Of a DNA stretch of 24,000 bases, positions 1-24,000 are shown one piece after another. The position numbers were made by a program, and so were the translations under genes. Below the pieces are notes generated by a model, which was not told the DNA's origin, searched no databases, and saw only the letters and a program-made list of their open reading frames with translations. How positions within the stretch are numbered: position 1 is the first letter of the stretch; every line of letters begins with the position of its first letter. Source of the stretch: Bradyrhizobium sp. CCGE-LA001 (GTDB taxonomy: Bacteria > Pseudomonadota > Alphaproteobacteria > Rhizobiales > Xanthobacteraceae); contig NZ_CP013949.1 in the NCBI RefSeq assembly GCF_000296215.2, positions 7,298,248 through 7,322,247 on the forward strand, given 5' to 3'.

Positions 1-16
1 CGGTGTCGCCGGTCAT
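1..16 (-). CDS. First 5 codons (MTGDT...) of a minus-strand gene that continues leftward out of the window
   Basis: The reverse complement of 1-30 reads GGAGGA-acac-ATG ACC GGC GAC ACC. This is a strong Shine-Dalgarno just upstream of an ATG at 16..14, about 67 nt downstream of the GntR-type gene stop. The gene is truncated by the window edge, so there is no ORF-track support. Confidence 0.3.
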
Positions 17-83
17 GTGTTCCTCCGTCTAACGTCTTTGTTTGCGGGATTTCTTGATCGAAATCTTGCGTCTTGTTTTTGCG

Positions 84-863
84 CTATCTGCGCCGGGCCG
101 CCTGGGCGTGCTCCATGTACATGTGCTCGACCGAGCGATCGAGCGAGGCGATCTTCTCGAAGCCGCGCCGCCAGTCCTGCAAGTGCCGGCGCGTCCACAG
201 CACGCCGGCCTCGCGGTCGCGGCGGCGGATCGCATCGATCAGATGGCGGTGCGCCGCGACGAGGCGCGGGCCACCTTCGGCAACGCCGCTCACGATCATC
301 TCGGTGGTCGGATAGAACAATTGCGCGGCCGGCTCGCGCGCGAGCTGGAGCACACGGTTCTGCGAGGCTTTTGCGACCAGCACGTGGAATTCGGCGTCGC
401 ATTCGGCGAGCATCGCGGGATCGCCGACCACCGCCTCGCTACGCGCGAGATTGGCCGCGAGCTCGGCGATGTTTTCCTCCGTCGCGCGCTCCACCGCGCC
501 TTCGATGCTCGCGACTTCGAGCGTCATCGAGGCCTCGTAGAGCTCGCGAAAGGTGACCTCATGCAGGACCAGGGCGCGGCTGAGCCGGCTCGCCAGCTTG
601 CTGTAGCGCGGCAGGCAGGCATGCAGTCGGCGTGAAGAATCGCGGCGGATCAGACCGCCTTCCTCCAGCACGCGGATGCCCTCGCGGATGGTCGAGCGGT
701 TGACGCCGAACTGGCGGACGAGATCGTGCTCGGTGCCGATGGGGTCGCCCGGCTTGATGCGGCCATTGACGATCTCGCGTTCGATGGCGTCGGCGACCTT
801 CTGATAGGCCGGCGCGACATCGATCGGACGAAACAGCGGCGCGACAGGCAAGACGGCCTCCAA
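84..863 (-). CDS. GntR-family transcriptional regulator, FadR-like subfamily (N-terminal winged HTH plus C-terminal all-helical FCD-type ligand domain)
   Basis: 259-aa ORF. The N-terminus PAYQKVADAIEREIVNGRIKPGDPIGTEHDLVRQFGVNRSTIREGIRVLEEGGLI is a textbook GntR wHTH. The remainder (EASMTLEVASIEGAVERATEENIAELAANL...FHVLVAKASQNRVL...HRHLIDAIRRRD) matches the FCD helical bundle pattern. The start is TTG at 863; no in-frame ATG lies nearby. Confidence 0.85.
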   Translation of the reverse strand: MEAVLPVAPLFRPIDVAPAYQKVADAIEREIVNGRIKPGDPIGTEHDLVRQFGVNRSTIREGIRVLEEGGLIRRDSSRRLHACLPRYSKLASRLSRALVLHEVTFRELYEASMTLEVASIEGAVERATEENIAELAANLARSEAVVGDPAMLAECDAEFHVLVAKASQNRVLQLAREPAAQLFYPTTEMIVSGVAEGGPRLVAAHRHLIDAIRRRDREAGVLWTRRHLQDWRRGFEKIASLDRSVEHMYMEHAQAARRR

Positions 864-869
864 TGTCGA

Positions 870-881
870 TTGTCGGACAAA
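870..881. promoter_or_regulatory. Operator-like 12-mer TTGTCGGACAAA (copy 1), inverted TTGT/ACAA half-sites
   Basis: An exact copy of the same 12-mer lies at 969-980. The GT-N-AC palindromic core is typical of GntR-family operators. This copy sits 7 nt upstream of the regulator's own TTG start. Confidence 0.4.
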
Positions 882-968
882 CTATATTGGGTCGCCAAGG
901 GTGCGTCAAACTACATCACGCAAGCTGCATCCTGGATAAATTGACTCCGCGGATAGCTGCTTCTAACT

Positions 969-980
969 TTGTCGGACAAA
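969..980. promoter_or_regulatory. Operator-like 12-mer TTGTCGGACAAA (copy 2)
   Basis: Identical to 870-881 and 99 bp away. It lies 37-48 nt upstream of the binding-protein ATG at 1017, inside the divergent intergenic region. Confidence 0.4.
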
Positions 981-1016
981 GGGACAGGATAGTCCCATGC
1001 AAGAGGAAACGTACTT

Positions 1017-2222
1017 ATGAGACCTATCGCGACACTCATGTCTGCGGCCGGCCTGCTGTCGGCTGCCCTGATCTCTCCCGTCTTCGCCCAGCAGGCACCG
1101 CTCAAGATCGGCGTGCTCTCCGATTTCTCCTCCGTCTATTCCGACATCGGCGGCATGGGGAATGTTGAGGCCACGAAAATGGCGATCGAGGATTTCGGCG
1201 GGCAGATGTTCGGCAAGCCGATCGACATGATCAGTGCCGACGTGCTCAACAAGCCCGATGTCGCCTCCACCATCGCGCGCAAATGGTGGGAGACCGAGGG
1301 CGTCGACATGATCATCGACCTTCCGACCTCGGCGACCGCGCTCGCGGTGATGGAGCTGTCGAAGCAGTACGAGAAGATCATGATCGTGACGGATGCGGCG
1401 AGCTCCGACATCACCGGAAAATCCTGCTCGCCCTACACCGCGCATTGGACCTACGACACCTACTCTAATGCGCAGACTGTCGGCAGCGCCATCGTCAAGA
1501 ATGGCGGCGATAGCTGGTATTTCCTCACCGCGGACTACGTGTTCGGCCATTCCATCGAGCGCGACACCGGCGACGTGGTGAAGAAGGCGGGCGGCAAGGT
1601 GCTCGGCAGCGTCAAGCATCCGCTCAATACGGCCGACTTCTCGTCGTTCCTGCTCCAGGCCCAGGCTTCCAAGGCCAAGATCATCGGGCTCGCCAATGGC
1701 GGCGGCGACACCATCAACGCGATAAAGCAGGCCGGCGAGTTCGGCATCGTCGCCGGCGGCCAGAACCTCGCCGCGATCGTGATGTTCATCTCCGACGTGC
1801 ACAGCCTGGGCCTCAAGCTTGCGCAAGGGCTGATCGTCACCGAAGCCTATTACTGGGACCTCAACGACAGGACCCGCGCCTTCGGCAAGCGCTTCATGGA
1901 GCGGGTCAAGCGGATGCCCACGATGAACCAGGCCGCGACCTACAGTGCAACGCTGCATTATCTCAAAGCCGTGCAGGCCGCCGGCACCAAGGACACCAAG
2001 ACCGTGATGGCCAAGATGCGCGAGCTGCCGGTGCGCGATGCCTTCACCGACAATGGCGTCCTGCGTGAGGACGGCCGCATGGTGCACAGCATGTACCTGT
2101 TCCAGGTGAAGAAGCCGGAGGAGTCGAAAGGACCGTGGGATTATTACAAGCTGCTCGCGGAAGTACCCGGCGACCAGGCGTTCCGCCCGCTGAAGGACGG
2201 CGGCTGTCCGCTGGTGAAGTGA
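1017..2222 (+). CDS. ABC-transporter periplasmic substrate-binding protein, type-I PBP (branched-chain amino acid / amide binding, LivK-like family)
   Basis: 401-aa ORF. AGAGGAAA lies 9 nt before the ATG. The signal peptide is MRPIATLMSAAGLLSAALISPVFA-QQ. The mature start APLKIGVLSDFSSVYSDIGG and blocks such as WYFLTADYVFGHS and KIIGLANGGGDTINAIKQAGEFG are typical of the Leu/Ile/Val-binding-protein fold family. No permease or ATPase genes are adjacent in the window. Confidence 0.85.
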   Translation: MRPIATLMSAAGLLSAALISPVFAQQAPLKIGVLSDFSSVYSDIGGMGNVEATKMAIEDFGGQMFGKPIDMISADVLNKPDVASTIARKWWETEGVDMIIDLPTSATALAVMELSKQYEKIMIVTDAASSDITGKSCSPYTAHWTYDTYSNAQTVGSAIVKNGGDSWYFLTADYVFGHSIERDTGDVVKKAGGKVLGSVKHPLNTADFSSFLLQAQASKAKIIGLANGGGDTINAIKQAGEFGIVAGGQNLAAIVMFISDVHSLGLKLAQGLIVTEAYYWDLNDRTRAFGKRFMERVKRMPTMNQAATYSATLHYLKAVQAAGTKDTKTVMAKMRELPVRDAFTDNGVLREDGRMVHSMYLFQVKKPEESKGPWDYYKLLAEVPGDQAFRPLKDGGCPLVK

Positions 2223-2229
2223 GGCTCAC

Positions 2230-2258
2230 AGGCGCGCGCGGCACGGCCGCGCGCGCCT
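2230..2258. terminator. GC-rich perfect hairpin between convergent genes (possible bidirectional terminator)
   Basis: AGGCGCGCGCGGC (2230-2242) and GCCGCGCGCGCCT (2246-2258) are exact reverse complements (13 bp). The hairpin lies between the stop of the + strand gene (2222) and the stop of the - strand gene (2293). There is no clear U-tract, so the assignment is tentative. Confidence 0.4.
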
Positions 2259-2292
2259 GAACTGCCCGCAGCCGAGTGGCTCCAGCCGACCG

Positions 2293-5200
2293 TCAGGTCA
2301 CCTCGTCACCGCTCGCGAGCATCTCGTTCAGCATCGCCTCGGCCTTGTGCTGAAGCGGCCGCGCGCCGTTTTCGGAGGCGATCGCGATGGCGGCACGCAG
2401 GGAAGCGCGGATGGCCGCCTTGCTTTCGGCATCGGAGGGCGGCGTCACCACGGCTTCGCCGAACAGGGCCTCGGCCTCGAGGCCCGAAAACCCCTGCTGC
2501 CGCGCCGTATTGCGGGCCTCGCGCAGCATGTTCTGAGCGGCCCTGACGTCGCCGGACCGGTGGGCGGCCAGCGCCAGATAGATCGAGCTGCGCAGCACCG
2601 CCGAGGTATATCCGACCGCCTTGGCCTCTTCGCGCGCCTCCGTCAGCATGCCCCGCGCCCGGTCGAACAGTCCCTGCTCCAGATAGGCGATGCCGAGATG
2701 GCAGGCGAGCACCGGCACGAACAGGCGGATGCCGTGCTTCTGCGCGAGCACGAACCCGTCTTCGAGGATGGACGCAGCGGCGGCCGGATTGTTCTGCCCG
2801 AGCTTCAGCCAGCCGCCACTATAGGCGGCGGCGACGCGGTCATAGGGACGGCCGGTCTCCTCCGCGATCGCGGCGGCCTGTTGCTGGAGCCCCTCGGCCG
2901 CATCGAGCTCACCCATGACGGTGTGGGTGAAGCTCTTCATCATGCAGCAGAGCAGCAGCAGATAGCTCGGCGTCGTCCCGATCGGAGCGCGGGCTTGCGG
3001 ACCCGCCAGCTGGGTGCGCGCCAGCGCCAATGTCCGTTCGGCTTCGGGGTAGCGGCCGGCGAGGAAATAGGCCTGCCCGAGACCGTACCGGGCTAGATTG
3101 AGCCAACCCGGATTGTCCCATTCCTGAGCGAGGCGGACCACCTCTTCCGAGACAGCGACGGCTTCGACCGGCGCTCCGTAGAAGTTTTGCGCGCCGGCTC
3201 GAACCGTCATCGCGGCGACCTTGCGTCCGATATCGTCGATCCCATCCGCCCGCCGTTCGGCATCCATTCCAAGGTCGAGCCACTCGGCGACCTGGCCGGA
3301 CGCGATGAACGCCGCGCGGGCCTCCATCCGCAGATCGATGGCATCGGCCTCCCGCGAAGGCGTCATCGGCGTCTTGTCGAGCGAGCCCATCGCAATCTCG
3401 AAATAGCTGGCCGCGTCGGAAAACGCCGACCGGCTCAGGCATTTTCGCCCTGCGCTCTTGCCGTGACTGAACGCCTTGTACCAATCGCGGGCCCGCACGG
3501 CGTGATAGCACAGCGTATCGGGTTGATCCGCGCCTGCTCCATCGCCCTCCAGCCTCGCAAGAATGCGCGCGTGGATGGCTTCGCGCACCTTCTCGACCAT
3601 CGAGTCATAGGTCACCTGGCGGACCATCTCGTGCCGAAACTCGAGCACATCGTCCAGTTCGCTGTCGATCCTCACCAGCAGCTCGGCGCGATCGAGCGCC
3701 GCAAGGCAATCCTGAAGGACGCTTTCGGGCAGCTCGGCGAGGTCTCGCAGCGTGGCGACGCTCGATCGCCGTCCCAGCGCTGCCGCGATCTGCAGGATGG
3801 CGCGCTCCTGGCGCGACACGCGATCGAGGCGCGCCGCGATCACGCCCTGGATGCTCGAGGGAATGCCCAGCTCGTCGATCGGACGCATCAGCGCGAGATC
3901 GCCCCACTGGCCGTGGAGCGTTCCGCTGTCCCGCAAACCCCGGCACACCTCCTCGATGAACAGAGGGACATTTGCCGTGTGCGAGATGATGCGATTCTTC
4001 AGATCGTCGTTGGCCGCGGAGGGTCCGAGCATGTCGGCGAGCATGGCTAGCCCCGAGTCGTGGTCGAGCGGTTGCATCGCGACGACCTCGGCATGGCAGC
4101 GCGCAATCCACACCGGCATGCCGTTGGGCCTGGAGGTGAGGAGGACGAGAAGACCTGGAGCCTGAAGCGACGCTATCGTGGCCATGACCGCATCGCTGGC
4201 CCGATCGATCCAGTGCAGATCCTCGAGCAGAAGGATGGTTCGTTGACGACGCGCGATGCTCTCGATGACGGCGCAGCTTGCATCGGAGATCGCGCGTCCC
4301 CGGGCGTGAGGCTCGAGCTGGGACCAGCGAGGATTCGTCGTCGGCAGATCGAGCACCGCGTCGAGGGCGCATTGCGCAATCTCTCCGAGATCCTTCCGCG
4401 GATCCGACGGGCTGTCGGAATCCTTTGCGGCGGCCTCCAGGGCGGACAGCAGAACACGCTTGAGGGTGCTGAACGGGGCCCCCTTGAGGTTCGGGCTGCA
4501 CTCGGCGTTGATCAGGCGCCAACCACGGGATCTGAGCTCCTGGACGAATTCGTGCGCGAGCCGCGATTTGCCGATGCCCGCGTCGCCGAGCAGCAGGACC
4601 GTCCGCCGGCCCGTTCTGGCGCTCTCGACGGCACGGGCCAGCAATGCCCGCTCCGTCGTACGATCGACGAACCGCGAGACGCTGCGGGCACGCCGCACCC
4701 GCCAGCTCGACAAATCGCTCGCCCCCACGATGCGGTAGACCGGCACGGCCTGATTGAAGCCGCGCAGCGGCTTGCCGCCGAGATACTCGAATCGGACATG
4801 CCCTTCGGCAAGCTCCTGGCACGCTTTCGACACGTAAATCTGATTCGCCTCCGCCGCAGATTCCAGGCGGGCGGCCAGATGCTGGGCGGCACCGCCGATT
4901 TCGTAGACCTTGGAAAACTCGCTGGAGACCATGTAGGCGACGACATGACCCGAGTGCAGACCAACCCGGACCTGAAGCCCGGGATCGCCCAAGCCGACGA
5001 CACGCCGGACCAATTCGATGGCCGCATGGCAGGCCAGGGGGGCATGATTGTCGTCCGCGATCGGAGCGCCGAACACCGCAGAAACGCCGTCGCCCAGCTC
5101 CTTGCTGACGATGCCTCCGAACTGACGCACCGCGCCTCTCATAGCGGCCAGCGCCGGCTCCAGGCGCGAGACCGCCTCCTCCGGATCGAGATCGGCGACA

Positions 5201-5346
5201 AGTCCGGTGGAATCGACGACGTCGGCACGGAGAATCGTCACGAACCGGCGTTCGTTGTCCGGCTCGGAACGGCGCACGGCCACCCCGCAATTGGAGCACC
5301 AGCTATCGCCTGGGTCGATCGCCGACTGACACGCGACACACTGCAT
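2293..5346 (-). CDS. Multidomain signalling protein: N-terminal zinc-ribbon, class III adenylate/guanylate cyclase domain, AAA/STAND-type P-loop ATPase, C-terminal TPR-like helical repeats
   Basis: Large ORF; the track gives 2293..5412 with a TTG start. I prefer the ATG at 5346, which gives MQCVACQSAIDPGDSWCSNCG (a CxxC...CxxC ribbon) at the very N-terminus. The cyclase core is RRFVTILRADVVDSTGL...SKELGDGVSAVFGAP...VRVGLHSGHVV. The Walker A motif is LLLGDAGIGKSRLAHEF, with Walker-B-like ILLLEDLHWID. The C-terminal third has repeated A/L/G-rich helical pairs (YFLAGRYPEAERTL, GIAYLEQGLFDRARGML) typical of TPR. Confidence 0.85.
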   Translation of the reverse strand: MQCVACQSAIDPGDSWCSNCGVAVRRSEPDNERRFVTILRADVVDSTGLVADLDPEEAVSRLEPALAAMRGAVRQFGGIVSKELGDGVSAVFGAPIADDNHAPLACHAAIELVRRVVGLGDPGLQVRVGLHSGHVVAYMVSSEFSKVYEIGGAAQHLAARLESAAEANQIYVSKACQELAEGHVRFEYLGGKPLRGFNQAVPVYRIVGASDLSSWRVRRARSVSRFVDRTTERALLARAVESARTGRRTVLLLGDAGIGKSRLAHEFVQELRSRGWRLINAECSPNLKGAPFSTLKRVLLSALEAAAKDSDSPSDPRKDLGEIAQCALDAVLDLPTTNPRWSQLEPHARGRAISDASCAVIESIARRQRTILLLEDLHWIDRASDAVMATIASLQAPGLLVLLTSRPNGMPVWIARCHAEVVAMQPLDHDSGLAMLADMLGPSAANDDLKNRIISHTANVPLFIEEVCRGLRDSGTLHGQWGDLALMRPIDELGIPSSIQGVIAARLDRVSRQERAILQIAAALGRRSSVATLRDLAELPESVLQDCLAALDRAELLVRIDSELDDVLEFRHEMVRQVTYDSMVEKVREAIHARILARLEGDGAGADQPDTLCYHAVRARDWYKAFSHGKSAGRKCLSRSAFSDAASYFEIAMGSLDKTPMTPSREADAIDLRMEARAAFIASGQVAEWLDLGMDAERRADGIDDIGRKVAAMTVRAGAQNFYGAPVEAVAVSEEVVRLAQEWDNPGWLNLARYGLGQAYFLAGRYPEAERTLALARTQLAGPQARAPIGTTPSYLLLLCCMMKSFTHTVMGELDAAEGLQQQAAAIAEETGRPYDRVAAAYSGGWLKLGQNNPAAAASILEDGFVLAQKHGIRLFVPVLACHLGIAYLEQGLFDRARGMLTEAREEAKAVGYTSAVLRSSIYLALAAHRSGDVRAAQNMLREARNTARQQGFSGLEAEALFGEAVVTPPSDAESKAAIRASLRAAIAIASENGARPLQHKAEAMLNEMLASGDEVT

Positions 5347-5634
5347 TTCCGTGCCTTCAAAAGCTGCAGCGCCGTCGCTTGTCGACCGGCGCTCGCAAGG
5401 AGCCCGGCGCAAGATTACCCATCGAAAGAGTCATGGCAATCGAACTTGCACGCCGTACGGCGCCATCACCGATCCGCAGCTCTCTGGACGAAGCACAATT
5501 TCGAGTGATAGCAATTGCACGCGCGAAATATGGGGCCGCGCGTTCTAGGGGCGCCGCGGCTTTTCTTCTGGCCGACGAGCTTTGCTGGGCTGCACGTCAC
5601 CCCGATTGATTAGAACATATCGAAGGGCAAGGCG

Positions 5635-6126
5635 ATGGGCGGCAAGACATATAGCGGCAAGGCGTTCAGGGATTTGATGAACTGCAATTACTACCCCCTG
5701 GCGAACATGAAGAGGAGCGTGGCCAAGCTCAAAGCGTCGGACGACATCGATCTGCCGACCCTTGAATATGGCCAGTACCACCTGATCCTGACGCCGCCAT
5801 CGAAATGGCCGCAGGGAAGTGCCAAGTACTGGCACAAGGAGAAGGGCCGGGCTCGCCTCGACCTCAGCACCCAACCGAACACGGTCCCCCTATCGCGGGA
5901 CGAGCCCGGCGTGATCCCCCTGACGCGATGCGACCTGCTCGATGCCTGCGTCCGGAAGTGCTTCAACTCCGAGCCGCCGATCCCGATGAAGACCAACATC
6001 ATCGTCCATGCGCCGAACGACGCCTATGCCCACCGGCACGAGATCCGGCTGGAATGGGAATACAAGAAGGGCTCGGACAAGCCGACACTGCTCCATCTGA
6101 CGATGGTCTGTCCGCACAGATCGTGA
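5635..6126 (+). CDS. Hypothetical protein (163 aa), no recognisable domain
   Basis: The ORF has strong G/C bias at third codon positions and a balanced, K/D/E-containing composition, unlike the Arg/Pro/Gly-rich shadow ORFs around it. AAGG lies about 5 nt before the ATG. No motif was recognised. Confidence 0.55.
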   Translation: MGGKTYSGKAFRDLMNCNYYPLANMKRSVAKLKASDDIDLPTLEYGQYHLILTPPSKWPQGSAKYWHKEKGRARLDLSTQPNTVPLSRDEPGVIPLTRCDLLDACVRKCFNSEPPIPMKTNIIVHAPNDAYAHRHEIRLEWEYKKGSDKPTLLHLTMVCPHRS

Positions 6127-6303
6127 TTAGAAGCGTTCTGGCTTGTGCGGACATCATCGTCGCACGCGGGTGATATGCCGGGACTGTGGCGGGCCGCCGG
6201 TGTCCACCTCCCGTCACCGACCCGTCGCATGAAGATGATCCGGTTCGGGGGCGGACGGGAAGGCGATCAGGGAGTTTTGAGGGAGCCCCGTCCCGGAGCA
6301 GTG

Positions 6304-6334
6304 ATCCGGAAAAATGCAATGCACTTTTCCGGAT
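6304..6334. terminator. Hairpin between convergent genes (possible terminator of the poly-barrel OMP gene)
   Basis: ATCCGGAAAA (6304-6313) and TTTTCCGGAT (6325-6334) are exact reverse complements (10 bp) separated by an 11-nt loop. The hairpin lies 28 nt beyond the OMP stop codon (6362-6364) on the minus strand. A/T runs form part of the stem rather than a separate U-tract. Confidence 0.35.
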
Positions 6335-6361
6335 GATGATTCATCCCGCTCTCGTCGCACC

Positions 6362-9300
6362 TTAGTCGCAATAGCAGAACGCGTAGACTGCGCCGATCTT
6401 GGCAATGTGGAGGTCTGCGCTGGTCTTTCGCGACGTGCTGTCCGCGTTGGCCCTGAGAATGGTCGTGGCGCCCTGGATCTGCGTGCTCGAGCTGGTGCGC
6501 GTCTCGGCGCGGTCGATGTCGAAATGCAGGTAGCGATATTCGCCGCGCAGCGACCATCGCTGGGTCAGCTTGAACTCGCCGCCCGCGCCAGCCGTATAGC
6601 CCGCCACCCACTTGCCGTTGGGCCCGTTGACGCCGCCGGGGTCGGGAAAGGTGAAATGGCCGAGCGCCAAGCCGCCGACACCGTAGAGCATCAGCTTCGG
6701 GGTGACGAGATAGCCGGCCCGGCCGAACACGCCGACGTTCGAGCGCAATTGCTCACTGGCCTGCATCGCCGTCGGATTGACACTCGTGGTCACGACACCG
6801 TTGAGAACTTGACGGGTATTGCTCGTCTGCTCGCCGTTCATCTTGAAGGCAACATCCGAGAAGAGCGTGCCTTCGATCTGACCGCCGGCCACGATATTGC
6901 CGGCTCGCCAGTTGTAGCCTGCGAACAGATCGACCATCGAGCCCGTGGTGTCGCCGGCGGCACTGCCCCGGGTCGTCGTATTGCCGACGAAATCAGTCGT
7001 CTGCACCGCACCGTTGAAATTCTGCTGGGCAGAGTCGGCAGTCGAGGCCAGGATCTGTCGGGCACGGCCCGCGCCGGCAGCGAAATAGGCGCCGAGATAG
7101 GGGCCTGCCCAATGGTCGCTGGGGGCGCCAGGCAGCGCCGCCATGGCTGATCGCGGTCCTCCTTCACCGAACCTATAGACCATGCCGATCTTTCCGGTGT
7201 GGAAGTCGGCGTTGATCTGGCGAGTGGTGCTGTCGGTGGAGAGAGAGGTGCTGGAAGATCCGGTCGATTGCGTGCTCGATGCGAAGTTGCTGCCTTCGTT
7301 GCGGCCAAAGCCGTAGTGCGTATAGCGATATTCGCCGCGCAGCGACCAGTTGCCTGTCAGCTTCACCTCGCCGCCGGCGCCCAACGTGTAGCCGGCCACC
7401 CACTTGCCGTTGGCGCCGCCGCTGCTGAAGTCCCCGTCAGCGTAAGTGAAATGTCCCAGCGCCAGGCCACCGAGGCCGTAGAGCAGCACGTTCGGCGTCA
7501 CCAGATATCCGGCCCGGCCGATGACGCCGACGTTCGAACGCAGTTGCTGCTGGGTCCGGTTGCCGGCCGTTTGCGAGCCTGAAGACGTCGAGGTGACGGC
7601 TCCGTTCGAGGTGTCAACCGAGGTGAATGTGTGAGGGCCGATGGTCTTGAACGTCACGTCGGAAAAGACCGAGCCTTCGATCTGCCCGCCGGCCACGACA
7701 CTTCCGGCGCGCCAATTGTAGCCGGCGAAGAGATCGACCATCGAACCCGTCACGTCGCCGACGGGACGGCCGTTCGTCGATTGGGTGCTGGTGGACGTCG
7801 TGGTCCCGACGATGGTGATCGTGCTGGTGCTGGTGTTGTTCGTCGCGATGGTTTCCGCGGCACGTCCGGCGCCGGCACCGAAATAGGCGCCGATATAAGG
7901 TCCCGCCCAGCCGTCGTTCCAGGCCGGGCTCGGCAGTGCCGCCATCGCCGACCGCGTTCCTGACGCGCCGAATTGATAAACCAGTCCGATCTTGCCGACG
8001 TGGAAATCGGCGTCGATATGCCGCCCGTTGACGGTGCTGTTGGTGGACGTGGTGGTGCCGCCACCTGACACGGATGTCTGCGAGCTGCCCGTCGGCTCGT
8101 TGCCGTCATATCCGAAATGCATGTAGCGGTATTCACCGCGCAGCGACCAGCTGTCCGTCAGCTTGACCTCGCCGCCCGCGCCCGCGACGTAACCAGCCAC
8201 CCATTTGCCGTTCTTGCCGCCGACGCGGACTTCCGAGTCGGGATAGCCGTCGGGATAGGTCAGATGCCCCAGCGCGAGGCCGCCCAGGCCATACAGCAGT
8301 ACACTCGGCGTCACCAGATAACCGGCCCGGCCGATCACGCCGACGTTCGAGCGCAACTGCTGCCGGTCCTCGATCCTGTTCGTCCCTGAGCTTGTCGAGG
8401 TGACGACGCCGTTGTTGGTCGAAACCGAGCTGTATGCCTCGTTGCCGACCGTCTTCGTGGTGACGTCGCTGAACAAGGTGCCTTCGATCTGCCCGCCGGC
8501 CACGACATTGCCGGTTCGCCAGTTGTAGCCGGCGAACAAATCGACCATCGAACCGGTCATATCGCCGGCGAGATTGCCGAATCCCGATTGCGTGAACGCC
8601 GACGTCCCGCCGACAGTGCTGACACTGCCTTCGTCGTCGATTCTCGTGGAGGTCTGTCTTGCGCGCCCGGCGCCGGCACCGAAGTAAGCACCAATATAGG
8701 GTCCGGCCCAGCTGTCACCCCAGGCGCTAGCGAATGAAGCCCCGCGTCCCGCCGGCGGTATCGCCGCCATCGCGGACAGCGGTCCGGAATCACCGAATTG
8801 GTACACCAGACCGATCTTTGCCAGGTGGAAATCGGCATTCGTCCGTGTCGAGGAAGATTCGCTGCTGGTCGAGACAAACGTGGTTGCGCCCGTCGCCGAG
8901 CTGGCCGTTGAGTTGGTGGCTGCGCTCCTGTTGAAGCCGAAATTCAGGTACCGGTATTCGCCGCGCAGCGACCAATTTCCGGTCAGCTTCAACTCGCCGC
9001 CGGCGCCGACCGTGTAGCCGGCCACCCATTTGTTGTTGCCGCCACCGAAAGGATCGGCGCTGTCGGCAAAGGTGAAGTGACCGAGCTCGAGGCCGCCGAG
9101 GCCATACAGCAGCAGGTCCGGACGCGCGAGAAAACCGAGCCGGCCGATCAGCCCGACTCGCGAGCGCAGCTGCTGGTTGCTCTGCACGGTCGCCGAGCCG
9201 GCAGTCGTCGAGGTCACCACACCGAGCAGCACGTTGGTGCTGACACTGTTGAACGTCTGGTTGCCGAACGGCTTCAACGCGACATCGGAAAAGACCGTGC

Positions 9301-9664
9301 CTTCAACCTGCCCGCCGGCCACGATATTCCCGGCTTGCCAATTATACCCCGCGAACAGGTCGACCATCGAACCGGTCACGTCGCCCGAAAGAATGCTCGC
9401 AGTCGTCCCGACCAAGGTCGAGTTCGACGTCACCACGCCGGCGTTGGTCGAGAGTGAGCTGTTGGCGAAACTGCCAGTCGAGGAGTCCGTCGCATGTCCG
9501 GCGCCCGCACCGAAATAAGCGCCGATATAGGGCCCGGCCCAGCTGTTGACCCAGGCCGGTCGGGGTGGCGCCTTCACAGTCAGGTCGGCGGCTAGAGCTC
9601 CGGCAGAAACCATGATCGAGGCGCCAGCCAATGAAGCGCCCGTCAGTGATGTCAGCTTTTTCAC
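6362..9664 (-). CDS. Outer-membrane protein made of four tandem Omp25/Omp31/RopB-like (OmpA-like, 8-strand) beta-barrel modules behind one signal peptide
   Basis: One uninterrupted ORF; the track gives 6362..9877. I place the start at the in-frame GTG at 9664, preceded by GGGGGGTTGGG. This gives MKKLTSLTGASLAGASIMVSAGALA-AD, a normal signal peptide, whereas the 71 residues upstream are non-protein-like. Four units each begin W-A-G-P-Y-[IL]-G-A-Y-F and each end AD[FL]H..KIG.VY.F. Confidence 0.8.
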   Translation of the reverse strand: MKKLTSLTGASLAGASIMVSAGALAADLTVKAPPRPAWVNSWAGPYIGAYFGAGAGHATDSSTGSFANSSLSTNAGVVTSNSTLVGTTASILSGDVTGSMVDLFAGYNWQAGNIVAGGQVEGTVFSDVALKPFGNQTFNSVSTNVLLGVVTSTTAGSATVQSNQQLRSRVGLIGRLGFLARPDLLLYGLGGLELGHFTFADSADPFGGGNNKWVAGYTVGAGGELKLTGNWSLRGEYRYLNFGFNRSAATNSTASSATGATTFVSTSSESSSTRTNADFHLAKIGLVYQFGDSGPLSAMAAIPPAGRGASFASAWGDSWAGPYIGAYFGAGAGRARQTSTRIDDEGSVSTVGGTSAFTQSGFGNLAGDMTGSMVDLFAGYNWRTGNVVAGGQIEGTLFSDVTTKTVGNEAYSSVSTNNGVVTSTSSGTNRIEDRQQLRSNVGVIGRAGYLVTPSVLLYGLGGLALGHLTYPDGYPDSEVRVGGKNGKWVAGYVAGAGGEVKLTDSWSLRGEYRYMHFGYDGNEPTGSSQTSVSGGGTTTSTNSTVNGRHIDADFHVGKIGLVYQFGASGTRSAMAALPSPAWNDGWAGPYIGAYFGAGAGRAAETIATNNTSTSTITIVGTTTSTSTQSTNGRPVGDVTGSMVDLFAGYNWRAGSVVAGGQIEGSVFSDVTFKTIGPHTFTSVDTSNGAVTSTSSGSQTAGNRTQQQLRSNVGVIGRAGYLVTPNVLLYGLGGLALGHFTYADGDFSSGGANGKWVAGYTLGAGGEVKLTGNWSLRGEYRYTHYGFGRNEGSNFASSTQSTGSSSTSLSTDSTTRQINADFHTGKIGMVYRFGEGGPRSAMAALPGAPSDHWAGPYLGAYFAAGAGRARQILASTADSAQQNFNGAVQTTDFVGNTTTRGSAAGDTTGSMVDLFAGYNWRAGNIVAGGQIEGTLFSDVAFKMNGEQTSNTRQVLNGVVTTSVNPTAMQASEQLRSNVGVFGRAGYLVTPKLMLYGVGGLALGHFTFPDPGGVNGPNGKWVAGYTAGAGGEFKLTQRWSLRGEYRYLHFDIDRAETRTSSSTQIQGATTILRANADSTSRKTSADLHIAKIGAVYAFCYCD
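6365..9541 (-). repeat. Four in-frame direct repeats of ~750 nt (coding repeats, one beta-barrel module each)
   Basis: Module coordinates, from the conserved Trp codon to the VY.FG end: 8792-9541, 7967-8710, 7166-7909 and 6365-7111. The Trp codons fall at residues 113, 390, 657 and 923 of the track ORF (spacing 277, 267 and 266 aa). Blocks conserved in all four are TGSMVDLFAGYNW..GN/S.VAGGQ.EG..FSDV, QQLRS.VG..GR.G.L, L.YG.GGL.LGH.T., KWVAGY..GAGGE.KLT..WSLRGEYRY and AD.H..KIG.VY. At the DNA level, TATTC[GA]CCGCGCAGCGACCA recurs near 6537, 7327, 8130 and 8955. Confidence 0.85.
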
Positions 9665-9673
9665 CCCAACCCC

Positions 9674-9691
9674 CCAATTCCAATTCCAATT
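9674..9691. repeat. (CCAATT)x3 tandem hexamer; (AATTGG)x3 on the coding strand of the OMP gene
   Basis: CCAATTCCAATTCCAATT was read directly. It sits 10-27 nt upstream of the proposed GTG start (9664), directly abutting the G-rich RBS. It is the source of the WNWNWNW peptide in the over-extended ORF. Confidence 0.7.
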
Positions 9692-9892
9692 CCAGAACAA
9701 GAAAATGTTACCGGAAGAGCAGATGAAAAGCCGTTGCGCGCATACAACAAGTTCGACGTTTCGGAGTCGAAGCCGACCTAAGTTATTGATACTTATATGA
9801 AATGCGTCAGGTTGTCGCACTTGGAAGATGCAACTTAATCCTGCACAGCGCGACAACATTGTCGCGCGAGGCCGCATCAGCTCGGCGCCTCA

Positions 9893-9931
9893 TCCCAAAA
9901 CAAAAATGGCCCGCATCAAGCGGGCCATTTT
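9893..9931 (-). terminator. Rho-independent terminator downstream of the tRNA-Met 3' end
   Basis: AAAATGGCCCGC (9903-9914) and GCGGGCCATTTT (9920-9931) form a perfect 12-bp stem with loop ATCAA. On the minus strand the stem is followed by TTTTTGTTTT. It lies 27 nt after the tRNA CCA end (9958). Confidence 0.75.
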
Positions 9932-9957
9932 CGTATCGGATCCGGTCAATCCGAATT

Positions 9958-10002
9958 TGGTTGCGGGGATAGGATTTGAACCTATGACCTTCAGGTTATG
10001 AG
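9958..10002 (-). pseudogene. 3' half only (anticodon loop to CCA) of an initiator-type tRNA-Met(CAT) gene; probable att junction of the integrated element
   Basis: The minus strand reads CTCATAA-CCTGA-AGGTC-ATAGG-TTCAAAT-CCTAT-CCCCGCA-A-CCA. This gives an anticodon loop with CAT, the 3' anticodon stem, a variable loop, a complete T-arm, the 3' acceptor strand, the discriminator and CCA. It closely parallels the remembered E. coli tRNA-fMet 3' half (GGGCTCATAACCCGAAGGTCGTCGGTTCAAATCCGGCCCCCGCAACCA). The 5' partner strands (TCAGG and [CT]GCGGGG) are absent from the 80 nt upstream, which is AT-rich unrelated sequence, so the gene is not intact. Confidence 0.75.
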
Positions 10003-10152
10003 TATGAATTTCACAGTTTTCTGGAGTTATCCCAAGACCTCTTGCTTTACCTAAGCCACTTAAAATACTAGTGAAATCTAGCATCGCGATTTCCCGAGAT
10101 ATCCTGCCATTCCCGTTACGGTGGCGACTCGGTGGCGATTCTGGAGGTCAAT

Positions 10153-11391
10153 GTGCCGGTACTGAAGCTGACGCGGAGAACGATCGACGCAATCGAACCC
10201 GTCGACAAGCAGACCATCTTTTACGACAGCGAATTGACCGGTTTTTGCCTCAAGGTCCTTCCCTCCGGCGTCCAGAGGTGGTGCGTCGAATACCGTAGCG
10301 GCGCCGGCGGGCGGAGCGTCGGCAAGACGCGGATGGTCCTTGGGTCCGCCTCGAGCATGACGCCCGACCAGGCGCGCGCTAGGGCCAAATCAACCCTCGC
10401 TGCTGTGGCTCTCGGACAGGATCCCGCCCGCAAGCGCTCGACCGAACGTGCCATGCCAACCTTTGCCGAGTTTGGCGAGCGCTATCTCAGGGAGGAGGCC
10501 GCGGCAAAACTAAAGCCGCGAACGGTCGTCAACTACCGTATCTACCTGCGTAAGCACGCCGCCCCCCTCCTGGGCACCCGCAAGCTCGATGCGCTCGATA
10601 GTGCCGCCATCTCGAAGATGCACCGGAAGATCGGCAAGGAGACGCCGATGACCGCGAATCGGGTCGTCGAGTTCATCGGATCCGTCTTCCGGTACGCTGC
10701 CGTCTGCGGCCTCGTTACCAAGGGGCACAATCCCGCGAGTCATGTCCAAGCATTCCGCGAGCAGCGCCGCGAACGGTTCCTGAGCTCACCGGAACTAGGC
10801 CGCCTGGGAGACGCCATTCGCGAAGCGGAAACGGTGGGCATTCCGTGGGCTGTGGACAAAGACCAGCCGAACGCGAAGCACATCCCGAAAAACGGTCGCA
10901 CGAAAATCGGGCCTCACGTAGCGGCTGCATTGCGCCTCTTGATCCTCACTGGCGCCCGACTGCGCGAAATCCTCGAGCTCAAGTGGGAGTATGTTGACCT
11001 CCAGCGCGGCCTGCTCCTGCTCCCTGACAGCAAGACGGGACAGAAGGCCATCATTCTCAATGCACCGGCTCTCGACATCCTTGGCAAGATTCCCAACGTC
11101 GATTGCTACGTGATCGCCAGCGATATCAAGGGCCAGCCTCGGCACGACCTGAATAAGCCTTGGAAGCTCGTGAGCACGCGATCAGGCCTCGAAGGCGTAA
11201 GAATCCATGACCTGAGACATACCCACGCCAGCTATGGCGCAGGCGCAGGCTTTGGGCTGCCCATTATCGGGAAGTTGCTTGGCCATTCGCAGCCCGCGAC
11301 CACCGCCCGGTATGCGCATCTGGACAATGATCCGTTGCGGCGAGCATCCAACCAAATCGCAAAGGCACTAGCGGAAGCCATGGGCGACTGA
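10153..11391 (+). CDS. int: Tyrosine recombinase / phage-type integrase with N-terminal DUF4102-type arm-binding domain
   Basis: The track ORF is 10132..11391. I prefer the in-frame GTG at 10153, 5 nt after GGAGG (10143-10147). The N-terminus (V)PVLKLTRRTIDAIEPVDKQTIFYDSELTGFCLKVLPSGVQRWCVEYR is the typical arm-binding domain of tRNA-targeting island integrases. The catalytic signature is LILTGARLREILELKW (Arg), HDLRHTHAS (His-x-x-Arg) and LLGHSQPATTARYAHL (His...Tyr nucleophile). Confidence 0.9.
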   Translation: MPVLKLTRRTIDAIEPVDKQTIFYDSELTGFCLKVLPSGVQRWCVEYRSGAGGRSVGKTRMVLGSASSMTPDQARARAKSTLAAVALGQDPARKRSTERAMPTFAEFGERYLREEAAAKLKPRTVVNYRIYLRKHAAPLLGTRKLDALDSAAISKMHRKIGKETPMTANRVVEFIGSVFRYAAVCGLVTKGHNPASHVQAFREQRRERFLSSPELGRLGDAIREAETVGIPWAVDKDQPNAKHIPKNGRTKIGPHVAAALRLLILTGARLREILELKWEYVDLQRGLLLLPDSKTGQKAIILNAPALDILGKIPNVDCYVIASDIKGQPRHDLNKPWKLVSTRSGLEGVRIHDLRHTHASYGAGAGFGLPIIGKLLGHSQPATTARYAHLDNDPLRRASNQIAKALAEAMGD

Positions 11392-11405
11392 CTCCGGGTG
11401 TCGAC

Positions 11406-12131
11406 GTGTCCTTAAACAACAAAGTGAGTGAGTTCACTGATATGGATGATTCCGACTTTCACCTCGTCCAGCCACCGTTTGCCCAACTAGATGAAGCGCT
11501 ATGGTGGATCGAGTTCAAGCAGATTGAAGAAGCCAAGCGAGACGGTTGGACATCAACACTTGAGAGCGCAAATCGGCTTGAAGCCGCTTTGCTCAATGGC
11601 ACACTTCAGGGATACGGCTCCCTGGATGCCGGGCCTGTGCAGCTCATCCAACAATGGACGTGGACCGAGTTTGAGTTTCTCCCCGCTGATCGCGATGGCC
11701 GGCGCATCGAAAAAAAGGTGGATTATATTCCCCAGTTCATAGTCCGCTCCCTCAAAGCCTACCGCGCGGAGGCGCTTAAAGACTTGAGCCAGCCGGCCTC
11801 CAAGCTCCTGCCAGGCCTGAATGAAAATGAACCTGGGTTTCACAGGGTAATGGACCAAATTGTCTTTCTCGAATGCGATCTGCGGCGAGTATTTCCTACG
11901 GAAATCGTTCAAACTAAAGAAGACCCGCCGCTCGATAAAAAGTACCCCAGGTTCCTAAAGGAAATTGAGGGCGAAAAGTACCTCCACAGTCCCGCGCCGG
12001 TCGGGTTCGACCACGTCTTTGGTCTACTCATTGAGTATTTGGAACGGACGGGGCAGCTCAACTCCGTCGACAGTTCGGTCCGGAAGGGGCTTCAACGCCA
12101 CTACAAGGAATTCAGCAAGCACGGACAATGA
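11406..12131 (+). CDS. Hypothetical protein (241 aa), island-borne, low G+C
   Basis: A long ORF in the most AT-rich part of the window, with a protein-like composition rich in E/K/L/F/W. It starts at GTG 11406, 15 nt after the integrase stop, or alternatively at ATG 11442. No motif was recognised. Confidence 0.55.
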   Translation: MSLNNKVSEFTDMDDSDFHLVQPPFAQLDEALWWIEFKQIEEAKRDGWTSTLESANRLEAALLNGTLQGYGSLDAGPVQLIQQWTWTEFEFLPADRDGRRIEKKVDYIPQFIVRSLKAYRAEALKDLSQPASKLLPGLNENEPGFHRVMDQIVFLECDLRRVFPTEIVQTKEDPPLDKKYPRFLKEIEGEKYLHSPAPVGFDHVFGLLIEYLERTGQLNSVDSSVRKGLQRHYKEFSKHGQ

Positions 12132-12234
12132 GACAAAGCAAGACATGTCCGCACTTGTCTGAACAGCTCTCTGCTTTCCCCTTGTAGGACTGGGTTGCCG
12201 GCAGCGCGTCGGCAATTCAAAGGGGAAAAACTTG

Positions 12235-12456
12235 ATGATCGAAAAAGCAACCGAGTCGTCCAAATGGCTGACTCGGAAAGAAGCCGCCGCCTACTTGCGA
12301 CTCGGTGAGAGCACGCTTGCAAAGCTGTTTGTCTCTGGCGACGGACCACCGGCCATCAAGATTGGGCGGTCCGTTCGCTATTCTGCGCTCGACCTGAACG
12401 CGTGGATGGGCTCTCGCCGGCGACGCTCGACGTCTGACAGCGGCTCCGCCGCGTAA
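12235..12456 (+). CDS. Small HTH DNA-binding protein, AlpA/excisionase-like (MerR-type HTH_17)
   Basis: The sequence WLTRKEAAAYLRLGESTLAKLFVSGDGPPAIKIGRSVRYSALDLNAWM matches the 'L+.+EaA.yLg.s..Tl.........P....g....Y....L..W' pattern of prophage/island excisionase-type regulators. The ATG at 12235 is preceded by AGGGGA (12221-12226); the track starts one codon earlier at TTG 12232. Confidence 0.7.
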   Translation: MIEKATESSKWLTRKEAAAYLRLGESTLAKLFVSGDGPPAIKIGRSVRYSALDLNAWMGSRRRRSTSDSGSAA

Positions 12457-12466
12457 GGTTGGGCCA

Positions 12467-13108
12467 ATGGACGTACGAGCCTTTAACCGCGAGAAGATGC
12501 AGTGGCTCAATGCCATCAGTCTTGAGTGCGAGGTCAACTCTACCGCCTTTCGGGTCGCTTATCTTATTGCCGATCATCAAAATTCAGTGGCTGGATTCGC
12601 TTGGCCATCCCTCGCTCGGCTGGCCGGGAAAGTCTGCCTATCGAATAAATCGATTCAGCGGGCGGTCGGGCAGCTGGAAAGACTGGGATGGCTTGAGGTG
12701 GAGCGAAGAAGGGAGCGTTCTAACCGATATCGCTTGAGATGGCCGCCTGGACGAGCCCCGGCGCCCAGGCCAACCGAAGGCAATGATGCAGACAAAACTG
12801 TCCTCGTGGAGAGACAAGAACGTCTCACCGGAGGGGACAAAACTGTCCGCCAATCCTACTTAACTAAATCCCTTAAAACCTTCTCAAGTCGGCTTGGCGG
12901 AGGAAGGCAAGGAACTCGGTTCGCCGATCAAGGCAAATTCGAAGCTGAGATCATTGGGCGATTTGGACCGGGCATGATCGACGTGCTTGAAAAGCTGAAC
13001 GAGATCGACCCCCGCGCCGTCGAACAGCTTTGCCGGCGGGCGAAAAATGGAACCTTGTCACGCGTCGACATTGCCGCTGCTGAGCTGACCGTGGCGCAAA
13101 ATCAATAG
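12467..13108 (+). CDS. Winged-helix DNA-binding protein (island replication/regulatory-type HTH), function unknown
   Basis: The sequence FRVAYLIADHQNSVAGFAWPSLARLAGKVCLSNKSIQRAVGQLERLGWLEVERR has the helix-turn-helix-wing layout seen in phage and plasmid initiator or regulator proteins. It follows the AlpA-like gene by 10 nt. Confidence 0.55.
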   Translation: MDVRAFNREKMQWLNAISLECEVNSTAFRVAYLIADHQNSVAGFAWPSLARLAGKVCLSNKSIQRAVGQLERLGWLEVERRRERSNRYRLRWPPGRAPAPRPTEGNDADKTVLVERQERLTGGDKTVRQSYLTKSLKTFSSRLGGGRQGTRFADQGKFEAEIIGRFGPGMIDVLEKLNEIDPRAVEQLCRRAKNGTLSRVDIAAAELTVAQNQ

Positions 13109-13117
13109 GACCGAAGA

Positions 13118-13492
13118 ATGACAGAATTTGACGAGATATTGTCGAGAGCGCTCGACGCGGCGCGATATTACTACCCGCGTTTGAGCGCAGAGGTCTATGT
13201 CTTTCCAAAGCCAGCCGATGCGGCGCAGCCGCCCGAACCCGCCGCATCGCAACTTCGCGAAAGGAGCTGCCGCATCGCTATCACATGGGTGGAGAGATTA
13301 TTGACGAATGGCGAGTTTGACAAAGGGGCCATCACGATCAGTCAGTTGCGGTCTCGGATTTTTCGTAGCGACCGCATCTTGATTCCGCGCGAGATCATTC
13401 TTGCGATCGCAGTGTACAAATGCGTTGAGATATTCGTCGGCGGACATGATGTCTGGCTCGGGAAGCTCTGGGATGGACCGGTACCATTTTAG
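13118..13492 (+). CDS. Hypothetical protein (124 aa)
   Basis: The ORF starts 9 nt after the previous stop, is co-oriented with it and has a reasonable composition. No motif was recognised. Confidence 0.45.
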   Translation: MTEFDEILSRALDAARYYYPRLSAEVYVFPKPADAAQPPEPAASQLRERSCRIAITWVERLLTNGEFDKGAITISQLRSRIFRSDRILIPREIILAIAVYKCVEIFVGGHDVWLGKLWDGPVPF

Positions 13493-13732
13493 TTGTCTCT
13501 CGTGCTGCGGGAGGGTTTTTAATGTATCCCACGGCCGCGATGTCGGCGCAGAGACGCGGGAGGCTTCCTTGTCGATGCCAATCGAGGCCGAGGGCGAATG
13601 GGGGGACTGCTTCTCATCTCTAAATTCTAGGTAAGGCCATCACAGAATGTCCCCGTGGGGAAGAAGCTGGTCATCCCGCTTGCGGGTCACATCGTCACCG
13701 AGAACAGTTGTTAGCCCGTCACCTCGGACAGG

Positions 13733-16105
13733 TCAGCGATTGCGTGGACGGAACGTAAAGCGGGCCGCTTCGGCGAAAGCCTGAGCGAAGCGCTCGCTGC
13801 CGGTCTTGCGGTCCACAAAGATTTCATCCTCTCTTTGAAGCGCATTCGCGGAAATATCCGGGCCGGTGTCAGTCGCGCGCGTCTCCGACGGGTCGCGGCC
13901 GGCGGCGGCGACGTATACGGCGCGCAATGCGGTGAGGACGGCGGCTCGCATGCCTTCGTCGTTGAGGCGTTCACGTAACCGGATCTGGGCATCATCTCGA
14001 CCTTCCGCGACGGGTTCTTTGTTAGGAAGGAGACAAGCCACGAGCGGATGGAGGCCATCGGTCGGCAGGTTCTGTCCAGCGATTTCGGCGACCAGCGCCG
14101 CGGTTTCCGTGGTGAGCCCGACCTCGCAGGCGAGAGCAAAAAGCAAATACGGATAGAGCGGTGTCTTGCCGACGCCGCCCGCCTCCAAGTCCGCAATGCC
14201 CGTGGGCCCACGCATCACGCGGATTAGGCGGTAGGTATTGACCAGGCGCTTCAGCCCGCGCGGTGACTTTCCTGCAAGCGGCGCCATGGCCGCCAGCGCT
14301 CGCCGCTCGAATTTTGACATCGTGGCTCGTCGTTGCGCCGCGGTTTGAAATAGCGTGGGATCGGGCGCCACGTCGATCGGCACCATGTTGTCCTGGCCCT
14401 GCTGCCCGCCTTTGTCACCGGCGGCCTGCCCCGGAGAGTCTGCGGGCTCTTCCTCCTGTTTATCGATGCCGCTGACGAATGTCTCGACCATTCCGGGATT
14501 GCTGATGGGCTGCATCCAGATCGGCAGCTGGAAAATCTTTTCAAGGTAATCGGCGACAGTTGCGCCAGCGGGCTGTACCGGTTGGTCGGCATCACCCGGT
14601 TGCCCGGGCACCGCAAGCTGGCCGCTGTAGACCTTGCCGACAGCGCGATGCAGCCAGCGGGCATCGACGGCAACGACTACGACGAAAAGGTCAAAGGCAA
14701 GGAGAAGGTGGATTGCCTGCAGGACCTGCACAACGTGCTGCTCGGAGCAGCGGTCAAGATCGTCGATATAGACGATGATGCGTCGCACCTCGGGAACGTG
14801 GGTGAGATCGGCTACTTTGTCTGCTGCGGGCTTGGAGTTGCCTTCGGCGGGTTTGACCTCCGCCGGCGCTGCCGCACGCTTCTCGTGCATGATCTGCTCG
14901 AGGGTTACGAAGCACCGCCTGACCGTCGCGAGAAGCCCAAGCTTCTTGCGCACCTCGGCAAGCTCCGGCGAGTAGGTAATGAAGTAGCGCAGCAGACCTT
15001 CGCGAGATCGCCCCTCGGCCGCGAGGCTGTAAGAGGCCGCGAACTCCGTTGCCTTCTTCTGCTCGGCGATCATGGCGTCGAGCTTCTCGCGTTCCTTCTT
15101 GACCAACTCAGAGGCTTCGCGCCGCTCATTGTTTAGCTCGGCAGCTCGCTTCTCCTTGCGGGCGAGGAATTCGGCGGCTAGCGAGAGGATCGGCGTCGCG
15201 GTGCCGATCGCGATCGCAGCCGTGCCGATCAGCGTTCCGAGCACAGCAACGGAAGGAAAGGCACTAACGATGTAGGACCAAATCTCCGGGACACGTCCCC
15301 AACCGAGATACCAGACGGCCCCGCCGACTCCGATGGTAAGAACGGCGAGGGCTGCAGTGAGCCCATAGATGATGCCCCGGCTGAGACTGCGGCGCAGCAG
15401 CACGAAGAGCAGCCCGGCGCGGCTCGGCAGATCGAACAACCCCGACAGGAGCGACGCAAGCTTTTCCGGATCGCGCTCGCCGGTCGGTACACCGCACGCC
15501 TGCAACAACTCGTCGAGACGCTTCTTGTGGGCTTCGGCCTTTTCGACTTCGCGCCTCTTGTTCGGGTCCTTTTTGTCTTTATCGCTGAGTTCCTTCGGGG
15601 TTGCTTTTGTGATGAGTTCTTTGGCCATCTCGCCTGCCACGGTCGCTGCCACTGGCTCGTGCTCGAGGCCTACGAGCTTTGTCTCGGCCGCCTGTATAGC
15701 CTCGCGCTGAAGTTCGATAGCGCCTTCTACCAGCGGCGAAGCTTCGGCGTCCCTGCGCAGTCGCTTGGCGATCTCTGTGATCAGGCCGGTCCTAAGCTTA
15801 CCGTCCGGTGCGCGGCCGTCGATGGCATCGGCAAGCTGATCGAACAGCTCTGCTGTAAGGGAAGCCCAGAGGTTTTCGGCATCGGCATGACTCCAAGCAT
15901 CGAAGTTAATCTGCACCACCTTCGGCGCCGCCGGCACACTCGGTTCCGGCGACGTGCGCGCGGCAATTTGATCCTTTAGCAGGCGGATAAGCGTACTCTT
16001 TCCCGAACCCCAAGGACCGAACACTCCAACCGCGACCGGCGGCTTGAGGTCATCGAGCAGTAACAGATCAGCAAGCGCCGCCGCATCGCTCCCGGTGTTG
16101 AGCAA
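13733..16105 (-). CDS. KAP-family P-loop NTPase with transmembrane helices inserted inside the NTPase domain
   Basis: The Walker A motif is VGVFGPWGSGKSTL. The Walker B motif is RRIIVYIDDLDRCSEQHVVQVLQAIHLLL, about 410 residues later; DDLDRC is the KAP family signature. In between lie charged coiled-coil-like stretches and hydrophobic segments (GLLFVLLRRSLSRGIIYGLTAALAVLTIGVGGAVWYLGW and IWSYIVSAFPSVAVLGTLIGTAAIAIGTATPILSLAAEFL). The called start is TTG at 16105, with GAGG 5 nt upstream. Protein-like KAP N-terminal sequence continues upstream in the same frame without a start codon (see findings). Confidence 0.85.
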   Translation of the reverse strand: MLNTGSDAAALADLLLLDDLKPPVAVGVFGPWGSGKSTLIRLLKDQIAARTSPEPSVPAAPKVVQINFDAWSHADAENLWASLTAELFDQLADAIDGRAPDGKLRTGLITEIAKRLRRDAEASPLVEGAIELQREAIQAAETKLVGLEHEPVAATVAGEMAKELITKATPKELSDKDKKDPNKRREVEKAEAHKKRLDELLQACGVPTGERDPEKLASLLSGLFDLPSRAGLLFVLLRRSLSRGIIYGLTAALAVLTIGVGGAVWYLGWGRVPEIWSYIVSAFPSVAVLGTLIGTAAIAIGTATPILSLAAEFLARKEKRAAELNNERREASELVKKEREKLDAMIAEQKKATEFAASYSLAAEGRSREGLLRYFITYSPELAEVRKKLGLLATVRRCFVTLEQIMHEKRAAAPAEVKPAEGNSKPAADKVADLTHVPEVRRIIVYIDDLDRCSEQHVVQVLQAIHLLLAFDLFVVVVAVDARWLHRAVGKVYSGQLAVPGQPGDADQPVQPAGATVADYLEKIFQLPIWMQPISNPGMVETFVSGIDKQEEEPADSPGQAAGDKGGQQGQDNMVPIDVAPDPTLFQTAAQRRATMSKFERRALAAMAPLAGKSPRGLKRLVNTYRLIRVMRGPTGIADLEAGGVGKTPLYPYLLFALACEVGLTTETAALVAEIAGQNLPTDGLHPLVACLLPNKEPVAEGRDDAQIRLRERLNDEGMRAAVLTALRAVYVAAAGRDPSETRATDTGPDISANALQREDEIFVDRKTGSERFAQAFAEAARFTFRPRNR

Positions 16106-17112
16106 GTCGGCCTCGGTCCGATCATTCGCAAACGCATGGGTTTCGCCAGCGGCGCGGGGGGCAGGCTTACCTGCCGCATCTCGTCTAAGATCGGGCCCCA
16201 GGACTCGAGCTTGTCGCCCAGGTTTACGTAATTCTTAATTTCGTCCTGAACAATCCGCGTCAATGTATCGCGCCAGCTGATAAAGTTCAGTCCAGCGGCA
16301 TCGCTGGCTACACGCCCTATCTCTTCAAGGACGAGTCCGGCGAGGAAGTGCCGCACGCCGCCTTCAAGGTACGAGACATTTGTCTTTTCGCGCAGCAAGG
16401 ACATACGAAGAAGAATGGCTACGAGTTCCGGACCAACGATCACGTTGCTCGCACTCGCATCAATTGTCGTTTCGGACGGGAAATCGAACTGCCCAAGCTG
16501 AGTGGGCGTTGCACTGGAATATTCGCGCACTATCCTCGGCAGGAATACGCTCGGCCTACTCGCCATACCTTGCCCAATCTGCCGGTGCAGCAGCGCATCG
16601 AAAACCTGACGTGGCCGCAAAATCCGATCGTGGTCGAGCCGGGTCGCAGCAATCCGAAGCAGCCGTCCAAGGTTTGCCGAAACATAGGGCACGGCGCTCT
16701 CAGGCCAGGTGAACGCGAGAATGTCCTGTAGAGCAGCGCCACGGTCTCGTGCCGGCGCCAGCGGATCCGCCAGAGGAGCGATACCGTTCTGACCGATCGT
16801 GCCGGTCCCCTGCAGCGTATCTGGTTCTTCACCAGCAGCCTGCTGCTCTCTACTGCCCGCTTGTTCGTCGAAATCGGATTCGCTCTCGTTCTTCGCCTTT
16901 CCTGGGCGTCGATCGACCCTCCGACGCAATTCTGAAAGTTGACTTTCCAATTCGATCTGCCGCGACGTCTTGGACCATCCAGGCTCCTCGGACGGCGACG
17001 CGCTTGATGAGACGGATGTCACATACGGCTTATTTCGGGCAGCCTCGAGCGCTGCGATCTCCCGTTCAAGGTTCGCTATCTGGTCATGCAGGTTACTTGC
17101 GAGTTCTTGCAT
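15976..17112 (-). CDS. Hypothetical protein: N-terminal coiled coil, acidic low-complexity linker, ~230-aa helical domain; partner of, or fused to, the KAP NTPase
   Basis: The track ORF is 15976..17178. I prefer the ATG at 17112 (MQELASNLHDQIANLEREIAALEAARNK). Codon usage is consistent down to about 16160. The last ~60 codons (PMRLRMIGPRPTCSTPGAMRRRLL...) overlap the KAP gene out of frame and look non-protein-like, so the true 3' end is uncertain. Confidence 0.55.
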   Translation of the reverse strand: MQELASNLHDQIANLEREIAALEAARNKPYVTSVSSSASPSEEPGWSKTSRQIELESQLSELRRRVDRRPGKAKNESESDFDEQAGSREQQAAGEEPDTLQGTGTIGQNGIAPLADPLAPARDRGAALQDILAFTWPESAVPYVSANLGRLLRIAATRLDHDRILRPRQVFDALLHRQIGQGMASRPSVFLPRIVREYSSATPTQLGQFDFPSETTIDASASNVIVGPELVAILLRMSLLREKTNVSYLEGGVRHFLAGLVLEEIGRVASDAAGLNFISWRDTLTRIVQDEIKNYVNLGDKLESWGPILDEMRQVSLPPAPLAKPMRLRMIGPRPTCSTPGAMRRRLLICYCSMTSSRRSRLECSVLGVRERVRLSAC

Positions 17113-17558
17113 TGCATCGCCCTCGTGCCGGCATTCAAGGTCGAGGCAGGTGAAACCGCGCCCGCGGCGACGCCTCAACGGTCGGATGCATGTAATCTAA
17201 TTCACAATCGTGACCTGTGCTACACACCGGCGTCGCGAAGAGCCGGTGGATTGCGCAACGGCGCGCAGGCGAAGGGCTGCGGCGGCACAACGCCCGCCGA
17301 CCCGCGATCATTGAGGCGTTCAGAAACTCAGGCGGAAAGCCTGAATGTGCGGAAAATGAGTCCGCAATTGGTGCGTGATTGGCCTCGCAAAGAATCTGCT
17401 TTCTGGCGATTAGCAGACTGCGGATTGAGTTCAGGACCTGCGCTTGTTAGCCCGAACCGAAGCGGTTTGAGGGAGGATGCGGGTCCCTCCGAGGACGCCA
17501 CCCCCTACGGCACAAACGCGCCCCAGAAAATCACCAGCCGCAGAGGGCGGAAGCTGGG

Positions 17559-17588
17559 TTGACAAGGTTGACACGTTGACAGTCGACA
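17559..17588 (+). repeat. Cluster of TTGACA hexamers (3 exact plus 1 TCGACA) at 9-, 8- and 7-nt spacing
   Basis: TTGACAaggTTGACAcgTTGACAgTCGACA was read directly. It lies in the ~500-bp gene-free spacer between the two minus-strand cargo units. The hexamers are on the + strand, antisense to both flanking genes. Confidence 0.6.
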
Positions 17589-17674
17589 ACAAGCGATCAT
17601 TAAGACAATTCATTTCCATTGCGCGACATCGATCAGGATGGTCCGACGGATGAGAAAGTGCGCATTTGGCGGTA

Positions 17675-18445
17675 TCAGCGCTGCGCCCAGGACAGCAGCC
17701 AGCCCGACGACAGCGTCGTGAGCCAGAGGATGACGACTAGCGTCAGCCAGGCGAATGGTACGACGAAAGCGAGAAGTGGTTCAGGCGCCTTTGCGACGGC
17801 TACCTTGCCGCTATTGCGACCCGAGGTGTAACTTGTCTGTGCCGGCTTCGTTTTCAGCCATCGGGCCAGCGCGCTGACGCCAAGGTTGATGAGCAGTGCC
17901 GCAACCAGGGCATGCGCAGCGCTGGCGGCGATCTCGTACTGGTCTCCCTTCAAGTCAAGGCTCCGCAATAGCAGACTGATTGAATCGATCGCATGGTTCT
18001 CGCGCTGGCCGGACTGGAGCTTCTCAGCAAGCAGAAACGACAGCGACAACAGGATCACCGTGACGGAAAACGCTGACACGATCGATGTCATCATCACTCG
18101 GTGCGCCAAGGATTGCAGCGGCGATTTGTCATACCCGCAGCTCACGAACATTCGAGTCAGAACAAACAGTCCGAAGACGGCCAAGAGAGCGGCGACGGCG
18201 GCAAGAAAGAAATATTCTGGATATTCTCCGAGTAGCTTGCCGTATCCGCCGGGGTGCACGCGCATCAGATGCAGCAGGAACGGCAGCGACAGCCAGATCA
18301 GCGCGGCTAGTCCGCGTTCGATGCGGCGATTACCGAGCATCGCGCGACCAGGAAAGCGCGTCAGGGTTAGCATGCTGGACGGCTCGGCCTCCGCCTCGAT
18401 CGCCTCGCTGGCAAGCACGGCTGCGGACATACTGCTGGTCGGCAT
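17675..18445 (-). CDS. Polytopic inner-membrane protein (256 aa, about 5 TM segments), unknown function
   Basis: ATG at 18445, with GGGAG 7 nt upstream overlapping the stop of the preceding gene. Hydrophobic segments are LAALIWLSLPFLLHLM, YFFLAAVAALLAVFGLFVLTRMFV, VMMTSIVSAFSVTVILLSLSFLLA, AHALVAALLINLGVSALA and LLAFVVPFAWLTLVVILWLTTL. Confidence 0.6.
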   Translation of the reverse strand: MPTSSMSAAVLASEAIEAEAEPSSMLTLTRFPGRAMLGNRRIERGLAALIWLSLPFLLHLMRVHPGGYGKLLGEYPEYFFLAAVAALLAVFGLFVLTRMFVSCGYDKSPLQSLAHRVMMTSIVSAFSVTVILLSLSFLLAEKLQSGQRENHAIDSISLLLRSLDLKGDQYEIAASAAHALVAALLINLGVSALARWLKTKPAQTSYTSGRNSGKVAVAKAPEPLLAFVVPFAWLTLVVILWLTTLSSGWLLSWAQR

Positions 18446-18458
18446 CGATAGCTCCCGT

Positions 18459-19388
18459 TTAGCGGCCCGAGGAAGTCTTCCACGTGACGGTCCGTACTAA
18501 GGGCGTGCGATCGCCATTCTTGCTCGCGCGCCACAGTCTGATCATGGTCCGATAGGGTTGCCAAGTCCTGAACGACCAGGAATCCTGGGTCGGAACACTG
18601 AAGCCGAAGCAAGCCGGTGCCGCGCTGTCACCTGCCGAAACGATAGCGAATTCAGTGGTATAGGAGCCGCGAGTCTCCGCGTCCTTCTTCTGACGCCTAC
18701 GCTCGGCGTCAGCGCCGAACACGGTCCGCAGCACCTCCATGTCGTCGGGCAACCTCTCGAAGCCGTAAGTCTTCCAGCGCTGTCCGCGGGTAACAAGATC
18801 GCTGTTACTTCCGACGCAGTCGGTGCCGCCGTCCTTCAGATCGAGATGCAGACGATCGCCTATGTTCGTTCCCAGCGGGTTGCGCGAAATGTCATCGGCG
18901 TGATTCTGGGCATATTCGCGCATGCTGACCCAGCGGCTGTTGAGCCAACGACCACCACCAAACTGCAGTAACGCCTTGCCGCCCGAGCACTCCGTTGCAA
19001 TGCCCGGCCGCCAGAGTTTGACCTTGTCTGCCTCGATCCGGCTCCCGATATCCACCCCGGGCTCCTCAATCGTTTCGGTGCGCACACTCCAGACTTCTTC
19101 CCGGCCCGCCAGGACCCTGCCGCCGATCATGAACAAGCGCGCTTCGGGGTGATATGTCAGGGCTACGCCGTTGACGCGATAATAGCGGCGGCCGTCCCCG
19201 AGGCTGCCAGCTTCGCCCGGCGCGGCAGCAATGTGGGCCGGATAAAGCAGGAACAGGCCGCGCGCAGCGCCGAGTCCGGTACAGACGGCCTGGTCGTCGT
19301 TCCAATTGGGGACCTGTGCAGCCGCCGGAGCAAGGGTCCCGAGCCACGCCACGAACATCGGTATCGGCAATAGATGAACAAAATTCAT
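18459..19388 (-). CDS. Secreted/periplasmic protein (~309 aa) of unknown function
   Basis: The track ORF starts at GTG 19418. The ATG at 19388 gives a canonical signal peptide, MNFVHLLPIPMFVAWLGTLAPAAA-QV. The rest is soluble-looking with several Cys residues. The gene is 13 nt from the next one. Confidence 0.6.
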   Translation of the reverse strand: MNFVHLLPIPMFVAWLGTLAPAAAQVPNWNDDQAVCTGLGAARGLFLLYPAHIAAAPGEAGSLGDGRRYYRVNGVALTYHPEARLFMIGGRVLAGREEVWSVRTETIEEPGVDIGSRIEADKVKLWRPGIATECSGGKALLQFGGGRWLNSRWVSMREYAQNHADDISRNPLGTNIGDRLHLDLKDGGTDCVGSNSDLVTRGQRWKTYGFERLPDDMEVLRTVFGADAERRRQKKDAETRGSYTTEFAIVSAGDSAAPACFGFSVPTQDSWSFRTWQPYRTMIRLWRASKNGDRTPLVRTVTWKTSSGR

Positions 19389-19484
19389 GTCGAACGGCCC
19401 CCGATCTCGATCAACCACAAAGTTCGCTAACGCACATTAGCGCCTGACAATAATAGAAGGATGCCCCTCAGCATCTACCAACGT

Positions 19485-22265
19485 TCACTGCTTTCCCGCC
19501 CTCTTCTGCTTCGCCACGCGCTGTTTCACCGCCTTCTCGACCGCAGCGATGAAACTGCCGACGCCGCTGTCAGTGGCAGTCGGAGCGATCGTGTCGATGA
19601 CGTGCTCGCCGAGCGCGCGGTAGGCCTCGAACTGGGTCTCCCCGAAAAACTGGTCTGTCGTTGGCTCATGCGGAAACTTCTCGTGCATGAGCGCGTAGCT
19701 GCGCACGGACAGGGGGGCGCTATCGTCGCGGCACGGCTTCATGTAGAGCAGTTTGCCGGTGCTGCGCTCAGGCAGGTGATAGGTAATGGTGGCGACGGCG
19801 CAAGGCGAGGAGGCATCGGTCAGCCTGGCGGCGATGTCGAACGACTCGAACTGCACGGTGACGCCGAGGTCGATCTCCGCCCGCCGCAGCGCGTTGCCGA
19901 GGTCCTCGAAAGTCATCTTGCAGTCCTCACCTCCGTCGCTGACGACGATGAGCCGGCACCGCCGGCGTAACATTTCGTAGATGCCCAGATTGTCGAAGTG
20001 GCCGCCGTCCGACAAGTAGACATAGTGTCGATCCGCGGTGGTGATCCCGAGCGCTTCGGAGATTAGAGGGATTGCGGAGAACAGCGGCCCCGAACTCTTG
20101 TGGCTCTTGTGTCCTTTCGGCCCCGGATTTCCGTACCACGCACCGAGACGAACGTTGAACAGCGTCATCAGGATGCTGTAGGCGGGCGACGAACTGTAGC
20201 CCATATTCGGGCTGACGGCGGCGCCGGAAACCGTCATCGCACTCCCGAGCGTGATGCCGCCACCATAGTCCCCAGTATTGCGGAAATAGCCGGCCGGCAG
20301 GCCCCCCGATTGCCCCATCGATGGCAGATCGCCGGTGCCGATCGCGAGCGGCGTTGCCGTGAACGATACCGCCTTGCGCTCCTGCCAGGCGAGTTGCGAG
20401 CTGCCGACGACGTTCAGCGCCATGTTTACTACGAGCAAAGGCGGGCGCTGGCCCGGTTTGTTTGCCGGCGCCGGCTCCCTCACCCTTGTCCCCGGCCAGA
20501 TCGTTGCAAGGCCGAGATCGTCGTTGCGGTCGAAGTCGGTCAGTTCGTTGGCCTCGCGCGGATGATGCGAGGCGCCGAGGAATGTTCGGATCAGGCGATT
20601 GCGATAGACTCCGTGCATCGAGAAGCGATTGATGTCGACAAAATACGACGTTGCAAGGGCGATCGTCATAGCTGCGGCGGCTACCGCCCAGGTCAGTCCA
20701 GTGTCGGTGTGGGCAGGAAGCAGTGCCGTGCCGTGGATATGCCAGTCGAGCACGACCGACGTCAGCACGATCAGACTGACCGTGAACACCATCGTCGCCA
20801 CAGCCATCACCAGATCGCGCGGCAGCTCCATCCACGACCTGACGTTTTCCTTGATCGTCGCTGTTGTCGATTTTGCCCAGCCGAGCAGCGCCGTTGTTGC
20901 GCCGGCGAGGCTGCCCACGCCGGCGAAGCCCGCCAACTGCAGCCTCGTTGGATGGCTCATCAAATCGAAGACGATTAGCGACCCGAGCAGCACTAGACCA
21001 AACAGAAGGAGCCAGGCTGTTGCCGCCAGTAGATGATGCCCGGCCGCGCGCGCCAACCACTCGCGCTCGCCGTCGCTCCAGTCTGTCATGTGCGTCAGCG
21101 CCACATAGATGACTTCGCCGAGGAACAGGGTGAGCATGACAACCGGCGGTCCTGCAATGATGAAAGTATGCCGCGGCGTCAGCGGTGCCGGCAGGTCGTG
21201 CAACCGGTCACCGCCATAAATCGCAAGACCAACCAATGCCGCCCCCACCGCCCAGCTCACCACGATAGCGCCAGCGACAGTTGCAAGTTTCCGCGGCGCG
21301 ATCAGAGACGCGTCGCTGGGCGGGCGTGCGAAACTCGAAAAATAGAGCGCGACAAGGCAGGCGAGTAGGCCGGTAACGGCGCTGACGCTGGCAAAAAAGA
21401 AGGTGATGCTGATCGAGAGGGGAGAATTTTGATATCCGGCGATGTTGTCAGGCGGAAAGACGAAGCCGACGTCCGTGATCGTGATGTCCGGCGGAAGGAC
21501 GAAGCCGATGGTAGCGACCGTGATCAGCGTCGCGCCGATCAGCATCGGAATGATCTCGAATACATAGAAATTGAACAGGCCGGAATCAGCCACGTCTCCG
21601 TGGGGCCCCGGCCGCTGCCCGATAGAATCCACGAACGACATACCCATGAAAGCGACCGCGATAATCGCGAGCATGGCACGCCATTCCGGTGGAGCGTTCC
21701 AAGCGCCGACCGCAATCAGCTTTACCGCTGCGACGACCAGCACGACGACTGGCAGCAGCACTAGCCAGTTAAGCAGCAGATTGCGAACATAGATCACGCC
21801 CATCGTTAACCGGTCAGCGGAGAACAGCCCGGTCCGCGGCGTCAGGTAGTTGCTGTAGTTGCGCAGGTGCCGTAGTGGTGAATTCGTGCGCATTGGTTCA
21901 TTGCCGCTGAGCTGCCCCTGCGCATCGTCGAATCCATGCCGCTGGATCCAAGCGACGAGGAAACTGCCAACATAGCCGCCGCCGGACACAGTCGACAGAT
22001 AGTCGAATTTTTCCAAAATTTGCCGCTTCGCCAGTCCCTGCACAATGCCGAGCGCGAACGCAGCGCTGCGGATTCCGCCACCCGAAAGGCACAGCGCCGC
22101 AAGCGGCGTCGCAAGATCCTCGACCAGCCTGTGATAGCGATCGATATTGGCTGCCGTATTGGCCTGAGAATTCTGCTCTGGACCGATGACACCCGAGCGG
22201 CGATAGCGGACATACTGCAGCTCCTCGAGCAACACTTCGCTGGTGTCCTTGATATCGTCGATCAT
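19485..22265 (-). CDS. Patatin-like (cPLA2/PNPLA-type) phospholipase with a large polytopic membrane insertion between the catalytic Ser and Asp
   Basis: The oxyanion motif is LCLSGGGIRSAAFALG (G62-G64). The nucleophile elbow is YLSTVSGGGYVG (Ser94), 30 residues later. The catalytic Asp motif is YLSDGGHFDNLGIYE (Asp753; codon 20009..20007). Between about residues 150 and 560 lie roughly ten hydrophobic 20-25-residue segments, for example LLLNWLVLLPVVVLVVAAVKLIAVG, FEIIPMLIGATLITVATIGFVL, ITFFFASVSAVTGLLACLVALYF, LLAATAWLLLFGLVLLGSLIVF and LVMAVATMVFTVSLIVLTSVVL. Confidence 0.85.
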   Translation of the reverse strand: MIDDIKDTSEVLLEELQYVRYRRSGVIGPEQNSQANTAANIDRYHRLVEDLATPLAALCLSGGGIRSAAFALGIVQGLAKRQILEKFDYLSTVSGGGYVGSFLVAWIQRHGFDDAQGQLSGNEPMRTNSPLRHLRNYSNYLTPRTGLFSADRLTMGVIYVRNLLLNWLVLLPVVVLVVAAVKLIAVGAWNAPPEWRAMLAIIAVAFMGMSFVDSIGQRPGPHGDVADSGLFNFYVFEIIPMLIGATLITVATIGFVLPPDITITDVGFVFPPDNIAGYQNSPLSISITFFFASVSAVTGLLACLVALYFSSFARPPSDASLIAPRKLATVAGAIVVSWAVGAALVGLAIYGGDRLHDLPAPLTPRHTFIIAGPPVVMLTLFLGEVIYVALTHMTDWSDGEREWLARAAGHHLLAATAWLLLFGLVLLGSLIVFDLMSHPTRLQLAGFAGVGSLAGATTALLGWAKSTTATIKENVRSWMELPRDLVMAVATMVFTVSLIVLTSVVLDWHIHGTALLPAHTDTGLTWAVAAAAMTIALATSYFVDINRFSMHGVYRNRLIRTFLGASHHPREANELTDFDRNDDLGLATIWPGTRVREPAPANKPGQRPPLLVVNMALNVVGSSQLAWQERKAVSFTATPLAIGTGDLPSMGQSGGLPAGYFRNTGDYGGGITLGSAMTVSGAAVSPNMGYSSSPAYSILMTLFNVRLGAWYGNPGPKGHKSHKSSGPLFSAIPLISEALGITTADRHYVYLSDGGHFDNLGIYEMLRRRCRLIVVSDGGEDCKMTFEDLGNALRRAEIDLGVTVQFESFDIAARLTDASSPCAVATITYHLPERSTGKLLYMKPCRDDSAPLSVRSYALMHEKFPHEPTTDQFFGETQFEAYRALGEHVIDTIAPTATDSGVGSFIAAVEKAVKQRVAKQKRAGKQ

Positions 22266-22285
22266 GGTGTCCGTTCCCGCGATGC

Positions 22286-24000
22286 TCAGTTCGGTGGAGC
22301 CGGAGCAACCGGCGACGCCGGCAGGCGCTGCAGTGTGACCTGCGCGGTGCCGCGATTGTTAGAGTAGTAGCAGCCGTAGGGCCCCAGGAATGGCACGATC
22401 TGGATCGCATCGTTCACGTAGAGGAAAAGCTCGCCCGATTCCGGCGCGATGAAATCGGCAACGAACTCGCGCGCGAGGTTCTGCGCGTCCCACTCCTGCT
22501 TCGCGTCGTCCATTTTTGACGCATCGATCTTGTCAGTCGGGATCAGCCGGCAGTCCTTGTTGCCGTTGTTCGCGACCGTTTCGGGGCTAGGTGCGTAGGC
22601 AAACCTGGACGGCAGCTCCTGCATCAGCGCCGGCGCGGCCTTGCGCGGCAGTTCGTCGGCCGGTCGCTTGTTATTGGCAACCAACGGCCATTCGGAGGTG
22701 CCCCACTTGCCGACACGGGCGATCGGTTGGAACCAGTCCGCGTGATACCAGCGCCGGCTAGCGAGGCCCAGGCCGTGGGAGGTGAAAAGCGACGTCGTGA
22801 AGCCGTTCGTGCCCGACATGGTCGTGCGGTCGAACCATGGCTCCACGACTTTCATCGATAGGCGGTACTGGCGGCCTTTCTCGATCCAAAGCCCGCTACC
22901 CCAGCACATCGCGCTCGTTTCGAACAGTTTGCCGGCTTGCTTCGGCGTTTCGTCGACTACGAACTCGCCCGCGGTCACGCACATCGGGGTGCTGCGTCCG
23001 GCGTACCAGTCGAACAATGAGCGGTTGCCAGCGACGAATACGGAGCCGAAAAGAGCGGTGAGCAGCACCCCCGGAAAGACCCAGGTCGATACGAGCATCG
23101 CCAGCCCGTTCGCGAGATGGCAGTTGCGCATCTCGCGCGCGAAGCTGCGTCTGCCGGCATGCTCCCGCGCCGCCTCGCAGGTTTCGCGCTCTTTGCCTGC
23201 GACAATGCGCTCCGGGTGATACCAAGCAAGTCGCGCGCGCTCGCGGATCCTGTCACGCAGCGACGTCGACCATTGATAGGCAAAAAAGATGAAGGTGGCG
23301 AGCAAGAGCGTGAGCAACGGATAAGTGCGTGCTGTCTCGAGCCACGCGGCGGCTGCCGAAGGCAGGAAAGCCTGCAACAGATCGAAGGGCACCGCGAGAA
23401 CGCGAACGGACCGATCGTTACCCTCCTCGAGCTGTTCAAAGACCCCCCCAAGTCCCGCCAGAACGGCGAGGCCGCGCAGTACGGCCACAAGTTTCGGCGC
23501 GAGAACCGGCCAGGCCAGGGCCACCGCGGCGAGCGCGAGCAGCCAGAAATAGGAAACGCGCCGCCACCACACCGTATCGAGAGTCCGTTCGACGATCGTC
23601 TCGCTGGGCGGCGGCAACTGGTCGATCGCGGCCTCGCCGGCCGCAGCATTGTCGCGCCGCGCTTGCGTCGCATTGGCCGCCGGCTGCCAGCGGACCCGCG
23701 CGCGCTTCTCCGGTGGCAAGATCAATTCCGCCGTTGCGCCGGTCGGTCCCGGGAGCCAGACCAGCGACTTCGCCGGCAGCGTCACCGGCGCATAGTTGTC
23801 GCAGCCCTTGAGCATGCGCTGCACCACGCTGTGATGCAGCACCGGCGGCCCACCATCTTTCAAGTCGCTTGCGATGCCGCGCGGACTGTAGCGATAGAAC
23901 ACAGCGGCGCCCGCGCGCGAGTCGTGCACCGGACCGATCGCCGACTGATAGGCGCGGAAATAATCGATGCGCCCGTCCTGGAAGCGCAGCTGGCCCTCGA
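22286..24000 (-). CDS. 5'-truncated gene: membrane protein (4-5 TM) with C-terminal soluble domain ending in a LecA/PA-IL-like motif
   Basis: The track starts it at GTG 23929, but the same frame stays open to the window edge (...EGQLRFQDGRIDYFRAYQSAIGPVHDSRAG...), so the N-terminus lies outside. TM segments are YFWLLALAAVALAWPVLAPKLV, YPLLTLLLATFIFFAYQW and LAMLVSTWVFPGVLLTALFGSVFVAG. The C-terminal end is GELFLYVNDAIQIVPFLGPYGCYYSNNRGTAQVTL. The stop is 20 nt before the patatin ATG. Confidence 0.65.
   Translation of the reverse strand, partial: EGQLRFQDGRIDYFRAYQSAIGPVHDSRAGAAVFYRYSPRGIASDLKDGGPPVLHHSVVQRMLKGCDNYAPVTLPAKSLVWLPGPTGATAELILPPEKRARVRWQPAANATQARRDNAAAGEAAIDQLPPPSETIVERTLDTVWWRRVSYFWLLALAAVALAWPVLAPKLVAVLRGLAVLAGLGGVFEQLEEGNDRSVRVLAVPFDLLQAFLPSAAAAWLETARTYPLLTLLLATFIFFAYQWSTSLRDRIRERARLAWYHPERIVAGKERETCEAAREHAGRRSFAREMRNCHLANGLAMLVSTWVFPGVLLTALFGSVFVAGNRSLFDWYAGRSTPMCVTAGEFVVDETPKQAGKLFETSAMCWGSGLWIEKGRQYRLSMKVVEPWFDRTTMSGTNGFTTSLFTSHGLGLASRRWYHADWFQPIARVGKWGTSEWPLVANNKRPADELPRKAAPALMQELPSRFAYAPSPETVANNGNKDCRLIPTDKIDASKMDDAKQEWDAQNLAREFVADFIAPESGELFLYVNDAIQIVPFLGPYGCYYSNNRGTAQVTLQRLPASPVAPAPPN

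Follow-up and report, generated by a model that had tools for sequence, protein, structure and literature searches.

A probable single-chain, four-barrel outer-membrane protein in Bradyrhizobium

Introduction

Multibarrel outer-membrane proteins (OMPs) are known, by the literature searched, from sequence analysis alone; that search found no solved structure, mature-form demonstration or biogenesis study of any of them. In a computational survey, Solan, Pereira, Lupas, Kolodny and Ben-Tal (PNAS 2021; PMC8346858) catalogued 12,643 multi-barrel OMPs in 186 families. Tandem 8-stranded barrels, the poly-8 class, are the commonest architecture in that catalogue, and the linkers have a median length of 22 ± 13 residues. 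The same study asks whether one C-terminal signal is enough or BAM inserts each barrel independently, and carries the caveat that per-barrel signals might be leftovers of recent fusion (PMC8346858).

A further feature of envelope proteins in this bacterial group concerns their attachment. According to PMC12729407, which cites Godessart et al. 2021, an Ala-Asp mature N-terminus is the motif for covalent peptidoglycan attachment in Hyphomicrobiales OMPs, and L,D-transpeptidases are the enzymes that join this N-terminus to peptidoglycan in Rhizobiales/Hyphomicrobiales OMPs, by a covalent bond to meso-diaminopimelate.

Here, a gene of Bradyrhizobium sp. CCGE-LA001 is analysed that probably encodes a single-chain four-barrel (poly-8) OMP. 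A first-pass annotation of the locus had regarded such an arrangement as unusual biology, a premise out of date since the 2021 catalogue (PMC8346858).

Results

Positions refer to the window, the whole 24,000-nucleotide stretch of DNA that was analysed.

6362-9664, minus strand: complete gene, with a GTG start at 9662-9664 and the stop at 6362-6364 (open frame and extent of the orthologue match)
9674-9694, minus strand: GGAATT hexamer repeat, three copies and then a G-run, 10-30 nt upstream of the start codon

The gene is a single uninterrupted frame of 1100 codons plus stop, as the first-pass annotation had read it; the minus strand is added here. Across its 3.3 kb there are no stops or frameshifts, at a GC content of 62-65%. 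The longest open frame spans 6362-9877 (1171 aa). The GTG at 9664 is taken as the start because similarity to orthologous loci, which runs to 6357, begins only at ~9689, and because the orthologues that carry an annotated length of 1100 aa likewise begin with MKKLTSL. The upstream repeat (3.5 copies with 100% match by Tandem Repeats Finder) varies in tandem copy number by strain: three copies here; two in L001 and L004; five plus one offset copy in L003; and a degenerate form in L006.

The encoded chain is dominated by four barrel modules.

8795-9541, minus strand: barrel module 1, aa 42-290 (module HMM 1-247; PF13505, 29.4 bits; eight long strands in the model)
7970-8710, minus strand: barrel module 2, aa 319-565 (module HMM and model; PF13505, 27.5 bits)
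7169-7909, minus strand: barrel module 3, aa 586-832 (module HMM; PF13505, 30.7 bits; folded alone with linker 2)
6377-7111, minus strand: barrel module 4, aa 852-1096 (module HMM and model; PF13505, 26.1 bits)
6365-6376, minus strand: C-terminal tail CYCD, aa 1097-1100 (family consensus FCYCD; common to single-barrel relatives)

Four motifs recur in register: WAGPY at aa 42/319/586/852, LFAGYNW at 103/376/645/913, WSLRGEYRY at 231/506/773/1037 and KIG.VY.F, present in all four modules, at 283/558/825/1089. Module lengths are 249/247/247/245 aa, separated by linkers of 28/20/19 aa, which gives a repeat period of 277/267/266 aa. The four units described earlier are thus recovered, while the 249-277 aa then assigned to them counts module plus linker. 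Between modules, protein identity is 55-65% and DNA identity 64-70%, and only ~60% of the codons for identical residues are themselves identical. By these comparisons the tandem repeat is real, far beyond chance, and old, and the earlier description of an evolved fusion rather than a recent duplication was right.

Four separate matches cover module HMM positions 1-247, the poly-8 class being defined by two or more full-length matches that do not overlap, all to a single-barrel family and within one chain. Pfam OMP_b-brl (PF13505), proposed in the first-pass annotation as a check, matches the whole protein with 81 bits in four stretches and so covers every module. Scanned singly (E 4e-7 to 1e-5), modules 1 and 3 fall just above and modules 2 and 4 just below the gathering score of 28.7 bits. 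The last strand of every module carries a complete beta-signal-type sequence, K-I-G-x-V-Y-x-F, which follows the pattern polar-x-G-x-x-aromatic-x-aromatic; of 116 modules, 107 retain K240, 114 retain G242, 115 retain Y245 and 101 retain F247. The last module does not end at this aromatic strand, as had been supposed, and extends instead by the conserved tail; the single-barrel proteins P0098, P0114 and P0117 likewise end in CYCD(Y). An "Omp25-like" label stands at the level of the Pfam OMP_b-brl superfamily and fails as a specific family: in an NCBIfam scan of the protein no model reached its cut-off (best 36 bits against 220, and 33 against 60), and orthology to Brucella Omp25/Omp31 was rejected, only the superfamily-level Pfam model matching. 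A PDB sequence search gave no match.

Ahead of the modules lies a signal-peptide-like N-terminus, read by eye, in agreement with the one signal peptide claimed earlier for all units.

9590-9664, minus strand: predicted Sec signal peptide, aa 1-25, MKKLTSLTGASLAGASIMVSAGALA (read from the sequence by eye; AADLP conserved in the family consensus)
9542-9589, minus strand: mature N-terminal periplasmic segment, aa 26-41, ADLTVKAPPRPAWVNS (pLDDT <50 in the AlphaFold2 model)

Its features are MKK, a hydrophobic stretch and ALA|AD. Cleavage is predicted at ALA|ADLTVKAPP, which would leave the conserved Ala-Asp of peptidoglycan-tethered Hyphomicrobiales OMPs at the mature N-terminus.

Three linkers join the modules.

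8711-8794, minus strand: linker 1, aa 291-318, GDSGPLSAMAAIPPAGRGASFASAWGDS (pLDDT <50 at 292-316; SAMAA conserved, A300/A301 invariant)
7910-7969, minus strand: linker 2, aa 566-585, GASGTRSAMAALPSPAWNDG (pLDDT <50 at 567-580; A575/A576 invariant)
7112-7168, minus strand: linker 3, aa 833-851, GEGGPRSAMAALPGAPSDH (pLDDT <50 at 835-848)

These 19-28 residues are rich in Pro, Gly and Ala. SAMAA is near-invariant across a family diverged to 40% identity, while the remainder of each linker varies; in linker 3, residues A840-A843 are at least 90% conserved. Most other family members carry a CC at the end of linker 3, immediately ahead of the barrel. A model of passive linkers leaves the near-invariant SAMAA without explanation, which counts against the reading as four linked barrels.

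Searches found 68 homologues, of which 29 are complete; all 29, including those of Bradyrhizobium yuanmingense, B. cosmicum and sp. USDA 336, have exactly four modules and are 40-91% identical. The shorter matches are cut at contig ends or split by frameshift. Compared module by module with the closest relative, identity is 86-93% at the same position versus 54-64% off the diagonal. For the whole gene dN/dS is 0.20-0.22, with values of 0.13-0.31 for the single modules. Against four orthologues it is 0.04-0.06 in the barrel cores, which shows strong purifying selection there in every one of the four modules, and 0.26-0.41 in the predicted surface hairpins, whose rate of change exceeds that of the core 5-8-fold.

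Single-barrel relatives of the modules (P0090, P0097, P0098, P0096, P0114 and P0117) are uncharacterised proteins of ~290-335 aa from soil metagenomes. Identity to the modules is 41-48% for P0090, P0097, P0098 and P0096, and 38-39% for P0100; each of these five matches the module HMM over its full span (1-247) and has a signal peptide of its own, ending in ..A|AD in four cases, with P0100 as the exception. In the tree, all modules of four-barrel proteins form one clade that excludes these five. When the linkers are aligned in a table, they run parallel to the protein N-terminus.

The full-chain AlphaFold2 model (pLDDT 80.9, pTM 0.73) has eight long strands per module, with pLDDT <50 only at the N-terminus, in the three linkers and in loop L3. 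Module 3 folded alone with linker 2 gives the same eight-strand pattern (pLDDT 86). Small OMP_b-brl barrels have eight antiparallel membrane-spanning strands and keep both ends in the periplasm. Here, eight strands per module is a prediction common to both models, and matches to small-barrel folds are weak: among the matches listed, all have TM ≤0.52 with large rmsd, and the best when normalised to the target are NspA (8-stranded; TM 0.52) and Ail (0.44). The pTM is above expectation for four freely jointed domains. Mutual information between strands 1 and 8 is 37.7 within a module versus 33.5-34.6 for shifted pairings, a margin too small to count. Cysteines that flank the final (or sole) barrel, directly ahead of strand 1 and directly behind strand 8, co-occur: both sites are occupied in 37 proteins, neither is in 61, and 15 are discordant. 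In four-barrel proteins the N-side CC lies in linker 3 and not at the protein N-terminus, which fits module 4 closing on itself; this argument is borrowed from relatives, as the CC ahead of module 4 has been lost in the clade to which the source strain belongs.

Discussion

The first-pass annotation had left three arrangements in play: four barrels, one barrel of ~32 strands, or a processed polyprotein. Taken in aggregate, the predicted strand pattern with its disordered linkers, the length of those linkers (28, 20 and 19 residues, within the range of multibarrel linkers) and the paired cysteines that flank the last barrel only favour four separate 8-stranded barrels as the best reading of the chain. 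The strand and linker pattern alone fits one 32-strand barrel equally well. In such a barrel, each module's strand 8 would pair with strand 1 of the following module, and the linkers would serve as long turns in the periplasm. Strand 1 hardly differs between modules, making swapped pairing chemically plausible; a pTM of 0.73 implies that the modules are confidently placed relative to one another; and single barrels with 38-40 strands have been predicted, while two OmpX copies have been fused experimentally into a 16-strand barrel (Solan et al. 2021, PMC8346858). That fusion, however, used a 2-residue linker, against the 19-28 residues, predicted to be disordered, found here. Other features make a giant barrel improbable: the modules are homologous end to end to ~290-aa stand-alone proteins able to form only 8-strand barrels; a plug or cork domain is absent for so wide a pore; the CC...CYC pair of relatives flanks module 4 alone; and the strands are Gly-rich (GAYFGAGAG, GLGGLALG, GAGGE). 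Gly-rich strands are typical of tightly curved small barrels. That the gene is an artefact or in decay, whether separate paralogous genes merged by mis-assembly or sequencing error or a pseudogene, has a negligible probability. Assemblers can be misled by repeats, some metagenomic/MAG copies are split by frameshift (P0075 and P0021 on one contig, the tail of P0075 being out of frame; P0081 and P0016), and the B. tunisiense copy is truncated. Yet modules 64-70% identical in DNA are too divergent for collapse or chimera; the same 1100-aa frame stands on large contigs of independent isolates, one four-module homologue lying on an 8.2-Mb contig; and orthology is position-specific. Together with the intact GC-rich frame, the conservation of four modules in all 29 complete proteins and a core dN/dS of ~0.05 in every module, this effectively refutes mis-assembly, split genes and pseudogene alike. 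Two checks suggested at first pass, orthologue architecture and (here approximated by independent assemblies) mis-assembly, thus came out in favour of an intact four-module gene, and the first-pass reading withstood each of its own refuting conditions, checked directly or by approximation.

The linkers bear on the remaining alternative, in which a periplasmic cut at G-x-x-G-P-x-S-A-M-A-A|[I/L/M]-P would release four single barrels at 1:1:1:1. SAMAA is almost invariant within otherwise variable linkers, it belongs to the Ala-X-Ala type of site and descends from the cleavage region of a signal peptide, and every module keeps its own beta-signal. Such processing is nonetheless distinctly improbable: the linkers have none of the hydrophobic h-region required by signal peptidase I, and no comparable OMP polyprotein was found in the literature searched. 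The Asp of the Ala-Asp motif is gone after every internal SAMAA, so released barrels would be without the peptidoglycan-anchoring N-terminus kept by the true N-terminus and by single-barrel relatives. Other possible reasons for the conservation of the motif are docking of a chaperone or of BAM, a short helix (helical turns occur in the model at 295-297 and 580-582) or gene conversion between modules. A functional role of the SAMAA-[I/L/M]-P relic in the periplasm, whether in processing or as a docking site that BAM or chaperones read, is a long shot. If it were a processing site, the gene would encode an outer-membrane "polyprotein" supplying four different barrels in fixed stoichiometry; if a docking site, the linkers would be read by BAM or chaperones and the barrels handed over one after another.

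For the four-barrel chain, biogenesis would involve: Sec export of the precursor and cleavage after ALA25; folding and insertion of each module by BAM as an independent 8-stranded barrel, in four successive insertions that leave the linkers periplasmic; and, possibly, a single Ala-Asp peptidoglycan tether holding the row of four barrels. By analogy with other Hyphomicrobiales OMPs, the N-terminus may be so tethered, and one tether for four barrels would then be a novel variation on how the envelope is stapled in Rhizobiales. At the surface, three of the four extracellular loops of each barrel would be Ser/Thr/Asn-rich beta-hairpins of ~30 residues per strand that project beyond the membrane. 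These hairpins and their rapid evolution relative to the core suggest that the protein acts multivalently at the cell surface, in adhesion, in shielding the envelope or as a variable surface antigen, and argue against a pore.

The single-barrel relatives likely represent the ancestral state. In the proposed origin, a single-barrel gene of this extant family (~290 aa, with its own signal peptide, an N-terminal CC and a C-terminal CYCD) would have multiplied into tandem copies that then joined into one reading frame. Of each copy's start, the linkers would keep the c-region of the signal peptide (SAMAA) and the segment at the mature N-terminus (..P..AW.D[S/G]), having lost the hydrophobic core and the Asp, and partial concerted evolution between modules would have followed.

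These relatives resemble the four-barrel protein in 41-50% identity per module over full length, in strand motifs and Ser/Thr-rich hairpins, in the ..A|AD signal-peptide junction and, in most of them, in the CC...CYCD cysteines; they differ in having one barrel with its own complete signal peptide. Brucella Omp25/Omp31 and proteins of the Rhizobium RopB type share Pfam OMP_b-brl, a predicted 8-strand barrel and a signal peptide ending in Ala followed by an Ala-Asp mature N-terminus. In contrast, they have one barrel per chain rather than four, and the surface hairpins here are much longer and Ser/Thr-rich. A separate family, P0045-P0068, is alphaproteobacterial and has 2-5 tandem OMP_b-brl modules, distant relatives of those here at 26-30% identity, that follow a 22-strand Plug/TonB_dep_Rec barrel, an N-terminal partner of another kind. 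One of its members, from Methylocystis bryophila, is annotated "TonB-dependent siderophore receptor". The arrangement is that of the "22-8" type, which Solan et al. encountered mainly in Rhizobiales (PMC8346858).

The closest parallel is with the poly-8 multibarrel OMPs (PMC8346858). Like them, the Bradyrhizobium protein has several full-length 8-stranded domains in one chain behind one signal peptide, linkers of ~20 residues, a sorting signal recognisable in each barrel, a narrow taxonomic range and a probable origin from a single-barrel ancestor amplified within one lineage. Solan et al. discuss two poly-8 superfamilies, both from Bacteroidetes and with 2-11 barrels, whereas this family is alphaproteobacterial and has exactly four. 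The caveat about leftovers of recent fusion does not apply here, because the beta-signals persist under purifying selection at 40% family divergence. The family is therefore a good test case for the question of one signal or independent insertion: it occurs in Bradyrhizobium strains that can be cultured and is fixed at four barrels; each of these has retained a complete beta-signal, with purifying selection being strong; its descent is easily traced, as the linkers are relics of a signal-peptide end and mature N-terminus; and single-barrel and two-barrel relatives exist for comparison. The four-barrel protein does not overturn current understanding; it is a new example of the poly-8 class described by Solan et al. 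2021, not a new principle.

Gene and repeat anatomy

The four-barrel gene (6362-9664, minus strand) lies within the longest open frame on that strand, which runs 6362-9877. The GTG at 9664 is supported as its start codon: orthologue DNA similarity spans only ~9689 to 6357, and annotated orthologues of 1100 aa share the N-terminal MKKLTSL. The coordinates proposed by the first-pass annotation stand, with the minus strand now added, and the motif set that it had read as repeated occurs four times in the 1100-aa product.

Motif positions in the four-barrel protein (aa, modules 1 / 2 / 3 / 4)
WAGPY: 42 / 319 / 586 / 852
LFAGYNW: 103 / 376 / 645 / 913
WSLRGEYRY: 231 / 506 / 773 / 1037
KIG.VY.F: 283 / 558 / 825 / 1089

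The modules measure 249, 247, 247 and 245 aa and are joined by linkers of 28, 20 and 19 aa, between an N-terminal segment of 41 aa and a 4-aa C-terminal tail, CYCD. They are 55-65% identical to one another in protein and 64-70% in DNA; at residues identical between modules, the codon is also identical in only about 60%. As the first-pass annotation had expected, the Pfam model OMP_b-brl matches all four modules, jointly (81 bits over the whole protein, in four stretches) and when each is scanned singly (26.1-30.7 bits, against a cut-off of 28.7). The label "Omp25-like" holds at the superfamily level and not beyond it. The core interpretation, four tandem barrel modules in one open frame, is supported.

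Integrity and selection

Searching a protein space of 5.8 billion sequences returned 68 relatives. When these were scanned with a module HMM built from the window's own four modules, exactly four complete modules were found in all 29 complete homologues (997-1131 aa, 40-91% identical), including those of Bradyrhizobium yuanmingense, B. cosmicum and Bradyrhizobium sp. USDA 336, the last on an 8.2-Mb contig. This settles whether orthologues keep the architecture or occur as split genes: all 29 retain it. Public records give these orthologues no more specific name than "outer membrane protein" or "opacity protein-like surface antigen".

Some shorter relatives begin or stop mid-module on short contigs, and others are frameshift splits of the four-barrel gene; P0075 (one module and an out-of-frame tail) and P0021 (three modules) share one 14.6-kb contig. 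Three-module matches were considered as natural three-barrel variants of the four-barrel family and rejected, being contig-end cuts or frameshift splits. Likewise, P0079, annotated in B. tunisiense as an "outer membrane protein" of 273 aa, was rejected as a single-barrel homologue: it is what remains of a truncated four-barrel gene, which at 6034-7038 of locus L009 retains only the last part of module 3 and module 4. This locus is an example of family decay, and a trap in hunts for single-barrel homologues.

Compared with the closest relative, modules are 86-93% identical to their positional counterparts and 54-64% to modules at other positions. Against B. yuanmingense, dN/dS (Nei-Gojobori) is 0.20-0.22 overall and 0.13-0.31 per module; against four orthologues it is 0.04-0.06 in the barrel cores and 0.26-0.41 in the predicted surface hairpins. 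These low values indicate that all four modules are maintained by selection. Mis-assembly, four separate genes and a pseudogene are rejected on the orthologues and the selection together, and an artefact is excluded for practical purposes.

Single-barrel relatives and origin of the array

The origin searches took linker 2 plus module 3 as query, and 1.84 billion cluster representatives were also scanned exhaustively with HMMER, giving 2,779 matches at E ≤ 1e-3. Many stand-alone single-barrel relatives of ~290 aa were found, for example P0090, P0097, P0098 and P0096 (41-48% identical to the modules) and P0114 and P0117 (49-50%); P0100 is 38-39% identical. The module HMM is covered end to end by five of the five single-barrel relatives examined in detail. 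P0090, P0097, P0098 and P0096 have their own signal peptide ending ..A↓AD (the arrow marks the junction). Several single-barrel relatives carry a CC pair just ahead of strand 1, as ..PCCQ(A/G)W, and a C-x-C right after strand 8, as ..FCYCD or FCAC.

Linkers in four-barrel proteins follow the pattern G-x-x-(G/R)-P-x-S-A-M-A-A-(I/L/M)-P-...-A-W-x-D-(S/G), which runs parallel to their N-terminal pattern, ..S-A-G-A-L-A↓A-D-L-P-V-K-A-P-P-K-A-A-W-x-D-S; linker 3 in one sub-lineage reads SAMAAMPVKAAPRAACCDS. This parallel suggests that the linkers are relics of an ancestral single-barrel precursor, comprising the signal-peptide c-region and the mature N-terminal segment, from which the n-region, the h-region and the Asp appear to have been lost. 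The ancestral C-terminal tail is retained by module 4 alone.

Neighbour-joining places every module of the four-barrel proteins in a single clade, with single-barrel proteins outside. Module 4 tends toward a position-specific clade, and modules 1-3 group by lineage in several branches (P0014; P0009/11/12). All four modules group by protein in P0037 and P0039, and the modules of P0018/P0019 group inside their own lineage. The clustering of modules 1-3 rules against a simple quadruplication long ago whose modules have stayed orthologous strictly by position, and implies that gene conversion or re-amplification has occurred. As the count is fixed at four everywhere, the simplest reading is that the ancestor already had four modules, between which gene conversion has occurred from time to time; repeated re-amplification is a less simple alternative.

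The wider family includes two-barrel proteins (P0112, 58% identical and also with a CYCD tail; P0126, P0129 and P0151) and a three-barrel protein, P0116. A further set, P0045-P0068, is alphaproteobacterial (for example Methylocystis and Xanthobacteraceae) and mostly about 1,300-1,900 aa long. Most of these have Plug and/or TonB-dependent-receptor domains followed by 2-5 C-terminal OMP_b-brl modules, an architecture predicted to place one 22-strand barrel and several 8-strand barrels in a single chain. P0049 (1,182 aa) and P0055 (907 aa) show modules alone and no other domain.

Four barrels or one

AlphaFold2, run on the full chain with a 30-sequence family alignment, gave a mean pLDDT of 80.9 and a pTM of 0.73, with eight strands in every module. 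Values below 50 are confined to the N-terminus (1-39), the linkers (292-316, 567-580 and 835-848), one loop of two modules (202-208 and 474-482) and the last three residues. Strands of ~30 residues form hairpins L1, L2 and L4; L3 is short and poorly predicted. Folded alone, linker 2 plus module 3 reached a pLDDT of 86 with the eight-strand pattern unchanged. The best target-normalised PDB matches listed by Foldseek for this single-module fold were weak, NspA (TM 0.52) and Ail (0.44), both 8-stranded; the sequence profile of the protein gave no match in the PDB.

Four separate barrels in one chain are the best explanation of these data, and probably the correct one. The linkers, at 19-28 residues, bracket the multibarrel median of 22 and are far from the 2 residues that fused OmpX into one barrel (Solan et al. 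2021, PMC8346858). Over their whole length the modules have homologues that can form only an 8-stranded barrel, and a plug domain is absent. The alternative that all modules close into one 32-strand barrel is improbable. For the full-chain model, Foldseek against the PDB gave nothing but long and meaningless alignments with barrels of 14-26 strands (rmsd 23-34 Å, TM ≤0.26), which are uninformative on barrel topology. Mutual information between strands 1 and 8 is 37.7 within the same module and 33.5-34.6 for shifted pairings, a small margin confounded by shared ancestry.

The flanking cysteines also argue for separate barrels. Those just before strand 1 and just after strand 8 of the last barrel co-occur: of the 113 relatives whose last barrel is complete, 37 carry both sets, 61 carry neither and 15 are discordant. 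Ten of the 15 fall in the window's own clade, where CYCD is kept and CC lost. The pattern suggests that CC and C-x-C clamp the seam of this barrel, or of the sole barrel in single-barrel proteins, by a disulfide. Where four barrels are present, the N-side CC sits in linker 3, a position that would fit a seam clamp of a barrel made from module 4 alone and not a closure between modules 4 and 1. The remaining possibility, a polyprotein that is processed, is about as improbable as the 32-strand barrel.

Two genomic contexts

In USDA 336 and B. yuanmingense, the four-barrel gene is 89-91% identical to the window copy and lies in a wholly different neighbourhood: an AraC regulator precedes it, and the next gene downstream is a single-barrel OMP_b-brl gene. 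DNA similarity between the window and these loci (L001, L004 and L005) is confined to 6357-9689, from ~25 nt before the start to 5 nt after the stop. Relocation or replacement of the gene as a unit lacking its promoter seems to have taken place. A consensus scan found no sigma-70 promoter. The dS of ~0.29 against the alternative-context copies equals that against the syntenic copy of Bradyrhizobium sp. 141 (L003).

The conventional single-barrel gene that follows in this alternative context (L001 13449-14279, 276 aa as called; L004 9245-10258) has a signal peptide ..HAASA↓ADLGRAYTKAPP. The window lacks this gene, and in B. tunisiense (L009) it carries a frameshift.

The exact starting point of similarity between the two contexts is a GGAATT repeat. 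In the window, three copies followed by GGGGGG (minus-strand sense) occupy 9674-9694, 10-30 nt upstream of the GTG start. The tandem copy number is 2 in L001 and in L004 and 5 in L003, which has an additional offset copy; in L006 the repeat is degenerate. Such variation in copy number could tune or phase-vary expression.

Genomic neighbourhood

Features flanking the four-barrel gene (window coordinates)
84-863, minus: GntR regulator (downstream)
1017-2222, plus: periplasmic binding protein (downstream)
2293-5412, minus: adenylate-cyclase/AAA_16/TPR protein (downstream)
5635-6126, plus: unknown 163-aa ORF (downstream)
~9909-9921: hairpin terminator (upstream)
~9958-10059: tRNA-like remnant with anticodon-loop-like CTCATAA (Met-type CAT), T-arm and CCA end at ~9958-10007
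10132-11391, plus: tyrosine integrase
12467-13108: HTH_36 protein
13733-16105, minus: KAP-family P-loop NTPase, 790 aa
19485-22265, minus: 926-aa protein, patatin-like phospholipase domain at its N-terminus

G+C per kilobase is 56-68% across the window. Bradyrhizobium sp. 141 is the best match among species representatives (90%), and its locus is syntenic on the downstream (lower-coordinate) side; upstream, synteny extends to 9969. The 163-aa ORF is convergent with the OMP gene, has no Pfam match, and is 88% conserved in DNA in this locus. The 1039-aa product of 2293-5412 has a catalytic domain of the adenylate/guanylate cyclase type together with an AAA_16 ATPase and TPR repeats, as in a STAND-like signalling protein; its gene also lies beside the OMP gene in Bradyrhizobium sp. 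141.

Upstream, the hairpin terminator is followed by the tRNA-like remnant, inside which the synteny ends, and then by the integrase. The remnant scores 21.5 bits against the Rfam tRNA model (gathering score 29), and ARAGORN called no tRNA there. The segment 9898-11391 resembles the boundary of an integrated element, and the cargo of this putative island (11406-23929) may be defence-type. The large ORFs at 15976-17178, 17675-18445, 18459-19418 and 22286-23929 had no Pfam match.

Proposed export, tethering and insertion

Read off the sequence, the N-terminus resembles a Sec signal peptide whose junction is ALA↓AD, and export would proceed by the Sec pathway. The predicted mature N-terminus, ADLTVKAPP, is family-conserved and fits the Ala-Asp motif of Hyphomicrobiales, making it a candidate peptidoglycan anchor; a passage of PMC12729407, citing Godessart et al. 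2021, describes this motif as one of covalent peptidoglycan attachment in OMPs of that order. The internal linker relics have no Asp, as expected if they were never N-termini.

Each module closes with K-I-G-x-V-Y-x-F, in agreement with the general beta-signal pattern, polar-x-G-x-x-aromatic-x-aromatic. The K, G, Y and F of this last strand are conserved in 107, 114, 115 and 101 of 116 modules, respectively. The final aromatic is never C-terminal, in any module or in single-barrel relatives ending CYCD, so a free terminal aromatic is not required in this family. Retention of four beta-signals under purifying selection argues that BAM would insert each barrel on its own.

Evolving at 5-8 times the rate of the cores, the long Ser/Thr/Asn-rich hairpins are likely the surface-exposed, functional part. 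Their most plausible role would be multivalent adhesion, shielding or a variable surface antigen, in line with what Solan et al. 2021 (PMC8346858) suggested for poly-8 proteins.

Comparison with known multibarrel proteins

Solan et al. (PMC8346858) described 12,643 multibarrel proteins in 186 families and 34 architectures, of which tandem 8-stranded barrels are the commonest; the families arose mostly by lineage-specific amplification and have a narrow taxonomic range. The Bradyrhizobium four-barrel protein shows the sequence features by which these multibarrels were recognised, so it belongs to a kind of protein already known. In contrast to the two poly-8 superfamilies discussed in that work, which are from Bacteroidetes, the present (8)x4 family is from Bradyrhizobium. 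No experimental work on any poly-8 protein was found in the literature searched. The four-barrel protein is no surprise to a specialist; it is a well-behaved example of a kind described computationally in 2021, and would be useful as an experimental model.

Follow-up and report, generated by a model that had tools for sequence, protein, structure and literature searches.

Among the closest described counterparts of the gene reported here are the KAP family P-loop NTPases (Pfam PF07693), including the defence proteins Tmn, QatA, PifA and EF_KAP, in which a long transmembrane insert lies between the Walker A and Walker B motifs and is followed by a helical C-terminal region. The insertion of transmembrane helices within the NTPase domain has been described for Tmn (bioRxiv 10.1101/2022.08.21.504612), and in a tested KAP defence protein deletion of the fused non-NTPase region abolished function (PMC13552941). 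At the level of the DNA, two further kinds of system invite comparison. In phase-variable defence genes, a G/C run within the coding region occurs in on and off lengths. In frameshifted pseudogenes, as in homopolymer consensus errors of long-read assemblies, a one-base change in a G/C run splits a conserved ORF, intact in its orthologues, into two overlapping ORFs, and gene callers invent truncated starts for the pieces.

We describe here a gene of Bradyrhizobium sp. CCGE-LA001 (genome of 7,833,499 bp, GC 63.6%) that lies on the minus strand at 13733..17112 of the window, the whole stretch of 24,000 nucleotides that was analysed. Judged from their homologues, the two minus-strand ORFs found at this locus are halves of one gene, with an ancestral single ORF of about 1126 codons encoding an N-terminal helical domain and a membrane-inserted KAP P-loop NTPase. 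The N-terminal part (16159..17112, minus strand) consists of 318 codons in the upstream frame and comprises a coiled-coil, a disordered acidic linker and a helical globular domain. The KAP NTPase part (13733..16153, minus strand) consists of 806 codons and a stop and lies in the -1 frame with respect to the N-terminal part. The frame switches at a run of six C on the minus strand (16156..16161; genome positions 7,314,403-7,314,408), which is one nucleotide short and which reads as G6 on the plus strand, exactly where the original prediction had placed it.

The layout of the reading frames agrees closely with that prediction. The upstream ORF runs on the minus strand from ATG 17112 (or TTG 17178) to a stop at 15976 and overlaps the TTG-started KAP ORF (16105..13733, minus strand) by 130 nt. 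Upstream, the KAP frame is bounded by a stop codon (16235..16237, minus strand), with which its translation opens; 43 open codons without ATG, GTG or TTG then precede the TTG at 16103..16105 (minus strand). Initiation there would give a 790-aa product that lacks the N-terminal domain and carries the Walker A motif GPWGSGKS at residue 30. This TTG had been proposed as the only possible start of the KAP frame; it is indeed the first, but in-frame GTGs follow at 16024 and 15937, and these are the starts chosen by public annotations, which cut into or remove the P-loop. Past the C6 tract, the upstream frame continues into an out-of-frame tail (15976..16155, minus strand; 59 codons and a stop), a by-product of the shift that had been recognized as Arg/Cys/Ser-rich nonsense; the tail contains 12 Arg, 5 Cys and 7 Ser. 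From the tract to the stop at 15976, the KAP frame has the GC content by codon position of a coding sequence (0.71/0.49/0.64), whereas the upstream frame (0.50/0.65/0.70) does not.

The Pfam score for PF07693 (101.6 bits against a cut-off of 20, E 6.4e-29), the Walker A motif and a Walker B motif (IIVYIDDLDR, at about residue 445 from TTG 16105), and transmembrane helices inserted between the two (Kyte-Doolittle windows of at least 1.6 at residues 244-268 and 275-315) place the protein in the KAP family. Like the KAP defence proteins, it has a helical C-terminal region after the insert and joins the NTPase to another domain, and it is encoded by a stand-alone gene on an island, in a family whose gene neighbourhoods differ from one homologue to another. 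It departs from them in that the matches are weak and partial: PADLOC returned no full-length match to the known anti-phage systems QatABCD, PifA or PDC-S20, only 48-59 bits over the NTPase motifs (for QatA, 59 bits over two stretches), and no match to a defence partner gene among the neighbours. It also carries a 318-aa N-terminal domain without a family: neither Pfam nor PADLOC nor a PDB sequence profile produced a match. Many columns of this N-terminal part are invariant across 10 homologues, and its AlphaFold model (pLDDT 74.7) is all-alpha. The best PDB matches of the modelled globular part (residues ~112-318) are the N-domains of Hsp101, Hsp104 and Hsp100, which would suggest a double Clp-repeat as in Clp/Hsp104 N-domains; at E values of 0.07-0.16 and TM scores of 0.44-0.47 on the target, with no sequence-level support, this resemblance is a weak lead only.

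The proposal of a single gene whose two frames join at the C6 tract is borne out by homologues that are single ORFs across the junction. Most of the 18 closest homologues are single proteins of 1051-1152 aa, as are most of P0002-P0015, which span both halves, and a 97%-identical single protein is present in B. guangdongense SM32. When aligned to P0002 (tblastn/BLASTP), the two halves cover residues 10-344 and 346-1152; the KAP part is 97% identical over the latter range, and the alignment of the upstream ORF ends at ...VSLP, its nonsense tail having no counterpart in homologues. The N-terminal part is 96% identical to SM32. An alignment of 12 sequences is continuous through the junction, where intact homologues read ...EMRQVSLPPR(T/A)AGETHAF..., and the 43 start-less codons upstream of TTG 16105 encode a conserved linker. 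Rather than consistently showing two genes with the same overlap, the intact homologous loci are fused in 10 cases out of 10, which establishes the single-gene ancestry. As an independent protein, the N-terminal domain was not found among 5.8 billion proteins, the sole 238-aa match to it being another frame-broken copy of the same family. The family is distributed sporadically in Bradyrhizobium and soil metagenomes; a metagenome scan for relatives yielded four loci, one of them full-length, and a search of a plasmid collection gave no match.

The same comparison locates the lesion to the base. The spacing before GETHAF is identical in the 10 intact loci, and only the window departs from it, lacking 1 nt within the C run. 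The junction reads GCCTG-C6-GCGCC in the window, GCCTG-C7-GCACC in the closest metagenomic relative (L002) and GCCTG-CCCTCCC-AAGCC in SM32 (L005), where a T interrupts the run; relative to these two, a 1-nt gap falls at window position 16158. Over 14 kb of synteny with SM32, this gap is the sole uncompensated indel inside an ORF, and no further stop or indel was seen within the 3.4-kb gene. The ratio of nonsynonymous to synonymous changes is 14/23 on the window branch (dN/dS ~0.2) and 13/15 on the intact SM32 branch (dN/dS ~0.29). We rejected an old, decaying pseudogene, there being neither relaxed selection nor secondary lesions. With both halves otherwise intact and dN/dS at ~0.2, the lesion is either very recent or not real. 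Of the three options in the original prediction, these results support the first, a frameshift mutation or sequencing error, whose two forms are weighed below.

The explanation that we favour, with confidence that is evenly balanced, is that one ancestral gene genuinely contracted from C7 to C6 in the strain and is now a very young, most likely inactive pseudogene. The ancestor encoded a single protein of ~1126 aa in which an N-terminal coiled-coil and helical domain were joined to the KAP NTPase through the linker ...EMRQVSLPPRAAGETHAF..., and the contraction may have arisen as in slipped-strand mispairing during replication. The ribosome would then quit the conserved frame after Leu-Pro-Pro and run through 59 nonsense codons to a stop, while the NTPase part, deprived of the N-terminal domain, would be made only where ribosomes start internally, and inefficiently, at TTG 16105 or at a GTG farther on. 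Since the non-NTPase region is needed in the tested KAP defence protein (PMC13552941), uncoupling of the domains is, by analogy, plausibly inactivating here. We infer that the base is truly missing from the DNA of the cell, and not merely from the PacBio consensus, and that function has been lost.

The gene is cargo of a tRNA-Met-inserted genomic island. The edge of the island is marked by the 45-nt 3' half of a tRNA-Met (9958-10002), followed on the plus strand by a tyrosine integrase gene (10132-11391; domains PF00589, PF13356 and PF22022). The 45-mer recurs inside an intact tRNA-Met ~47.6 kb away (genome positions 7,355,753-7,355,829), and GC content falls to 0.56-0.60 across 9-19 kb of the window. 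The island adjoins the symbiosis region. The cargo was found in one of 400 other genomes of the genus, and dispensable island cargo of this sort is where real inactivations persist.

It is also quite possible, if short of probable, that the strain really carries C7 and an intact gene of 1126 codons, one C having been dropped by a consensus built with PacBio reads only and HGAP3/Quiver. The error that typically remains in such assemblies is a base lost from a G/C homopolymer, and the present lesion, one base deleted from a run of C, is of this kind. Apart from it, the two halves are flawless and evolve under purifying selection (dN/dS ~0.2), and the closest relative with a tract at this place has C7. 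The CCGE-LA001 genome was assembled from PacBio RSII data at 243x with HGAP3 and Quiver, short-read polishing not being mentioned (PMC4796124). A Quiver consensus at 243x is, however, usually better than QV50, and consensus errors should hit core genes evenly, whereas the sole verified case lies in accessory cargo.

A genome-wide scan also speaks against this explanation. Across more than 5,000 homopolymer runs, frame-switch signatures were not enriched over random positions, and none of the 69 G/C runs of at least seven carried one. In its strict form (GC3 of at least 0.75), the scan missed the known C6 site itself because the GC3 of the gene is low (0.62-0.71); loosened scans detected it, against a background of 1.4-2.4% at random positions that a handful of events could escape. 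A Pfam check of the 10 other G/C6 candidates found no true frameshift, nine being spurious frames without a domain and one the normal lptF-lptG gene pair. Together with a CheckM-type completeness of 100%, these results argue that the assembly is not generally error-ridden.

A tract that is not conserved, the lack of a slippery heptamer or RNA structure, and an N-terminal domain that never occurs separately together make evolved phase variation, two genes and programmed frameshifting unlikely. The original prediction had offered slippage-controlled expression, phase-variable or programmed, as its second option, which is disfavoured in both forms. Under phase variation, C6/C7 slippage would act as a low-frequency reversible on/off switch of a stand-alone, membrane-embedded KAP NTPase with a putative role in defence or conflict in Bradyrhizobium populations. 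Other bacteria are known to switch defence genes through homopolymers, and the present gene shares with those genes a G/C run in the coding region of a defence-like gene. Both alleles occur in the family (C6 in the window, C7 in L002), the gene resembles defence-associated KAP NTPases through its weak PADLOC matches to QatA, PifA and PDC-S20, and it sits on an integrase-bearing island. The tract is nevertheless short (6-7), established contingency tracts usually being 8 or longer. An uninterrupted C tract is conserved in only one of the 10 intact relatives, that of SM32 being interrupted by T and the others using mixed codons for the linker. Moreover, the two alleles do not stem from a single population: the lineages carrying C6 and C7 share only 84% protein identity. 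We regard such a switch as improbable.

More doubtful still is the third option, that of two genuinely overlapping genes, in which a helical protein of 378 aa would be translated separately from a KAP NTPase initiated at TTG 16105 or at one of the later GTGs. Public annotations do list a 378-aa protein and one of 763 or 734 aa, and a GAGG sits 5 nt before TTG 16105, as had been noted. However, the GAGG and TTG bases also lie inside intact homologues, where they are plain T-E-A-D-L codons, and they thus give no evidence for a dedicated start. The two-gene architecture occurs in no homologous locus, the first ORF ends in 59 residues of out-of-frame nonsense, and the start-less codons before the TTG belong to the conserved linker. 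The annotated GTGs lie either 3 residues ahead of Walker A or beyond it, and their products lose part or all of the P-loop. The homologous sequences have already largely refuted this reading.

Least credible is recoding, in which programmed -1 ribosomal frameshifting, or slippage of transcription at the C run, would restore the full-length protein from a C6 template. With tRNA-Pro in the P site on the second CCC, perfect re-pairing one base back could occur, and the -1 reading (L-P-P-R-A-A-G-E-T-H) is the ancestral sequence. An X XXY YYZ heptamer is absent, however: the zero frame is CTG CCC CCC GCG, with a G preceding the run. The 106 nt downstream show no folding advantage over shuffled sequences (MFE -34.1, shuffle mean -35.75, z = +0.49), 129 of 200 shuffles folding equally well. 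Runs known to cause appreciable polymerase slippage are longer than C6, and all 10 relatives are in frame, which implies no conserved recoding site. A productive +1 shift on CCC-C was also rejected, the +1 frame meeting a TGA after 11 codons.

The split reflects either a gene broken in an ordinary way or a consensus error of long-read assembly; it involves no new mechanism and does not differ in kind from the frameshifted pseudogenes and assembly errors already known. The main consequence concerns annotation. Public records list three artefactual proteins, one of 378 aa with the nonsense tail, one of 763 aa that begins within the P-loop strand and one of 734 aa without Walker A, in place of the single frameshifted gene that belongs there; the fragments are now in protein databases, clustered with the intact 1152-aa protein. 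For the biology of the strain, the locus represents another accessory, defence-like island gene, either freshly inactivated or mis-assembled. The intact family, in which a helical N-terminal domain is joined to a KAP NTPase with inserted transmembrane helices, is a candidate for anti-phage or other conflict functions.

All elements of the original prediction's description were confirmed. On the minus strand, the upstream ORF runs from ATG 17112 (alternative TTG 17178) to a stop at 15976, and the KAP frame, which ends at 13733, is open from a stop at 16237-16235. Its first ATG, GTG or TTG is TTG 16105, 29 residues ahead of the Walker A motif GPWGSGKS, and there are therefore 43 start-less codons upstream; the TTG-started ORF overlaps the upstream ORF by 130 nt. 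The run of six C (16156-16161, G6 on the plus strand) lies where the upstream frame loses sense. The 59 residues that this frame encodes past it abound in R, C and S, and its GC by codon position is non-coding in pattern (0.50/0.65/0.70), whereas the identical bases read in the KAP frame give a coding-like 0.71/0.49/0.64.

Searching with the 833-codon open KAP frame, we found that the closest matches are mostly single proteins of 1051-1152 aa. They include P0002 from Bradyrhizobium guangdongense SM32 (1152 aa, 97% identical to the query), P0003 (1126 aa, 84%) and a further series at 62-74% identity. The upstream ORF aligns with P0002 residues 10-344, its last part being ...EMRQVSLP, and the KAP frame aligns with residues 346-1152, beginning with AAGETHAF; a 12-sequence alignment is unbroken and conserved across the junction. 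The window reads GCCTG-C6-GCGCC at this point, against GCCTG-C7-GCACC in L002, the locus encoding P0003, and GCCTG-CCCTCCC-AAGCC in SM32 (L005). The 48-nt spacing ahead of the GETHAF codons is identical in 10/10 intact loci, and the window alone falls one base short of it, the missing base mapping within the C run. This gap is the sole frame-breaking indel inside ORFs over ~14 kb of synteny with SM32, where all other ORF-internal indels are compensated to multiples of three; one further single gap, at 17164, is located ahead of the gene's conserved start, ATG 17112. The fused homologues, the continuous alignment and the deficit in the C run together show that both ORFs are one gene (~1126 codons), divided where a C7 tract is shortened by one base. 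The leading reading of the original prediction, a homopolymer frameshift or error separating two joinable frames, was thus right, and the alignment of homologous loci that it proposed finds the N-terminal part fused to KAP in intact relatives. Nothing about this homopolymer frameshift is out of the ordinary, and the gene that it affects is accessory.

In public records of the CCGE-LA001 genome the gene appears as three minus-strand fragments, which share a 90% cluster with the intact protein of SM32: one of 378 aa (17112..15976, nonsense tail included), one of 763 aa from GTG 16024, three residues ahead of Walker A, and one of 734 aa that starts at GTG 15937 and lacks Walker A. The two NTPase models are truncated because gene callers avoided the overlap.

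A genuine recent deletion has about an even chance of being the cause. When L002 serves as outgroup, 14 nonsynonymous and 23 synonymous changes fall on the branch of the window (dN/dS ~0.2), and 13 and 15 on that of intact SM32 (dN/dS ~0.29); no second lesion was found in the 3.4 kb of gene. Because of this ratio of ~0.2 and the lack of a second lesion, the break is either very young or not real. A consensus error, in which a base present in the strain was dropped in assembly, is a serious contender at somewhat below even likelihood. Residual errors of a PacBio-only HGAP3/Quiver consensus are typically bases dropped from G/C homopolymers. The CCGE-LA001 assembly (CP013949; 7,833,499 bp, one contig, GC 63.6%) indeed rests on PacBio RSII reads alone, assembled by HGAP3 and Quiver at a coverage of 243x (PMC4796124). 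Four results speak against a consensus that is error-prone in general. Frame-switch signatures at >5,000 homopolymer runs were no commoner than at random positions, although this genome-wide scan is noisy and a few errors are compatible with its result. True frameshifts numbered 0/10 among other G/C6 candidates, the signature occurred in 0/69 G/C runs of 7 or more, and marker-gene completeness is 100%. The sole verified case also affects dispensable cargo, the kind of DNA in which real inactivations survive. A first, GC3-based frameshift scan had missed the C6 site because third-position GC in the KAP gene is low.

The other readings of the original prediction are disfavoured. Programmed -1 frameshifting at C6 is unlikely: the site lacks a heptamer of the form X XXY YYZ, shuffled sequences fold as well as the 106 nt that follow it (z = +0.49), and no relative requires a shift. 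An evolved phase switch is also unlikely, the tract being short and present in only 1/10 relatives (T-interrupted in SM32, mixed codons in the rest). Two genuine overlapping genes, with KAP starting at the TTG behind a GAGG, are contradicted by the absence of such an architecture from every homologous locus, by an N-domain-only search that gave one 238-aa protein, itself another, independently frame-broken copy whose frame changes between residues 31-213 and 212-669, and by GAGG-N5-TTG merely encoding T-E-A-D-L within the intact genes. This gene family's second frame break, independent of the one here, was seen in a soil-metagenome relative (L016:219-2131; L017 DNA identical), inside the N-terminal domain in a variable linker at ~nt 740-765; it places those residues (P0002 31-213 and 212-669) in different frames.

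The KAP gene is island cargo here. A 45-nt tRNA-Met 3' half (9958-10002) adjoins a tyrosine integrase gene (10132-11391), and GC content falls to 0.56-0.60 at the island. The 45 nt are repeated exactly in an intact tRNA-Met 47.6 kb downstream (genome 7,355,753-7,355,829), and the two copies delimit an island. At genome 6,715,346 and 6,793,093, 0.5-0.6 Mb upstream, there are two more partial tRNA-Met copies, which comprise the first 30 nt. The gene is rare and sporadic (1/400 other genomes of the genus), and its relatives occur as stand-alone genes whose surroundings are unrelated to one another. DNA identity to SM32 is 95-98% in the KAP gene (13733-17112) but only 75-92% in the syntenic island flanks (9895-13700, 17200-24000), which suggests recent gene exchange between lineages, or far stronger constraint than on the neighbours. 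Third-position GC of the gene (0.62-0.71) is well under that usual for a 63.6% GC genome, consistent with horizontal acquisition. Adjoining it on the minus strand (17675-23929) are four ORFs, one a 926-aa patatin-like phospholipase, none with a PADLOC match.

The C-terminal 806 codons encode a typical KAP NTPase (PF07693, 101.6 bits), in which hydrophobic helices lie within the ~415 residues from Walker A to Walker B. The same architecture, with inserted hydrophobic helices separating the two motifs, has been described for the defence protein Tmn (10.1101/2022.08.21.504612). PADLOC gave only partial matches, to QatA, PifA and PDC-S20. The N-terminal part (318 codons, 16159-17112, minus strand) belongs to no family found in Pfam. 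Its AlphaFold model (pLDDT 74.7) has a coiled-coil, a disordered acidic linker and an all-alpha globule, and its best PDB matches, all weak (E 0.07-0.16), are Hsp104/Hsp101 N-domains. Judging from this weak likeness of the model to Clp/Hsp104 N-terminal substrate-binding domains, the domain may be a protein-recognition module. Since EF_KAP lost defence once its fused non-NTPase region was removed (PMC13552941), uncoupling of the domains by the split is, by analogy, probably inactivating. The frameshift is useful for annotation and of low general interest; the split gene points to an uncharacterised family of KAP NTPases.

Follow-up and report, generated by a model that had tools for sequence, protein, structure and literature searches.

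A conserved three-gene envelope module comprising a predicted membrane-embedded patatin/cPLA2-type lipase and two partner proteins in Bradyrhizobium

The analysed window, a stretch of 24,000 nucleotides from the genome of Bradyrhizobium sp. CCGE-LA001, closes with four tightly spaced genes, all on the minus strand, here designated g1 to g4 in the direction of transcription. The 3' part of g1 (nt 22286–24000) encodes residues 336–905 of a 905-aa protein, its frame being open to the window end, and is followed after 20 nt by g2 (nt 19485–22265), an ORF coding for a patatin/cPLA2-type protein of 926 aa, assigned by Pfam Patatin and an AlphaFold2 model. A spacer of 96 nt separates g2 from g3 (nt 18459–19388), coding for a 309-aa predicted periplasmic protein, and 13 nt separate the latter from g4 (nt 17675–18445), coding for a 256-aa protein with five membrane helices predicted by hydropathy. 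The longest ORF of g3 spans nt 18459–19418; the record of the source genome has the 309-aa form, starting from the ATG at nt 19388. A GGGAG sequence lies immediately 3' of the g3 stop codon, inside the 13-nt gap; a preliminary description of this DNA had placed the ribosome-binding site of g4 on this stop codon. Homologues were found for each of the four genes and the Ka/Ks values against the B. guangdongense orthologues (0.14–0.24) indicate purifying selection; g1–g4 are real genes and not chance ORFs. The tight packing, the gap sizes and the envelope destination of all four products, either membrane-bound or exported according to hydropathy predictions, agree with what had been described.

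The g2 product matched the Pfam Patatin profile PF01734 with 37.2 bits (cut-off 27.7; E 4.5e-9), the match being limited to profile positions 1–95 since the domain is split by an insertion. The motifs GGGIR (residues 62–66), TVSGG with S94 and SDGGHFDN with D753 were recognised, and no variation at G62–G64, R66, S94 or D753 was seen among 47 homologues, whose identity goes down to 37%. Between S94 and D753, about ten hydrophobic helices (residues ≈150–545) were predicted by hydropathy and in the AlphaFold2 model (pLDDT 83, pTM 0.83). The best Foldseek match was human cPLA2 (1cjy; E 6e-4, probability 1.0), with cPLA2-alpha and cPLA2-delta as top matches (probability 0.99–1.0), and the PLA2_B profile PF01735 was also matched by a distant member of the patatin-TM family to which g2 belongs. 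From sequence and model, g2 is a predicted patatin/cPLA2-type Ser-Asp acyl hydrolase having the alpha/beta fold of the family, with a catalytic domain that, from hydropathy and charge, would face the cytoplasm. More than 5000 homologues of g2 were found, the wider patatin-TM family consisting mostly of stand-alone genes in ordinary neighbourhoods. No gene of the island diverges faster than the patatin (Ks 0.49, versus 0.07–0.13 for its neighbours), which also carries a hypervariable loop, predicted to be periplasmic.

With group IV cPLA2 (1cjy, 5iz5), PLA2_B and Patatin proteins g2 shares the Ser-Asp dyad and the GGGxR oxyanion motif, and its large insertion between nucleophile and Asp falls where cPLA2 bears the cap/lid. 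However, this insertion is a predicted ten-helix integral membrane domain, whereas the cPLA2 cap is soluble; moreover, g2 is a bacterial protein without a C2 domain, is only 11–15% identical to cPLA2 and is accompanied by two dedicated genes for envelope partners. In bacterial immunity and virulence, no membrane-killing effectors are more common than patatin lipases. The N-terminal half of g2 is patatin-type, with the GGGxR motif and nucleophile elbow, as in CapV/CapE, ExoU, VipD and PlpD, and membrane phospholipids are its likely substrate, as for these effectors; PDB sequence matches to ExoU and VipD (E 0.02–0.2) and Foldseek matches to PlpD, CapE and VipD were weak. To our knowledge, all characterised patatin effectors are soluble proteins, either membrane-recruited or ligand-activated. 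On the contrary, g2 is predicted to be membrane-integral and shows neither a CD-NTase/cyclic-nucleotide logic nor type III, IV or V secretion features. The patatin-TM family would represent an enzyme permanently built into the inner membrane, with one clade locked to two envelope proteins, raising the question of how a resident phospholipase is kept off its own membrane and what frees it.

The two partner genes define two protein families with no prior annotation. The N-terminal hydrophobic segment of g3 ends with AAAQ, giving a predicted signal peptide of the A-x-A-Q type. Four cysteines do not vary in the alignment, and the structure is mostly beta; g3 is predicted to be exported to the periplasm and is probably disulfide-bonded. 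Its homologues are few, only 8 clusters being retrieved by a word-indexed search of 5.8 billion proteins; no match was found in Pfam, NCBIfam, PADLOC or PDB, and the weak structural model (pLDDT 59) gave no fold match. The g4 product has an acidic N-terminal tail preceding its five hydrophobic segments and a conserved FPG...ER..A..IW..P...GG motif, with no match to any family in Pfam, NCBIfam or PADLOC or to PDB; hydropathy and charge suggest a topology with the N-terminus inside and the C-terminus outside.

The reading of g1 changed once the sequence past base 24000 was considered. The portion contained in the window corresponds to the C-terminal 570 residues and includes a linker, about 3–4 membrane helices (hydropathy) and a conserved C-terminal domain of ≈240 aa, while the catalytic alpha/beta-hydrolase domain lies just past the window end. 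Indeed, the source-genome protein P0279 (905 aa), 100% identical to g1, carries PF09994, and the orthologue at locus L001, in B. guangdongense, matches this profile over its whole length (E 7.1e-69). Thus g1, previously taken for an unrecognisable membrane protein, belongs to the Tle1-like (DUF2235) lipases, and the statement that nothing besides the patatin could be recognised holds inside the window and fails beyond it. The lectin-like character attributed to the C-terminus comes down to a short motif-level resemblance to PA-IL/LecA (32 columns, LYxND...YxNNxG; hhalign probability 6%, E 0.006), and no Pfam match was obtained up to E 10.

As in Tle1 (PF09994; PDB 4o5p, 9j3f), the full Tle1-like catalytic domain is present in g1, with conserved motifs for the serine (GFSRG), the aspartate (DTV) and the histidine (GVHSDVGGGY). 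The Tle1 type VI secretion effector is, however, soluble and secreted, whereas g1 has the predicted membrane helices and the additional C-terminal domain. No VgrG, Hcp, PAAR or Tli neighbours of g1 were found in the 24-kb window and in 7 kb upstream in L001, nor were T6SS neighbours found for its relatives. The g1 family counts 1115 clusters at 50% identity and consists of membrane proteins of ≈900 aa, normally encoded by stand-alone genes, as are the relatives with 63% and 45% identity to g1; it can be re-read as a widespread class of Tle1-like lipases that are anchored in the membrane and have no relation to type VI secretion. Only in CCGE-LA001 and its closest relatives is this separate lipase gene placed 20 nt upstream of the patatin, that is in the window, L001 and L022, three near-identical loci (81–100% identity) which count as one evolutionary event. 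On sequence comparison, g1, a predicted second lipase-type enzyme, was added to the other three genes in this lineage only.

Gene-neighbourhood analysis consequently did not support the four-gene unit originally proposed, g1 not being co-conserved. A conserved, undescribed envelope module does exist as the triad of patatin, g3 and g4, which was found in 20 loci, its genes always sharing one strand and following the order patatin, four-cysteine g3 of ≈300 aa, five-helix g4. The order, with short spacers, was seen in the window, L001, L022–L025 and L029–L033. Every triad locus has g3 downstream of the patatin, and wherever the locus extends far enough, g4 comes after g3. Starting from g3 alone, the patatin was directly upstream in 9/9 metagenome loci and g4 downstream in the 7/7 that were long enough. 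The occurrence of the triad in at least six unrelated neighbourhoods indicates that it moves as a unit. On the other side, neither g3 nor g4 was found in more distant patatin-TM loci (0/20), and since most of the wider family is without them, the partners are dispensable for the basic enzyme function.

The operon sits, as anticipated, on an island bearing a tyrosine integrase in the window, and is flanked by a KAP NTPase and a Tc/RHS toxin gene. The KAP NTPase, which has a membrane insertion, is encoded on the same strand ≈1.6 kb downstream of g4, and showed weak PADLOC matches to the QatA, PifA and PDC-S20 models (73.7 bits for QatA, against a family cut-off of 600). In no other lineage does a KAP gene lie beside the triad; it is thus not evidence of triad function, as the preliminary description had hinted, and is treated as independent island cargo. 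In accordance with the first account, the operon contains neither a cyclase nor a sensor NTPase nor any gene for secretion. In L001 g1 is preceded by a 620-bp gap and then by a divergent Tc-toxin/RHS gene. A STAND protein with an adenylate-cyclase domain is encoded at nt 2293–5412, 12 kb away and outside the island. No known defence model covers g1–g4: PADLOC-DB 2.0 and curated family models gave no match, and a distant triad was likewise without a PADLOC match. CBASS was considered and rejected, given that no CD-NTase accompanies the patatin in the operon or upstream, that PADLOC matches none of the four products and that g2 is predicted to be membrane-integral.

Elsewhere, a tyrosine integrase accompanies the triad in L041 and a serine recombinase in L037; L025 and L032 have IS elements or transposases near it, and L033 an AbiU-like gene (PADLOC E 2e-34). 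A Tle1-like gene is near it only in the window, L001, L022 and L037; in L037 it is a convergent gene of 542 aa, with an architecture different from g1, that directly follows g4. In B. betae-type strains, on the contrary, the triad has a stable location on the chromosome, syntenic in several Bradyrhizobium genomes and surrounded by genes for metabolism and efflux, with an adjacent enoyl-CoA hydratase gene on the opposite strand and MarR/TetR regulators nearby, a setting as compatible with housekeeping turnover of lipids as with defence. A search of 2.9 million viral contigs retrieved only 1 weak relative.

The reading we tentatively favour, while giving it somewhat less than an even chance, is that the triad amounts to an inner-membrane phospholipase gated by its partners and serving in conflict or under envelope stress. 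The even number of helices and the distribution of loop charges suggest a cytoplasmic catalytic domain, whose active site would lie against the inner leaflet of the cytoplasmic membrane, and the ten-helix domain, taking the position of the cPLA2 cap/lid, would govern lipid access. Since g3 alone contributes much mass to the periplasm and g4 crosses the membrane, the two could form a periplasm-to-membrane control arm that turns the lipase on or keeps it off with no nucleotide second messenger. Such an enzyme would hydrolyse phospholipids of the cell's own inner membrane, either suicidally, in abortive defence or when the cell is attacked, or in a graded manner, to remodel the envelope under stress; the Tle1-like lipase encoded upstream would join it as a second effector outside the core. 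A role of the operon in phage defence or antagonism is a possibility with no more than anecdotal backing. A more specific version, in which g3 as sensor and g4 as adaptor would gate the lipase in a messenger-free envelope surveillance, leading to self-membrane destruction upon phage entry or competitor attack and recruiting modules such as the Tle1-like membrane lipase as further effectors, appears unlikely to us, the term sensor being a guess from the position of g3. Should the partners indeed provide a periplasmic trigger, this would be a lipase-effector signalling route dispensing with a nucleotide messenger.

The same genes might instead encode a resident phospholipase A/lysophospholipase complex remodelling inner-membrane lipids, for example during stress or symbiosis, with g3 and g4 in structural or substrate-handling roles and no part in conflict, an explanation that we consider somewhat less likely than the favoured one. 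The syntenic site of the B. betae-type strains, the mostly stand-alone occurrence of the wider family, the lack of any defence model match and the virtual absence from viral contigs all speak for it; yet the triad is patchy and repeatedly adjoins integrases, recombinases, IS elements and defence or toxin genes, the hydratase gene at the syntenic site is on the opposite strand, and the fast divergence of the patatin and its hypervariable loop also count against it. A self-toxic patatin, possibly together with the Tle1-like protein, held in check by g3 and g4 as constitutive inhibitors or immunity proteins in a selfish stabilisation cassette on mobile islands or for protection against competitors, seems improbable to us. 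A periplasmic location like that predicted for g3 is established for the immunity proteins of Tle-type lipase effectors, and the strict linkage of a lipase with two small partner genes, in fixed order and mostly with very short spacers, the mobile-element contexts and the two independent arrangements with Tle1-like genes are in its favour. Nevertheless, g3 is tied to the patatin rather than to the Tle1-like gene, and direct inhibition of an active site presumably in the cytoplasm by a periplasmic protein is unlikely; no VgrG, Hcp, PAAR or delivery gene was found over the same 24-kb window and 7 kb upstream, the membrane helices of both lipases argue against secretion, and most patatin-TM relatives have no such partners.

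A true four-component system, with the Tle1-like protein as obligatory partner of the triad and possibly the KAP NTPase as well, is to be regarded as very improbable. The 20-nt gap between g1 and g2 on the same strand, the maintenance of this arrangement in B. guangdongense and one metagenome contig, and the Tle1-like gene abutting the distant triad of L037 could be read in this sense. However, beyond the window, L001 and L022 only L037 has a Tle1-like gene in reach, convergent and of different architecture, and none has a KAP gene; the sharing loci represent a single event, and the g1 relatives stand alone.

A further feature of the locus concerns the g2–g3 spacer (nt 19389–19484), read on the minus strand, whose 96 nt are particular to the window lineage, the corresponding spacer in other triads being roughly 15–70 nt and mostly about 15–20 nt. 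It contains the palindrome CGCTAA-N6-TTAGCG (6+6), present in single copy in the window, with a chance expectation of 0.04 per window; this palindrome had been noticed before and placed at nt 19424–19441, its actual position being one base further on, at nt 19425–19442. A weak hairpin followed by a T-run lies at nt 19460–19475, and the arms of the palindrome stay paired in L001 and L022 across a two-sided change.

The four genes, here called g1 to g4 in order of transcription, all lie on the minus strand: g1 runs from nt 22286 to beyond nt 24000, its frame being open through the last base of the window, and is followed by the patatin gene g2 (nt 19485–22265; 926 aa), by g3 (nt 18459–19388; 309 aa when read from the recorded ATG, with the longest ORF extending to nt 19418) and by g4 (nt 17675–18445; 256 aa). 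From the sequence, the spacers are 20 nt (g1-g2), 96 nt (g2-g3) and 13 nt (g3-g4), with a GGGAG motif directly 3' of the g3 stop codon. The g1 and g3 products are matched at 100% identity by the own proteins of the source genome, Bradyrhizobium sp. CCGE-LA001, and comparison with the B. guangdongense orthologues gave Ka/Ks values of 0.14–0.24, indicating purifying selection on all four genes. The preliminary description of four tightly spaced minus-strand genes was thus correct. The palindrome CGCTAA-N6-TTAGCG it reported in the g2-g3 gap is also present, as a single copy in the window (0.04 expected per window by chance), but lies one base away from the position first reported, at nt 19425–19442. 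In two close relatives its arms are altered on both sides with pairing retained. The palindrome is lineage-specific, because in other loci carrying the patatin, g3 and g4 (the triad) only about 15–70 nt separate the patatin gene from g3. At nt 19460–19475 (minus strand), 10 nt past the patatin stop codon, a short hairpin of low G+C (GATGCTGAGGGGCATC) precedes CTTCTATTATT and could attenuate or weakly terminate transcription before g3; a hairpin scan returned 8 sites of this type against 5.2 expected by chance.

To what extent the four genes travel together was evident from their relatives. Among 21 genome loci found via the patatin, g1, g3 and g4 were present only in L001, the orthologous locus of B. 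guangdongense; the other 20, with patatins 35–49% identical, had none of the three and no shared neighbour family. In every closer relative inspected (patatin at least 42% identical) a g3 homologue and then a g4 homologue stood directly downstream of the patatin gene: L022 (where the contig ends before g4), L023, L024, L025, L029 (with a frameshifted patatin), L030 (B. betae), L031, L032 (B. brasilense) and L033 (Tardiphaga robiniae). A metagenome search with the g3 profile alone retrieved nine further loci, their g3 only 27–34% identical, with a gene for a patatin with about ten membrane helices inserted between the catalytic serine and aspartate (patatin-TM) immediately upstream of g3 in all nine, and g4 immediately downstream in all seven loci long enough to show it. 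The order patatin, g3, g4 is kept in 20 loci representing at least six unrelated neighbourhoods; therefore the triad is a conserved unit, and g1 a recent addition in this lineage. The triad moves as a unit, the patatin being strictly linked to one periplasmic and one membrane protein. The initial proposal that all four genes form one unit does not hold, since only the patatin, g3 and g4 are co-conserved and relatives of g1 at 63% (Bradyrhizobium sp. YR681) and 45% identity are stand-alone, with no patatin nearby.

The part of g1 beyond nt 24000 was reconstructed from protein P0279 of the source genome and the B. guangdongense locus, which is 92% identical. In L001, the B. guangdongense SM32 locus (89–92% identity across nt 9895–24000 of the window), g1 codes for 906 aa, of which residues 16–335 cover the entire PF09994 profile 'T6SS Tle1-like catalytic domain' (E = 7.1e-69); P0279 (905 aa) also carries PF09994, and the window begins at its residue 336, the exact end of the catalytic domain. 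By its domain content g1 is thus a second, Tle1-like putative lipase. Its catalytic domain is followed by a linker, 3–4 hydrophobic helices and a conserved C-terminal domain of ~240 aa, whose likeness to the PA-IL lectin is confined to one short motif. The in-window part of g1 had no match in Pfam, NCBIfam or PADLOC scans. The architecture itself is common (1115 clusters at 50% identity). Upstream of g1 in L001, 620 bp separate it from a divergently transcribed gene (L001 nt 2–6643, minus strand) whose product, at least 2214 aa long, has SpvB, FG-GAP, TcdB middle N/C and RHS-repeat domains and on that basis is a polymorphic toxin of the Tc-toxin B/C type; the operon therefore starts with g1. 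Neither a cyclase nor an NTPase or secretion machinery had been seen in the operon, and none lies ahead of g1 in L001 either.

The Pfam patatin match of g2 covers only the N-terminal half of the domain (37.2 bits, cut-off 27.7), and by sequence only weak matches to ExoU and VipD, confined to the same half, were found in the PDB. The AlphaFold2 model is confident (pLDDT 83, pTM 0.83), with about ten long helices at residues 150–545; in structure it most resembles human cPLA2-alpha and cPLA2-delta (E 6e-4 to 2e-2, probability 0.99–1.0), with PlpD, VipD, CapE and ExoU ranking below them. No credible match was obtained for the membrane domain in the structure search. G62–G64, R66, S94 and D753 are invariant in a 47-sequence alignment, as are the motifs flanking the membrane domain. 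Alignment and model together strongly indicate that g2 encodes a hydrolase of the cPLA2/patatin type that is integral to the membrane and catalytically intact. It lacks a signal peptide and has an even number of helices; these features, and the places where Lys and Arg fall in the loops, put its catalytic domain putatively in the cytoplasm, and loops 257–284 and 511–522 would lie in the periplasm. The patatin-TM family is large, with more than 5000 homologues; its longer members contained no informative domain fusions, and it is essentially absent from viral contigs, where one weak match was found. Divergence from B. guangdongense is mosaic (Ks 0.49 for the patatin, 0.31 for g3, 0.13 for g1 and g4, 0.07 for the neighbouring KAP gene). 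A 300-nt stretch of the patatin gene (nt 21245–21544) is only 67% identical, with 39 gap positions, and encodes the low-confidence loop ~257–284, predicted to be periplasmic, and the adjacent helices, a pattern that points to allelic exchange or to an exposed loop that evolves rapidly.

The two partner proteins, g3 and g4, have no Pfam, NCBIfam or PADLOC match. Accordingly, the early statement that no product except the patatin is recognisable stands for g3 and g4, but not for g1, a PF09994 protein whose domain lies past nt 24000. The g3 protein carries a signal peptide that ends in A-x-A-Q, contains four cysteines that are invariant, and has a predicted structure made up mostly of beta strands; in g4, five hydrophobic helices are accompanied by an acidic tail at the N-terminus and a conserved motif in the N-terminal part. 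A PDB profile search gave one match for g3, at E 1.5, and none for g4. Foldseek of the PDB with the low-confidence g3 model (pLDDT 59) retrieved no significant fold match; a Cdc50-subunit fold was considered and discarded, the top matches (E 0.5, probability 0.04) being noise. Profile-profile comparisons of g3 with the g1 C-terminus, and of g4 with the patatin membrane domain and with g1, all remained below 1% probability.

We tentatively favour reading g2–g4 as a partner-gated, self-directed phospholipase serving conflict or envelope stress: the lipase would act on the inner leaflet, and g3 and g4 would form a periplasm-to-membrane control arm. In this lineage a Tle1-like membrane lipase has been added upstream of the triad. 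Constitutive lipid remodelling is a somewhat less probable explanation, and a toxin-protector cassette seems improbable. A true four-component system is very unlikely, given the g1 relatives without a patatin nearby. No description of the g1–g4 module was found in the literature on membrane-integral patatins and patatin defence systems or on DUF2235 proteins with membrane helices. The enzyme class of the patatin itself is already well known; for the triad, no curated family, defence model or paper was found that describes it.

The triad occurs in diverse surroundings. A tyrosine integrase adjoins it in L041 and L042, and IS elements or transposases in L025 and L032. In the distant locus L037, a convergent 542-aa Tle1-like gene (PF09994, E = 1.6e-63; nt 6839–8467, minus strand) lies directly after g4, with a serine recombinase next (nt 8625–9791, plus strand), so that a DUF2235 lipase stands beside the triad in a second, independent case. 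In L033, a 606-aa membrane protein without family (nt 4116–5936, plus strand) is encoded 65 nt upstream of the triad, in the slot occupied by g1, an AIPR/AbiU-like gene (PADLOC E 2e-34; nt 11063–12823, minus strand) follows the triad, and an upstream protein of more than 4000 aa (nt 1–3970, minus strand) has no Pfam match on record. In B. betae-type genomes, by contrast, the site of the triad is stable, and the genes around it are metabolic genes, regulators and efflux genes. There (L023, L024, L030 and L031) an enoyl-CoA hydratase gene is convergent to g4, about 24 nt off (L030 nt 10775–11545), making a link to fatty-acid handling possible; beyond it lie MarR/TetR regulators, an RND/MFS efflux pair and a ClpS-AAA protein.

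Island marks in the window are a tyrosine integrase (nt 10132–11391), an HTH protein and a G+C drop to 0.55–0.60 over about nt 9000–13500, compared with about 0.63–0.68 over nt 1500–5500. The plus-strand stretch 10132–13108 encodes the integrase (419 aa), a 241-aa ORF and an HTH_36 protein. An integrated island probably has one of its ends in this low-G+C stretch, and the window contains no tRNA gene. The KAP-family P-loop NTPase of the island had been taken as a clue to the role of the operon, a suggestion we abandon: for lack of co-conservation with the triad, KAP was rejected as a system component, and with its preceding ORF it represents separate island cargo. This 790-aa protein, with hydrophobic helices inserted at ~244–315, is preceded by a 400-aa ORF without family (pair at nt 13733–17178, minus strand; the two ORFs overlap as called). 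Its matches to the QatA, PifA and PDC-S20 defence models are weak, far below family cut-offs, and both ORFs are 95–99% identical to B. guangdongense; they may be an independent two-gene defence candidate. Outside the island and unrelated to the operon, nt 2293–5412 (minus strand) encode a 1039-aa protein with an adenylate/guanylate cyclase domain, an AAA_16 (STAND-type) ATPase and TPR repeats. Finally, a 1171-aa ORF (nt 6362–9877, minus strand) with separate matches to OMP_b-brl (four stretches), OmpA_membrane, Opacity and DUF5777 is unusually long for an outer-membrane beta-barrel protein and seems to consist of repeated or fused barrels.

What the first reader, a model, noticed from the sequence alone, without database searches (positions are those of the whole stretch)
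19485..22265. Patatin fold split by ~10 transmembrane helices between the nucleophile Ser and the catalytic Asp
Seen in sequence:
- GGGIRS (62-67) and VSGGG (Ser94) lie in the first 100 residues.
- The DGG(H)FDNLG Asp motif is at residue 753.
- Residues ~150-560 are a series of about ten hydrophobic helices, followed by ~190 soluble residues before the Asp.

Established knowledge: in canonical patatin/cPLA2 folds the Ser-Asp dyad is formed by one compact alpha/beta domain, with at most a cap insertion.

Inference: the active site must assemble from two cytoplasmic (or periplasmic) halves tethered by an integral membrane domain. This could gate substrate access or couple activity to membrane state. 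The membrane domain itself resembles no transporter I can recognise by eye.
Basis: partly seen in the sequence, partly recalled or inferred. Interest (0 to 1): 0.6.

Follow-up and report, generated by a model that had tools for sequence, protein, structure and literature searches.

The report
Membrane-split cPLA2-like lipase gene
This Bradyrhizobium gene encodes a patatin/cPLA2-type lipid-cleaving enzyme whose catalytic domain is interrupted by ten membrane-spanning helices, a real but unstudied design shared by thousands of bacterial proteins, here followed by two conserved envelope partner genes on a mobile island.

Summary
The ORF lies on the minus strand (19485-22265, 926 aa). Ten predicted helices (150-542) lie between Ser and Asp.

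An AlphaFold2 model (pLDDT 83.8, pTM 0.84) best matches human cPLA2 alpha and delta over more than 400 columns. The membrane block matches no known fold or family.

Loop charges and the signal-less 149-residue N-terminus place both catalytic lobes in the cytoplasm.

The proposed split Pfam hit fails. Only the N-terminal half matches Patatin, and the Asp-bearing half is linked to the fold by predicted structure alone.

The family is very large, with 10,549 representatives at E <= 1e-30, patchily distributed. I found no paper on it. This scan has already flagged the same architecture at least seven times on other genomes.

New here:
- The closest subclade carries a conserved three-gene module: the lipase, an exported four-cysteine protein and a small membrane protein.
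- This copy sits on an integrase-bearing island beside a Tle1-like membrane lipase.
- Distant members sit beside gyrB or pheT, so the family as a whole shows no defence link.

Verdict: a new variant of a known kind, of moderate interest. The biological role is unknown.

The parts
19485..22265 (-). Whole gene: 926-aa membrane-split patatin/cPLA2-like lipase (P0001)
   Evidence: This is a single open frame. Met1 is conserved in at least 90% of 51 relatives. The gene is single-copy in its own genome.
22101..22265 (-). N-terminal extension, residues 1-55: two helices, poorly conserved
   Evidence: Mean top-residue frequency is 0.35. The model places helices at 8-24 and 37-49.
21819..22100 (-). N-lobe of the catalytic domain, residues 56-149: strand, Gly-rich loop, helix, strand, nucleophile elbow, helix
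   Evidence: Pfam Patatin PF01734 matches residues 58-153 at 37.2 bits, above the 27.7-bit cut-off, covering profile positions 1-95 of 191. Conservation is 0.71. hhalign against canonical patatins gives E 5e-5.
22068..22085 (-). Oxyanion-hole/phosphate-binding motif S-G-G-G-I-R (residues 61-66)
   Evidence: S61, G62, G63, G64 and R66 are invariant in 51 sequences. Codons were checked.
21984..21986 (-). Codon of the predicted nucleophile Ser94, in the motif T-V-S-G-G
   Evidence: V93, S94, G95, G96 and G97 are invariant, and T92 is present in at least 90% of sequences. The codon was checked.
20631..21818 (-). Ten-helix membrane block, residues 150-545, inserted between the two lobes
   Evidence: Helices come from the model and hydropathy. 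Conservation is lower (0.41). The invariant residues (D151, R161, N162, N166, W167, E402, W403) and near-invariant ones (R218, R401) cluster at the cytoplasmic helix ends. No match was found in Pfam, PDB sequences or Foldseek.
19581..20630 (-). C-lobe of the catalytic domain, residues 546-895, carrying the Asp
   Evidence: Conservation is 0.61-0.67, with 110 positions at 90% or more. The model shows strands 610-618, 632-637, 641-644, 660-663, 709-712, 748-753 and 772-777. There is no sequence-level family match.
20007..20009 (-). Codon of the predicted catalytic Asp753, in L-S-D-G-G-H-F at the end of strand 748-753
   Evidence: L751, S752, D753, G754, G755, H756 and F757 are invariant. The codon was checked.
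19485..19580 (-). Basic C-terminal helix, residues 896-926, plus the stop codon; not conserved
   Evidence: Conservation is 0.25. The model places a helix at 902-924.
18459..19388 (-). Partner gene 1: exported ~309-aa protein with a signal peptide and four invariant cysteines; fold unassigned
   Evidence: The gene lies 96 nt downstream of the lipase stop, or 66 nt if the alternative upstream GTG start at 19418 is used. Alignment A2 has C36, C134, C191 and C260 invariant. Homologues lie directly downstream of the lipase in L003, L034, L054, L055 and L057. The model has pLDDT 79, and Foldseek gives no significant hit.
17675..18445 (-). Partner gene 2: 256-aa membrane protein with 4-5 hydrophobic helices
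   Evidence: The gap to partner gene 1 is 13 nt. Hydropathy is and alignment A5. An HMM built from A5 hits the same five loci in the same position, including the independent locus L034 (E 5e-32).
22286..24000 (-). 3' part of the upstream gene, 906 aa in all, which runs off the window. It has an N-terminal Tle1-like (DUF2235) lipase domain, then TM helices, then a C-terminal soluble domain.
   Evidence: PF09994 matches at E 2.4e-68 on L002:534-3254. A G-F-S-R-G motif and the TM segments were seen. The gap to the lipase start is 20 nt. Only the B. guangdongense island shares this gene. It was not seen next to the other relatives examined.

Best explanation
The gene encodes an intact, probably active Ser-Asp lipid acyl hydrolase of the patatin/cPLA2 superfamily that is built into the cytoplasmic membrane.

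Architecture:
- The chain starts in the cytoplasm with the N-lobe, which carries the oxyanion/phosphate loop SGGGIR and the nucleophile Ser94.
- It crosses the membrane ten times.
- It returns to the cytoplasm with the C-lobe, which carries Asp753.
- The two lobes pack into one cPLA2-like domain that sits on the cytoplasmic face of the helix bundle.

Inferred mechanism:
- Conserved juxtamembrane segments form a collar between the bundle and the lipase. These segments are D151...R161-N-L-L-L-N-W167, R401-E-W403 and N546...R557.
- I infer that the bundle does the work that cPLA2 assigns to its C2 domain and cap. It holds the active site at the bilayer and offers inner-leaflet glycerophospholipid or lysophospholipid substrate laterally.
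- The enzyme would therefore act as a phospholipase A or lysophospholipase on the cell's own membrane lipids.

This subclade:
- The lipase is co-transcribed with an exported disulfide-bonded protein and a small membrane protein. These probably bind the bundle from the periplasmic side or within the membrane and modulate the enzyme.

What is shown and what is inferred:
- Shown: the motifs, their invariance, the helices, the predicted fold match, the charge bias, the family size and the conserved three-gene module.
- Inferred: catalysis, substrate, the role of the collar and regulation by the partners.
For: - The catalytic motifs are invariant in 51 relatives at 36-86% identity to the query, and the Asp motif in a second, independent set of 32 C-lobes.
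- Pfam Patatin scores above its cut-off on the N-lobe.
- The AlphaFold2 model has pLDDT 83.8 and pTM 0.84, with a strand-nucleophile-helix element and a strand-Asp-Gly-Gly-helix element.
- The best Foldseek hits are cPLA2 alpha (1cjy_B: E 1.4e-3, prob 1.00, 433 columns) and cPLA2 delta 5iz5. CapV, patatin and PlpD align over only 60-115 columns.
- There are ten helices, an even number. Loop K+R averages 6.8 inside and 2.9 outside, and no signal peptide precedes the 149-residue N-terminal part.
- Both lobes are much more conserved than the bundle (0.61-0.71 against 0.41). The bundle's invariant residues lie at the cytoplasmic helix ends.
- The architecture recurs in 10,549 representatives at E <= 1e-30, so it is not a fusion artefact.
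- Distant members lie in core-genome neighbourhoods, beside gyrB or between pheT and rnhB. That fits a physiological lipid enzyme.
- The partner genes are conserved directly downstream in all five loci whose lipase is at least 42% identical, including the independent locus L034.
Against: - No activity, substrate or topology has been measured.
- The C-lobe has no sequence-level link to any patatin or cPLA2 model. Its assignment rests on a predicted structure and a marginal Foldseek E-value.
- The nucleophile elbow reads T-x-S-x-G, not the canonical G-x-S-x-G.
- TM8 is only weakly hydrophobic (KD 1.42). If it does not insert, the two lobes would lie on opposite sides of the membrane.
- The patchy distribution (27 of 151 genomes in the family, 34 of 401 in the phylum) and the island location here fit an accessory or conflict role as well as a physiological one.
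Confidence: 0.62

Rival explanations
1. It is a conflict or defence effector. The membrane-embedded lipase is kept inactive, then switched on through the bundle and the exported partner when the envelope is attacked by a phage, a competitor's toxin or a host. It then destroys or remodels the cell's own membrane, as the CBASS patatin effector CapV does after cyclic-nucleotide binding.
For: - This copy lies on an island next to an integrase and a sub-threshold tRNA remnant, with lower G+C.
- The island also carries a KAP-family NTPase that hits the PADLOC QatA, PifA and PDC-S20 models, a Tle1-like membrane lipase and a TcB/TcC-like giant protein.
- The same island occurs in B. guangdongense.
- The distribution is patchy, and 32 plasmid records carry relatives.
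- Patatin enzymes are established defence effectors (CapV and CapE structures appear).
Against: - The lipase and its three operon neighbours have no PADLOC hit.
- No cyclase or other sensor is adjacent.
- The neighbours seen in relatives' loci L003, L004, L055 and L057 are not defence genes.
- More distant members sit beside gyrB or between pheT and rnhB.
- No phage record carries a relative.
- The island cargo other than the three-gene module is not conserved with the lipase.
Confidence: 0.2
2. It is a transport-coupled lipid-processing machine. The ten-helix bundle acts as a conduit or scramblase that brings lipid from the periplasmic leaflet, handed over by the exported partner, to the cytoplasmic active site. 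The purpose would be uptake or detoxification of exogenous or damaged lipids, analogous in logic to the LplT-Aas lysophospholipid salvage pair.
For: - The bundle is large, with ten helices, far more than an anchor needs.
- A periplasmic partner and a membrane partner are conserved in the subclade.
- Conserved polar residues sit at the bundle-lipase junction.
Against: - The bundle matches no transporter fold or family.
- Its interior is poorly conserved (0.41), and no invariant charged residue lies mid-membrane.
- Related proteins of about 720-800 aa appear to have only about six helices.
- The top Foldseek hits of the partner (Cdc50/Lem3, GM2 activator) have probability of 0.04 or less and mean nothing.
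Confidence: 0.12
3. It is not a functional split enzyme. It could be a gene-fusion or assembly artefact, a decayed gene, or a pseudo-enzyme in which the C-terminal DGG is a chance motif outside the fold.
For: The C-lobe has no sequence match to any patatin or cPLA2 model, and the Pfam hit covers only half of the Patatin profile.
Against: - The frame is intact and single.
- The same N-lobe, bundle and C-lobe order recurs in thousands of proteins.
- The DGG block and about 110 other C-lobe positions are invariant or nearly so.
- The model is confident, and its fold match to cPLA2 spans more than 400 columns.
Confidence: 0.04

Closest known systems
Group IV cytosolic phospholipase A2 catalytic domain (human cPLA2 alpha, PDB 1CJY; cPLA2 delta, PDB 5IZ5/5IXC/5IZR)
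   Same: - It gives the best structural match to the model: E 1.4e-3, prob 1.00, 433 aligned columns.
- It has a Ser-Asp dyad.
- It has a GGGxR loop whose Arg binds the lipid phosphate in cPLA2 (my knowledge), matching invariant R66 here.
- Its nucleophile context is x-S-G-[SG].
- A long insertion between Ser and Asp is already present in cPLA2, as the ~180-residue cap.
   Different: - There is no sequence-level membership. Pfam PLA2_B PF01735 does not match anywhere in this genome, and the family profile touches 1cjy only at residues 52-117, with E 0.83.
- There is no C2 domain.
- The insertion is a ten-helix integral membrane block rather than a soluble cap.
- The protein is bacterial.
Canonical bacterial and plant patatin-like phospholipases (Pfam PF01734: patatin Pat17 1OXW/4PKB, ExoU, VipD, PlpD, CBASS CapV/CapE)
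   Same: - The N-lobe passes the Pfam Patatin cut-off.
- It aligns with ExoU and VipD (E 0.004-0.03) and with this genome's own patatins (E 5e-5).
- The catalytic logic is the same: oxyanion GGGx[KR], a Ser elbow and D-G-G.
   Different: - Canonical members have the dyad within about 140-190 residues and match profile positions 1-190. All seven other patatin genes of this genome do so.
- Here 658 residues separate Ser and Asp, and the second half of the profile is not matched.
- Structural overlap with CapV, patatin and PlpD is limited to 60-115 columns.
- The elbow is T-x-S-x-G.
Other copies of this same uncharacterised family flagged earlier in this scan (notes e1-3899657, e1-3570501, e1-3895138, e1-4210742)
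   Same: They show the same architecture and the same closest known structure (cPLA2). My own tests reproduce those readings.
   Different: - This copy belongs to a subclade with two conserved downstream partner genes.
- It sits on an integrase-bearing island next to a Tle1-like membrane lipase.
- Another copy was reported with a beta-propeller partner.

Membership tests
Patatin-like phospholipase superfamily (PF01734) | Gly-rich oxyanion-hole motif G-G-G-x-[K/R] after the first strand | tested here: met
   S-G-G-G-I-R lies at residues 61-66. S61, G62, G63, G64 and R66 are invariant in 51 sequences. In the model the motif follows strand 56-61.
Patatin-like phospholipase superfamily (PF01734) | Nucleophile elbow G-x-S-x-G between a strand and a helix | tested here: inconclusive
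   Ser94 is invariant and sits between strand 89-93 and helix 95-110. The motif reads T-V-S-G-G, with Thr92 (at least 90% conserved) in place of the first Gly.
Patatin-like phospholipase superfamily (PF01734) | Catalytic Asp in D-G-[A/G] at the end of a strand | tested here: met
   D753-G-G is invariant in two alignments and lies at the end of predicted strand 748-753.
Patatin-like phospholipase superfamily (PF01734) | Match to the Pfam HMM above the gathering score, over the whole profile | tested here: inconclusive
   The score of 37.2 bits exceeds the 27.7-bit cut-off, but only profile positions 1-95 of 191 are matched. The C-lobe alone gives no hit even at E 10.
Patatin-like phospholipase superfamily (PF01734) | Ser and Asp brought together in one alpha/beta domain | tested here: inconclusive
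   The model has pTM 0.84 and aligns to cPLA2 over more than 400 columns, which implies that both lobes take part. Coordinates are not returned, so the Ser-Asp distance was not measured.
Patatin-like phospholipase superfamily (PF01734) | Lipid acyl-hydrolase activity | not testable with these tools
   This needs an enzyme assay with S94A and D753A controls.
cPLA2 / lysophospholipase catalytic domain (PF01735, PLA2_B) | Match to the PLA2_B HMM | tested here: not met
   PF01735 gives no match anywhere in the window's genome at E <= 10.
cPLA2 / lysophospholipase catalytic domain (PF01735, PLA2_B) | Structural similarity to the cPLA2 catalytic domain | tested here: met
   1cjy_B matches at E 1.4e-3, prob 1.00 and 433 columns. 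5iz5_A matches at E 1e-2, prob 1.00 and 426 columns. TM-scores are low (0.23-0.34) because the bundle is unmatched.
cPLA2 / lysophospholipase catalytic domain (PF01735, PLA2_B) | N-terminal C2 domain for Ca2+-dependent membrane binding (group IVA) | tested here: not met
   Pfam finds no C2 domain. Residues 1-55 form two poorly conserved helices.
CBASS-type patatin defence effectors (CapV/CapE) | Match to a defence-system model and an adjacent cyclase or sensor gene | tested here: not met
   The lipase has no PADLOC hit, nor do its three operon neighbours. No cyclase gene lies within the island. The only cyclase-domain gene in the window is at 2293-5412, outside the island.

The most novel reading that the evidence does not exclude
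The lipase, the exported four-cysteine protein and the small membrane protein form a previously undescribed trans-membrane signalling lipase. The partners would sense a periplasmic or envelope event. The ten-helix bundle would transmit it across the membrane and open the cytoplasmic cPLA2-like active site. If so, the bundle is a new kind of membrane-embedded regulatory lid for a patatin-fold enzyme, possibly used in inter-microbial or phage conflict.
Probability: 0.15. Interest if true: 0.75.

Novelty: new variant of a known kind. Interest (0 to 1): 0.5.

Why it matters
Patatin/cPLA2 enzymes are studied as soluble or peripherally bound lipases that must be recruited to membranes by C2 domains, ubiquitin, cyclic nucleotides or amphipathic helices. 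This family solves the same problem by threading the catalytic domain through a ten-helix bundle, so the enzyme is permanently in the bilayer.

The family has more than ten thousand 50%-identity representatives and no characterised member that I could find. That makes it a large blind spot in bacterial membrane-lipid biology.

A structure and an assay would address three questions:
- How an always-membrane-bound phospholipase is kept from destroying its own membrane.
- What the new helix bundle does.
- Whether the conserved exported partner regulates the enzyme.

The finding is not unique to this window. The scan has met the same family repeatedly.

Tried and rejected
1. A split Pfam Patatin hit. 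Only the N-half matches, and the C-lobe alone gives nothing at E 10. None of 32 C-lobes matches Patatin or any other relevant family; only four scattered single-member hits appear, best E 0.007.
2. NCBIfam and PADLOC on the lipase gave no hit.
3. PLA2_B (PF01735) on the whole genome gave no hit.
4. Profile-profile comparison (hhalign) against this genome's seven canonical patatins. The N-lobe aligns (E 5e-5). The C-lobe and the bundle do not. This was a small and crude alignment, so it is a weak negative.
5. C-lobe profile against PDB sequences. The only hit is an insignificant 33-residue match to kinetoplastid mS56 around its DGG (E 0.19).
6. Bundle profile against PDB, Pfam and the 5.8-billion-protein database for stand-alone relatives. 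PDB and Pfam gave nothing significant. The database search gave two proteins outside the main full-length set: an unannotated 738-aa protein and a Patatin-annotated 369-aa protein. The bundle is therefore not a recruited, known membrane protein family. The word-based prefilter limits the sensitivity of this search.
7. Fold of the exported partner. The model is confident, but no Foldseek hit has probability above 0.09. I do not use the Cdc50/GM2-activator resemblance.
8. Conservation of the four-gene operon.
   - The Tle1-like gene is shared only with the near-identical B. guangdongense island. tblastn found it in none of the 22 more distant loci searched, and it is not among the genes listed beside the lipase in L055 and L057.
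   - The two downstream genes are conserved only in the closest subclade.
   - The 64 neighbour ORFs taken from 16 of the more distant loci share no recurrent family apart from gyrB in three loci and trivial same-genus synteny.
9. Phage records gave no relative.
10. Literature. Four full-text searches on patatin or cPLA2 combined with transmembrane, polytopic or bacterial-homologue terms found no paper on this architecture. The one defence paper I checked concerns canonical CBASS patatins.
12. I considered a direct-coupling analysis for inter-lobe contacts and dropped it. About 270 sequences and no coordinates to validate against would have made it uninterpretable.
Full report
**1. What is there**

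The coordinates 19485-22265 hold one uninterrupted ORF of 926 codons on the minus strand. It is protein P0001.

- S-G-G-G-I-R at residues 61-66 (nt 22068-22085).
- T-V-S-G-G with Ser94 (nt 21984-21986).
- D753-G-G-H-F-D-N-L-G (Asp codon at nt 20007-20009).

The motif residues are invariant in an alignment of P0001 with 50 relatives at 36-86% identity to it (A1). These are S61, G62, G63, G64, R66, V93, S94, G95, G96, G97 and L751 through F757. The Asp block is again invariant in a second set of 32 C-terminal halves taken from genomes (A3). These are not chance motifs.

**2. The hydrophobic region**

Kyte-Doolittle analysis gives nine clear peaks and one weak peak between residues 150 and 545. 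The AlphaFold2 model built on A1 has mean pLDDT 83.8 and pTM 0.84. It shows ten long helices: 150-189, 193-217, 230-256, 285-310, 324-353, 364-390, 397-437, 441-463, 480-510 and 523-542. About 207 soluble residues then precede Asp753.

TM8 (441-463) is the weak point. It is Gly/Ala-rich, its best 19-residue hydropathy is 1.42, and it has conserved G451 and G455. Its insertion is supported by the model and by the tight hairpin it forms with TM7.

**3. Are the two halves one domain, and on which side?**

Foldseek of the whole model against the PDB puts human cPLA2 alpha first (1cjy_B: E 1.4e-3, probability 1.00, 433 columns). cPLA2 delta follows (5iz5, 5ixc: 400-570 columns). Canonical patatin-fold structures (CapV, patatin, PlpD, ExoU, CapE) align over only 60-115 columns.

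The N-lobe is about 100 residues and the helix bundle has no counterpart in cPLA2. A match of more than 400 columns must therefore include the C-lobe.

The local secondary structure fits the fold:
- Strand 56-61, Gly loop, helix.
- Strand 89-93, Ser94, helix 95-110.
- Strand 748-753 ending in Asp753-Gly-Gly, then helix 760-767.

For topology, the first 149 residues have no signal peptide or preceding TM segment, and the helix count is even. Averaged over 51 sequences, the loops on the side of the termini carry 6.8 K+R and the opposite loops 2.9. Both lobes are therefore predicted to be cytoplasmic.

I could not measure the Ser-Asp distance, because the tool returns no coordinates.

**4. What fails**

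- PF01734 matches only residues 58-153, covering profile positions 1-95 of 191. The score is 37.2 bits against a cut-off of 27.7.
- The seven other patatin genes of this genome match positions 1-190.
- The C-lobe alone matches nothing in Pfam at E 10.
- None of 32 C-lobes matches Patatin or any other relevant family; only scattered single-member hits appear.
- A C-lobe profile finds nothing meaningful among PDB sequences.
- PLA2_B (PF01735) does not match anywhere in the genome.
- An hhalign comparison with the genome's canonical patatins aligns the N-lobe (E 5e-5) but not the C-lobe.

The Asp-bearing half is therefore tied to the fold by invariant residues and by predicted structure only.

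**5. The helix bundle**

It is the least conserved part of the protein. Mean top-residue frequency is 0.41, against 0.61-0.71 for the lobes.

Its invariant or near-invariant residues lie at the cytoplasmic ends of helices:
- D151.
- R161-N162-L-L-L-N166-W167 on the first half of the 40-residue helix 150-189.
- R218.
- R401-E402-W403 at the start of helix 397-437.
- N546, S549, H551, Y554, N556 and R557 on the helix that follows TM10.

I read these as a conserved collar between the bundle and the lipase. This is inference.

The bundle matches no known fold. Transporter hits in Foldseek have probability of 0.15 or less and rmsd of about 30 Å. It matches no Pfam family and no PDB sequence.

A profile of 16 bundles found only two proteins outside the main full-length set in the 5.8-billion-protein database. 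One is an unannotated 738-aa protein, slightly above the stated length window, and the other is a Patatin-annotated 369-aa protein. The bundle does not look like a recruited, free-standing membrane protein family, within the sensitivity of that search.

**6. How common it is**

- The word-indexed search returned 7,904 significant full-length relatives among the 8,000 candidates scored. All that carry a name are called "hypothetical" or "patatin-like phospholipase family protein".
- The exhaustive HMM search of 1.84 billion 50%-identity representatives gave 10,549 proteins at E <= 1e-30.
- The distribution is patchy. Matches occur in 27 of 151 genomes of the same family (19 of 62 genera) and in one of three other genomes of the genus. 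In the phylum sample the figure is 34 of 401 genomes.
- Relatives lie on 32 plasmid or chromid records of soil and rhizosphere bacteria and on no phage record.
- Shorter relatives of about 720-800 aa appear to have about six helices, by crude hydropathy.
- The gene is single-copy in its own genome.

**7. Context in this window**

The gene is second in a tight minus-strand row. The gaps are 20 nt, 66-96 nt (depending on the start chosen for the second gene) and 13 nt.

Upstream gene:
- It is a 906-aa gene that runs off the window. It has an N-terminal Tle1-like (DUF2235, PF09994, E 2.4e-68) lipase domain with a G-F-S-R-G motif, then TM helices, then a soluble C-terminal domain.

Downstream genes:
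- The first is a ~309-aa protein with a signal peptide and four invariant cysteines (A2).
- The second is a 256-aa protein with 4-5 hydrophobic helices.

Further out:
- Beyond a ~500-nt gap lies a KAP-family NTPase. It is split here into 400-aa and 790-aa frames, whereas it is a single 1,190-aa protein in B. guangdongense.
- Next come HTH proteins and a tyrosine integrase at 10132-11391. The integrase sits beside a sub-threshold tRNA-like remnant, and G+C dips to 0.56-0.60.
- Diverging from the operon is a 2,497-aa TcB/TcC-like protein with SpvB, TcdB-mid and RHS domains.
- B. guangdongense carries the same island with an 85%-identical lipase.

**8. Which neighbours are really linked?**

- HMMs built from the two downstream proteins hit the ORFs directly after the lipase in L003, L054, L055 and L057. 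They also hit L034, which was not used to build them (E 1.6e-55 and 5.3e-32). These are exactly the loci whose lipase is at least 42% identical over its full length.
- None of the other loci searched with those HMMs, all with more distant lipases, has them.
- The Tle1-like gene, the KAP NTPase and the Tc-like gene occur only in the B. guangdongense island.
- In the more distant loci, 64 neighbour ORFs taken from 16 of them share no recurrent family. The exceptions are gyrB, next to the lipase in three genera, and the pheT/rnhB genes that flank it in one genus. Those are core-genome positions.
- The lipase and its three operon neighbours have no PADLOC hit.

So the conserved unit is a three-gene module limited to one subclade, and the family as a whole is not tied to defence islands. 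The exported partner gives a confident model (pLDDT 79, pTM 0.80) but no significant fold match.

**9. Most likely mechanism**

I commit to a constitutively membrane-integrated phospholipase A or lysophospholipase.
- The cPLA2-like domain sits on the cytoplasmic face.
- The lipid phosphate is bound by invariant Arg66, as by Arg200 in cPLA2 (my knowledge of 1CJY).
- Ser94 and Asp753 form the dyad.
- The bundle and its conserved collar replace the C2 domain and cap, by fixing the active site at the inner leaflet and feeding substrate laterally.
- In this subclade the exported disulfide-bonded protein and the small membrane protein probably bind the bundle and modulate activity.

Confidence is about 0.6 for the biochemical picture. 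It is much lower for any particular biological role. The rivals are a triggered conflict or defence effector (about 0.2), a transport-coupled lipid processor (about 0.12) and a non-functional or artefactual gene (about 0.04).

**10. Comparison and novelty**

Fold similarity and motif logic indicate that it works like cPLA2 or patatin. It is a member of the patatin superfamily by the Pfam N-half score and the three catalytic motifs, with a T-x-S-x-G elbow. It is not a member of Pfam PLA2_B.

Four full-text literature searches and one paper check found no description of this architecture.

Earlier notes of this scan describe the same family on at least seven other genomes and reach the same cPLA2 reading. 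My tests agree with them. What this window adds is the subclade-specific three-gene module, the island setting with a second membrane-bound lipase, and the contrast with the core-genome settings of distant members.

I rate it a new variant of a known kind, with interest 0.5.

Noticed in passing
window 22286-24000 (-), continuing to L002:534-3254: The gene just upstream of the lipase (20-nt gap) encodes a 906-aa protein. It has a Tle1-like/DUF2235 alpha/beta-hydrolase domain (PF09994, E 2.4e-68, G-F-S-R-G motif), then TM helices around residues 490-525 and 631-653, then a ~250-aa soluble C-terminal domain. The island therefore carries two different membrane-embedded lipase-type proteins in tandem. 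The pairing is seen only here and in B. guangdongense.
   Followed up: partly
window 13733-17178 (-): The KAP-family P-loop NTPase is one 1,190-aa protein in the B. guangdongense island (L054:14948-18520). Here it is split into overlapping 400-aa (15976-17178) and 790-aa (13733-16105) frames. This is probably a frameshift or a sequencing error. It hits the PADLOC QatA, PifA and PDC-S20 models (E 1e-15 to 1e-12).
   Followed up: partly
L002:3846-11339 (+) and L002:11579-16000 (+), just beyond the window's right end: Diverging from the lipase operon is a 2,497-aa TcB/TcC-like protein with SpvB, FG-GAP, TcdB middle and RHS-repeat domains. It is followed by a protein of more than 1,474 aa with no Pfam match. 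I annotated these only and did not analyse them further.
   Followed up: no
window 9893-11391: This looks like an island junction. A tyrosine integrase (10132-11391, +) lies next to a sub-threshold tRNA-like stretch (9968-10059, minus strand, 21.5 bits against a gathering score of 29). ARAGORN finds no complete tRNA. G+C falls from ~0.64 to ~0.56-0.60 over 10-13 kb.
   Followed up: partly
window 6362-9877 (-): A 1,171-aa protein has four stretches matching the OMP_b-brl model, along with OmpA_membrane and Opacity matches. It is a multi-barrel outer-membrane protein, lying outside the island.
   Followed up: no
window 2293-5412 (-): A 1,039-aa adenylate/guanylate cyclase with AAA_16 and TPR domains, a STAND-type signalling protein. 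It lies about 14 kb from the lipase and outside the island. A cyclase-TPR protein also lies near the lipase relative in L004, probably by coincidence.
   Followed up: no
L035, L037, L041 (gyrB); L058, L062 (pheT / rnhB): Distant members of the lipase family sit next to DNA gyrase B in three genera and between pheT and RNase HII in another. These are core-genome positions that contrast with the island position in this window.
   Followed up: partly
L058, L059, L062, L063 and phylum survey: Relatives of about 715-800 aa appear to have only about six hydrophobic helices between Ser and Asp. They share mainly TM1, the last helices and the C-lobe with the 10-TM form. The bundle therefore seems modular, with an even helix count.
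   Followed up: partly
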